NCBI GenBank assembly: GCA_050084515.1
Contig: CM114271.1
Location: 40,486,001-40,550,000, forward strand
Direction: 5' to 3'
DNA: 64,000 nucleotides
Source of the DNA: Blasia pusilla
Lineage: Eukaryota
The translations under genes and the position numbers were made by a program. Position 1 is the stretch's first letter; every line of letters begins with the position of its first letter. This document shows positions 1 to 64,000 of this stretch, one piece after another. The notes under the pieces are model-generated. The model worked only from the letters and a program-made list of their open reading frames with translations, searched no databases and was not told the origin of the DNA.

Positions 1-122
1 TTGGGAAAGTAATCTGGAAAATAAGTCTCTAGGGAAATGTTGTGAACTGTTTTTTTCTTTGTGGATTGCTAATCCCTTGAAGAGAACTTAGTCTGACTGT
101 TTTAAAAAAAAAATTATCACAG

Positions 123-2379
123 AAATCAACTCCAAAGGATTTTATCTGGCACCCCTGGCAGAGTGTGCTTTGAGGGCAGCAAAAGATTGTGACAAGGTGC
201 TGGTTCTGTCTTTCTTATCAGATATTATGATTAGGATAATGCTTCCTTTGAGTCTAAATTATGGGTGTTGGAATGAAGCTGGACATGTAGGGCATGGCAA
301 TGGTTCTCCTTGTCGATGAAGAAAAGTTCTTGATCATCACTGATGCTTAACTAAAAGGTGATGCTCAGTGATGATGCATCTCTGCTAGTTTTGTGTTTCT
401 GGTCAATAAGGCTGCCAAATATCAATGACACTGCAGGTTCGTGCCAATGCTGTAAGGGCTCTTGGAAATCTTGCGAGATTCACAAACTTTAGTGGTCAAA
501 CTGATCTCCAATCAAAGAGTTTTCCAACGGATGTCAGGCAACAGAACTACCAAATTGGATTAGCGGCTGACCCATCATATCAAGGAGCCCTTGAAGCACA
601 TAGATGGCTGGATGTTATGGTGCAAACACTTGTGTCTTGTGTGACAACAGGAAATGTGAAGGTCTTGATTTCTCCCTTAGGCCCTCCCAGCATATTATGA
701 AATGAATTCCAGATTTATAGCCATGACTTACCATGAGTCTTAGAGAACTCACTGGTTTTCTCTTATACTGCAGGTTCAGTGGAATGTCTGTCATGCCCTG
801 GGGAATCTCTTTCTTAACAAAACAATAAGCCTTTCAAGAACAACATGGTAATTCCATAAATGTGTTACGTTTCTGGCTTGCCATTGAAGTAGTTGTGATT
901 ACCAATTTTAAAGAGTCTCTTGTTACAGTTTTTATGTCATCTCATGGTGTCATACTTGATTTCGCGCAGTTTATCTACAACCTTTGTCCAGAGTAATAGT
1001 CTTTGGAGCTGTTTATGAGCTGGTAATACTAAGTTCATGTAGTGTTGGTGAGTACTGCATATTTCTAATTCTATCCAGGAACTTGGAAAGTAGCCTCATT
1101 TGATATCATCTACTTCTGTGCTGAGATTTGTTAGGTGAAGGGACACTTCTCTAACAGAGAGGAAGGGAACTCGATTCTAATTTACAATGTTATGCATGTA
1201 AAGGGTTCCATCAGTTTATAGTATACTGCTACTGCTTTTACGTGACTCGGGAAACTACAAGATTCGGATACATGCTGCATCTGCAATAGCTGTTCCTGCA
1301 GGTCGAGAAGGTAGCAACTGTCCTTGACCACTTGACAGCTGTTATGAAGTTGTGTGTTGCAATCACTTTCTGCCCTGGTCTGGATTTTCTTAATTATGAT
1401 TACTTTATCCTAACTTCATGCACTTGTAGTCTTTTATGCCATGTGATGAAAATTTGTGTGGTGATGGAAGATTACGGCGAGTCTTACACGGATGTGGTGA
1501 AAGCACTTGTTCATGCCCTTGAATGCATGGATCCAGAACACGAATCAGCACCAACAAGCTTCAAATATATCACAGCGTTGACAGAACAGGTATGATGCTT
1601 CTAACTTTCAACAGGATTGTCGTTCTTTTGTGGCGTAACACAAGTATACTGTACTGATTTATTCCTATTGGGCTATTCACAGCTGACTACTACCATTCTT
1701 CATGTGCTTGCCCTAAGCACGCCGGAGGACTTCTTGCACTTGAAGGATCTCCTCTTGAAGGTTTGCCTTCGTTATCTGACTTCCAGTTGTAAATTAGTGG
1801 TGGTTATGAAATGAATTATCCACAAACTTGACTTGTATTTGGAAGGAAGGTGAAGGTTCTGTTATGTGCAGCAAAGTTCTGGAAGAAATTTAAGTCCATG
1901 TATAAGTTGGTACATAAGTAGTGGCTGAAAATATGGGATTTTTCCTCTCATCTAATTGCTGGTAGCATCCATTTTGAACGTGATAATTTTTTTACGAACT
2001 CGGTATTTGGTGAATGCAGAGGACACCATTTTTGCTCGATTTTTGTACATCTTTGTGTAGTTCTGCGGGAAAGATTAAATCTAGGGAGGCTTATTTTGAC
2101 GAGACAGGTGTATTAGAACAGATGGCTGAGATTAGTTTTTCCCTGGTAACTGATAGCAAAGGTGTTGATTATGATGAGAAGCCTTTGCCACCTCCGAAGG
2201 AAAGTAGGCGGTATGGTTTGCAAATGGAGGATTCTGTCTTGTCATCCAGTGGAGGAGAAGCTCAGAAAGTCGAGCAACTTAGACAAGCAATTAGAGCCTT
2301 GGCTGAAATGTACAGGTATGGCGGTGTCACAACTGCTGCTCAAAGGTTGGAAAGTTTGATAGCCCATTACGTTGATTAA
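123..2379 (+). CDS. HEATR6: HEAT repeat-containing protein 6-like, 3' part (5' exons outside window); exons 123-196, 437-661, 774-847, 1204-1310, 1471-1589, 1683-1760, 2020-2379
   Basis: GT-AG introns join in frame: LAECALRAAKDCDK|VRANAVRALGNLARF...LVSCVTTGNVK|VQWNVCHALGNLFLN...W|VPSVYSILLLLLRDSGNYKIRIHAASAIAVP...|DYGESY..., recognisable as the plant HEATR6 C-terminal HEAT repeats; stop TAA 2377-2379. Confidence 0.9.
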
Positions 2380-5300
2380 ATGATTATGTGCCTTCTAAAA
2401 GGCATCTCCCCATTTGCAAGTAGTCCTTGCCTATTCTTCCTACACTGGTAGGCAGAATATGCCTCTAAATTAGCCAGTAGTGCTTTGTCTCTCTAGTCCC
2501 GTGTGTGATTATGAAATCTCTTGTCAGGAAAGAGAGTATCAAGTATTGTTCATCCACCATATTTGTTGTGTCCAACATGGTATAAGTAAACGATACCTCT
2601 TACTAAAGAGACCAGTGTGTACGTCTTGGAAGAATTGGGACTTGGTGATAATCCGGCTATTGCGTATGCACAAGGGACAAGTCACGGGCGTGGGAAGTCA
2701 GCTCCATAGCTCATGAGCCCTGGTCTGTTCAGCAAACAAACGATCGATGGAAAGGACTTTCCACATGGTCCATCAGGTGAGTGCAAAAATACTATCGGAG
2801 GTTCTATCGAGGCCGGTGGTTTGGAAATTAATCAGATTGGTAGACATCCGAATCGCAGTGGAGAACACACCTAGGCAGCCCTTCAGCAAATAGATGTCCT
2901 ATTGCACGTGGTAATCTGTCCGAGAGCATTTGATGTCATCCATGATAGGGCCCATCAGTAAGAAGCCATTTCACTACCGAAAATAGGGTCGATTTGGGAT
3001 TGCCTGCCACCTTAGTGTGTTGGGTTACACGAAAACTAAATTCTCGGGATTGGAATGATGGGTCCGGGGAGTCACAAAAGCACCGTGGAGAGTGGCTCTC
3101 CATCTTGCTTGGGGCCCAGATATTCGACACCCTAAACTTTGTCGCTTACAAAATCTGAAACCGTAGAAAGATGTGGGACTCAAGGCGTCGAAAGATAGGC
3201 GTCAATCCTTGGCAAGAGAAGAGATTCTGGACATCGACAACATGCCCCTGCCGACACAATCTCAAACTTCTTGATTGAAAGATGGCCGGGACTATCGAGC
3301 ACGGACATCCCTGGGCTTGTTGCGATGGATGTGTTCACAACCTCGATAGAACGTTGTTCCCCATTCTTCCAACTGACAGGATCCCAAACCCTAGAAGCAC
3401 AATCACATGGCCCAGGATGTGAAAGAGTCCTCCATGGCAATTCGGTCGTGTTGGCACGGAACTACTTTTGAACTCACCGCATTCTCTGCATCAATCTGTA
3501 AGAGACTTTGAAAGAAAAAAAAAAAAGGAAGTTTCATGAGGGGACTTTCTGCTTTGAATGGAAACTTATCGAACATCGAGATCTATCTCATCAATTCCAA
3601 TGGACGGGTCTCCAATAGCTGTAGTTTCGAAAGATTCGCCATTGGCATTATCTGCAGAGGTAACAAATTCTCACAGGAGAGGTATCTGTGACCCCACGGT
3701 TTCATCGCACTTCCCAACGTAGACTTGGAGGTCTCAAGTAGTGGTTCTCTTACTGATTTTATGAAGTCCTCTTGTAGGACTTGCTTGTATTTCCTAGATT
3801 TAAGAAAACTAGAGCTCGTGCCACAAGTGAAAGAGAACCTAAGGAGACAAAGTTGGTTTTAGAGGAGCTTACATGGTTTGATTCATAAGGAACTAGTAAG
3901 GAGCCCGTGCAATGCACGAAAATAAAAAAATTGTTTGGAGAATAATTTGCTAGTGAAAAGAAGGGACTAATGATGTTGCACAAAAATTCAAATTTTTTTT
4001 TCTTGATGCCTGTAGCATGTGAAATATTTTTTTATCGCCCAGTTACCACATGTCAAACCGAGAGGTGTTTCCAAATCAAAAAGGCACTCTCTCATAATAA
4101 TAATAATATAGATGACACATATCAATTATCTATGGTCAAAAAAGGGTAGATGCCCTCGGGAGAGATGGCACCCTTATAAGGGCACTCTCCCATAATAATA
4201 TATATTGAGGCATTTCTTATTCACAATTAGATTCGCGTTTCGGCTTTTGTTTGCTCTCACGATAAAATTTTGTTTATCAAGTATAGTATATTAGTATATA
4301 TCCCAACAATGTTGAAATAGGGGAACTTTCCAATCTTACATTTAGCCTAAAGGCTAATTATTAGCGTGATGTAAAAATTACCTGATGAGGAGATATAGAC
4401 ACATATATAAGATACAAGAGAATTACTTGCAAAGGCCCTTGAGAAAATTCATTCGTTGATCAAATATTTTAGTGATCTTCCAAGCCATTTTGAATGACCA
4501 TAAATGTCGGATCATTATCCTTTTTTCACTAGCCTTAAATCTCAGTAATATTCATAACGTCCCCATTCCTAGAATTTGTGAAAAAAAACTCAACCTTTAT
4601 TTAAAATCCATTTTTTAGAGGTTTCTCTGTTCATCACTTACGAGTAAGAATGAATGAATGGAGGACAAGATAAAGTTCGGTCCACTTTCACAGTCATCAT
4701 TGGGGACCATGGTGTGAGGCAAGTCTAATTTCAGCCATGAGAATGTAGTGGGACCTTAGAGACGTTATGCACGCCCCTTGAACACCGACGAGGAAGCAAT
4801 ACCATCATGTAGTATTGTGATTGAAGCTCAGAGAATTTTTTCACTTCAATTTTGTAGTACTATCATTTCTATTCCAACATATCGATCTACATGTCTACAT
4901 ATTTCGCAATAGTGATTAAGTTTTTTTCCTCCTATATCAAAATTTAAATTTTCCGCATCATGTAATTAATATTTTCTTCATATCTACAACCCAGTGTTAG
5001 CTATGTCGCAAGTGATTTCATATTAAAGGAGTAATTAGATGGATGCGTCAATAGAGTTTTAAATCCAATCCATGTGATTAATGAATTGCCATCTATCATG
5101 CCGGAAAGGAAGGAGGGAAAGTAAAAAGGTGGCCTAAACCTTCATGAAGAGGAGACGAGAGACTTTGGGCCCATAGAATAAAGTTCATGTTATAATGACG
5201 GTAAATGCAACAAGTATAAGTACAATATGTACAAATGATAGTGGGTTGATGGAATAATTTTCAAGGTAGAATGATGCTGCACGAAACAAGTTTAAGTATG

Positions 5301-5446
5301 ACACACATGAATAATAGTGGGCTAAGACGATGTTGAGCCAATATATTATTAATTGGTCCCCATGCTCCAATTCCAACTTCACTCGACCCGCATACACCAA
5401 CATTCTTAACTAAGCAAAAACTCATATTTCCATGGATCAATTCATT

Positions 5447-5684
<238 letters not shown>

Positions 5685-5688
5685 ATTC

Positions 5689-8600
5689 CTGGTTGGGTTT
5701 AAATCCCAAAACTACAAGTCCCGACAGGCCTGGTATGTTGGGACGACATGTTCTAAAGCACTGCTCCTGGGTAGCTTATAATGAGTGAACCGAGTGCAAG
5801 CAATATAGCAATACTCTCTATCGAGTTGCCCATTGCTGTAGTTGGAACCTGTAGTGAGCTTGCGATGTCGTTCCCCTGGTTGGTAGGTGTGGATTAGTGT
5901 GTCTTGTAATCCATGTGACTTGTGGCAGTTGTGCAACAAGTAAGGTGTCCAGTGGACTTAGTTGGAGAAATGGAGACCTCTCCTTCTTTTGAAGTTGGAT
6001 TCACGGGCCCTCCTCTGCAGCTTAATGCCAGGACTGTTCACCTTGGCAGGTGGTGATGATCTGTGGGGGTAACAAGCGGGCTCTCTTTGGGCACCTCGCC
6101 GCTTGAGGCAGCCCCTCCGCACAAATAGGACAGCGAGTCCCTGTCTGGACTCTCGGGCTGGGAGCTTAAACATTCTCCCCAGGTCCTAAATCAGTTGTTT
6201 GCCAAACCTCTACATATAATCAGCGGCCTTGAGCCCAATATATCTCCGTCCTCCCAAGCTTGTGAGGAGTATCAGTTCACCTATCAAAGGCGCATACCAA
6301 AGCTCAGCATCCCCAAGCTGGGCGAGGAATACCGGCATGTTTATGTGAGACGATCAAAGGCTCCCTGTAGTTCAGATGTGGGCAGAGAGTTCAATCTGGT
6401 CTATAGGAGGAGACCACGGTTCCACATGATCATTTTCGGTGTATGTCCCACAATAGACTTCGTCTCATTTAAGATTATGTGCGCAACTTTGGGCTTTGAA
6501 TTCCTGGCTACTGCTGGAGTTACTCGGATGATGAATGGCCGTCAATGTATCTTCAAGGCGTCCATCAAGGGCAGAGGAGACCAATACTTGGCCTGCCACA
6601 AAAACCAGGAACTGAGACGTGCCTACAACTGGAGGGCTATGGTAGTCGAGGGTGGTTCCAGCTTGAAGGAAAGGCACATCTCCACAAAACCATTGGTGAT
6701 CTACACACCTAATATCTTTAGTGCTCTCCAAGGAACCAGCGATGAAGAGCCTGCACATGAAGAGGTTCCATGTTGCAAGCAGCCACACCAATGCCAAAAG
6801 CGTGCCTGCCGACCCCCAACCCACTTACTGACTTGTCTCCGTTTGGGTACCTGGAACTTTTGTGGACTGACCCATGCAATGAAGCAGCTGGGGGTTGCTG
6901 AAGTTTTGCTGAAAAATCAAATACAAATATGTGGTGGTCAGGAAAACTTGGGAAACCACGTTAATGGAAATACCCCATGTACCACACAATGCATGGTTTG
7001 GAAAGATGTGCAGCACCCAGGCAGACAACAACAGAGGTATGAAGGGTGTCGGGTTCTTCATCAGAGACTTCATGGTGGACAGGTGTGAGATCATCAGCAC
7101 AGGGCTCGAGTATGAACACAGCATATGGGTCAAATTCTTAGCAGAGTGCAACTTGTGGGATATGTATATTGGGTGTATTTACATGCCTACAAATAGTGAA
7201 TCTATTGCTATAAGAGAGGCAGCTTTTGATAGTGTGAAAACTGATTGCCTTGGGTTTTAGACAAAGGGGAACATAGTCTTTCTGGGAGACTTCAATAGTT
7301 GGGTGGGGCAAGACACCGATTCCCAAGCGGAGATCAGGATGTTTGGAGATGTGAAAGTGAATGGCAATGGCACACGGCTGATCACAATGTTGAGGGAACT
7401 TCAACTGATGGCATTGAATGATAGGCATAAGGTGGGTTCCCCGGCTTGGACTAGGGTCAACTTCAAGGAGAATGAAAGCTCCATTGTGGACTACATAGTT
7501 GTGGATGAGGAACTATACACGCGTAGTGGGAAGATCACAATGGATGCGACAAACATTGGAAGATCAGATCATTCATTGGTTTGGACAAAGTTGCAGCAAA
7601 GGCTAAAATGCTCGACCAAACCAGTGAAGAGAGTGATCAAGAAATGGAGGATAGAGGACTTCCAAGATGAGGGCAACAAGAAGGTGTACATTGGCAAGCT
7701 AGAAGAAAATCTCTTGGCATTTGACATTTTCATTGCATCTATCGTGAAGACCTTTGGGTTCACAAGAACAACTGTGGACATGGTGTTGGCATGGTGGGAG
7801 TGTGGCGTGACAGATGCCGCCGAGTTTGCTGTTGGCAGGAAATTGATAATATGCGGCAGAGCCGTAAAATGGTGGTCCTTGGAACTCAAGGCAACCATTG
7901 CCAAACGAAGGGAAGTGTATGTAACAAGTGCCAAAGCTAGGGACGATGCATCCTTGTGGGCAGAGTATGTGGCCTAACGCAAGGAAACCCGTCTTCTTGT
8001 GCGCATGCACAAGAAGAAATTGAACCAAGTGACATACTCATCCATCAATGAGAATTTCATAGAGAATCAGAAAAAATTCTGGATGGAAGTGCAGAAATTG
8101 AGCAAGGCCATGGACAAAAACGACGTAAAGGCCTTGAAGAGAAAAGGCGGTGGAATGGTGACCACGGGTAAATAGATCCGACATGTGTTGGAAGACCATT
8201 ACAAGGAATTAGGCAGGAAGCCCGCTTGGACATCCCTTGAAGAGCAGAATTTCGAGAGGGTGGTGGAGGATTTTGTTAAGATACAACGAGAGAAAGTAGA
8301 TGATGAGGTTGAGCTGGGCAACCCATATAACAATTGGTTCTCCCTGGCTGAGGTGGGAGCAGCGATCAAAGAACTTGTGAACCACAAAGCAGGCGGTGGT
8401 GATGAGCTTGTGAATGAGCTGTTGAAGTATGGAGATGCTGCTATGGCTCGTTCTCTAGTGAGTCTCTTCAACCTGGTCAGGCGGGCAGAAGTCATCCCTT
8501 AAAGATGGCGGGTGGGAGTCATCATGAACCTCTTCAAGAAGGGTGAGCAAGAAGACCTTGGAAACTACAAGGGTATTACATTGTTGAGTGTAGTTGGGAA

Positions 8601-10451
8601 GCTCCTTTGCCGTAAACTCAACAATAGGATTTCTGTGTACCTGGAGGAGAATTCTGTCATCAAGGAAGGTCAGGCTGGCTTTCGACAAGCCCAAGGATGC
8701 GTGGATCACATCTTCACCTTCAGTCAGATTATCCAGGGTAGGAAAAAAGAGGGGAAACCTACCTATTGCTTCTTCTTGGACCTCAAGAAGGCATATGACA
8801 CTGTATGGCGTGACGGGCTATCTTATAGCTTGTGGAAGGCGGGGCTGAGAGGGAAAATGTGGAGGGTGGTGGAGAAGATGTACCAGAGCACAAGGAGTAG
8901 AGTTCTGGTGAATGGCCAAAAGAGTGGGACATTCGACATCAAGCAAGGAGTGGCTCAAGGATGCCCGCTCTCCCCCACTCTCTTCAACATTTTTTTGAAT
9001 TCCCTATTGGAAGAAATGGAGGATAGTGGACTAGGCATACGGGTGGGCAACAGCTCTGTTGTTGCCCTCATATTTGCTGATGACTTTGGTGGCCTCGAGG
9101 AAACAGGAGAGAAACTCCAAGAGATGATCTCCCTGATCAAAATCTGGTGTGACATGTGGGGCATGGAGGCAAATGTACTGAAAAGCGGTGTGATGATTTT
9201 CAAAGGCAAGGAGGAGGACCAAGACCAACAGTGGTACTGGGGCGAACAAGAGATCCCCCGCGTGGTTACATACACCTATGTGGGCATAGAATTCTCAGAA
9301 GATTGCATATGGGATGCACACATTAAGAAGACTACTGAGAAAGGCCACAAGAAGGTGAACGGTCTGTCCAGATTCCTACACTGCGGGAAATCACATCAGA
9401 AGTAAAGCGCTCTGTCATTTTGCATACCATTTTTTCCCTTGCTGAAATATGGGGCAGCAATGTGGGATGCCAACACCAGAAAAAGGGATATGCTTGAAGT
9501 TGTGCAGTTGAAGGCGTTCGGGATATGATGTCAACCTCATCACGAATAGCCTGAGTGGGCGTGAGATCAGAACTAGGTGTGGAACCCTTGGAGGATATAC
9601 GTGACATTGCCAAGTTGAAATGGCAGAGGCAGATGGAGACAATGGACTCCCATCGCTATCCTAAAGAGGTGATGGGGAAAACTTGGACCCAAAGAAGACC
9701 CATAAAGCAGGCCAAATCTTGGACGAAAAAGATTGTGCAAGCTTCCAAGCTCCCAGCAGGGCCTGAACTGTGGGAGCAAGATGAGAAAGCATTCGTTGAT
9801 ACCATAACCAAAGCAGTGGGCAAACGCTCACAGGAGAATAGCATGGAGGAAGCCATGAAAATGTCTAACCTCTCTCTCTTGACGGTATATCTCGAGAAGG
9901 CAGAATTGAAGAACTATTTGCGGGGAACCCCTTGCTTGGGAACCCAGCTCAAGTTCAAGTTCAGAATGGGAGCAATCCCCTTGAACCATAAGAAAAGCAG
10001 GATGGGAACACAACTAAACTCTTGTACCTTGTGTGATGATGGGGATGAAACCTCTAGTCATTACTTGGTCTCGTGCGCAAAATTCACAACTCACAGAGCA
10101 AGAGCATATGCTGATATTGCTAAGCTGGTAGCAGCAAAATTGTTCAACACATTCAGTAGCCTTGATTCATTGCCCAAAGTTGCTGTACTGGTAAGTAATG
10201 TCTATTGGGGATCCCAATCAGGTAAAGTAGATGGTGTGGTGAAGAGTTTCTTGGTTGACACTTGGAAGCTCCGCACAAACATGTTGTTTGGTCAGCACTC
10301 ACACTATATGAGAGTGTCTCCCTCCTCTCATATGGTACCTTCTTCACTTGTTTCTCTCTCTACACCCATCCCAGTCTCAAGCACCATCCAACTAGCGTGC
10401 GGGGTCTATGGTCGCAAGGCTAAGACACGCACTACTTAATGAGTACAGTCT
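5689..10451 (+). mobile_element. Non-LTR retrotransposon (LINE; APE endonuclease + RT + CCHC), near full length, decayed; possibly RTE-X-like, clade uncertain
   Basis: APE motifs GTWNFCGL, QETW, GVGF, IYMPT, LGDFN, IVDY, SDH; RT motifs KAGGGDEL, NYKGITLL, QAGFR, FLDLKKAYD, GVAQGCPLSPTLF, FADD, YVGIEF; C-terminal CTLC...HYLVSC; candidate TSD ctctc(c/t)ctattc at 5677-5688 and 10452-10463. Confidence 0.92.
6195..10439 (+). pseudogene. LINE polyprotein (N-terminal extension-endonuclease-RT-zinc finger), disrupted
   Basis: Frameshift near 6943 (GGQE/TW) and near 9390; in-frame stops at 7258, 7975, 8173, 8500, 9552; true start codon uncertain. Confidence 0.88.
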
Positions 10452-13400
10452 CTCTCTCTATTCGACTATAAATCTATTGGGACATACATTGTATGAAGGC
10501 ATAATTGATTTATTATATAAACCAAGGCTATTGTGAGAAATCAAAATATACAAATGAATGGCTTCAACTATTCCTTGATAGTTGACAATTCTTCGAATTC
10601 TAACACTAGCTCCACCACTTGATCCATAAGTATTTTGAAAGCATCTGCACTACATCTTCTAGACACTCCGACATTTCTAAAGTGTGTCTCCTCTACTTCC
10701 AATCCTCAATTTGATGAGAGAGCAGTCGATTGTGTTTCATTAGGAAAACTCCAATGTTAGCATATATGCGTGTGGATGGTATTTTGCGCAAACAAACATC
10801 CACACACATATTCACTCAATTCCAATTCTAATGTTAATAATTGTTCGCTAAAAAAGAGCTCCTATTTTCAAGAGGGCCGTCCTTAGAAGGACTTTACTTC
10901 TTAGGGGAGAAGAACAACCAGCAAGAAAAAACCAAAAAAAACCTCCTATCGTAAAATATACGCATGGACCAATCCATTCTTTCACCTCAAATATTATTGT
11001 AGTTCACAACTTTTTTCTTTTCTTTCTTTGAAGAAGAAAAGAATGTAAATGGGGCCATGTCTCCATTCGGACGTTGTATTACCCAATTGGATTAAAAAAT
11101 AGAATATTAAAATCTCCACCACCTCCAAAACCCAAAGATCGACGATAATAACTAATTAAAGCGGACGTCTAATCGGCTTCTGTGCTCGTAGCAATGCAGT
11201 TTTTGAGGAAGCGCCGAGACCACCAGCCCCATTACCCACACCCAATGTCTTTTCCGACTTTTGGGATCTGCCATCATAATCTTTTGGATTCTAGTTCTTC
11301 AAGGACATATGAAAGCGTATGATCCAAAGCTTCAATATTCCAAACCAAATCATGAATGTCCCTCATTAGTCGTCTCCCCATAAATCGAAAGTGAGACCCA
11401 AAGTTTCCAAATCGATCTCGAGGTTCTTTTGTTCGTGTGTGGGGGGAACCTTCTCACCTACGACGTTCTATAATTAATTCGTTTTAGTAACGGGAGACCC
11501 AAACTTGGGCATCCTTTGACCGTCCCCATAGAATATTCGTTTCGTAGTGTTGACCCTAACTAGAGAGCATGACTTGTGTGCGGTAGTTATCATTTGCTTT
11601 AGGGAAGGGTATGTCACATTGAGAAAGGAGATGGAAGAATCAATCAAATTTACCTTAAGAAAATCCTTAATTATAGATGAGAAAAAACAATGCATTGAGA
11701 AAAACGAGAGGATACGATAACCTACAAATCCAAGGTCACGACGGATTAGGAGAGAGAGAGAACACTTCTTCTAAAGTCATATGTGAGAAAATATGTAGCA
11801 AATAATGCTATCCAATTTATGGAGAAGCAAACATGAAAAAAAAATGGCGACCGAAAAAATCAGAAGGGAAAAGAAACAAAAGAAAATCAAAGAGTCGAGC
11901 ACATTATACGATTACTTCACTTTGTGCCAAAATAGGTAGGACTCCCATAGGAAGTGGAACACATCCAAGAGCGAACATGAAGCCATGAAAATTTTAATTG
12001 GAGGGTGATATTTTCTACCTAATAAGCTTGATGTTGCCCAAGAATCCCTATCGAACACAATTCTCCATAGCTTAAGAGGAGTTGAAATTATTTCACCATC
12101 CACACTAGTCTAGTGTATCCATGGATATCAACATTCCAAAATGGACATCTGAATTGTACCAAGTCGACACAAGATGAGTATGGATTAAAGCATAATGGAG
12201 ATGGCATGGTTTGCATGAATATATGACTTAATATTGACATTATAAGCATCATAATGCTTTTATTTATATTTTTTCCCTTTAATGGTAAGGATGAGAAGAA
12301 TATTTTATGGTTAAGACTTCAATTTTGACTCAAACCCAAACCATACCTCTTGGTGCGGAAGCCTTTGAAAAGCAACCCAAAGATGCATGTTGGGGAGTGT
12401 TATCATATTTGGTCCAAACACAAACCCTTTACTCTCCATGTGGGTGCATTCAAAGTCAATGGGATGAGATACACAACTTGTCTCTTACTTCATGTGGAAT
12501 TAACACCATCCATTTTAAGAATTTGTGATTATGACCTTTTGTATGCCTCTCGTCTCTTTCCATCTTGTGAGTGCTTTATAGTAATGAAGATTTCTATTGG
12601 GAAACGATGATAAAGAATCAATTACATGAGTGATTAACATGAGCATAAAAGGCCTTAACATTATGTTACCTTTTTCACATTGTCAAATGTTCTTCATAAC
12701 ATGTTGTATACTAATGGAACACTCCAAGAGTTGATATGGGAAACGAAAAACTATTAGAAAAGAAATTTGCTATTACTTTGTGAAAGTCCACCCATTGGTG
12801 CCCTTGGGTTGGAAAATCCCAAGACTGGAAGACTATGTTATCCTAATTGCATGCATTAGATGTCTTTTCCCAATCTTTTTGCCAAAAAGTGTAGGATGGG
12901 AAGTAGATCATGGCTTCCTTCCTAAAGTTAGAAATTTGGACACTGAGGGCTAATTGGGAAGAAGTTGAAAGGATACAAGTTGCACATGAAAAGAAGCTTG
13001 CTTATGAATTTGGTTTTGGTTTCTTTTTTGGGATCTCAAGTTTTTTTTTCTTTTCCAAAGATTTTTTCCATCTTTTCTAATTTATGACTATTTTTTTGTA
13101 AAAAGTTGCAAGAGATCTAAAAGTTAGTGTATTGGAAAATATTAATACTCAATCACTTTGGAGTTCTTAAAGTGACATATGAAATGAATCATTTCTTCCT
13201 CCAATGAATCAAAGATTGAAAATTATGCATATCATTGAGGATCATATGATCCTATCATATTCCGAAAACCCATAATCAAACATTGAAATCATACTCCAAA
13301 AACCCATCAAGGAGCAAGTTAAACTTATGTTTACTTACCATGTTTGTATAAAATGTAGATACGAAAGATATGAATGTCATTATTTTTTTTTTCTCTTTTC

Positions 13401-14349
13401 TTTTTGCAAGATTTATTGTTTCAATGGATCTTTGAAACAAAGGGTGGGAAACCTACTTTCCCAACTAAGGTAGACTTGCATTCACCTCATCCTTCAAGGA
13501 ATATCTAATACTCCTTAATACTAAGATATATATATATTCATGACATGGTAAAAGGAAAAGCAAGTCATACTACTATCCCACATAAAACAAACTTCTTCTT
13601 ACCTCGAACTAGGAAGATGACCTCCATCTATGTTGTTGAGGACATACGAAACTCTATGCAAGAGGAAATGTTTTTCTTACCTCTTGGGTTCAAGTCTTTG
13701 ACAATCAGGTAGGACTTACATGTCTTCTTTCGTTTTTGGACACTTTTAAATTTTTTGAAAAATTCTATATAAAATCTAAAAGTATTGGAGGGCATGTTTA
13801 CATGTGCATGGTATGGATATGCATGTACTAGTGATTGAATATCTGGACTCTAAATTTGAACATACTAAAACCTTCATCTACACATGAAACTCCCCAAGCA
13901 CCTAAGGACTATAATTTTAGAAAAAGTGGATTATGATGACTATGAAAAGAATGATGTGTGGACTCTCCCCAAGGATAAAACTCATACATCCTTTTTTGTT
14001 CATTCTGTTAAAGTTTTGTATTTTATTCTAGTTTTAATACCCTATCTTTATGACAAAATAGGAATTTGTAAAGTAGTGCCGGTACGAGTAGGCCGGGAAA
14101 GACACACGAATGTTGCTGACCGGGTGGAAACGGATAAGATATCCGGGCAGCGTGAAGGGCGGTGTCGAATGTTTCTTTTTCTTCCCGATCCGGAAAGAAA
14201 GACTGTGGCTTTCCGGCTTCATGGCTCACGCCAAGGCCTTCCTCCACCGCATGGTGACGTGGCGAAAAGCGGCGGTTCACTCCTCTGTCAATCCATTTGG
14301 CATCTGTGAGGCGACCTAGAGTCGGAGATAAGCATTCCACGGTGGATAG

Positions 14350-14690
14350 ACGGATGGATGGACGGATATTTCTTGCCTCCACGTAGAGGCGACGGCAGCA
14401 CTTCGGTGGCCATTCACAAGTTCCCTTCCCGACGGCGAGCGCATTCGGCGGATGGATGAAGGAATGTTGTGCCCACGTAGACGGCACTTTTGCGGTCATT
14501 CACATGCGCCCGGTCCTTTCCGAGGGTTTAGAAATTTAGGGTGGATGCGGAGGATGGATGAATGTTGTCTCTACGTAGACGGCACTTTTGTGCTCACGTT
14601 CACTTTCCTATGCGAGGGCCGACGACTTCGTCGGGGGAGATGGATGTTGTCTCCACTTACAAGACGGGAAGAATGGATGGATCTGGTGGG
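14350..14690. repeat. Degenerate ~100-bp-period array (3-4 units) with conserved head GGATGGATG..TGTTG..ACGTAGACGGCACTTT and variable tail
   Basis: Units start ~14352, 14450, 14552, 14637; ACGTAGACGGCACTTTT identical in units 2 and 3. Confidence 0.75.
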
Positions 14691-15527
14691 CGGGGGGATT
14701 CACTTTTGTTGTTCAACTTTCCTTATTCGGGCTCGTTAACGAAGTCGTTCCGTGGATGGATGGGTAAGAGGCCAGTTTCGCGTGTGAAACATTTTTTAGT
14801 TTAGGTGACGTGCCTCATTAGGCACTTGAATAGTCACGAAATAACCATTTTTGTATGTGGGAGTGGTTTATTATGTTTTTAGTTAGGGTTCAATTTGTTT
14901 TTATTTTTTTTATTTTTTTTAACTATCTAGGTGGCGGCCGGGGATGAATGTAGCACTCACCCCCATCTAATGAATGTCCCAACTCAAATCTCTTCCAAAT
15001 CCCCTCTTGTTTGTTGTGACAACTTAGGTACTTATTATTATACGCAATTACTTTTTAGTCTATTTTAGCCTATAATTTGGCTTGAGCTAGATCGATGGTT
15101 CGCATTTAGGTTATGGCCGGGGTTAGCGATTCTAAATGATAACCTAAATCACTGCACTACCGATATGATTCGTTTGTTTGTTTTTTTACCGAATTAATTT
15201 TCATCAAAATAGTATGCAAACTTGGCTACTTTTCTTTCCCCTCATCTATGTCAGATTGTACATATGTAACTTACGTGTATCCTTATGTTCCCTTTCCATC
15301 TCATATCCATGGAAGGAATGGATTCGTACTCGTGATTGTTGCACTCAAATCCCGATCACTACTATTTGTCTTTTACAATACAATATGATGTCGTGAATGT
15401 TGTTGAGTCCTTTTTGGGTTTAGTTATTCAATTCATTTCTTCGTGGTATGCTTGATTGGTCAATGTTGCTTGCTCATTCACACTACCTTCCCTAAGCCCT
15501 CCTCGCTTCAACCAAGCTTTCACAACA

Positions 15528-15800
15528 CACCATCGTGCACATACAGATTTCTGGTTACATCTACCCAACATACAACACCAATACTCCCAACATACGGATA
15601 CATCCGAATACCCAAAAAATACACTCACGCATGTATACCAAGACCACGCTACCCGCCCCCTAACTGGGAGTTGGGTCCCTCTAATCCTAGATAGTAAACA
15701 TCACATCTACTAGACATGATTACTATCTTATACACATCGAGCATAAGATCTTTGCATAAAATTAGAGATGAATCCACATACATCAAAGATTGATACAAGG
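15528..15800 (-). mobile_element. Fragment of the putative DNMT-carrying retroelement family (internal 3' region plus LTR-end copy)
   Basis: Aligns by eye with 54320-54550 (gtgcacatac...ttgggtccc..taa.tcc.agatag) and with the reverse complement of 39700-39910. Confidence 0.75.
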
Positions 15801-15959
15801 TGGTGGAATACACCTTGGGTGATAGAAACATACCCAAATATGGAAGAAAGATGTCATTTCCATCTGGAACATGGAAACTGATCTTGATGAACGGGCGGAA
15901 CCATAAGACAAAGTTACACCTCTTTGGGATTTAGACCTTGGGAGATCAAGCTTTCCTCC

Positions 15960-16874
15960 TCCGACTCAAGATGGAAATGGAGACGATTTGGACCTCGTTG
16001 ATAATGAATTGTGGAACACGAGTGATACTAGTCCTACTTTATCTGGAGATGATGATATGCTAGATGATGGATTGAATAATATAGATGTTTTTGGGAATGA
16101 AGTTGGTCATGTTTTTTAGGAATTCATGTCTTTAGAACTTCATGGTAGACAGGAGAGAACCAACAAAGTAACTCCTATAATTACATTTGAGAGGAGTCAA
16201 ATATACAAGTCTACTCTTGTTAGTCTATTTGTAGGAAATCCTTCTCTTTCAAAAGATAGATTGAAAAGGGTCCAACATGTAGGGAAGGTGAGGGAATCTA
16301 TTCATTGGAATAGTTTCACGGAGACTAGAGATGATAAAAGTGAGAAGATTATTCTCGATATTGGATCTTATATTGTTGTTCTATTTGCATCACGTCCACT
16401 TCAACCATGCAGGTCCACTCGAGTATCATTGGTTGCAAACAAAGGAGAGGAAAAGGAAAAGGAAAAGGAAAAGGCAAGACATCAAGGCCTAGAGACATTA
16501 ACGAGGCAATTATTTTGAGTGGATGTGATCGCATAATTTGGATAGGAAGAGTTCTAGAAAATTAGGAGGAAATATGGAGCTAAGTTTGCTCGATCTAGAC
16601 ATGAAGTGGATTTGTTAGATAAACCTATCCCTGTGAATGAAAGTGGCCAATCTCTATGCCAAGTCATGAGTAATTGGTAAAGTGAGTAGGCAATTGCAAG
16701 AACAAGTTTAAATACAATGAGGAAGATATTAGATGGATTGATATCGAGATGATAGTGAGCTTGGTGACCATGCGAGCTACAAGCAGGGGTCTAGTCAAGA
16801 TATGGACTTTAGATAAGAATGATAGGAAGGCCCTTGATAAATTCTTAGAGGAGAACCATATCTTGAGGACATGA
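15960..16874 (+). pseudogene. C-terminal remnant of a putative DNA-transposon protein (possibly P-element/THAP9-like) resembling fern/bryophyte predicted proteins
   Basis: Acidic linker, then IYKSTLVSLFVGNPSLSKDRLKRV, WIGRVLEIRRKYG...VDLLDKP, KYNEEDIRWIDIEMIVSLVT; frameshifts and stops; family assignment from memory, unverified; no TIRs found. Confidence 0.5.
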
Positions 16875-19298
16875 TATCCACCTTGGTTCATTATTTGAAA
16901 ATTCTTCTTCTATTGTGATTCAATTTTCATACATGTGATCATGTTATGAATTCAGTCACATTAAATTGTTATATTTTATTCGTAATCTTGCTTGTAGGAA
17001 TTTATTTTTTATTACATAAGGTTTTTTTTTCAAGAAAGGGGCTGAAATATACAAAGGTCACTTCTAAAAAGGCCTTTAATATCATGTTGCATATGTAAGA
17101 AGGGGCTTTGAGATTAGGGGAAAAAAATATTTAGTTTAATAAGGTCTCGCATGCACATGATATAGAGTATATACATATAGTGAATTCCCCAAGAAAAAAT
17201 TGGATTGTCAAGTCAACCTTTGGCATGTATGCAACAAGTACGAAAGGCTCAATCTCATGCTTATACCTTGTATGAACATGAAACTAATACAATCCATACT
17301 CACCAACCATCGGTAGAGGCATCAAATCATCATGTGATTAATACCATTCCTACTTTAGCTTTATTGTCCTCTATTATTCTATTCACTACTTCTAACACAT
17401 CTACAATCCCTAAGAAATTACATGGACTTCACCAATATGACCCTAAATAATATTCAGAGTATACCAAAGCTGTATGCGCCATGGTTCATACAACCGAGTG
17501 AGAACTAGATAAGGTTCTACAACAATCTTAGGCTGGCTGCTTGGTTTCATGGGAGTGGAGTTACTAATCATCAAATTCAGGGGATAAAAAATTTGCTTGC
17601 ATAATAAGGATGCTCCTACCACTCGTACAATTCATTAACATGAACTATCTCTTGCACTCAATATCTTCTTGCAATGTACTAAAATTCAAGTATACTCTAT
17701 TTTTTAATCAATCTTTGGTTTCACTTGGTGAAATTTACGCATTGTATTTCATATGTCCAATAGGTATTCAAAAGAATCCACTACATCATAAGAAAGTAAT
17801 TTTTAGGAGACTAATCTTACACAATCACAAGCAAACATGTTTTTTCTATAGCTTCTAGAGGCATTAGATTGGACCATCTTCGCACCTTGCAACGTGAGTT
17901 TCAACTACCTTTTAATATGAAAATAGATCTCATCACCTCCAAGGCATCCCATCTCCTAACTAGAAGGAAAATTTTCAATTCTAAGGTCAAGTTACCCGAT
18001 TTCATCCCCACCTAGACTTGCTAATGATCCTCTTCATGCAGTCTCAATTTTTCTTGACTTTGACAATATAAAGATTAAGCCCAATTCATCAGATTCGCCC
18101 ATTGATCCCACTACATGTGAGCCTAATTCTCTAATAAGCTTACTAGGAAAGTGCAAGTATACTTGAGAATTACTTTTATGCATTACAATCTCTAGCCTTC
18201 AATCCTAATCGATATTTTACTTCTAACATTCTCTCTTATCAACAAGCATATGCTCACTTTGTTGTTTTCTCTTGCATATAATCTCTACCTCACAAGTGAC
18301 TAATGTTTGGAGCCCTTTTAAACTACATGATACTACCATTATAAATTTTGCTCCATGGATTGCATGGTATTATGTGTTAGCGTGCTTTTGGCCATTTTGT
18401 TCATTTTATCATATATAAAATTTTCTGCTATGTGCAAGTTTTCTACCATGCTTGTGTATCATGCATTTTACTTTTTTGTAAAGTTTTCTTCAGAATCTTG
18501 CATCACCAAATACTATGCATTTTAGTCACATTTCATCGTTTATATATGAGACATTTACTTTTTAATTATCATTGCTATATATCTACATACTATTTTATAT
18601 TACATGAGTTTGAAATGCCTTGGTTTAGTGCTCTATCCTTTTTGCAAATCATGCTCTTCAAACACTTATGATTCATCAACCCAATTTCTATATTAGCGTT
18701 TATATAATTTTAATGTAGGCAAATATACATATCTTTGGTACATCTCTTCACGTACATACAATTTTCACATTTGCAACACTTTTATTTTTTCTTTCATGTT
18801 CAACTTGTTGGGTGTACTCACAAGAGCTCATTTAAGATCATGTTGCAAAATATTTTTGCTTACTATGCAATAAGCATTGCTCTAAGTATTTAGATATATT
18901 CACTTGGCATTTTCTATTATGGAATCTTGCATTCAATTCTTATATATTTTTTTGAAAGATATATATCTTTGGTATGCCTACTACATGGTTTATTAATTAC
19001 ACCACAATTCATCAACTTTGTGATACTTGTAAAGTCTAATTTCTTATGCAACCCAATACTGGAAATTTTATACCACTATAACTTAACAAACTCATATATT
19101 GGTTTTTCCTATGTCTACGATATTATGCTCTTATATTCAAATCAACATACTCAAAACTCCAATTCAAGCTACAACCTTGCACCTTTAATTTATAAATGTA
19201 TAATCATTAGATTCATGTTTGTTATTGTATCGACCTTCATAACAAAACGCTAGCCAATGCAGAACATCAAAACTCAAATGGGCTTACAATAGAAAAGA

Positions 19299-20220
19299 TG
19301 TGCCGGAATCTCACAAATGAGATATGAGTTGAAGAAGCAAGACACGAGCCTCGAGGGGCATGTCAAATGATGAAGTTTGTGACCTAGCAGAACAAGATCA
19401 GATATCAAGCGGGATTTAAGGAGAGCTCGCGACCCACAAGAGTTAGTCACCAAGAGGACTACAACATGACTTGGGAACTTGACTAAACATTTAGGGTTTC
19501 TTGGTGTTTGAGGTAATAACTGCTATATTCAAGATGCATTCATGGTGAATAAGGTGACGTTGGAAATCTTGTGAGAAGAAAATTCCAATGCACCAAATAT
19601 CTAGACAAATGCATCAAGAGTGATCTAGAAACAATCCCAAGATATCAAGGTGGTAGTTGGGTTGAGGCCCACAAGGAGCCGCCTAACAGAACTTTCCTAA
19701 AGGTAGGGAGGGGTGGGTATCTCTAGAACTATGTATAAGGCGGAGGGTCTCAAAGAGTGTTTGGAACCTAAACCCCACATTGGAGAAGCATGGGGATGAA
19801 TCAAGGACACAGGATAGATTGAGAGATTGGCTTCAGTGTTGGACACCAAGCCAAGTCCATGTAGGCTAGTTATGGACACGAAACTTGGACCTTCACTTGT
19901 GAGTCAGATATTGAGTCCCAGTTAGAGACTTGTTTGAGGTCCATTGGGAAGTTGGGATTTCCAAGCATACTAGTACCGTTTTAGGTTTCTAGACTATGAA
20001 GGAATTCCGTCGTAAGTCTTGAAGGACTTGCTAGTGTTGGGGAGTGACGGGTTGGATCAATATTTGACCCGTCTATATTTTTTGAGCTTGAAGGATGGCC
20101 CGAGACCAAGACTTGGGAAATGCAAGGCTAGTTGACCCAAATTGTTGATAATGTGAGTGAGTTTATATTAGGTGCAGGTCTAAGGAGATTGTGACCTATT
20201 GGACACAAGCTTTCGCGACA
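19299..20220. mobile_element. Probable solo LTR
   Basis: GC-richer block starting TG and ending aagctttcgcgaCA (similar end aagctttcacaaCA at ~15514-15527); TATA-like tgtataagg at 19732; no TSD confirmed. Confidence 0.35.
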
Positions 20221-22163
20221 CATAGGAAGGACTTTCTAGGAGAGTAGACGCACAATCTTTATACAACAAGTACTGAAAATATCATCAATAATATTTCACG
20301 CACTCACATACCTTCAAAACCTCAACTACAACGTCATTGAGTCATTGGTACAATAAACATGGAGAAACACGATTCTAACCAGTTCCGTTAAGTTTTCTCA
20401 ATCACTAACGATTATTTTAATCACCTCCAAGCGCTTTTTACATAAAGATCCATTATAGAGTTCTCCGTATGAATACTATGGTATGGCCCCGTTTACTTTT
20501 GACCTAACACTTTTATAACTCCTCATTGATTGCACATTATCATTGTTATCAATCGTAGGCCCAAGGTTGTCGCATGATTATTAAACCATTTTACAAATCA
20601 TAATACTTTGCAATACATCTATCTTTTTCCATCAACTTTAAACTAGTTTACTCTACTTACCATTCCTTTATTAGAATATTTGCTTTTACTCTCTTTCCAT
20701 ACTACTTAACGTTGTAGTGGCTACACACTTGTTTGTTAATAAATAAAACTTTATGTATGTAATTTGAATTCTTCATTGCAAAAAGAAAACAAAAAAGATA
20801 TCACTGTAGGATCACACACACAACTAGTCCTTAATACGCATGGTAACATTATATAAAGGCTATTATAATTAAATGAAGTCCATTTGTAGTCATTTCATGA
20901 TCTAAACTTCTCAACTAGAAGTGAATTTGATTAAAGGTATAAGTTTCAAATCCATAGATGAACTTGTTGTCTATTTCATATCCCTTATGCCTTGTCTTCT
21001 TGCATTCAACCTTCGTAGATTTAAATTAGGTGAACTCACATAGAGATAGCATTGGATAATATTTTTTAGTTTATCGAGAAAGAAAGAATTGATCAAAGAT
21101 TAGATTGAACTAGTATGTTTTTGCAATTGAATAACTTTAAAGCTAGCCCATGTCAATTTTTTCATATAAGGACATTTAATATCCAAAAGTCAAAAGATGG
21201 GAAATTTGGAATAATTTGGGTTGAGACTATATAATTGAATATAGTTTTTTTAAGAAAAAAAGAATATCACTCCTTGGAAAAGCGTGACTACAAATTTTAG
21301 GACTCTCTAGATTCATGATAATCACAATATTTTGACTAAAATCACAACGAAATGATTAGAATCAAGCATTCCTTTATTTTCCATTCACTCTCAATAGATT
21401 GAGACTACTCATAAGTTCATAACACACTTTGAGGATCCTACTCTCTACATATGAATTTATTCACTTAGAGATCATGTATAATGTAAGAATCCCTTACTAT
21501 GTAGAACTAGATCTAGTATTTTGTGCCCAATAAACCTTTAAAACTAAGAAAATTATTTTCATCATACAGTTAAGCTTCCTAGAATTAGAACTAGTGGATT
21601 CTCTAGTTAAAATCTCGTTCAACTTGTTGGGTAAGTCTTGACATAAAAGGAAAATTTTGTAATGTAAACTCATGCTTTATTCTTGGACCACTCAGAGTAA
21701 CTTAGCATCCAACTCAAATTTGGAAAGCAAAAATAAATTGGAGTTATACTATACTCCCTTTCATCAACGTGTATGGTGCCATTTAAGCCAATTTATCGAT
21801 AGTTCATCTTATATATGTGCAAAGGTTTTTTTTATTATTGTAGATAAGAGAAGCTAGATATATAATTCTTAAAAAGAATGGTGGAAAACTATTTTGCTAC
21901 TAATTTTAAGACCAAAACGCACTTATATTTTGTACAACTTATAGAGTAACAAATGAAATTTCGACCTTAGTATTAAAATAAACGTTGGCATGATCTAGTA
22001 TTGACATTAACGCTTATCTTTGTAATAGTCATTAAATCCTTTGTAGTTTTTTTCTTTAATTCACTACAATATAAATAAATTGTTTTTAGAAAATCCCACT
22101 AGACTTGCAAAAAGCCCCATTATACAACCATTTTTTTAAAAAAAAAAATCCCTTAACAAGTTT

Positions 22164-22191
22164 GAACTTCCATTCCTAGGAATGGAAGTTC
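22164..22191. repeat. Perfect 28-bp palindrome GAACTTCCATTCCT-AGGAATGGAAGTTC
   Basis: Directly visible, no spacer, no mismatch. Confidence 0.95.
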
Positions 22192-22639
22192 TTCTAGACA
22201 TAGTACACATGATTCAAACTATGATATTTATGTTGTTGGGTGGTTTATCATTCTCATGCAACCAAACACTCATTTTTGTCACATATCACATAACCAAAAT
22301 ATTAACAAATACATATCAATCTTCTTATTATAAAATTGTTTAAAAATATTCATTCGAATAATTTGAAATTTTTTATTATTATTAGAGAGTGCCTTTTCAT
22401 TTCTAAATATTTCTCTCTTTCATTTTCAACAAATGAGATCGCTTTCTTTCAATAAAATAGAATCTATCAAAATGAATTAAAAATATTAAACATCAATATG
22501 GAAGAAAGCTTAAATAGTTGCAACATTCGGACTTACTCTAGTATAAAAGAATTACAACCCCTTACAAACAAGTACTACGTGTTTTTTTTTCCTCCATCGA
22601 ATCTATCCGCGTGTTCTACATAAGTATTTTATAAATATT

Positions 22640-23130
22640 TTTTCCCCAACCGTCGATAAGGGTAGTTTTCTCTTGTAAGCACGCGCCGCCCATAACGCCA
22701 CTTATCTTCGAGTGTTTATTCGAGATGCCCCGAGTTAGCGGGGACTCCACATGCTCCAAATGTGGGCATGGCTAAATTGAGCCCAGAGTGTAGGTCACGT
22801 CTTATCCAGAACTGTACGCAAGGAGCACGTTCTCGGTTGCGGCACACGCCGGGAAACGTACTGAGGCGCTCAGGCGTGGCGGGCGCGCAAGACGTGTTCC
22901 TCCTGTACCTGGAAGTTTGAATGGACAGCCGGCAAGACGCCTCCGTACTTTCCGAGAGAGTAGGAAAACGTTCAAGCGTGTACGAACGGTGGGAAGCGCT
23001 CCGGGGTACTATAGTGGGAGGACCGACGTACAGTGGAGGACTGTGCCCCTTGCGAGGGCGCGTTCGTCGGTGATCCGCTTATCAATGGAGGAGTCAAAAC
23101 CGCTACCGGCTATCTTTAAGTGCTGTTAAT
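22640..23130. other. Isolated CpG-rich island in AT-rich DNA, function unknown
   Basis: Abrupt rise in GC and CpG; no credible ORF; no recognised RNA gene. Confidence 0.6.
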
Positions 23131-24184
23131 TAACTTTTGTTAAATATATCTGAGTTATTGCGATTTTTCTATTATTTATTTAATACTTTCATCGGATCCC
23201 CAAAAATTCGAAATTTAATGTATACAATTTCTTTTTTCTTTCCCATTTTTTATGAGAACCTATTTATGAAATAATAACCAATTTACTGATCCATGAAATT
23301 ATCAAGGTAAATGATTGTAGACTTTTTTAATCATGATAAATTTTATGGGAGAATTTTTAGTTAAACTTTTAATAGGACTTTAATTTCATTCCTTTTAAAA
23401 TGCATGTGACTTCCAATTCAATGACCTCGATAACAGAAGTTTTTATTAAAGTTTCAAATGAAGAAATTAAATTATAAATAAAAGCAATGTAACAAATCAA
23501 AATGAAAATTTTCACACGTTATTTTTAAATTATTATAGATTTATGAATTGAAATAAATTTTAAAGTTCTTCATCTTGCCACGCCAAAGAAAAATCTTACG
23601 CAAGATAATTTGGGATTTCAGGAAAACCCCAAAAAGATATGATGAAATTTACCTTCCTTACTATCTAAGGGTTATAATATTATAAATTAGGAAATTAAAT
23701 CTGTTCAAAAATTAATTAATTATTCTTATTGAAGGTATGAGAGTCCTTCCACGAGTTGATTATATTCAATCACATACGAATGAAAAGAATCATAAAAAAA
23801 ATGTTGAAATTTTTATATTCCAAAGACTAAGACAACAGAAAAAGGAAAAAAAAAAGATAAAAATGATACTTTCTAATTAGAAATAATTCTCTTTTCAAAT
23901 GATTTCTCCAATAGACCACTTTAGAAGAAATATGCTTCCTTTTTTAAAGATTATGATCATGATCTAAAAAAATCTAAGATCTGATTGCTTACATTTAACT
24001 AAAATGAGATTTTGAAAAAAAAATTATTTGAAGGCCAAATGCCTATTAATAAGTACCTTGAACTTTCTTTACCCTTGGAAAAAAAAGTGCATTAATTTTG
24101 TAAAAAAATGGGAAGCCAAATGTGGATGTCGCTCGAGGTCTAAAGGAGAATAATCAAGTATCCACATGTAAGTAAGAAAAATAG

Positions 24185-24550
24185 TAAAATCCACTCTATT
24201 ATAAAAACAATCCCGAAAAGAGAACAAGAAAAGGCAACAACAACGCGAGGAGAGGCAAGAAACATAGAAAGGAATGCCAAAAAGAAGACATTGGCAACAA
24301 GCCAATACAAAAGCCAACTCAACAAGCTATGCAAATAATAGCTTGAAACAAATCTGACACGGAAGGTAGTGGTTGGTGAGAAGTGAACAAATGAAGAGAT
24401 GAGTGGCCAGCAAGTGGTCTAGCTTGACATATCAACGCCAATGCTTGTGCATGTTGTAATGACATTGTGATGCATTGACAAAAATAAGTGATGACAACAA
24501 AGAGATAAAGACTATGAGAAGGGATGAGTTGATGATTCTCGAGAGAATGG
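24185..24550 (+). repeat. Dispersed repeat D, copy 1
   Basis: Homologous by eye to 42930-43290 (aaggcaacaaca, ccaactcaac..ctatgcaa.taatag.ttgaaa, gactatgagaaggg). Confidence 0.7.
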
Positions 24551-24849
24551 TAAGAACATGTTTTTAGGACATTATCAAACGACACATGTAAGTGCCCAAA
24601 AACTTTCATTTTTCAAAGAAATAAATCCATCGATCACATGTCTCACTACATATATTAGCTAGTTGATTTTTTTTACCAGATTGGCCATAGAACCTTTAGT
24701 ATATGTAGGCTAATATACCAAATTGGAACATGCTTAATCACCACCACAACAACCAATAGATGAAGTCCACCTCGAGCTAGAGAAAAAACAACTCTTCCGT
24801 GAGCATGGTTACACAAAAAACGGACAAGTCTGTCCCAAGGAAGATCAAG

Positions 24850-25107
24850 TTTGCATATGTCCACAAACATTGATTGCAAAAAGTGGGGCCCATACTTATA
24901 GTTCATCGTGGTAAGGCAAGACAATGATGGATATGGCAATAAGGGGGAAGGGAGTGGACAGGGAAGGAGGAAGAAACGAGAAAGTGCGAATCATGAAGGA
25001 AAATGGAGGGGATGAGAAAGAAGAGGGAGATTGGATCCATATGGACAAGTCCTTCTCTAGGACGGACGTAAGTCCACGGACATGTACTTTGTCCATATGC
25101 AACCTTG
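24850..25107 (-). repeat. ~260-bp dispersed repeat R, copy 1 (inverted relative to copies 2-4)
   Basis: Reverse complement shares caaggttgcatatggacaaagt, gaaggacttgtccatatgg, atgaactataagt.tgggccc, ttgcaatc with other copies. Confidence 0.85.
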
Positions 25108-25202
25108 TATGTAAAAGGTCGTTCATGTGTAGAAGGTAGGATATATAATTGGTTTTGCCCAACAACATATCATGCAATGCAAGCCATTGACCAGACTAGC
25201 TC

Positions 25203-25467
25203 CAAGGTTACATGTGGACAAAGTATGTGTCTCCGAACATGTTAGTATTTGTGGACTTACATATGGAAGGACTTATCCATACAAGCCCTACCTTCCTCTT
25301 CTTTCTCATTCCCCTCACTTGACTTTGTGTTCCGTACTTTCTTGTTTCTTCTTCCCTCCCTCTCTTCTCCTCCCCTCTTCTTGCCCCACTCATCTTTGCC
25401 TTGCCTTCCATCATGAACTATAAAGTGTGGGGCCCACCTCTAGCAATCCACGTCCATGGACATGTCA
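25203..25467 (+). repeat. Dispersed repeat R, copy 2
   Basis: Same motif order; pyrimidine-rich centre. Confidence 0.85.
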
Positions 25468-25931
25468 ATCATGACTTCTTCTCTAATCACATCATGGATC
25501 ATCAGTCATTCTCCACCATGTACACATGAAAGAATGTGGATACCCTTTGCATTAATGGCCTCCGCTCATACACATTTAGGCACACCTAGAAGACAAGGAT
25601 GAAGAAGTCCAAAGCATAACCACAAAGCTTTCAAGAATATACCAAGGTTTCACTTGGAAAGTTTTAGTGTTTGCGGACTTATGCCCATCCTTAGGACAGA
25701 CATGTCCATGCGGGCTAGGATACCCACCGCCCGTATCAGAACCCGCTACGTCCTCGACATAAATCCGGGCTCGGTGGATCCTTATCTAGTCTAGCAACCC
25801 ACTACCCATTATTACCACCTGTTTCGAGCCTATACCGACCCACCTTGGTCCGTGTACCAAGAGGAAGAACAATTTGGGCAAAATTAGTTTTTTTTGGAAT
25901 AATGATTCCCAATATCTATATGCACCACATA

Positions 25932-26190
25932 CAAGGTTGCATGTAGAGAAAGTCCATGTCCTCATACATGTCCATATCCTTGGACTTGTGTTCATATTAT
26001 GGAAGGACTTGTCCATATGGGCCCCATCTCTTTCCCTTTCTTGTCCCTCCCCATTTGCCTCCGTATTCTGCACTTACTTGTTGCTCCTTCCCCCATGCTA
26101 CCCTGCCTATCCTCACCCTCCCTCCCACTATGAGCAAATACTGCGGGCTCCATCTCTTGCAATCCATGTTCATTTGTGTGCAACCATGGC
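25932..26190 (+). repeat. Dispersed repeat R, copy 3
   Basis: Same motif order. Confidence 0.85.
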
Positions 26191-26354
26191 CACATAATCC
26201 ATCAAGATATGTACCTCTTATTGGAAAAACCTCGAAGTTATAATTTGGGCAACCAAATCCCAATTTCCCCCAAAAATGATTATGTTACAAAAATGATTGT
26301 CGAGGAAAGCCCCACACATCCAAAAAATAGACAAGGTAGTTTTTCATGAAGCAA

Positions 26355-26679
26355 TGTTGTGCGCATACACATCGCTCCATAACATACATGGCTATCACCA
26401 AATACACACATGATCCCATACTAAATCTTGGTATCCAAACATCGAGACAATAAAGTACCAAAAAATCTCCAATCTAGATTCGGCCGCCTCATGCCAAGAG
26501 GTTCAACAAAGAGAGAATGAGCTCCAAAGCTCTCTCTCCTTGGATATATCCCCTTCCCTCTCCCAAGCTCTCTCCATAGTAATTTATGCTCGCAAGTCAC
26601 CTCCTTGGCTCTTCATCTACTGTAGGAGGTTAAGAACTAATTCCCAAAGTAGAAAGCAAACTATACTCAAAACAAAAAC
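26355..26679. mobile_element. LTR-like element, left part, interrupted by the Ty3/Gypsy insertion (continues 33973-34152)
   Basis: Starts tgttgtgcgcatacacatcgc and ends aagatgtgaca, like the termini of the 53720-56799 family; uninterrupted relative at ~52460-52790. Confidence 0.7.
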
Positions 26680-27676
26680 TATTGTGTGCCTACTCTCTTT
26701 GAACGTTAATCTTTGTTGTTGCGAAGCGTGCATTCAGTAGATCATGCCCTCGACGCTGATGTGCATCCAAACATGCACTCACGTTAGTCCGGTCTGGATC
26801 AATCAGCGGTTCTAACTTGCCAAGTCCTCGACTCGGCCTCTCATCAAGCTCAACCTTCCTAGTTTTGCGGTTTACAACACAGGCACGTCTCGAAAGACTT
26901 GGGACAGACTTTCTGGTCGGTTCAGGAATCTCAAACAGCGTTTCGCGCCTAGAAGTTCCAACTTTCTGATGGAAATCCAATGAGTCCCTAACCGAGACTC
27001 ACCAAAATGAATCAAGGGTTGAATCCAAGTGTGGCGTACAAAGTCCACTCCCTTGGATCAGGTTTGGGTTTTGAGTTCCAACGTCAAACTCCCGTTCAAT
27101 CTCGTGCCCTTGAGACACTATTTGGTGCTCAAAGTGGGGTTCATGTTCCAAGATATCTTGGAGAGACTCCCCCTTACTAGTACTTTTGGGGATTTCCAGG
27201 GTCCCCCTAACTTTAGGGAAAGACATCCAAGCCCCTCAAATTGGCCCTCAACTCGATTGCTCTCACACTTGTTTTTGGCCAATATCTCAACGTGTACTTA
27301 TTTGTTTGCTAATATCTTTAATGCCTTGGAAGCGTCTCAAGATAAGCTTTCCAATGCATCCTTATTTGTCTCAAAATCAAAGTCCAATTTCCCAAACGCT
27401 AGTCGTGTTCCAAAACTGGTTCTCACCTCTCCGGCAGCTAACCTTCCAAGACTCAACTCATCTCAAGTCTTGGTTTGTGTTTGGTCTAGGTTTCTTGGTT
27501 GCAATCACTAATGCACGAAATACACAACTCTATTCCCCATTTCATCTCTTGGACTTTTCCAAGAGACCTTCCAAAACCCTCTCCAAAGCGCGATCATCGC
27601 AGCGTGATTCCACCTGAGTTTTGATGTTCTGCTTGGCGCCTATTTGGTGTTCATTTGGTTTATGAGGGTCGCGACA
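26680..27676 (-). repeat. 3' LTR of the chromovirus
   Basis: Direct repeat of 32941-33972 with many substitutions and a ~30-bp indel; terminal TG mutated to TA. Confidence 0.92.
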
Positions 27677-28359
27677 CTCACCCCTCCTTAGAAGGTTGAT
27701 GTCCTCATCAAGGCAAACCTTTTTAATGTTAAGTTCTAGGAAGCCGACCCCTTAACAATGAATCATGTTTTGGTAGCTAACACGCAATTCCACTTTTGGC
27801 TTAAGTCTTAGGTTGTTGCTCGAAGCACTTATTTATTAGCTTCTTCACTTCAATTAGCCTAGACTAGTTTTCAGAACTAATCTAAACTATCAAAATAAGC
27901 TAACTAAGTCTGCAACCTAACACTTCACTCACTATTTGTAAACAACTGCATGTTTACCTAGCCAACTCGTACTACTTTTGGATCACTCATATTCTACCTA
28001 GGCGCATCACTAAGTTCACTCATGCAGCATGAATGAGATCACCATAAACCCAAGATAGACTAATCTGCCTCGCTGACGTTAGGGCGGGTCCAAATGTTAT
28101 TACTTCAACACGTGGTCATGATCTAGATGCCTTATCCAAATATAAGATCTCACCTCAAATACTCATTGTTTTGCCTCCTTGACTTACATCCTAAGCATAT
28201 GAAGAACTAGTCATTGCCATGCACTACCAAACTCAAAATCACAATCATTAGCATCGAATCTCCAAATCCATGCATTCTTTATTACAACAACTAAACTTTT
28301 ATAGTTACAATGAGTTATCGCCCCAAGCTTCCCGGTCACAAGTTATGTCCTTTGCTTCC

Positions 28360-31300
28360 CCATGTACTAACGTATGTGCCTATCTTGCATCCATTTGAAG
28401 TCTCGTAGCGCCTCTTACGCGTGTTCAAGATCTGCCTCCGCAATCCAAGTTGCCTCTTTCACATGGTAGCCTTTTCACTTGATCAAGTACTCGAACTTGG
28501 TGGCTCTACGTCTGGAGCACAGAATGGTCTCCACCTCAAACTCTGGTTCCTCATTTTTTATGATCGGTTGTGTTCTCAATACAATCCTTCGTTTCGGATG
28601 CACATTGTCTTGAAGAAACTTCTTCAATAATGACACATGGAAAGTCAGGTGAATCTTGAACTCATTTGGTAACTCCAATGTGTACACATCCTCAAATGGC
28701 TTTGCCTTGATCACATACGGTCCAACATACTTGGCTAACCATTTCGCAGACAATTCCTTCGGAAGAGTGAGATTCTTTACACTCAACCACACTTGTTCCC
28801 CAACTTGGAAACTCACTTGACGTCGACTTTTATTAGCATGCCTCACGTACCTTAGTTGAGCCTTGCTCGGTCTTGTCATTCTTGCATTCCCACTAGCATA
28901 AAATCCGTCATTGCTTGACGAGTGTGTGCCAATGTAGCGCCCCTCAAAAGGGCCAAGTCAAGAGGCCCTTCTGGTTCTCTTTGATACACCAGAAGAAATA
29001 GAGATTCTCCCATTTCAAAATGCTTGGTTGAGTTGTATCAATACTCAACCATACTTAGCCACTTTGCCCAATCTCTTTGGTCCATATTCACGTAATTTCT
29101 TAAGTATTGGTTCACGACCGTAGTTTAATTTTTTCGTTTGCCCATCCGTTTGAGGATGGAAGGCCGTAATAAAGTTGAGTTTGGTCTTGAATGTCATGAA
29201 TAAATGTTTCCAAAAGGCATTGGTAAACTTTGGATCTTGATTGGACACAATGCTCCTAGGCAATCCATGAGCTTGCCACCAACCATCCAAGAACAGTTGG
29301 GAAGTCGTGTAGGCCGTCGCAAAATCTCTCGTCGGCACAAACCTTCCCAACTTGCTAAACCGATCAACTTTCACAAGTATAAAATTGTATCCCTCAGATT
29401 CCGGAAGATCCGTAATGAAATCTATGCTAATTCTTTGCAAGGATCCCTCCGGGATCACGCAATTCTTCATATATTAAGCAACATCTTCCTTCATATATAA
29501 TGGGCCAGAAGAACCTCTTGGCCAAAAAAGCAAGAGGGGATTTCTCCCCTTTGTGTCCTGCCAAAGGTCCATCATGACATTCCACAAACACTTTGGTCCG
29601 TAGCTTGCCTTGGTCCATATGGATCCTGCTCTGCTTAAACCTTAGCAAGACGTGCCTCAAACTTAGATTGGCCACCTTCTCGCCCGCTTCAAATTCCCAA
29701 GGTACTCACTCGCTTGCGCATCCTTCATGTATCCTTCTTTACATGTTTGTTTCATCAAGGAAAATTGCTCTCAAGACTTGTGTCGTCGATGGCATGTGCT
29801 CATCCCTGCGACTCAACGCATCTGGAATGACATTGTCTTCCTCGGCTTGTGGATTAGCTCCACATTCGTCAATGCCAAGGTCTCATGCCATTGAATTTTC
29901 TTCGGTGTTACGCAATCCTGGGTCTCAAAATACTTGAGTGATATGTTATCGGTGAATACTCGAGTCTTGTGAAGTCTCAAATAGTGACGCCACTTCCTCA
30001 AGCAATGAATCCCCGCGAACAACTCTTTCTCATAAGTGGTACATCTCCTTTCGGTGTTGCTAAGCTTCTTTCTCTTGTATGCTATACGTCTCCCTTTTTG
30101 CACCAACATTCCTACAATCACAAAATCACTAGCATCAGTGTGCACCTCGAACGGTTGATCGAACTCTGGCAGCTTCAGAACTGGTTCCTGTGAGAGGATC
30201 TCTTTGACTTGATTGAACGCTTTATCTACTTCCTTGGTCCATGTTGTGTTGGAAAACTTGGTGGTCCAATCTATGAGAGGTTTGACTATTCTCAAAAAGT
30301 TCTTCACGTATGTCCGGTAAAATTGGACCGCTTCGATGAACCTCCTCATCCCCTTCACGGTGGAAGGCGGTTCCTATTCAGAAATCACACTTACCTTCTC
30401 CATGTCACTCCATCTATACTAACCACATGCCCCAAGAACTTGATCTTTGTCAAACTGAAGCTCACTCTTGTCTACATTCGCATACATCTTGTTCGCCCTA
30501 AGTTTCTCAAACACCGTCTTCAAATGTCGAGTCTACTCCTCTAGTGTTTTTGAATAGATGAGTATGTCATCTATCTAGATGATCACAAACCCATCTTTCT
30601 CCTTATGAAAGATGGAGTTCATCAAAGTGGTGAATGTTGGAGGCGCATTACAAAGACCGAAAGGCATTACCACAAAGTCGAACAAACCGTATCTCGTCCT
30701 ACACACACTCTTATCTACATCCGCTTCGACAATCCGAATTTGATAATATCTTGATTTTAGGTCAATCCGGCTGAAGTACTTGGCACCTGACAATCGATCA
30801 AAGAGGTCATCCATCCTCATAAGAGGAGAGTTGTTCCTTACCGTCACTTTATTCAGCGCTCGATAATCAATACATAGTCTCAACTTTCCATCCTTCTTCT
30901 TCACAAAGAGAACGGGCGCTCCATAAGGTGACTTGCTAGTTCAGATGTAACCTCTCTCTAGGAGTTCACCCAATTGTTTCTTCAACTCAACAAGTTCTTC
31001 TTGATTCACCCTATATGGCGCCTTTGAAGGTGGTTGAGATCTGGGTATCACCTCTATCTTATGATCAACCAGCCTATGTGGGTAGCAACTAAGTCGAAAG
31101 CTCCTTAGTCAACATATCTCCAAATTCTTTTCCAACTCTCTTGAGCGTTTCAAGGATTCCTTGAAGCTGAATTCTGATCTCTGCATCTTGCATCATCCTC
31201 TACTTGTCTCATCAAGCAAAGGAATCCTTCCTCTAACTCGGTCAAACTAGTCCTCGTGATGGAGTTCACCTACTCCGTCTTTCTAGGAACCTCACTAACC

Positions 31301-32600
31301 AATCTAACTTCTCTCCGTTTGATATTAACCAAGATTCTCAACCTCAAAGGTCTTTGCCTTAGTTCCACCTCATACACATCCAAGAACGTGTTCCCCACGA
31401 CTCCATTGATTCCGTCCATGTCGCAAACTGTGAAAATCTCCTTCAACTCGAATACTCCGCATCCCACAACTAGCCCTAAAACCAACTCTAAGGTCTGATG
31501 GGACTTTCCTCCAGCAAATCCTACCTTAATGGGTTCATCCGCCTTAGTGGTTGGCAATCCCAATGTTTTCACGATTCTCGGGCTAAAAAATGAGTGTGAG
31601 GCATCTGTATCAACAAGCAACATCACATCGCGATCAGCGATCTTGGATCCTACGTAAACCAAATTGGGCGTTCTCTTGGTGACATGGAGAGATGTATCTA
31701 GATCTCCTACCAATAAGTGCTTAGCAACAAACGCAATCATACTCAATTTACTAACCTTGGGCCTCACACATTCCTTAGCCATATGCCCGGATTCGCCACA
31801 ATTGTCGCAAATCACTTTGGCGTTTGCTGACTTTGGGAAGGGCGGCCCTGTTGGCTTCGCGTTCAGTTCCAGTCATTTTGTTGCAGGGGCAAGAGACCCT
31901 GAGTGGTTTCGCTCACCCCCATTCCAAACCCTCTTGGATGCCCCTTTGTTTTTTGGTAACTTAGAAAAAAATTGGCTCAAAGGGTTTTTGATTTTGGACT
32001 TCATCGTCCCCTATCCGCTCCGCTAGCCTCAGAAGCTCCCCGCACGTCTCTAGAATGTGAGGCATACAAAAGAGGTCATTTTAGGCACTCGGATTGAGTC
32101 CGCTTAAGAAGATCACCTTCTTTGAAAACTCATCCGTGGAAAGTGAGCTCATTTGTGCACTGAACTCTCGCACATAAGCGCTAAGGGATCCAATTTGGCG
32201 CAACCTCAAAAACTCCATGCCATCGTGATACTCCTAATATTCCGGAGTGAATCGGTAACCAATCAACCCCTTGAACTCTTCCCAACTCAAACTTCTTCCA
32301 CGGCCCAGATGTTCTTTTCAGTGAGCCGTCCGCCAGTGGAGAGCGTGATCCTTCAAAAACGTGACCGCTACTGTCACCTTGTCTTGCTCCTCTCCCCTTT
32401 GCGCTTCGAAGTAAAGCTCCAGTTCCATTAGAAACTCGCACACTTTCTAAGAACGCCCCAATCCTGTTAATGATGTTGGCAAATTTGTCTTAGAAAGCTT
32501 CTTTCCGGAACTAGAGGCTCCATTCTACTTGAGTTCTACGATCAGCTTGCTATGTTGGGCCATCTAGTCCGCCATCATCTTCATCAAATCCATCATTTGG
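28360..32600 (-). pseudogene. gag-pol of the chromovirus, disrupted
   Basis: [106 protein letters not shown]...EYLIK*KGY. Confidence 0.93.
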
Positions 32601-32940
32601 ATATAAAAGGTTGGGTCATTTGAGTTTGGAGCCAAAGGCCCCACGAAAATATTTGCGTTCGGGACATCCTCATGTCTGGGACTCGGCACTTTGGGAGTCG
32701 CTATCTCCTCATCTGGCTCACGCTCAATCATTGATTTGTCTCACGGCTATTTTTATTTGACTTGCGGCTTCCTTGGTTCTTCGCCCTTGGTCACCATTTG
32801 CAAGTCCTCGCTTTCTTAGATCTCCTCCTTGTCTCTTGCATTCCTCCTCAAGCGTTGAGGTCTCCTTGCTTGAGTTTTTCTCAAACGTCCGGATCTTACA
32901 CCCCAAGTTTAGCTCACCAAGGATTTGCTCTTGTACCACG

Positions 32941-33972
32941 TGTCGTGCGCCTACTCTCCTTGAACGTTAATCTTTGTTGTTGCATAAGTGTGCGTTTAGT
33001 AGGTCACGCTCTCAATGCTGATCTGCATCAAAACACGCACTCACGTTAGTCGGGTCTGGATCAATCAACGGTTCTAAATTTTTGAGTCCTTGACTTGGGC
33101 TCTCATCAAGCTCAGCCTTCATAGTTTTGCGGTGTACAACATAGGCAAGTCTTGAAAGACTTGGGACAAATTTCTGGTTGGTTCAAGAACCTCAAATGGC
33201 GTTTCGTGCCGGCAATTCCAATTTTCCGATGGACATCCAATGAGTCCCTAATTGAGACTCACACAAAATGAATCACGAGTCGGAATCCAAGTGTGGTGTA
33301 CAAAGTACACTCCCTTAATTGGATCAGGTTTGGGTTTCGAGTTCCAACGCCAAACTCCTATTCCATCCCGTGACCTTGAGACGCCGCTTGGTGCTCAAAG
33401 TGGCATTCATGTTCCAAGACATCTTGGTGAGACTCCCCCTTACTAGTACTTCTAGGGATCTCGGGGGTCCCCCTAACTCCAGGTGAAGACAGCCAGACCC
33501 CTCAAATTACCCCTCAACCCGATTGCTCTCACAGTTATTTCCGGCCAATATCTCAGCTTGTACTTATGTATTTGCTAAGATCTCTAATGCATTGGAAGTG
33601 TTTCAAAATAAGGTTTCCAAAGCACCCTTAATTGTCTCAAATGCATCTTGGGGCTAAACGTTATGGTCCAAAACACAGTCCAATTCCCCAAACGCTAGTC
33701 GTGTTCCAAAACTGGTTCTCACCCCTTTGGCAACTAACCTTCCAAGACTCAACTCATCTCAAGTCTTGGTTCACGTTTGGCCTAGGTTTCCTGGTCGCTA
33801 CCACTAACACATGAAATGCACAACTCTATTCCGCGTTTCATCTCTTGGACTTTTCCAAGAGATCTTCCAAAAGCCTCTCCAAAGCGCAATCATCGCAGCG
33901 TGAGTCCACTTGAGTTCTAATGTTCCGTTTGGCGCCTATTTGGTGTTTGTTTATTTTATGAGGGTCATAACA
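32941..33972 (-). repeat. 5' LTR of the chromovirus
   Basis: TG...CA termini, adjacent to PBS-like site. Confidence 0.92.
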
Positions 33973-34152
33973 AAACTTACCCAAAATAGTGAGTTTCTCT
34001 ATATGGCTCAAAATGAGTTGAAACGAAGGGGAAGCCTACTCTCTCAGGTTATCCATGGCCTCAACAGGCCATCATAGGCCTCTTGAAGTTGTCCTCTGCT
34101 TCCTTAAAGACTCTATGCTAAATCTCATTGATCTATCCTGAAAGATGTGACA
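33973..34152. mobile_element. LTR-like host element, right part
   Basis: Continues the alignment to 52650-52790 (acccaaaatagt...cttaaagac); ends gatgtgaca. Confidence 0.7.
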
Positions 34153-36250
34153 TAATCAATGTCACTTATGTCTTAACATTGGTAACAAAACATCCTTGGA
34201 AAGCATCCCACGCAAATATATGTCTCCCCAAAATCCATAAATTCATCACTCTCAATGCATATCTTTGCCCATCCCCATCTAGTAGGATTCAAACTCCATC
34301 TACCATTTGAGTGGTTGATGATTAGTGATAAAGAGGAAAAATTTTGAAACAAATAACATATGAAATGGGCCACTATCTAAAGCAAGTTTAAATAATCCCA
34401 ACTACCCAATACAATAGTAAAATCCTCACACGTGTAGGACAGGAGAAAATGGGTAATTTGGGTAGGGTAGTGATGTTGATTTTTCCTCTCTTAGAAACTA
34501 TAAACCCAAAACTTATTGTGGTATGATTGATTGTCAATAGCATCAAAACCCCTAAATCAAATCATAGATTGGCATGGCACGGACACGAGCACTATGTGTG
34601 GTTATCACAAAATTGGCTTGGTTATAAAGATGCAAACAATGGGATCATGAAGGTGTGGCCGTTAATGGTATTGTGATAGTAGAGACGAAATAAAAGGAGG
34701 TATAATTTTGTGACATCATTGTTAGGGTTATGAATGGCTAGTCAAAGACTCGACGACTCAACACTTATTCCATTGTAACTCGCCTCTTGCTAGTCTTTTT
34801 TGCGCATCATTTAGTGTGTTGCATTCCCCAAAAAAATTTCCCCCTATATCATGAACAACTCTGTAACATTTTAAAAACATCCTCATCAACATTATTTCAT
34901 CAATCCACACAACTTAATCTACCAAATTTTATTGCTTTCGTTGTTTCTGTTTGAATTTTCTAACAATAACAGAACCTAACTAAGACTCCATAGCCCTCCT
35001 TGAGGACTACAACATATAACACACAGATCTCTACTTGCAAAACCAACAACAAATATCCATACTCCCATTCGAAAGCTCCTAAATAGCATAATTGTCCCTC
35101 TCAATGATTCTCTCTCATTCTCTTCCTAAATTGGTTGTGCAACCACACTCTCAGATCACAAAGCTCTCTCCTATGCTAAACCAAATCCATTCTCTAGTGA
35201 GAGGCTCAGGGTTAACCATAAGGCAAGAAAGACAACAACTCCATCATTTTATGGAAGGAGGTTTAACAAAGGGAGAATGAATTCCCAAACTCTCTCCATA
35301 GCCGAGCCTTTTCCCTAGTGACTTGTGCACACTATGTCATCTCTCTAAACCTAAGCCTATATGGCAAGTCAAGAGGAACCTTACATATCAAGAAGTCAAC
35401 CATGTAAAAAATAGAGAACTTACGAAGAAAAGTAAGTTCCTCTAAATAGCCCCAAATGGACCCAAAATTGAAGGAAAACTACATACTTGGGTTTTCCCAT
35501 CCCCTCATTGGGACGACCTTGATTTATCAGAATCAACACCCAACTTCTCTATGAGCAAATATTATCTACTTCTATGTAAATGAAGTAACACATGATCTTG
35601 TCACCATGGGCATTGTTGCCACTCTTGTGCTCTCATTTGGATGATATGAAATTCTAAGTGCGAGCAAGCTCCATAGTGGGTTGTTTGGGGCAAACATAAC
35701 TTGAACCTCCCACAACATGCAAATGTTACCTACAGTCACCCCCTTAGCAAGTTTCCGTGAACCAACCGAAACTAGCTTACTATAGTAACTCTCCCTCTGT
35801 ATGAGCTTTGAATCCCATCGTTGCTCCCTTTGCAGAATTATTCCCCATGTATTTCCGTGCCATAGGATACTTTGATCCAAATTCCTCAATGAACCTCAAA
35901 TTCCTTGAGGCTCATTCCTCCATAGCCAATGCCTTTGCCCGCAACAATGTATACATCGGGCATGAAAGTCCTAGTTTGATGAAGAGATGTTCTCTTTTAG
36001 AGTTGAAAGTGGTATACCTTTGTTTGAGAACATCTATAGACTTGTCTATTTGGCTGCATTTTTTCCTTGAGTTGATCTTGTCCTCCTAACAAATCAATTA
36101 CACAACATCCTCTTGTCTCACCCCCAAATGGTTCATCCAAAATTGGATGATTCTCTCATAAAGGGTAAATCTTCTTTATACGAATGTTTGATCCTCCTCT
36201 TTACCAAGATTTACTTCATTTTGAGTCCCACCTTGAACTCACTTTATGCC

Positions 36251-36507
36251 AAAGTGGCAAAATTTTCATTATTTAGTTATTTGGCATTGGGAACAATGTT
36301 GTTACTTGTGAGAATTAACCAAAATCTTTTCTAATGCAATAATATTAGCTTAACCATGAGTTAAAGTGGCAAAATTTTCATTATTTAGTTATTTGGCATT
36401 GGGAACAATGTTGTTACATGTGAGAATTAACCAAAATCTTTTCTAAGCTAATATTATTGCATTAGAAAAGATTTTGGTTAATTCTCAAGTTAAGTTTAAC
36501 TCATGGT
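36251..36507. repeat. Local duplication/fold-back cluster
   Basis: 84-bp direct repeat (36251-36334 / 36363-36446, 1 mismatch); 44-bp inverted copy (36444-36487 of 36309-36352); 13-bp inverted copy (36495-36507 of 36353-36365). Confidence 0.93.
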
Positions 36508-37299
36508 ATCCGATGACCATGATAACTCATGGTCATCGGATGATCACCATCTATAATTTGATCCAATTTTTTGCATATATCACTCCACCATAAGCTTGTT
36601 AAAAATTCGGGCATCCCAATCCACCAAGAGATGGCTTCTATTTGCCGATATGAATGATGCTTTTCTTGGTTGATTGTGTTCAAGGTTACTTGATAGGTTC
36701 TTCAATGGAGTCTTACACATGCATTTTCTTGGTATCTGTGTCATTTCCCTGTTGCAATCTAAGAGCCCAATTTGAGAAATATCAGGAAAATCCCTAGCTA
36801 GGAGATGTTAAGTGTTCCATTCGAACATGGATATGATTCCAAATCCTTGTGAGGGCTAATCCAACCCATCAATACCATCCTTACAATTCTCCTTCCATTA
36901 ATTTTGGACACTCTTAACTCCATCTTTTGCTCAAGATGATTTTTGAGTGTAACCACAATTACATTGAGAGGATATGATGCATCCAAGCTAACTACCTTCT
37001 TCACAAAGGGAATAATTGACTTCAAGGCTAAAAGAGATATAAATAGTCTCTTAAACATGGTAGATTTTAGATCCCAATCAACAATAGGACAAGAGGATCA
37101 ACATGAGACTAGGAATGGTGGCGAAATCGGACGTAGGAAAAACCCTATAAAAGATAGACACACCCCTTGAGACTAGGCATAGACAAGAAAAGGCGCGCCC
37201 AATCGCGGGCATGAGGGAAAGGTAAGAAAAGTTGCAAACTCTTGAGCCAAGCTCCAAGTCGAGGGCAAAAAAAAGCAACACAAAAGCACTTAAGAAGGG

Positions 37300-38350
37300 C
37301 AAGATGTTACGAGATTAGTCACGAAACACAAAGGGTGACAAGATAAACGTAAGAGGCCAAATGGCACGCATTAAGATGGACACTAGTCATGAGAAGCACA
37401 AAATGTGGCATAACGAGTCAAACATGCATCCTCAACCCGCGCATGCCCTCAACTCATTGTCGTATAGTAAAATCACCCACTATATAAATTCTTCTATCAT
37501 TAAGTGTTAGAGAGATTTTTATGAGTATTAAGTAAATTAGCCTAGGAAACTGAAATTCCCATGTTTAAACCTCTTTAGGGTGACTCATTTGCGCGGGCCC
37601 AACTTAGGAAAAGAAATAATAAATAAAAGATAGGATTATAAAAGTAAAGTAGTGGGGTTGGTAATTTAATGAAACAAAAGCAAAAATAGTATTGGTTGGA
37701 AGCTAAGATAGGTGGGATAGTTTGGAAGATTCGAAGGGAGTAAAATAGGATATTTTGGAAGAGATAAGAAATAATCTACTTATGCTAAAATCTGATTGGC
37801 TAAGCCTTGAGAGGAAGCCATGTGGCACAAGATAATATTAGCCCTATTTCGTACTCTTGTGGATCCCTTGTGAGTATATAAAGAGGAGGGACCTTCAAGG
37901 GTTCATCATCTTCTACTTCACATCTTGAATCTCTCGTGTCACTCTTGAGTGTATGGCTTTGGGATTGCTTATTCTTCCAATAAGAGTGGATTACCCCTCT
38001 TGGGAGAGTAACTTGACCTTGGTCTATTCTCCGAGAGGTTTCTGGAGTGTGGTATGTGTGGAGATGAGAGACTTGTCACCTTAGATGAGTTTAGTCATAC
38101 TAGGAATAGATGATGGTTTGGCTTATTATTTTCCCAATGAGAGTGGATTACCCCTCTTGGGAGAGCAACTCTGCCAAATCCCATTCTAGAGGAGAGTAGA
38201 TACTGTTTGTCAAGTATGGATAGGGATGGATTACGAGTTGTGCGGATTTTCCTTTCCTTACTCCGTACCACGTCAAGATTTTCTTTGTAGATGGGCATTG
38301 GTTCACTCGCTATTTAGTTTATCACTTTGGGGACGCGTTCATGAACCAAG
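37300..38350 (+). mobile_element. LTR-like sequence, boundaries uncertain
   Basis: TATATAAAG at ~37875 followed by a pyrimidine tract; 25-bp direct repeat gagtggattacccctcttgggagag at ~37984 and ~38141. Confidence 0.35.
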
Positions 38351-38768
38351 TCATGCAATCTCGAACTCCAGTGATTCTTCCTACAGTCACGTACGGAAGG
38401 ACATGGGACTGCACTTTATATGTCCTTATATAGCTATCCATGGACGTCAATAGTCATGCTCGAGTAGGGTTTAACATTATTTGTGCTATTTTCCTTGTGC
38501 ACAAACGTAAAGTAGTTTATAGGGACTTCATAGTTAGGAATTTTGGGGTTCCATGTTATGAAGAAGTGATCGCCTTGGCACTACCTTTCGTGATTCATGT
38601 CGTGAGAGAATGGAGGGTTTACATAATAATTTTGTACTGAAAAATGATATATTCTTATAGAGTTTGACTTGCATCAACCACGTCTCCTGCAGCTAGAAGG
38701 TCCCCCCTTACTCGAAGAAAGGCTCTCGACATGACACCGTCGTGTGCGGGCCCTATAAGGGTATGAGC

Positions 38769-39045
38769 CAAGGTTGCCTATGGACAAAGTTTGTATGTAT
38801 ATTCCTGGATTTAAGTATGTCCTATAGAATGGTTTGTCCGTGTGGGCCTCATCCCCCCTTTCTTTCTCATCGCCACTCCTCCCCCCTCCCACTTGCCTTC
38901 ATGATCTGCTATTTCTTGTTTCTTGCTCCTCCCACCTCCATTCCCTCCCTTCTTATTGCCCAATCCGCTCTTGCCCTACCTTCCACCATGAATTATAAGT
39001 GTGGGCCCTACTTCTTGCAATCCATATCCATGAGCATATCCAAAA
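38769..39045 (+). repeat. Dispersed repeat R, copy 4
   Basis: Same motif order as copies at 24.8-26.2 kb. Confidence 0.85.
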
Positions 39046-39065
39046 TTGTTCATTCATGACCGTCA

Positions 39066-39374
39066 TAGGGACAGACTTGTCTATTTTTGTGCAACCATAG
39101 CTTGAGCCCGCACAATAGGATTGATTGCGAGCCTGCCGTAGGCTAGTGCAAGCTATGCATGAGCCAAAAAATTGGTGCGGCTCAGCCAATTTAGGTCTAC
39201 GCAGTGAGCTCACGTGCAGGCTTGGGCGAGTTTTGTGGCCCGTGCATAGCCCACACTATCCCACGACTGGCCCATAATTAGTCCCATTGTGCGGACTCGG
39301 CCAATCCACGTCTACACAATGAGCTTAGGTGCGGGCTGCGAGTACCCGCGCCCGTATGGGCATGTGTGTCCGTA
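39066..39374. mobile_element. Old hAT-like MITE
   Basis: Imperfect TIR TAGGGACAGACTTGTCTAT vs revcomp TACGGACACACATGCCCAT (14/19); related end at 25692; no 8-bp TSD left. Confidence 0.45.
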
Positions 39375-39499
39375 AGACAAACGTGTGCAACCTTGGGAGA
39401 TTCAAACCCGATTAGCACTTGACAACTTCTCGATTATCTACAAAACATGCAATTGGTCGAGTCTTTGACACTCAACCCAAGACTTCTACTTGCAAAGAT

Positions 39500-40187
39500 C
39501 AAGATCGAGGGTTTAGGGTGTGTCAAGGTCTGCAAAAGGATAGGAGACTGTTAGATCTCTTTGGAGGAATCAACACGGAGGTTAGTTGCAATGTTGTACG
39601 CCAACATACGGCTATATCGGCTATATCGATATCTCTATCTTGAAATAGATAAGATGGATCCAAGGGAAAGCATGTGTTGGGAGATATTGTAGACATGACA
39701 GTACCAAGAGTGCTAGATGTGTATAGAATAATAAATCATGTTAGGAAGATGTGATGTCTGCTATAAATGTGGCATTAGGGTTACTGCATACATTGCGTGG
39801 TCTTGGTGTCCATGCGTGAATGTATTTTATTTGTTTATGGATCTACCTGTGTGTTGGGAAGATTGGTGATGTGTGTTGTGTAGGTGTGACCAATAATGTG
39901 TATGTGCACGATTGTAGTCACATCTTAGTTAGCCAATAGATAGAGCTCTACGGTGTTAATAATAGAGAGGGTAAACGGATTGTTTGGACGTAACTTTGTC
40001 TTGAGGTGTTGGATGAAGTTGGCTACAAGTCTTTGCATTGAGATTGTCTTTTTTGACAATCTCCCTCTTATGCTATTTTTGGCATGGTGCCCCGTTGATT
40101 GAGTCACCAGTCTCCCGATAACTTATGCGCACAAATTATCATTTGGAAGGCTAGTTTTGGGGGAAGAGTTTTTGTCTCTTTCCAAAA

Positions 40188-40281
<94 letters not shown>

Positions 40282-40593
40282 TGACTCTCTTAAGTCATCT
40301 TTTTCATGTCAAGCCTTTGGAGCACCTCTCTTGCTTAGTGTTTGGTAGGAGTTTGAGTGTTGGTATTCCCTCACAGCGGAGGATAGATATAGCTTGATAT
40401 TACGTGTAGATTTGAGAGTGGAGTTGTTGTGTGAACCATTTTTACTTCAATTTTGTTGTGTGGTTTTGGTGTATATTCGTGAGTGTATTTTGTTTGTGTG
40501 TGGATCTACCCGTACGTTGGAAAGATTGGTAATGTGTGTTGTGTAGATGTAACCAGCGATGTGGATTGTGTAGCAATGTGTAAGCGCGCAATA
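39500..40593 (+). mobile_element. 5'-truncated copy of the putative DNMT-carrying retroelement: DNMT-like remnant, LTR-end copy, then a complete LTR (~39916-40593)
   Basis: Reverse-complement homology to 53720-54640; LLDLFGGINT at 39548-39577, YLYLEID at 39630-39650. Confidence 0.8.
40191..40278. repeat. (AG)44 microsatellite inside the LTR
   Basis: Directly visible. Confidence 0.98.
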
Positions 40594-42929
40594 ATTTCTA
40601 ACGATAACATTCCCACTTTCACTATTTTCGCCCAATTGGAATGGGATCCTACTTTTCCTATTCTATTTAGAGTGCCTAATTGCAAGTGAAGGCCTAGGCA
40701 CGAAACGATATGAGGGTAAGTTTTTAAATGAAAATATTCCCCATTTGTTTTTCAACACCCTACTTTGACGCCATAACATTTCGAATACCCTAAAATGTAA
40801 CTTAGACTCAAAAGGTCAAGTTGAAGTTAGAGAGAATCCATAGTATTCTAATGAGCCAAACATACCTTACATTCCCTACATCAAGTTCCACTAGCAAGTA
40901 AGCACATCTCAAAAAAATGAAAAATGAAGTGACCAACCAAAAAAAAAAATGTAAGTTTGAAGAGATTACGGAGTTCCACTTTTGTGGTCAAGGGGCCTGC
41001 ACACCAAATTTTAATATCCATGGTGCGACATCTCACAATGCACATTCTCTTTGGGTACTCCTAAGACCCCCCTCTACATTGAAGACTAAAACATAGAAAC
41101 TTCTATGCATGTAAAACAGAAAACCATACATGAAACCGTCTATGGGGTTAAGCAATCGCCAACCCCCCATTTACGCAAAATCCATCAAGCAAACACCTAA
41201 AATAAAATAAAATGAAAAAGAATATCCGGTTGAGATACTAATTAGCCCGTGTCTCACCTTTGTAAAAAAACAACAGAAAACATTATTAATCTGATGCCTT
41301 GTGGCTGCTATGGAAGCTTTAATATTAGAACACTTTGGATAACTATTCCAAAAGTACATATTGTCTCGTAGCTAACCTTTCTCTAATCGCTCGAGGGCAA
41401 GTAGCAAGTTTCAATAGGATGAATAGCTAGGGTTTCCATATCTAGAGGAGTAGATGTTGGTATCGAAATTTGTTTTGGTTATGACATGGGAGAGATTTCA
41501 TTTTTGTTTCATTTCCAAAAGGAGAGAAGCTAGGAACAAAGGGTGAAGCACATTTATTGCAAGATAAGGAATATTTTGATTTTTGTTTTATGTTTTCCAA
41601 AGCGTCAAAAATGGCGAAAGAAAATATGAAACATGCTTTTGAATGATAGCTTAGTGACGTGGGATAGCCTTCCCTTTTGTTTGTGTTTTTCGAAGAGAGA
41701 AAGGAACCGAAAAAAGAAGACAATCCATGAACGTGGGTTGAACAAGGGTCTTACACGGTGTTGCCCATCTCTATCTTGTAACCCTCATCTTGGTACCTTA
41801 TGTGATGTCTCCCTTGTCATGTTCCTTTATGGCTTTTTCATTCCCTAAGCATCGAATGCTTTTTCCTCTCTAGGAAGTATTTATTGTTCACAACGTTTTA
41901 AGAGGTCTATTTTTTTACTGCCAGATTTTAGAGCCAATTTTCGTGGTTTCCCCTATGTCAGACACCCCTATGCCCCACACTTGCTTAGAGTCCAGGTTTG
42001 CTTTGAGTTATTAGGGTTATTGAATTCCCTTATTTGGGGGTCCCCAAACGTGTGTATTATGGCAGTTTATTGTCCTGAGCTATATGGGGTATCTAAAAAG
42101 TTATCCCGTTCACATATGAAGAAAAAAAATCATGAAGATAATTTTATTTCCTTCCTGAAATGATCAGTTTTAGATTACTTAATTGAATATAAATTCGCAC
42201 GCATGGATTCACGACTCCAAACTCCAATGGGTACTATTTGTCATTGCTTTTATTATTACTTTAAGGCACGGAAACCTCCAAACTAGTGCCATACCTCAGG
42301 AGTCAAAACTAGTGCCATTGCCATGAAATTCTCCATTCAAGAGCATTCGCTTTGTAGTTCAGCCGTGAAAAGGCGTGTGAAACCCTTAAAATCATTAGAA
42401 TATGTCCTAGTCCTCGGATATTACTATGATTTCCTCAACTATTCTTAGGTAAATGGATATTTGATTGCAAGAGAAACAAGTACATTATTTACATTATAAT
42501 TTCTGTGTAGTTTTTCGTATAAGACTCATAATAAGAATATTAATAAAATTAATAAATTAAGTCACCTTGATTCATCAAAACACTGAATTCTTGATTGATG
42601 CATGTTTTCCAAGGATTTTTCTTATGATGGATTTCAAATTTTCCATGGTTGTGAAAAAATAGAAATTTAAAATTTTTTGAATGTAAATCACAAGGGGATG
42701 ATATATAATTCTAATATAATTAAAAAATGACCACGTTGACCTCTTTTTGCTCTTAACATAAGTTAAATGGTCGAGTCTCATGATGGTTTGCTAAAATCAT
42801 GCATAAAGAAGGTTTTAAAAGTTTATAATGCAAGGAATATTGGGATACTTGGTGTAATAGTACTCCAAGATAAGGTACAATTACATAATCATCATAAAAG
42901 TTCGGAAAAATCTGGAATCCTTTTATTGT

Positions 42930-43290
42930 CGAAAACTCCACATTATAATGAAAATAGACCTTAAAAGAGGATAGGGGAAGGCAACAACATTCCAAGGAGG
43001 GCAGCAAGCAAGAAATAGAAAAAGGAAATAAAAACGAGTCAATTCAAAAACCAACTCAACGAACTATGCAATTAATAGTTTGAAATAAATTTGATATGAA
43101 CACTGTTGGTTGGTAAGCGGCAAATTAATAATGAGATAAGCATTCACTAACTATCTTGGCTGAATGAATTAATGCCAAAGCTTGTACACATTATAATGCC
43201 ATCAAAATGCATTTAAAAAAATAATTAGTAACAACATAGACAGAGGGACTATGAGAAGGGGAGTTCGTGATTTTCGAGGAAACGGTGAGG
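42930..43290 (+). repeat. Dispersed repeat D, copy 2
   Basis: Homologous to 24185-24550. Confidence 0.7.
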
Positions 43291-44645
43291 GGAGATACCA
43301 CCACATCATCCAATAAACAAAAACCATATCAAGACATATCAAGGTCAACTTGTTGATGAGAGTTTCTTGTGTAATAGAAAGTGAATACCACCCACCGTTG
43401 GTTGATATGAAGGGATGAGGTCGGAATCTTAGGCCTAACATGTGGCAACTAGCAAGAGATTGAAAAAGCAAGAGGAATCCTTTGATGAGATTGTAACAAA
43501 AAATATACCATAAAATAACACAATGTGTGAAATTACGTTTAATGATTTATGAGCATATTTACAAGAGGAGGAGGTCCAAAGATCCAAAAGAACTTTGACA
43601 AACCCCAACATAAATGGAAAACATAAAGACACAAAATTTAAGCTTGAGGAGGTGAACAAATTGAGTCCAATATTGTAAAATCTTATAAAAAGAAAATGTG
43701 TTTTATCATATATGGTTTGAACTTTGAAACTTACAAAATAGGAGTCAAACGAGTGAAAGTGCTCTCAAAAGTGGATAGACTTGCAATAAGATTTCTATGA
43801 ACTTGGCTTCAAGAATAAGGGCATACCAAAAATTCTTTGGATGAGATAAGACATGGGCTAGATCAATATAGGATTCAACAAGGATCATAGGATGTTGGCA
43901 GGGATACTTTTGAATAAATGGTTAAAGAAAACTCGACTTTTGGAATCAATCCTATTTTAAATAGGAGAATGATTTTGTGCAAGAAACTTGTCTTATTAGA
44001 AATATCTAAGGAAATACCACTATTTTTTCAACCCTTGTGACTCTCTCAAACCAATAAATATACTAAGATACTTAAAGAAACCCCAACTCAACCTTTGATC
44101 AATCCATATTTTGACTCAATCTTCATATGGTGCAAATTGTGTACATGATCACATATGTTTCTGATACTCCCAACACCACCAATATGTTGAACCTTCTTTA
44201 TAACCCTTAGTTACTCTAATAGATTTTTGCTAGTATTTTCATACCATAATCAAACTTTGAAAAATGCAATTGAGAGTTTGGGAAGCCATCACAACATTTG
44301 ACTTTTCAAGTCGCAAGCGGTCTCATATGCATTTAGGAAGTCCTTCTTGAAAAAGAAGGCCCTTTAAATATAGTAGCTTCATACTTTTTAAGATTAGAGT
44401 GGATTCCGTGTGTGCATGGGATTTTTTTTTTATGTAACATTAGACCTTCTTTAGCGTTCATATAAATTCTACTAACATTAGGATTCCAATACCCATCAAC
44501 ATCTCTCTTATAAAATTGAAGAGAACAATATAGGATTAAGGGAAACACAAAATAGAATTTATAGATGTCGAACTTAGAAGATGTTATTTAATAAATTTGT
44601 AAAATATCAAAGATAATTAATTATGCCCACATATCCACTTTTTAA

Positions 44646-45030
44646 TCTATATACTAACTGGAGGATGCAGGGTTTTTGCAACTACTTCTTCGTTTGACAT
44701 GCATCATTGGTTTTCTTTCAAAACCAGTTTGATCAACTTAAGTGGGGGTCATGCGAAGAGACATTGGTAAGCTGAGTGAATATTTAAATAGGGATCCATG
44801 CATCGTACCGATTGGCACTGTTCCTTACGGATACTAACTAGTTTATATTATTGTAAGAGGATTAAACTAGAGACAAAACCCTCTGGTGTATGTGACGTAT
44901 GTCCTTTGAGACGGATCTAGATAGTGAGGCTTGTAGCAAACACTAGTATCATGTTTGGATTGTGTCAAATATTTCAAACCCTCTTCAAACACTTCTTTAT
45001 TTCCCGTGCATTGCATGGGCACTTTACTAA
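44646..45030 (+). mobile_element. Small non-autonomous Helitron
   Basis: A|TCTATATACTAA 5' end; 3' hairpin CCCGTGC-ATT-GCATGGG then CTAA|T; insertion between A and T without TSD. Confidence 0.65.
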
Positions 45031-47513
45031 TACACCATTATTAGAGATTTTCAATTAATTTTATAAACATATCTCTTCTTGACACTTAAAAAAATAAATT
45101 AATAAATTTTCATATTAATAAAATATTTAGAATTTGATCATAAAAAATAATTTTAAAAAATTCCCGAAAGTGGAAAGTTTTGGGGGTGGTCGTGTTGCAC
45201 GGGTTACGGCGACATCTGCTTAATATGTAAATTAGAAGTACAAGTGTCGGTATGGCGGCCCCGTCCAAAGGAGTCCCTACAAGTGGGGGAGGCCGGCGGC
45301 CAATATGAGCGTATTTCCCGTCTTGATCACAAGCGGTTCCAGTTTTACTTATACCCCCGGTCCTTGAGGACCGGACCGGACCCGGGCGTGGAAAAAGAAA
45401 TTGGTATGGGTCAGTGGATCGCCATTGCGAAAGCTGCTAGGGCACTTTCGTGCTCGTTGTCGGGACAGAGTAGCAATTGGAATGAGGTAGTATGACAGGG
45501 AACGGCTTCAACTCGCTCATGCGGATTCGACCGAAGGTGCCGGTCACGTGGCACATCCTTCGCATTGCCGGCCCTGACCGACCGAAGTGGTCGAACCGTG
45601 GAAGGCGAAGGGGAGAGGACCTTTCAGCGTATCCGGAATGAGTGTGGATCCGGGCCACGGCGGTGAGGCTACCGGCGATTTCAGGCGGTCATGGGAGCGC
45701 GGCGATCTCCTCGCTGTTGATGGTGTGTGAGGAGGACACCTGGTTCAATCAAAACCTGCCCGTCCTTCCATCAAAGATTCCCGCCCGGCCCCAGAGTTAC
45801 GAACTATGATTCCTTCCCGGGCACGCGTGGCAGTACAGTGGCGACGCGCGACGATGTGACTCGGATAGGACCGTTTCTGTTCGGGGCCGCCAAAGATCAA
45901 CCTGGGCCGTGAATAGCGAACCGGGAATAAGGGATTGATTGCTAAATGGAAACTCTCGCCGGATACGCGCGAACGCGGAGTGTTCCTCAGGATGGCACCG
46001 AAAGCCGGGGTCGACAAACCGTCGCCGGGTTCGTTTCACAACTTCCCAGGCAGGAATTGATGTCCCCGGGGCTGGGAGCCTACACGCGTCGTAGCTTGCC
46101 AACTGCAGAGCGACGTGGAGTGGGCCCGGCCGTGTTGTGTAGTTTTGGAGGAACGGCATTCCGTGAGTGAAATTAAACATTGGCGGCAGCCGGTGGCCGT
46201 GCTGCGTGAGTAGCGCGGGCGGGGTGGAGTCGAAGCCGGCGCGATTTCGCCCGTTACGCCAGGGCCAAGCGCCAGGGTTTCAGATAGCCGTGCGATTCGC
46301 TAGATCGGACGACGGGTCGCGAGAGAAAATGGCACATAACCAACCGGATCGCGGAGGGTTAAGGCCCGGTTGGCAAAGGTTAAATTTGGCGGTATTTGGA
46401 CCGGCTAACCGGCGGGTCCCGAAAGATATCGGTCCTGCGACTCCTGCCTTCCAGTCTCTGCATCTCGTCTTGCTCCGTACTACTTCCCGGTGGGGACCTG
46501 TCAGGTAACTCATGCTCGTCTTGTGCAGCTGCAGCAGGAGCAAGACTCTTCCTCTCTGTCTTCTCTTTTCTTTGAGCATCTATCTTTTCAAGCGCTGCTG
46601 CTGCTGCTGCTCATCTCCTAAGAAGGGCTCTCTGCTCTCTCCGGACATACCGCCTCACTGCGAATGTGCCCGGCCCACGTCTTCTGCAAGAGAGGAATCA
46701 GAGAGATAGGGGCTGCAATTGGGCCGCAGATTTGGAGTGATTGATTGTCAGCCCGCGCGCGCCACCGACTTTTCTCTCTGAGCTTCTCGCACCGTAATAC
46801 GTTCCACTTCGACACACACTCATCATCTTTCGTGGAGGCAGAGGAGGAAACGATTTCGAGCATCTCACGCGATGAGGGGCTGAGAGGACGAGTCATAACC
46901 CTAGAGATTTCCCTTCATTAACCTGTTGAGCCTGCCATCGGTGCTGGAAGAGAGGAATCAGAAATCTGTGGCGCAGCAGGAATCGGTGCAGAAAAAGCGC
47001 TCGTAGTAAAATTCAGACAGCCATCCTGGCTTGTGCTTGCGGATAGCGAGAGAGATGGACGGTCTAGAGATGGGTAGAAGGAGACGGCATTGAGCGAAGG
47101 GAGGGAGGGGGTAGGACATATGGGAGCGAGAGGAGAAGGCTCAGGGGTGGAGAGCTGGTGGAGGAAGAGCAGGAGAGGGAATGATGAGGAAGAATGGGAA
47201 GCCGGGAGGTTTGAAGGGAGCAGGACGAGGAGGAGAGTGGACATGGCAGAGGAAAATAAATCCTCGGTGAGAGTGACCTCGGGTGCCCTTGGGAGGTAGA
47301 TCTCAGTACCGGAACTACGTACGAAGTTTTCGTCAGGGTCTTCACTGGATACCAATCCCGAATCGATTTTTTTTCTCTGGAGCACTCAGTAGCAACTTCC
47401 CACGGAAACAGATGTCTGCATCTTAGACCGATTTCTGCTTACAACGAGCCGAGCGTCCCTCTCTCGGGACCTGGGAAGTTTCTACGTTCTCCGATTTGAG
47501 ACCGGATTCCACA

Positions 47514-49878
47514 ATGACGGTGTCCAAGCTGTGCAGGTCGCCTTCCTCGTTATCTCGGTCGCCGACCATTAAGTCGAACATTGATAGTCTTTCCAACTTA
47601 TTCGACGCGGCTCAAAGTTATGAGAAGGATATTGATCTCGTGAGGGAAGCTAGCAGGAATCGCGCAATCCTAATGGGAGATGTTTCCTTCTCCAATCCCC
47701 TGCATCCTAATCACCAGAGGAGGTTTGAATTGCAGGTGATGCTTCCCCGTCTGGTTCTGGTCACAATTCCTTTCGTCTGGTGGTTTGTGAAGGGTACTCC
47801 TTACTACCGATTGATCGGAATTCACACAGACGACATCGCCCTTTGGTTCTGGTTCGATTTCCTTGCTCTCCTCATCTTCTTCACCGCGCTTGTGGTCTCT
47901 GCCCGCCTCGCCTTCCCTCAAATGTCTTTGAACTCCAACGCGCCTCCTCTCTGCGTTGTGAAGGCCATTTTGGGTCAAAGCTGGGGAAGCCTGAGCTCGA
48001 ACTGGCTCAAACCCCTGGCAGCACTTATCTCCGAGGACAAAAATCGAGGGAAAGGTCTGGCCGCGACTCAGAAGACCAGTACTGTCACTTGGACGATCGG
48101 GTCGAGCAACACTAAACCCGTCAAAGAGCACGTCGCAGAGGAGAATCTCGACGGTGAAGGGGTGCAAATCTACAGCAATAGGGATGTATACGAAGGGGAG
48201 TTCCATCGGGGACGGTGTTCAGGGAGTGGTGTGTACTACTTCTATAAGAGTGGTAGGTACGAGGGAGAGTGGGTTGACGGCAAATATGATGGATATGGGG
48301 TTGAAACTTGGGCTCGCGGCAGTCGCTACAGGGGACAATATCGACAAGGTTTGCGAGATGGGTATGGAGTTTACCGCTTCTACACTGGTGATGTCTATTC
48401 TGGCGAGTGGTCGAATGGTCAAAGTCATGGTTGTGGAACGCAAACCTGCGAAGATGGCAGTCGTTACCGAGGGGAGTTCAAGTGGGGTGTAAAGCACGGC
48501 TACGGCTTCTACCATTTTCGGTGAGACAGGTTCCTTCGCGCTTGTATCCATCATTTCCATTCCTAGTGGCAATCCTGTTCGTTCGAGTAACGGTCAAGAG
48601 TTTTTCAGGTTGAAAATTTCTGTTTAGCAGACCTCGCGGAGAACAACGAGCACGTCGGATTGGGCACTCACTCTCAGCCACACTTAGCTAGAAAAGGATG
48701 GTTTCTGATTACAGGACATGCACCGAAAGTTGCGATGGAAGAATTTTCCTTGCGTGAATTTGCCTTTCAATTAGAGGATATTTTCTGATGCTCCTCTGCG
48801 CTTCAGTTCTTAGGCTACAGGATCCATGGTGAGATCCTCAACTGCATTAGAGGGCGGAGATAGCAGGGATTTGGGATTTGGGATTTGGTTCTTCATTTAG
48901 CCTGTGTCCACTTCTCCACCCTACTTCGTTATCCTAAACGCGCCCAGGCCGCTCCACGGTTGCACGCAAGGAACGATAACCTCATTCTTGTGCTTTTGGC
49001 GTGGCAGGAACGGGGATACCTACGCCGGGGAGTACTTTGCCGATAAGATGCACGGCTACGGGGTGTACCAATTTGCGAATGGCCACAGGTACGAAGGGTC
49101 TTGGCACGAAGGAAGAAAGCAAGGATTGGGCATCTACACTTTTAGAAACGGCGAAACTCATGCCGGACACTGGCACCATGGAGTTTTGGAGATACGAAGC
49201 TCGCAAAATCCAGCCCCGGGCTCGTCAACCGCCATCTACCACTCCAAAGTTTTGAACGATGTTCAGGTTTGTTTCTCATGCTTTTCACGGTTTCAAATCT
49301 TTACTGGCATTGAGTTACATCTCACTCTTCTGGGGATTGCTCTCCGTTGCAAGAGAGCGAAAGAGTCGAACGAAATCTAGGCTGTTGTCAGATAATTGCG
49401 CACAGGAGATCCACGCCCAACGCGCTTGAAGGATCTCTTCAGCTTCCCACCATAGACATCGGTAGCTTGCAACGCGTACGACGACTTGTCGCTCATCGAC
49501 TTATCACTCATAGTTGTCAAGTCGCTTTCTACTGCATCGACTGATCTTCTCTACGGTTTGTGACGGCCGGAGCTTCCTCCTACGGGGGATTCTACGCAAA
49601 CTCGTTGCGACTTCGAAGCGGAATTGCGTTCGTTTTGACTCTGCAAGTGTTTGAAATTGTTCGCTTCGCTTCTCGAAGGAGTTGCGTGCCTGACTTCCCT
49701 CTTGGACGCGCAGGAAGCAAGGCGTGCCGCAAGCAAAGCAATGGATGTCCCCCGAGTTGAAGACAGAGTGAACAAAGCAGTAGCGGCTGCGAACCGATGT
49801 GCCAATGCAGCTCGAGTAGTGGCGGTCAAAGTAGTTCAAAAGCGCAACGCCACGCCTTCCGCCGAAGAAATGGTGTGA
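47514..49878 (+). CDS. Plant MORN-repeat protein with N-terminal transmembrane segments (junctophilin-like), ~476 aa; exons 47514-48520, 49008-49266, 49714-49878
   Basis: Tandem YxGxW/F..G..xGxG repeats (YEGEFHRGRCSGSG, YEGEWVDGKYDGYG, YAGEYFADKMHGYG...); C-terminal RVNKAVAAANRCANAARVVAVKVVQ; GT-AG introns keep frame. Confidence 0.93.
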
Positions 49879-52459
49879 TTTGTGTACCATGGGCCATTGT
49901 GATAAACGTGTACCATACGACGTATTTTGGAGTGATGAACCTGCTTGCAGGAGCAGATGGCTGCTCTCTAAGGAAGTAGCACTCGGACGAAGTGCCCTTA
50001 TGTTTCCTCCGTGGTGACTGGAGTACTGTTCAGACCATATGAAGACGCGTAATCCTTCAGCGAAACGAGTGAAGAGCAATGTTGACACAGCGGAGAGGGC
50101 GTGCGTAGGAGAGAGGATGATGAGGATGCTCGTCTGACCCTCGCTGGATCGTCTGAAGCGACGCAGAGTCTGTCTTCCTTAAGAGAAGCGTTAGAATTGC
50201 CGGACTCCCAGACTTAGACTCGAGGTCCACAACTGTAGCGGGCTCTGATTAGAAGCGGCTTATCAACTAGAGCAAACGAGAGAGTACCTTTGTTCAGTAT
50301 GCCGAAGGTGTTACTGAGCTGAGCAAGATGCGATGTACGAGAAAACGGCCTTTGCCAAAGGATTTTGCAGGTTGAGCGTGCCATGTGGGTGGCATCTTCT
50401 TAAGCAGGGATCCAGCAATTGTAAAGCTGGACTGTAAACAATGTAGGACTCATGTACATACACACATCCTTTCGTCGGATCGCGGGGGGCCGGAGATTCG
50501 GTTCCCTGCCGTGCCTCGAAAGGACCGGTAATCTTTGTGACATATTACAGAGAAAGAAAATAGCTGAGTGGTTCGTTCGTGCTTACTTAAAAAGTATTAA
50601 GGCGGTGGAACTGAAAGGAAGGGCCCACCCACTCCAGCGTAGCCTAGGTGGAAACGTGCGGAGTTCGAGCATCCCACTTAGACGGTTGCACATATAGGTG
50701 TGACATTTACTATAGCAGTAAGCTAACCTGGCGGGCATTATTGGTCTCTTCGAGAAACTGCTGTTGTTTCCAGGAGTCGAGAGTTAATGATTTCAGAAGC
50801 GGTGGAGCAGCGCACCGTAGCTGAGGAATGTCGGTCCCAACACCGTCTTCTGGAGAGGAGAAATCTTGTGGCTCGCTTGACGGCCCTCGTGCTTGAGGAC
50901 TAAGAATAAAGACTGATGTGTTCGGAAAAGGAACCCCAACCGTGTAGTGCCACAAACACCTGTCGATTCAAGTAGCCTCTGTATGGTTTCTGGTATGACG
51001 CGCTCGCCACTGTCTGCCGCGTTCCCAACCCCACACGACAAAAGCTCCACTTTTCCTTCTCCGCGACAGGATACAGAGCTCCAATTGAGTGTCCTCTCAA
51101 AACTCCCCCGTAACTCCTCTGCGAGAAAAAACTGCAGAGCCGTCAGGTCATCGGACTAGTTAGCCGCCATCCCTCCCCGTCGTCCGGACAAATGTACCGG
51201 AACCGGCCAACGGCAGACAGATGTGGACTGTAGAAAAATCGGTCCCCCCGCCTCGAGACTCCCAAAATGCGAGCTTCAGGCCAGGGTCCGGGTAGTTTTT
51301 TGGCGACAACCGGTACATTTCCGGTCTCTACAGACGAGAACGGTAATTTTTGATATTTTTCTGAATCCGGTCGGCTAAAGAGATACAAATACAAAGGAGA
51401 ACTCTGTATTCTGCCGGTGAATCGGAAATTCTAAATTTCTCCCCGGATATTGCTTCGGGCTAAGCGGGACCCCTTTCGTCAGAGTCGCAAGTCAAATAGT
51501 TTTGGTCGCCGCTCCATGGACCGACCGATTTCTCGGAGCGCGCTGCATTTATCTCCGTTGCTGAGATTCCGAGAGCCTACTTCGCTCTGCTCTTCAGTCC
51601 CTGTTATTTTTAGCCTCACCAAACTGCTCCACTTCTTCCGTCGTGGGAGACTCCCACATCGGACTCGGTCCTCCGTATCACCTCCCGAGTCCCGGAGGGC
51701 CCGCGATATCCAATTGCCGCAGACCGAAGAAGAGAGGACAAAAGGAAAAAGCGTGTTTCGCTCTCTTCTGTTCGTCGCTTCCCTCGTGTCCTATCCTTGC
51801 TGCGCCATGGATTCCGAGGTCCACGACTGCGGAAGGAAACAGACGCTGAATAAGCTTCGTCAACCTTTCGCCGGTAGAGGGCTTCTCCCTGACGTGTCGG
51901 CGGACTTCTTTTCGGCCCATTTATGAGATTTCGCGACATCTAATACCTCCTGGTGTTCGGTTTCTTCGACCGCCACCTGTTGGTCCAAAAGTGTTTAACG
52001 ATCGCAAATAATAGGTTCTTCAAAGCCTTTCCTCCGGAGTTCGTTTTATTTATTTTAGGGACTAATTCTCGTCGAGTCCAGTTATTTTCTTCTGGTTACC
52101 CATGTTACCCAAATATTTTCCATGTTCGGAAAATATTTGGGTAATCTTCCCTTAATAATGTAGATAACCCACTAAAAGTTATGGGTATCAGAAAGGATAT
52201 GGGTGATGTAAACTTTAGTAATTCAAAATTTTCAATAAAATTTAAGATCAGTTTGTTTCTCTACCCTCCTTATGTGGTGCATTGTAGCAAACAACGAGAT
52301 TCGTTTCTCTACCCTCATCTAGTAGTGCACTGTAGGAAACAACAGGGCCAAACATGGGCATGCATTTGAGAACACATCGAAAATCCATATGTGTCGATAA
52401 TTTCTCGAAACTTGGTGAAAGTCTTGGGCTACTCACAAGGCAAGGAGGACTATAGCTCT

Positions 52460-52790
52460 ATCCCCTCATGAAAAAAGGTTCAAGAGAGAATGAGCTCACC
52501 CACCTTGCATATACTACTTTCTCCTATCCTTAAGCTCTCTCCTTGATGACCTATGCTCATAGATCACCTCTTTCGCTATTGACTTGCAATAATGGCTTAA
52601 GGGTCGCTTCTTGAAAATTGAAATGGAAATTAAAAAATACTCACAATAGAACTAACCCAAAATAGTAAATTCTTAAACATGATTCCAAATAAGTCCAAAA
52701 GAAGAGGTAACCTGCTTTCTCAAGTTACCTTAGTCATCAGCAGATAACCTTGACCTCATGAGGTTGTTCTTTGATCTCCTCAAAGACACG
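52460..52790. repeat. Uninterrupted relative of the LTR-like element split by the chromovirus
   Basis: ctcatg..aggttcaa..gagagaatgagctc ... atactca..aac/taacccaaaatagt aligns across the 26679/33973 junction. Confidence 0.7.
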
Positions 52791-53302
52791 GTTAGACACC
52801 CTATGTAGGATTTAGGGTTTGGTACCTAAAATATGCCATGACCCACACGATATCCAAGTCCTCTCCCTTATATGAGCTTTATAGACTTTGCATTTGGAGT
52901 GTTTTTCAATTGACTCACATAAGTAGAAAAAATAAAATTCCTTGCCTCGTCATCTCTATGTAGGCACTACTCTTAGGCCTAAAACACTCCAATATGTATG
53001 TAATTGTAATGAACAAGCTCTAATAGGTCGACATAAACTTAATAAGAATATCAATGTCTTTAAGTTTCTCAAATCCTTATCATCAACCTAATGCCACACT
53101 TGTTCAAGTCTCATAAAAAACTTCTAAGATTTTGCGATCATTCTAAACCCCTTGATACATCGTCATTATAAGTTATTTAATTCTATAGTTAAAATTTTCA
53201 ACTCAACTCACAGTTTCACAACGCAGAATACACATAATAGCTTCTGATTTTTTCTATTGAATATTTGACCCATGTGGATATAGGATGTGACCTAATTAAT
53301 CG

Positions 53303-53783
53303 TAATGATCTTCGAAGGATTTTCCCTTTCCTAGAGCAATTACATTATTGTTATTTTCATTAAAATTACATGGAGCAATTACATTATTGTTATCCGGTGT
53401 TGTGTGGTGTGTAGATGTGACTAGTGATGTGGGTTGTGTAGCGATGTGTATGCGCACGACATGGTACATAGATCATATTGTTATCTTCAATTTCTCCGTT
53501 GAGAAGCACAAAAAAAACTTGGAGGAGGTATTTTGATGATAACAATAATGTAATTGCTCATAATGATCGTCGAAGGATTTTCCCTTTTCCTTACGATGTT
53601 ATTGATGATAACAATAATGTAATTGCTCCATGTTATTGTTATCATCAAAATACCTCCTCCAAGTTTTTTCTGTGCTTCTCAACGGAGAAATTGAAGATAA
53701 CGATATGATCTATGTACCATGTGCGCATGCACATCGCTACACAACCCACACCATTGGTCACATCTACTCACCACACAACACCG
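53303..53783. repeat. Long inverted repeat (~155-bp arms, ~53395-53548 vs ~53633-53783) with shuffled short duplications
   Basis: Arms pair with few mismatches; gagcaattacattattgttat twice forward and twice reverse; taatgatc.tcgaaggattttccc twice. Confidence 0.93.
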
Positions 53784-56700
53784 ATCTTCCCCACATACGG
53801 GTAGATCCACACATAAATGAAACATACTCACGCATATACACTAGGATCCCACAACAAAATCAAGAGTAGTAAAAATGGCTCACTTGGCCTAAAATTCCAC
53901 TCATGAATCTACATCCGCATATCGAACCACATCCACCCTCTGCTATGAGGGAATCCGGATGCTAGCACCCTAACTCCTCCACATCCACACACGTCTATGC
54001 AAGAGAGGGGCTCCTAAGGCTCAATATGAGAAAGATGGCTTGGGAAAGCTATCTTCCTCACTCTTATACCCTTGGGAAGAGCCAAAAGGCTCTTCCCCCA
54101 AAAATTGCCCTACCAAAGGTAACTTGCGTGCACCCGGGTCACATGACGGACTAAAACCAAAAAAGGAAAATTTCCATAAACAACATTCCCGGCACAACAA
54201 ACTTGTCGCCAACCTCATCCGACATCTCGGAACGAAATTACACCCGAACAACCCGTTGACTCTCTATGCCGTCGACGCAATAGAACTCAACCTACGTCGA
54301 AATAAGACATGACAATTGTTGTGCACATACACATCACTACACAACCCACATCGCTGGTCATATCTACACACCACACAACACCAATCTTCCCCAACATATG
54401 GGTAGATCCACATATAAATGAAACATACTCACACATATACACTGGGACCCCACGACCGCGCCCCTAGGTGGAAATTGGGTCCCCCTAACTCCAGATAGCA
54501 CACACATATGCACTTGATAAGATCTCCTATCCTACCCACATCTAGCACCATCGGTGCTGTTATCCCCGCAACCCTGCCACACTACAGCAACCCGCCGTGT
54601 TGATCCCTCCAAAGGGATATAACACTCTCGTACCTTGCTCCGCGCATCTCAACGCTCGTCCCCAACAACAATATCGAAGCTCCGCACCATGGGAAAAGAC
54701 ACCCACCCTGGCATGTCTCTCCGTGGGACTATCCGCTACAGGAATGTCCTTCGCATGTGTGCTCCTCTCCGTGAACCCTCTTGATCAGCCAACACCACGT
54801 GTGAATGCATCTAGCGTGGTCATCGTATCCTCACGTGGTCGACCACCACTACTCCCTGCAAACTGCACCGATAGATGGCTCACATGTCCATCACCTGATC
54901 GTCACCCTGGCCGATAAGAAAGTGTCTCCTCCCAAAAATCCAAAATGAAACCTAGAGGGTACAGCACCGTACTCCCTACCAACACATCATACAGCTCTTC
55001 CGGTGTCGTAATCTCCCGAGTGCGCACCATTGCACTATCCGACTCATGCTCTTGCTAGAGTCTAACCACTAACTCATGTCGAGTCATGTACTACGTGGGT
55101 GATACGCCCCCAATAAAGGTAAGTATCTAAAAGGGAAAACGCTCAATGTCGCATTTCCATAATCCCAACGCCAAACACACCGCCTTCCTTACCAATAAGG
55201 GTTGCGCTCCCGAATCAAGTAGGACGCGCTGCGGGTGGTACACCGTACCGTACCTATGGGACTAACCAAGAAAAACACTCCTGCTCGCTTATCCAAAAAC
55301 ACCACACCTGGTGTGATCATGGCTCGCTCTATCGCTGGCCTAGTTGGCATATCTACCAACTTCGCCGTCGCCGCATGCCATGACTCAGGGCAAGTCCACC
55401 ACCTCCTCAACTACCTTTTGAACGAGAGGCAATCACCTCTCCACACTCACACAACGTGGCGGCCAGCCGGAACACCTACGCTCGTCCAACTCCATGGCAG
55501 AAAACAACGGAGCTTGGCTCAACCTAGTGGCCACCTCCAACAATGTGGTCGACATTGGCTCCTCCCGAGCCGGCATAAGAGTCGTCTCTCCAACTCCTCG
55601 TGACGTCGACATATTTATCCCACCTGTGGGTACTACCAATCGTTGAGGCACCATCGACAGTGTATGTAGTGCCTCCGACAATGTGAACGATTGGGGAACC
55701 TTGACATGCCGACCATCAGTCCTCTCTTGTGGGTCAATCTCAACCCCACCTCTTAGTGGCTCGGTCACTCTCGCAGCACCCCGAGTCACTACCACAACAA
55801 CCTCAACGTGAGCCGCACTACACATAAATCCCATCCCCGCAGAATCCTCATCAACATCATGGTAAGATGTGGAGGCTCGCGCCACACTAGCTACCCTCAG
55901 CTTCGCGCCTGCCTGCAGCTGCATCATCGTCATCGCAACAATCCTCTCCTCCAACTCATCGATGCGGGTAAGGAGCGCTGCATCGGGTGCACGTCCTCCA
56001 TCTCCTGTGGTAGGTGATGGCACTCTACCACCACGATCATCCACCACTCGATCTCCACCAACTCTCTCACCTCCAAGTCTTCTGCCTACCTAAGGACGTA
56101 CCTCCTGACGAAGATCATTATACCTATCCCTAGTGTGACCATATCGATGACAATGTTCACACTACAACTGTGGTGGGGCCATCCTTTGTGGCTCCTGAGC
56201 AATCGAAGGTGCTTGTGGCCCTCTCCCATACTGTGGGCAGTCCCTCTGCCTATGTGGCCCACCACACGTCCAACAAGCCAACCCTGGCCCCTGCTGGGAA
56301 ACATATGTCGGTATGGGCCCTTGCCTCATTAGCTCACAATACCCGCCCTGCTCTCTGGGTCAACCGGCCCGCTCTCGTGGTACTGGTGCATGCTAGGGCA
56401 CCTGTGGGTCTACTCCTACTCGTCGAGCTGTCGAATCCCGTGAAAATTCCGTGGTCATCACCTGCTCCTCACTCATGTTGAGCTCTACACGCTCAGACAA
56501 CTCAAAGACCACCTTCAATGTGGGCTTCGCCGTGTGAAGCAACATCGCATCCCGAACTCTCCTCCGTACCAACGATAACCTGCGTGCACAGATTACGGAG
56601 TGACCGTTGACTCGGTCAACCGGTCATCGGAGGGACTAAAACCAAAATAGGGAAATTTCCATTAACGACGTTCTCGACACAATAGACATGTCGCCAACCT

Positions 56701-56799
56701 CATCGGACATCTCGGGACGAAGTTACATCCGAACAGCCCGTTGACTCTCTATGTTGTCGACGCGATAGAACTCTACCTACGTTGAAATAAGATGTGACA
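53720..56799 (-). mobile_element. Internally deleted LTR retroelement (gag C-terminus, protease, DNMT-like remnant; no RT/RH/IN), TG...CA ends, 4-bp TSD ACCA
   Basis: Full LTR 53720-54314; partial LTR 56567-56799; extra LTR-end copy 54317-54450; zinc knuckle CWTCGGPHRQRDC (~56235-56275); protease-region YDVLVGSTVLYPLGFILDFWEETLSYRPG (~54905-54995); ACCA at 53716-53719 and 56800-56803. Confidence 0.85.
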
Positions 56800-57352
56800 A
56801 CCATCAAATATAATCAAAACCTACCAAAATCCTATCAATGACCCACTAGAAGTTTGTATGGACGTTCTTCAACCCCAATGGTAAGAATTGCCGTTGATAC
56901 ACAAAATCTCTTTGAAATCGATATATCCTCCAAATTTTTGCTTGGTCCCTATCCTTGACCATGATAGGAAGCTAAATGATAGCCAATACAAATTTATAAT
57001 GTACTAGAGAACTTTGCATGCCCAATCTCATCAAAGATTTTTTAAAATAGAACGACCATACTCATTTGACCGCGTTTGTTGACTTATAGGATGATAATCT
57101 CCAAACATCTACTCATCTGCCTAATTTCCATACATATCCTTCTTCATTGACATGATTGCAGATAATACATACTTTCCATGTGATGACTCCTCCCTACCAC
57201 AAGTCCTAACGCCCACTTTGAATCAAGGCTCTCTCCATGGCGGAATACTTGTAGGATCATCAAAAGATTGGCATATCACTAACAAATCTATCAATATGCT
57301 AGGAACTTTCAACGTACCCAAATCCCTAACACTGAAGGTAAACCCAATCTTA

Positions 57353-57700
57353 GGGCCGGGTCCCATAGGCCAGCGTCAGTGCCTGACGCCGGCCATTTTT
57401 GCAGATTATCCGAATCAGACGGTGTAGATTTTTTTAACATCGTCGTCGTCCGTGATTTTCCGCCGACTTCATTGGTTTAAGCACGTCGTCCTTGCTTTTC
57501 TCACGCCCACTTTTTTTGGGCGCAAGAAACGTTTTGCGTCCTTGCCCCCCCTTCTAACTTGTTGTGACCGGTATAGATTCGAAATAACGAGGTCTTTTAG
57601 TTACAATTTTGTCCGTTGGAATGCTTTCGTACATGGACGTTGGGAGAGCCTGGAATTGGCTGAAAAGCTGCCGCCCGACGGGAAATTCTAGCCTAAAGTC
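57353..57700. mobile_element. Possible PIF/Harbinger-like terminus, CpG-rich
   Basis: TTA|GGGCCGGGTCCCA start with hairpin GGCC-A-GCGTCAG-TGC-CTGACGC-C-GGCC (57368-57394); matching other end not found. Confidence 0.3.
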
Positions 57701-59943
57701 ATTTTCTTGGGGTGGCAAGCAACCCCAAGAACCCCAAGTCGTTGTGTAGTTGGAACTCGTCAACCTTACTCAACTCTATTTTATATACCCCACTTTAATC
57801 TCCAATATCATGCTCTATATATGAAAATTGAACATGTGCTACTTTAGCCACATTTGCACTCTGTACTTAAAAGATATGCAATCCACAAAGTCCAGAGTTA
57901 CCTACCTCTTCTCATCACACCCCGAACCATTCGATCAAGCGACTGTATAGGCGATGCCAATAGTTGGATGTGACACGATGAATATTGCTACCATCTTCTT
58001 TTGGTTTGAGACAACTTAAATCCATCATTTGACCAACACTTGTCTATGTAATGCCTTCAATATTTTGATGTTGTAGTCGCACTTGTAGAGATATCCACCT
58101 TTTGCTCCGACTCATCATTAATAGGCTTCTCCACTACTCATGTGTGGTGCTTGGTCACTTGGCGCCACACTTTCACTGACTTTAGGTGCCCAAAATGTTT
58201 TGACACTTAATTTTTGGGTTTTTCTTTGAATTTAAAATACTTCTGTAAGTTGTTTGAACCTTTTTCAAGATGGTTATCATAATTGAAGTTAGGATAAGAA
58301 GATATTTGACAATTACTCAAAATAATTATGCATGATATAATGATTCACTTCCCATTCGAAAGTTACATCAACGATAAATCCCTCTCATATTGCAGACCCT
58401 CTAGTGTTTAGAATGATAGTTTAGAACAACAGTTAGCTAGTCCCCTACCCTAGCAAATTTCCCCAAATTGCCTCAATATGTACATCACAAAATCCTTCTT
58501 CGGAGGGTTTTTTTTTTATCATTCTAAAAGTGACCCAAAAAGAACCCTACTTTCCGTCCCAAGATGGATAGAAGAGTGGAATGTAGCTACCAAGTACAAG
58601 TAGGGTTTCCTCAGTATTTTCCAGTATTTCCAAAGCTATATATATGCTTTCACATGATTCCATCCATTCTCTCATGGCCCTTGTACTTATTTGATTAGTG
58701 CACCACAAATCATCTCGAGACATCTGCACTAAAAGATATTAAACAGTTCTACTTAGAATTGACTAGCAGTAGCAAGAAACGTCAATAAAGTGAGCACGGT
58801 TTGACTAACAAGATTTCAAAACTTATCATGATTTAAATCAACAAAACATGATCAGGAAAAGAGATGAGAAACTAACAATTTGATATGCGTTTTTACCATG
58901 TTCACAATTTGCGAATTCATCCCCACTAATCTCACATTTTATGATTTGAACCTATTTGCATAGTGGGGTAGATCTAAGCTTTGTTGTTGTGTTCCCAAAA
59001 GAGTTCACCTTTAACGCACTACTAAGCAGTCCAACTAAATTATTCCCAACCACATGTATTCCCCCTTCACTTACAAAATATCCACATTGGATAGAAACTT
59101 TACGGTGCAAGGAAAAATAGGAAGCAAACCCAAAAGCAGCGTAGGCATAAATCATGTGACAAATGTGTGATCTTCATTCTCCATTTCCGAGAAGGAAGAT
59201 CACATTTGGCTACCAAATCGCCGTTCAGAAATTGTGACACAGACTTCAAAGACATTGCATAGACCAATATATACCCGAGTCAACAAAAATTGAACTCTAA
59301 GTACACAAGTTTGATGCCTCCCTTGTCATCATCATCACGACCATCAATAAATGTACATGCTATAATAAAAATCCGATCAGCCCTTCCTTTATGATGATCA
59401 AATTGGCATACTATGACCCCAACACTATGGTATGTTGACAAAAGACCAGGGCTGTTTCATGATCAGCAAACCAACCAGTAAGCACCACTTGTAAGACCCA
59501 GGACTTGAACATGAACAAAGATTTTGTGCGATTTCAGTTGGAAATGTCCAGAGACTTATAACCATAATTATTTAGTTGTAAACTTTTTTTTATAGCTCCT
59601 TTCCTAATTCCAAGAAGAAATTTGGTGGTGTAGATGCTGAGAACCACAGCTGATACAACTTACTTCATGTATGAGATTCACTGCAGGGGTAAGCAATTAA
59701 CCTACGATCTACAAGAATGGACACATCATGGAGCATGACAAAACAAAGGAAAGTACAGATTTTACTATAGCATCTGCTAAGCACTCCTATTCACAAGCTG
59801 GAAATCCAGACATTTTATCCATTTTCCTGTAGTAAAAAGCCCAGCTGCATCCAGAGGTAGCTTGTGTACCCATTTGCCCACCCTTGCTTCAACTGTCAGT
59901 CTCAAACCTCACAGCCTCCATTGTATCTTGGTGCATACTACGA

Positions 59944-62900
59944 TCATGTGTGGCCCTTGTAGGAGATGAAGACACTCCACAATGTTCCCAGCAAACCAGC
60001 CGCCGGTACCTGCACAATTCAGCATAACAGCATGTTGAAAATGTTGAGGTATGATAGACTCCAACATTGGTTAGCAACAGGAAGCTTTAGCCTACGCAGT
60101 TCCCAACAGTGTAAACTTGCAGCAAGAGATGGACTTTAGGGTTTAGGGTTTAGGCCAGCTCCCTGCACTATTGCACCCTTAGAACTTCACAACAGACAAT
60201 GCCCCCACATCAAAGCACTCCAGGCAATCTTCGGAGAAGAGGTCATTCCACCACAAGCTCACTTGCAGGAAACAAGCTTGAAACAAGTTTCACAGCCAAG
60301 GGATTTAGAGAGTTTAATGACTCCGCCTAAGAAGTTGTTTTTCCTCTGCCAAAAGGTGAGTACCAACAATTCTCAGGTGGAAGGGAATACCTCACAATAG
60401 AGGAGATTAGCACTAAATTAACAATCCAAAAGACATACTACACGAAGGAGGGGGTTGGAGTCTCCCACAGGAGAAACTGCTACTGACTTCAAAGAGAGGC
60501 TGGAATGCTGGATGGAGGCTGCTAAAATAAGAAACCGGAAAGTATTTCTAACAAGGAGGGTTATATTTGGGTCATTTACTTGTTGCCCCAAAGATAGATG
60601 TTCCTAATTGTAGAAGAGACTTCAGTTAAGGCTTTCTTTAGAGGAACAAACAACAATTGGCTAAAATGACAAAAACATTAGTTACAACTGTACATTTGCA
60701 CATAAAATTCCTACACTACCTTGTCAAGCCTAGATCAACTATCATTCACTTATTCAACATAGTTCCTATCTGAATTATGAAAACAATACACTACACATGA
60801 CTTTTTGTTTGGAATGCACTGCATTCTCAACATACCATGTCCTAGATTACAATGGTAGATCACCAAGAATACAAATTCATAGGATAAAAATGAAGCCAAT
60901 AATTTCTTAGAAAGAGTGATCCCTACTTGGTACTTTACAACAAACCCTATCCCCCGTGACTTCTATCCAAGATGATGTCTTAAGCAAAGCATGGAGAAAT
61001 CCAAAGAAAATGAATTTTCTATTTCACTATGCAGTGACAGTCACTACCTGAAGGTGAGGAGGAACCATTCCAAAATTTACAATCTGAAATGGTATCCACA
61101 CCTTCCAATTGGCCACAACTGTAGGCAACCAGTCCTGCACACATAGTTCATCCCACAGACTCATCAATCTCATGAATGAATCAAATCTCAAACTACTCTA
61201 GAAAATGCTCTTTTTCCAAACATCAGTACAATATAATCTGTCAAACACATGGCAATGGTAGTTCCAAGGTGGAGTTATTGCTTGAAAAATATGGCAGTTA
61301 ACCAAAAAGAAATTTACCTTCTCCAGTTTTCCCACAATCTCCTGTTGCCGGTCCTCCAGGGTAAGGAGAACCACAAAGAAACTAACCATTCCTAAAGGTG
61401 TGAATACAAGCTGTGCACCCACGGCATAACTGAAGTCAGAGTGGCCTCAAGTTTCGTTCATGAACAAATTCCAGAAATGCAAATATACCTATTGAGAAGA
61501 TTTACTTTTAATCTCCACAGGCGAGTATGGTAGAAGGCGTGTATCATAGGGCCATCAATATTATACAATTCATCAGGCATGAAGGTCTGAACTCTGTGCA
61601 GATTGTTCATTCTTCATAGAAAGTGGCTGCGACTACCTACAAAGACCATACTCACTTGGTCCAGGGCAATTCTTAGAAGTATTCCTCCAAGTCCAGGAAC
61701 TTTGATTATTTTTGGTAGTGCTCCATACCTGGGCACATAGACCAATAATTTGACAAAGTTCAAAGGATTGCAGGGCTTCAGTGATTGAAGGAATGAACAT
61801 AGGACTTCAAAAACTAATGTTTTTTATTGGATTGCAAGGTTGACATCAACTGGGAATAGCCTATTCTAAAAAAGTATCTTCGATTTCTCATCATCATCGT
61901 ACTCTCATTCCAACCGCTGATGCACAGAGTATGAGATCATTACCAATGGTCTATCCAAATACGAATTTTAAATTTCGCTGAGGTCAGCAGATCAAGGTTG
62001 AGGGTGCCTTACCAGTAATGGAGCCCAGGCCCACTGAGAAATAACCCGATGGCAACAAAAGAGAATACCCGCTTCCAATCCACCTTATCCAGCTTCTCAA
62101 CAACGACCTAGACATCACCATCAAAAGGACGGTTCGAACAATCCAATCAAACAACATTCCATACTTACTACAAACAGATTGCATGCGAGATGCTCTTTGG
62201 AGCAAAAATAACTAGGTTTTGTGACAACAGCGTATCATAACCAACTGGATCACCTTTCAAACAAAAAAAGTTTGGTATAGCAGCACCTGGCAAAAGATGT
62301 CTGCAATAGCATTCAAGAGACCAGCCGTAATACTCTTGGCAACGAGTGGACGACTCTCCAGGAGACCATTATACCTGGCACAGTCCACTTCCAAGAGATA
62401 AGAGTGGAGATGATCCGACAGGAATGTGGAACATGCAACGCGCGTTTGGGGACTTTGCATCGCCACACCATACCATGGCTGATAATTTTAACAGCTCCAA
62501 TGTTGTACATGCTGGAAACTTGACCTTTACAAGAAGCAACCCGACAGGAGGATGGCAAGATCCAGAGACAGGACACTTTACCCAGGAGCACAGCTATATG
62601 GGAGATACAGGCCAAAATTAGCAGCAGATATCCATTTCCACGATCATGTGCGAAAATGCAGCCCACCTTCGCTGCAATTCCAATATTTACCGATTTGCTG
62701 CAAATTTAAGTTCGAAATCCGCGTCACATGACTGCTCTAGGTCATGGCAGGAGTGTGCAGAAGAAGCAAGTATAGTCAGGATAGATCAAAATATTGAACA
62801 GCAGAAATTTGCGAGTGAAAACCTCACCATCGCAGGTTCTAGAGGTGGCACACGTGACATTAGACGTCTGAAGCTCAAAATCTGAAAATATGCAGGGTAG

Positions 62901-63307
62901 GGCACGATCACTGACCAGATCCACAGTCCCGCTCCAAAAGTGAGACTCGCTTCATCTCCTGATCCGCCATTCAAGCCATCTCCTGGTCCCCCACCGCCGC
63001 CACCGCCACCACGTCCCGCAATGCCTCCACCTCTATCACCTCCCCCGTCGCCTAACGAAGCTTTCTCTGCATTTGCCCTGGCCCACGACATTCCCCTTTC
63101 TCCTAGCCCTAGTATTTTTCCATTTCCAAGCGACGACGTTAAACCCCCGAAATTCGACTGAATGATTCCATTCCGTCTCCCCGAACGCCCGACCGCCTCC
63201 TCTACCCTCCAATTCATCGCGTGGAACGACCATCGCCATACTCCCCCCGCACCCGTGGCAGTTACATTGCCGCAGCCGCATCTCGTTAGACTCATCGTCG
63301 TTGCCAT
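59944..63307 (-). CDS. Mpv17/PMP22-family membrane protein with transit-peptide-like and Gly-rich N-terminus, 297 aa; exons 63307-62916, 62374-62287, 62107-62013, 61728-61656, 61410-61318, 61134-61048, 60009-59944
   Basis: WYNGLLESRPLVAKSITAGLLNAIADIFCQ, DWKRVFSF...GPGLHYWY, ALDQLVFTP, ANWKVWIPFQIVNFGMVPPHLQV...WSVFISY; all six introns GT-AG and in phase (894 nt). Confidence 0.94.
60135..60154 (+). repeat. Short telomere-type repeat (TTTAGGG)x~3 in the last intron of the Mpv17/PMP22 gene
   Basis: tttagggtttagggtttagg. Confidence 0.85.
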
Positions 63308-63559
63308 GGAATGGCTCCCTCATGCGCTTCTCCGTCGCTTGCTCTGTGAGTGATCTTTCTTTCGTTATTTCTTTCTCCGTAGGGTTAGTTTGGAGACTTC
63401 CTCCCTCCCACCTCACCCCAACGACGAATCGCGACCGAAGCTCGGGTGGTCGCGACGTGTACCCTGCATGGACTCGGAGGTGGAAAACCACCGTAGAAGC
63501 AGATGGTGAAACCGAATGCTGCACAGGTGATCGAATTGCGCAGACGCGATGCTCCTGTT

Positions 63560-63975
63560 TCGTGTGACGTCGTGATTTCAGACTGCTTTATGGCAAAAAC
63601 ATTACAGAGGCTGTCGATACTGTGTCTATTGCCCAGCGTGACGTCGTGATGAAATTGTCGTGACCATCTCGGAGCGGCGGTCGTGGTCCTTGAGTCCTCC
63701 TGACCAGCTGAGTCCACGTGCTCTCTGAATTTCTGAAAAGCTAGCCACCGACTTCCACCGTGAGTCCGTGACTCATGCGATCGCAACTCAACGGAAGGTT
63801 TTCACCCATGGAGTATTCACCAATTACTTGCCACGTATACTCCGCCGCGTCACGATCGTACGTTCTGGACACCGATGACCGGAACAAGTCGTCAGGGACG
63901 CCACGTGCATCTCGCTCCTTTAGCGAAAACTGGAAGTGATACGTTTCATGAATCCAAAGCTTTCACGTGGCGCCT
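63560..63975 (-). promoter_or_regulatory. ACGT-core (G-box/ABRE/C-box) cluster upstream of the Mpv17/PMP22 gene
   Basis: GTGACGTCGTGAT at 63564 and 63638; CACGTG 63715; GCCACGT 63830 and 63900; CACGTGGC 63964. Confidence 0.55.
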
Positions 63976-64000
63976 TCACCAGAGCTTTCTTGGGTCGTGA

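What the first reader, a model, noticed from the sequence alone, without database searches (positions are those of the whole stretch)
39500..39810. Retroelement family carrying a cytosine DNA methyltransferase-like domain (clearest motif copy)
Seen: RRLLDLFGGINT (to 39577) then, after a +1 shift, LVAMLYANIRLY(RLY)RYLYLEIDK (to ~39653), immediately 5' of the LTR structure. Established: C5-DNMT motif I is (L/V)(D/E)LFxGxG followed by a helix and a strand ending E-x-D (SAM binding); DNMT-encoding retrotransposons have been reported in dinoflagellates and charophyte algae (de Mendoza et al. 2018). Inference: this land-plant genome harbours, or harboured, Ty3/Gypsy-like elements encoding their own DNMT between protease and RT, potentially self-methylating their cDNA. 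Only motifs I-II are convincing; no intact PCQ catalytic motif is visible.
Basis: partly seen in the sequence, partly recalled or inferred. Interest (0 to 1): 0.85.

Follow-up and report, generated by a model that had tools for sequence, protein, structure and literature searches.

The report
Dead methyltransferase remnant of a retrotransposon
The short methyltransferase-like motif is real: it is the decayed front end of a DNA-methyltransferase gene once carried by a Gypsy-type jumping element, a kind so far described in a green alga and here traced to liverwort-like land plants.

Summary
Both peptide strings are present. Local tests are blank: no PF00145 hit, and canonical FxGxG is not met.

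Homology settles it. A second copy at 56799-53721(-) has gag knuckles, a protease and the same motif. Its protease and motif sit in one frame. Its relatives (125 hits) include liverwort proteins. Calypogeia fissa P0001 reads RLLDLFGGINT-G-LVAVLQAGIKVHQYLYVERNE. The window's two frames match it collinearly: 11/11 identities, then 12/31. No shuffle of 1000 reaches the combined score.

Intact relatives carry PF00145 with PCQ and ENV. They are nearest to DNMT3A/B. Their order is protease-DNMT-RT-RNase H (P0133, P0162). A metagenome element reads gag-PR-DNMT, stop, RT-RH-IN-PHD.

The window copies are dead, internally deleted and non-autonomous. One has a 5-bp target duplication inside an older element's RT.

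It is a new member of the known Gypsy-DNMT3 kind. I found no land-plant report.

The parts
39440..39541 (+). Copy A: 3' part of the linker between protease and DNMT. The copy is 5'-truncated near 39440.
   Evidence: DNA similarity to copy B begins about here (alignment). WGS depth rises from 0-2.5 (39120-39439) to 16 (39440-39519). No gag or protease similarity lies upstream.
39542..39577 (+). Copy A: DNMT motif I relic, RRLLDLFGGINT (SAM-binding loop, Dnmt3-type LF-x-G-I-x-T)
   Evidence: 11 of 11 residues identical to Calypogeia fissa P0001 residues 282-292, E 2e-5. DNA is 77-80% identical to copy B at 54636-54573. WGS depth is about 50, against 0 in the unique flanks.
39578..39581 (+). Frameshift site: four bases where relatives have one codon (Gly293 of P0001)
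   Evidence: Read.
39582..39674 (+). Copy A: relic of the helix after motif I and of motif II (LVAMLYANIRLY[RLY]RYLYLEIDKMDPRESM). It contains a 9-bp tandem duplication at 39609-39626.
   Evidence: 12 of 31 identical and 21 of 31 similar to P0001 residues 294-321. The one 3-residue gap falls exactly at the RLY duplication; E 7e-4. It aligns with DNMT3A [22 protein letters not shown] through P0143. Most of 39601-39694 is missing from copy B and from most family reads: depth is 5.7, and joints skip 39594>39695 and 39577>39710.
39695..39792 (+). Copy A: short non-coding stretch between the deletion junction and the terminal repeats. It is shared with copy B (54563-54457) and fragment C.
   Evidence: blastn, alignment, WGS depth about 52.
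39793..40590 (+). Copy A: 3' terminal direct-repeat block. Repeat b1 is 39793-39915, repeat a2 is 39914-40455 (with a (GA)n run at 40191-40281), and repeat b2 is 40456-40590, ending ...GCGCGCA.
   Evidence: b1 and b2 are 80-82% identical. The whole block is collinear with copy B 54456-53721. WGS depth reaches 360 and falls to 0 beyond 40640.
53721..56799 (-). Copy B: a complete but decayed, internally deleted element of 3079 bp. Parts in order: repeat a1 56799-56564; gag C-terminal part with two CCHC knuckles 56551-56099; protease 55249-54930; linker; DNMT motif I relic VLYPFGGINT 54625-54596; repeat b1 54456-54320; repeat a2 54315-53856; repeat b2 53855-53721.
   Evidence: tblastn: P0128 residues 211-805 are collinear with 56551-54719. 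P0001 residues 97-307 match 55249-54554 in one HSP, E 7e-53. Repeats a1/a2 are 85% identical over 179 nt, and b1/b2 88% over 137 nt. There are 14 in-frame stops in 603 codons. No RT or IN lies inside it.
56800..56804 (-). Target-site duplication ATGGT, 5' side of copy B
   Evidence: Read. Removing the element and one ATGGT restores the host RT frame...DRILVGFDYI*W|YIDHIVIFN aligns with P0133 ...DRILAGLDFVRCYIDDILVFS.
53716..53720 (-). Target-site duplication ATGGT, 3' side of copy B
   Evidence: Read. The host RT resumes at 53716 (P0133 residues 868-890).
52825..57342 (-). Older host element E0: decayed RT and RNase H of the same lineage, split by copy B. RT lies at 57342-56807, and RT/RNase H at 53716-52825.
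   Evidence: tblastn with Marchantia P0133. Residues 723-865 match at 36-51% identity (E 4e-12 and 1e-6). Residues 903-1058 match at 37-57% (E 7e-12). The window's chromovirus RT matches P0133 at only 27%. Pfam sees nothing in E0.
15510..15743 (-). Fragment C: an isolated piece of the same terminal-repeat region (equivalent to 39711-39930)
   Evidence: blastn, 70% identity over 235 nt; alignment.

Best explanation
Window 39542-39674 is the decayed first 45 or so codons of a Dnmt3-type cytosine-C5 DNA methyltransferase domain: motif I, the following helix and motif II. The domain belonged to the polyprotein of a Ty3/Gypsy-type LTR retrotransposon.

Intact relatives have the order gag(CCHC)-protease-DNMT-(stop)-RT-RNase H-integrase. 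The closest named relatives are liverwort proteins from Calypogeia fissa and Marchantia polymorpha.

The two window copies are non-autonomous deletion derivatives. Everything from DNMT motif II to near the 3' end of the internal region is gone. That includes PCQ, ENV, RT, RNase H and IN. What remains is gag-PR-DNMT stub-terminal repeats.
- Copy A (39440-40590) is also 5'-truncated. It carries a +1 frameshift, a 9-bp duplication and stop codons.
- Copy B (56799-53721, minus strand) was integrated with a 4-5-bp target duplication into the RT gene of an older element of the same lineage.

Shown: the homology, the domain order in relatives, the deletions, the insertion site, and that the family is multi-copy. 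Inferred: that the copies were mobilised in trans by autonomous DNMT-bearing relatives. Also inferred: that in intact elements the enzyme methylates cytosines, either on the element's own DNA or around it. Neither window copy can make an active methyltransferase.
For: 1. Collinear two-frame match of copy A to P0001 residues 282-292 (11/11) and 294-321 (12/31). In the shuffle test, 0 of 1000 shuffles reach the score against three liverwort relatives.
2. Copy A is homologous at DNA level to copy B. In copy B the motif lies in the same HSP and frame as the protease (E 7e-53).
3. Searching with copy B's gag-PR gave 125 hits at E<=1e-3. Of 9 long hits scanned, 3 carry PF00145 above the gathering score, downstream of the protease.
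4. Of 25 longer relatives of P0001, 15 carry PF00145 in precomputed Pfam. Ten of these are Marchantia gene models and one is from Calypogeia. All 8 rescanned pass the score.
5. Of 35 relatives with at least 250 residues after motif I, 33 have PC[QN] and 33 have EN[VI].
6. The nearest solved structures to P0143 are DNMT3A/3B/3C (E 8e-11), then plant DRM.
7. Domain order in relatives: P0133 DNMT-RT-RH; P0162 PR-DNMT-RT; L001 PR-DNMT | stop | RT-RH-IN-PHD.
8. Copy B has direct terminal repeats, an ATGGT duplication, and exact restoration of the host RT frame on excision.
9. WGS reads give depth about 50 on the motif I block and 0 on the unique flanks. Joint reads show the copy-B-type deletion elsewhere in the genome.
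Against: No PF00145 hit appears on the locus itself, in 4 ORFs or in 6 read-through frames. A family-specific DNMT HMM scores the motif I fragment only 5.6 bits, E about 1, third of 3248 fragments.

The canonical FxGxG is absent. The 11-residue tblastn match alone has E 0.046 per query, among 125 queries. So the case rests on collinearity, on the link to copy B, and on the fact that the place was fixed beforehand.

Pfam sees no protease, knuckle or RT in copy B or in E0. Their identity rests on tblastn and phmmer against relatives.

The source species is not known. A MORN-gene search shows only that it is plant-like. No intact copy from the window's own genome was seen, because no assembly is held. 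No LTRs were found on the metagenome contigs L001 and L003, so the repeat layout of intact elements is unverified.
Confidence: 0.88

Rival explanations
1. Chance resemblance: a short methyltransferase-like string in non-coding retroelement DNA (3' untranslated region, polypurine tract or LTR start). This was my own first reading.
For: No Pfam hit. The partial motif is expected 0.72 times per window, and 53 of 100 shuffles contain it. Only 75- and 45-aa ORFs are present. A purine-rich run followed by TGTTAG at 39549 looks like a tract-plus-LTR start.
Against: Collinear two-frame match to P0001; 0 of 1000 shuffles reach the score. Copy B has the same string in frame with its protease, and relatives continue from that string into a full DNMT domain. 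The true element ends are fixed elsewhere by the target duplication.
Confidence: 0.02
2. A fragment of a host (cellular) DNMT3 or DRM gene, as a pseudogene or as a piece captured by a retroelement, and not a domain native to the element family.
For: The domain is Dnmt3-type. Bryophytes have cellular DNMT3 genes (stated in PMC5890265 section 9).
Against: The same junction of protease, 75-90-residue linker and motif I is found in copy B, in Calypogeia P0001 and P0143, in at least 10 Marchantia models, in a Coleochaete transcript and in metagenome elements. The block is multi-copy. In L001 the DNMT sits in the gag-PR ORF directly upstream of RT-RH-IN.
Confidence: 0.04
3. A relic of another class I SAM methyltransferase, such as a plant O-methyltransferase. 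Or a degenerate RT motif of the DDLFDxLxGA kind, as seen in the window's chromovirus.
For: The best PDB matches of the 75-aa ORF are plant O-methyltransferases, over FRV..G......LLD..GGI.T.VS, with E 0.8-1.6. The chromovirus RT reads [15 protein letters not shown].
Against: Those E-values are at chance level, and Pfam Methyltransf_2 is not hit. The match to the TE-DNMT family is exact and extends into the second frame. No RT domain follows.
Confidence: 0.01

Closest known systems
KnitGypsy-Dnmt3 of the charophyte Klebsormidium nitens (de Mendoza et al. 2018, PMC5890265; passages and section 9 read)
   Same: A Dnmt3-type, non-rearranged DNMT domain inside the polyprotein of a Gypsy-type LTR retrotransposon in a streptophyte. 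Key catalytic residues are conserved in intact members. The repeats are unusual: the paper calls them DIRS-like, and the window copies have a one-sided a ... b-a-b layout.
   Different: The relatives here are in land plants (liverworts) and in Coleochaete. The paper attributes the acquisition to the K. nitens lineage. The window copies are deleted and dead. Common descent with the Klebsormidium elements is untested, because I had no sequences. I could not see where the DNMT sits in the K. nitens ORF, because figures are not held.
Gypsy 'pol' proteins with DNMT between RNase H and integrase (Scenedesmus sp. PABB004 pol, P0168; metagenome P0163)
   Same: The DNMT domain is related, 39-42% identical to Calypogeia P0143. 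They have Ty3/Gypsy RT, RNase H, IN and a C-terminal PHD finger, as locus L001 has.
   Different: Their domain order is RT-RH-DNMT-IN-PHD, not PR-DNMT-RT-RH-IN-PHD.
SymbioDIRS-DNMT3 and SymbioLINE-DNMT of Symbiodinium; EpiLTRs of Cymbomonas and Euglena (PMC5890265; bioRxiv 10.64898/2026.05.21.726589, passages read)
   Same: Retroelements that carry a cytosine methyltransferase.
   Different: They have DIRS or LINE backbones. In EpiLTRs the DNMT is sister to the DNMT4 clade; in Cymbomonas it is appended to the 3' end of pol. EpiLTRs also carry an adenine methyltransferase.
Cellular DNMT3A/3B/3C, and plant DRM
   Same: They are the best solved-structure matches (E 8e-11 for DNMT3A). Motif I aligns LFGGISTG with LFDGIATG, and motifs II, IV, VI and VIII also align.
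   Different: The TE proteins have no PWWP or ADD domain. They are embedded after a retroviral-type protease.
Non-autonomous, internally deleted LTR retrotransposons (LARD-like; the name is recalled, not from a call)
   Same: Copies A and B keep terminal repeats and part of gag-PR but lack RT and IN. Copy B still shows a clean target duplication.
   Different: They retain a stub of an accessory enzyme domain, which marks their parent lineage.

Membership tests
C5 cytosine DNA methyltransferase domain (Pfam PF00145), Dnmt3 type | Motif I SAM-binding loop | tested here: met
   The window reads LFGGINT, identical to P0001. The family reads LFGGISTG, aligned to DNMT3A LFDGIATG. The canonical FxGxG form is not met: 0 matches in the window.
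C5 cytosine DNA methyltransferase domain (Pfam PF00145), Dnmt3 type | Motif II: a strand ending in an acidic residue | tested here: met
   YLYLEIDK aligns with P0001 YLYVERNE and, through P0143 YFYVERDE, with DNMT3A YIASEVCE.
C5 cytosine DNA methyltransferase domain (Pfam PF00145), Dnmt3 type | Catalytic motif IV (PCQ), motif VI (ENV) and motif VIII (RxR) in the window copy | tested here: not met
   No collinear PCQ or ENV. The only G.PCQ string in the window is on the opposite strand, at 40079-40093. The family HMM finds nothing beyond motif I. These motifs are present in relatives: 33 of 35 have PC[QN] and 33 of 35 have EN[VI] (sequences).
C5 cytosine DNA methyltransferase domain (Pfam PF00145), Dnmt3 type | Significant profile hit to PF00145 | tested here: not met
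   The window locus gives none in 4 ORFs and 6 read-through frames at E<=10. Relatives pass the 22-bit gathering score: 3 of 9, 8 of 8, 4 of 4, and L001 ORF1.
Gypsy-DNMT3 retrotransposons (KnitGypsy-Dnmt3 kind) | DNMT3-type domain inside the polyprotein of a Ty3/Gypsy element | tested here: met
   In copy B the protease and motif I lie in one frame. P0133 reads DNMT-RVT_1-RT_RNaseH. P0162 reads PR-DNMT-RT. L001 reads PR-DNMT | stop | RT-RH-IN.
Gypsy-DNMT3 retrotransposons (KnitGypsy-Dnmt3 kind) | Own RT, RNase H and integrase in the copy at hand | tested here: not met
   Copies A and B have none. Only the older element E0 keeps RT and RNase H relics.
Gypsy-DNMT3 retrotransposons (KnitGypsy-Dnmt3 kind) | Terminal direct repeats and a target-site duplication | tested here: met
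   Copy B has repeats a1/a2 at 85% identity and b1/b2 at 88%. It has ATGGT on both sides, and excision restores the host frame.
Gypsy-DNMT3 retrotransposons (KnitGypsy-Dnmt3 kind) | Common descent with the Klebsormidium elements (DNMT and RT trees) | not tested
Gypsy-DNMT3 retrotransposons (KnitGypsy-Dnmt3 kind) | Purifying selection on the DNMT domain among copies | not testable with these tools
   This needs coding DNA of many copies from one genome, and no assembly is held. One hint: the 90%-identity clusters of P0128 and P0143 hold 18 and 11 members.

The most novel reading that the evidence does not exclude
Liverworts, and so land plants, inherited from streptophyte algae a lineage of Ty3/Gypsy retrotransposons that encode their own Dnmt3-type methyltransferase, and may still keep it active. 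Intact-looking copies exist in Marchantia polymorpha and Calypogeia fissa. The enzyme would methylate the element's new DNA or its neighbourhood. The acquisition would then be ancient in the green lineage and not specific to Klebsormidium. Marchantia would offer a genetic model to test what a transposon-borne DNMT does.
Probability: 0.35. Interest if true: 0.8.

Novelty: new member of a known kind. Interest (0 to 1): 0.6.

Why it matters
Retrotransposons that carry a cytosine methyltransferase have been described in print for dinoflagellates and one charophyte alga. Their function is still unknown.

This relic, together with the intact-looking relatives it led to in Marchantia and Calypogeia, places the Gypsy-DNMT3 kind in land plants. 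It also suggests a wider and older distribution. Coleochaete, liverworts and many environmental contigs carry it, and a chlorophyte 'pol' has the domain in another position.

Marchantia is genetically tractable, so the role of a transposon-borne DNMT could be tested there.

There is also a practical point. At least ten Marchantia gene models with PF00145 look transposon-derived, and one is named a DNA (cytosine-5)-methyltransferase by UniRef. Such models can inflate counts of host DNMT genes.

The window locus itself is dead and has no function.

Tried and rejected
- My first reading was a chance motif at a polypurine-tract/LTR boundary. I dropped it.
- PF00145 and all of Pfam, run on 4 local ORFs and on six read-through frames of 38000-41000: nothing relevant, only low-complexity hits on the (GA)n run.
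- Pfam on six frames of 53000-57900, and on the minus frames of 50200-53342 and 56800-61001: nothing.
- A family DNMT HMM built from 17 relatives, run against six frames and against 3248 stop-to-stop fragments. Only motif I was found, at E about 1, and no other DNMT relic.
- Upstream of the E0 RT there are three weak collinear matches (58717-58598, 58128-58066, 58037-58005). Each has i-E about 0.5 or worse, so they are not claimed. A CLLD string at 60435 is judged chance.
- PDB phmmer of the two ORFs gave O-methyltransferases at E 0.8-1.6 for one and nothing for the other.
- A search for a tRNA-Met primer-binding site found one match, in the chromovirus, and none for this family.
- tblastn of copy B's internal region and of the chromovirus ORFs against the window found no further copies.
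- No whole genome is held.
- No RNA holder is listed. The two RNA runs laid gave 44 and 43 reads on 2400 bases, none at 95% likeness or more, and almost none on 39440-39760. I draw no conclusion on expression.
- A search with the MORN-repeat ORF to name the species showed only that it is plant-like.
- Earlier findings of this scan returned nothing.
- No terminal repeats were found on contig L001; L003 has only a 144-nt tandem pair.
- Six literature searches found no land-plant report. Supplements were closed, so DNMT trees and tables in the supplements of PMC5890265 and PMC12344493 may already include such liverwort sequences.

Full report
WHAT IS AT THE LOCUS. The two strings are there. RRLLDLFGGINT is encoded at 39542-39577, in the frame of a 75-aa stop-to-stop ORF (39416..39643). 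LVAMLYANIRLYRLYRYLYLEIDK is encoded at 39582-39653, one frame over, in a 45-aa ORF (39555..39692). Between them, four bases stand where relatives have one codon. The extra RLY is a 9-bp tandem duplication (CGGCTATAT x2, 39609-39626). No long ORF lies nearby.

LOCAL TESTS ARE BLANK.
- hmmscan against Pfam gave nothing for the four local ORFs.
- It gave nothing relevant for six read-through frames of 38000-41000.
- The canonical motif I, FxGxG, is not met, because the string is F-G-G-I-N. The strict pattern has 0 matches in the window.
- The part that is met, [LVI][DE][LVI]F.G, is expected 0.72 times per window. It occurs in 53 of 100 shuffles.
- PDB phmmer gave only plant O-methyltransferases at E 0.8-1.6 for the first ORF, and nothing for the second.

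On this evidence I first read the string as chance at the edge of a repeat. That reading was wrong.

THE SECOND COPY. The stretch from about 39440 to 40590 (copy A) has a diverged counterpart on the minus strand at 54730-53721. This counterpart is part of copy B. Upstream of it, copy B encodes two CCHC knuckles and a D-S-G-A protease. The counterpart of the motif reads VLYPFGGINT. Most of 39601-39694, which encodes the 'motif II' string, is missing from copy B.

RELATIVES.
- I searched with copy B's internal region (603 codons, X at its 14 stops) against 1.84 billion representative proteins. There were 125 hits at E<=1e-3, 37 at E<=1e-10 and 2 at E<=1e-30.
- Of 9 long hits scanned with Pfam, 3 carry PF00145 above the gathering score, downstream of the protease (P0021, P0025, P0087).
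- The best hit, P0001, is a Calypogeia fissa protein. Others come from Marchantia polymorpha and from a Coleochaete scutata transcript.
- After its protease and a linker of about 72 residues, P0001 reads ...EQGIRLLDLFGGINTGLVAVLQAGIKVHQYLYVERNEAARRAS....
- One tblastn HSP (E 7e-53) aligns P0001 residues 97-307 to copy B at 55249-54554. It runs from the protease through the motif, in one frame.

THE MATCH OF COPY A.
- Copy A's first frame matches P0001 residues 282-292 at 11 of 11 positions (E 2e-5).
- Its second frame matches residues 294-321 at 12 of 31, with 21 of 31 similar. The single 3-residue gap falls at the RLY duplication (E 7e-4).
- In a shuffle test of 39416-39700, 0 of 1000 shuffles reach the summed two-frame score against P0001, P0143 or P0128. 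Against the distant P0025, 7 of 1000 do.
- A family-specific HMM alone does not make the fragment significant: 5.6 bits, third of 3248 fragments.

So the case rests on three things: the collinearity, the link to copy B, and the fact that the place had been fixed before the search.

WHAT THE FAMILY IS.
- Of 25 longer relatives of P0001, 15 have PF00145 in precomputed Pfam. Ten of them are Marchantia gene models and one is from Calypogeia. All 8 that I rescanned pass the gathering score.
- P0143 (Calypogeia), P0126, P0128 and P0133 show DLFGGISTG, YVE(R/K)DE, GWPCQG, ILENV and RAHRxRLWWTN.
- Of 35 relatives with at least 250 residues after motif I, 33 have PC[QN] and 33 have EN[VI].
- The nearest solved structures are DNMT3A, 3B and 3C (E 8e-11 and up), followed by plant DRM. 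LFGGISTG aligns to DNMT3A LFDGIATG. The domain is therefore Dnmt3-type, which explains why FxGxG is not met.
- Domain order: P0133 (Marchantia) reads DNMT 460-529, RVT_1 833-919, RNase H 974-1098. P0162 reads PR-DNMT-RT.
- On metagenome contig L001, ORF1 (976-5085) holds protease and DNMT. It is followed in the same frame by ORF2 (5086-8229), which holds RVT_1, RNase H, Integrase_H2C2, rve and PHD.
- A more distant set, including a Scenedesmus 'pol', has the order RT-RH-DNMT-IN-PHD.

ANATOMY IN THE WINDOW.
- Copy B runs from 56799 to 53721 on the minus strand. It is flanked by ATGGT at 56804-56800 and at 53720-53716.
- It sits inside the RT of an older element, E0. Marchantia P0133 matches E0 at 57342-56807 (residues 723-865, 36-51% identity). 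The match resumes at 53716 (residues 868-890) and continues at 53331-52825 into RNase H.
- Removing copy B and one ATGGT gives ...DYI*W|YIDHIVIFN, collinear with P0133 ...DFVRCYIDDILVFS. This fixes the element ends as TG...CA, with a 4-5-bp duplication.
- The repeats in copy B are a1 (56799-56564), b1 (54456-54320), a2 (54315-53856) and b2 (53855-53721). Repeats a1 and a2 are 85% identical; b1 and b2 are 88% identical.
- Copy A has b1 (39793-39915), a2 (39914-40455) and b2 (40456-40590), and ends ...GCGCGCA.
- Two readings of the repeats are open: plain a+b LTRs with an extra b upstream of the 3' LTR, or a split-direct-repeat layout. I could not decide between them, because copy B's 5' repeat runs into a deletion that also removed the first roughly 210 residues of gag.
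- Both copies pass from the DNMT stub to the same pre-repeat sequence (39695-39792 and 54563-54457). So the loss of PCQ through integrase predates both copies.

COPY NUMBER. Genomic reads were laid at 80% likeness, using about 1 in 100 of run X11. Depth is 0 on the unique flanks, about 50 on 39520-39599, 5.7 on 39600-39679, about 52 on 39680-39759 and up to 360 on 40480-40559. Joints skip 39594>39695 and 39577>39710, three reads each, as in copy B. Of 2621 laid reads, 2275 are under 90% alike. The family is multi-copy and old.

COMPARISON WITH WHAT IS KNOWN.
- De Mendoza et al. 2018 (PMC5890265; passages and section 9 read) describe Dnmt3 domains in the Pol ORF of a Gypsy element of Klebsormidium nitens. 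They ascribe the acquisition to that lineage.
- A 2026 preprint speaks of 'streptophytes (Gypsy-DNMT3)'.
- A 2025 paper repeats the 2018 report.
- Six full-text searches found no report for liverworts or any other land plant. Supplements were closed and may hold such sequences.

I file this as a new member of a known kind. Descent shared with the Klebsormidium elements is untested.

FUNCTION. The window copies cannot make an enzyme. For intact relatives, cytosine-C5 methylation follows from the conserved motifs and the DNMT3 match. What the enzyme methylates and why is unknown, both here and in the literature I read.

THE REST OF THE WINDOW. A chromovirus at 26724-33966(-) has gag, protease, RT, RNase H, integrase and a chromodomain, but no DNMT. 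It is not related to this family beyond a zinc knuckle.

Noticed in passing
window 26724-33966 (-): A fairly complete Ty3/Gypsy chromovirus. It has LTRs of about 950 bp that are 85-88% identical, plus Retrotrans_gag, zf-CCHC, protease, RVT_1, RNase H, Integrase_H2C2, SH3_Tf2-1 and Chromo, spread over three frames. It has no DNMT.
   Followed up: partly
window 53395-53783: An inverted duplication of about 290 bp at 79% identity. Its arms hold the tail of copy B's b2 repeat, the target duplication and the host RT YIDD segment; P0133 residues 868-890 match both arms. This is a rearrangement that happened after the insertion.
   Followed up: partly
window 38880-39119; also 24805-25107 (-) and 25311-25466: An unrelated high-copy repeat just upstream of copy A. 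WGS depth is 80-190 against 0 in unique DNA, with low-level RNA reads from other copies.
   Followed up: no
L001 5083-5088: In a complete metagenome relative, the gag-PR-DNMT ORF and the RT-RH-IN-PHD ORF are in the same frame, separated by a single stop codon. This suggests expression of RT by stop read-through. It would also explain why many gene models end after the DNMT.
   Followed up: partly
P0163, P0168 (Scenedesmus sp. PABB004 'pol') and about 20 metagenome proteins: A second architecture: a related DNMT (35-43% identical to P0143) sits between RNase H and integrase, with a C-terminal PHD finger.
   Followed up: partly
window 58717-58005 (-): Three weak matches to the C-terminal half of the family DNMT, upstream of the E0 RT: RDDLWCTN, KPINDESEQ and VGQMMDLSCLK. 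They are collinear and the last two are correctly spaced. Each alone is not significant.
   Followed up: partly
window 6129-10439 (+): Four long ORFs in series that look like a LINE-type element; the RT-like ORF contains an FADD box. I did not scan them against Pfam.
   Followed up: no
window 47427-49380 (+): A MORN-repeat protein gene in a GC-rich (0.51-0.55) stretch. Relatives carry PF02493, and the best named hits are land-plant proteins at 58-66% identity.
   Followed up: partly
window 40191-40281 and 5449-5690: Long (GA)n/(TC)n microsatellites. The first lies inside the a2 repeat of copy A. It produces spurious RERE protein hits to Atrophin-1 and DUF3915.
   Followed up: no
Marchantia gene models P0004, P0005, P0039: Annotated 'hypothetical proteins' that are decayed gag-PR-DNMT relics. 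P0004, for example, keeps LLDLFGGISTG and AYIMKNV but lacks PCQ. One relative, Mp_8g17980, is named a DNA (cytosine-5)-methyltransferase by UniRef.
   Followed up: partly
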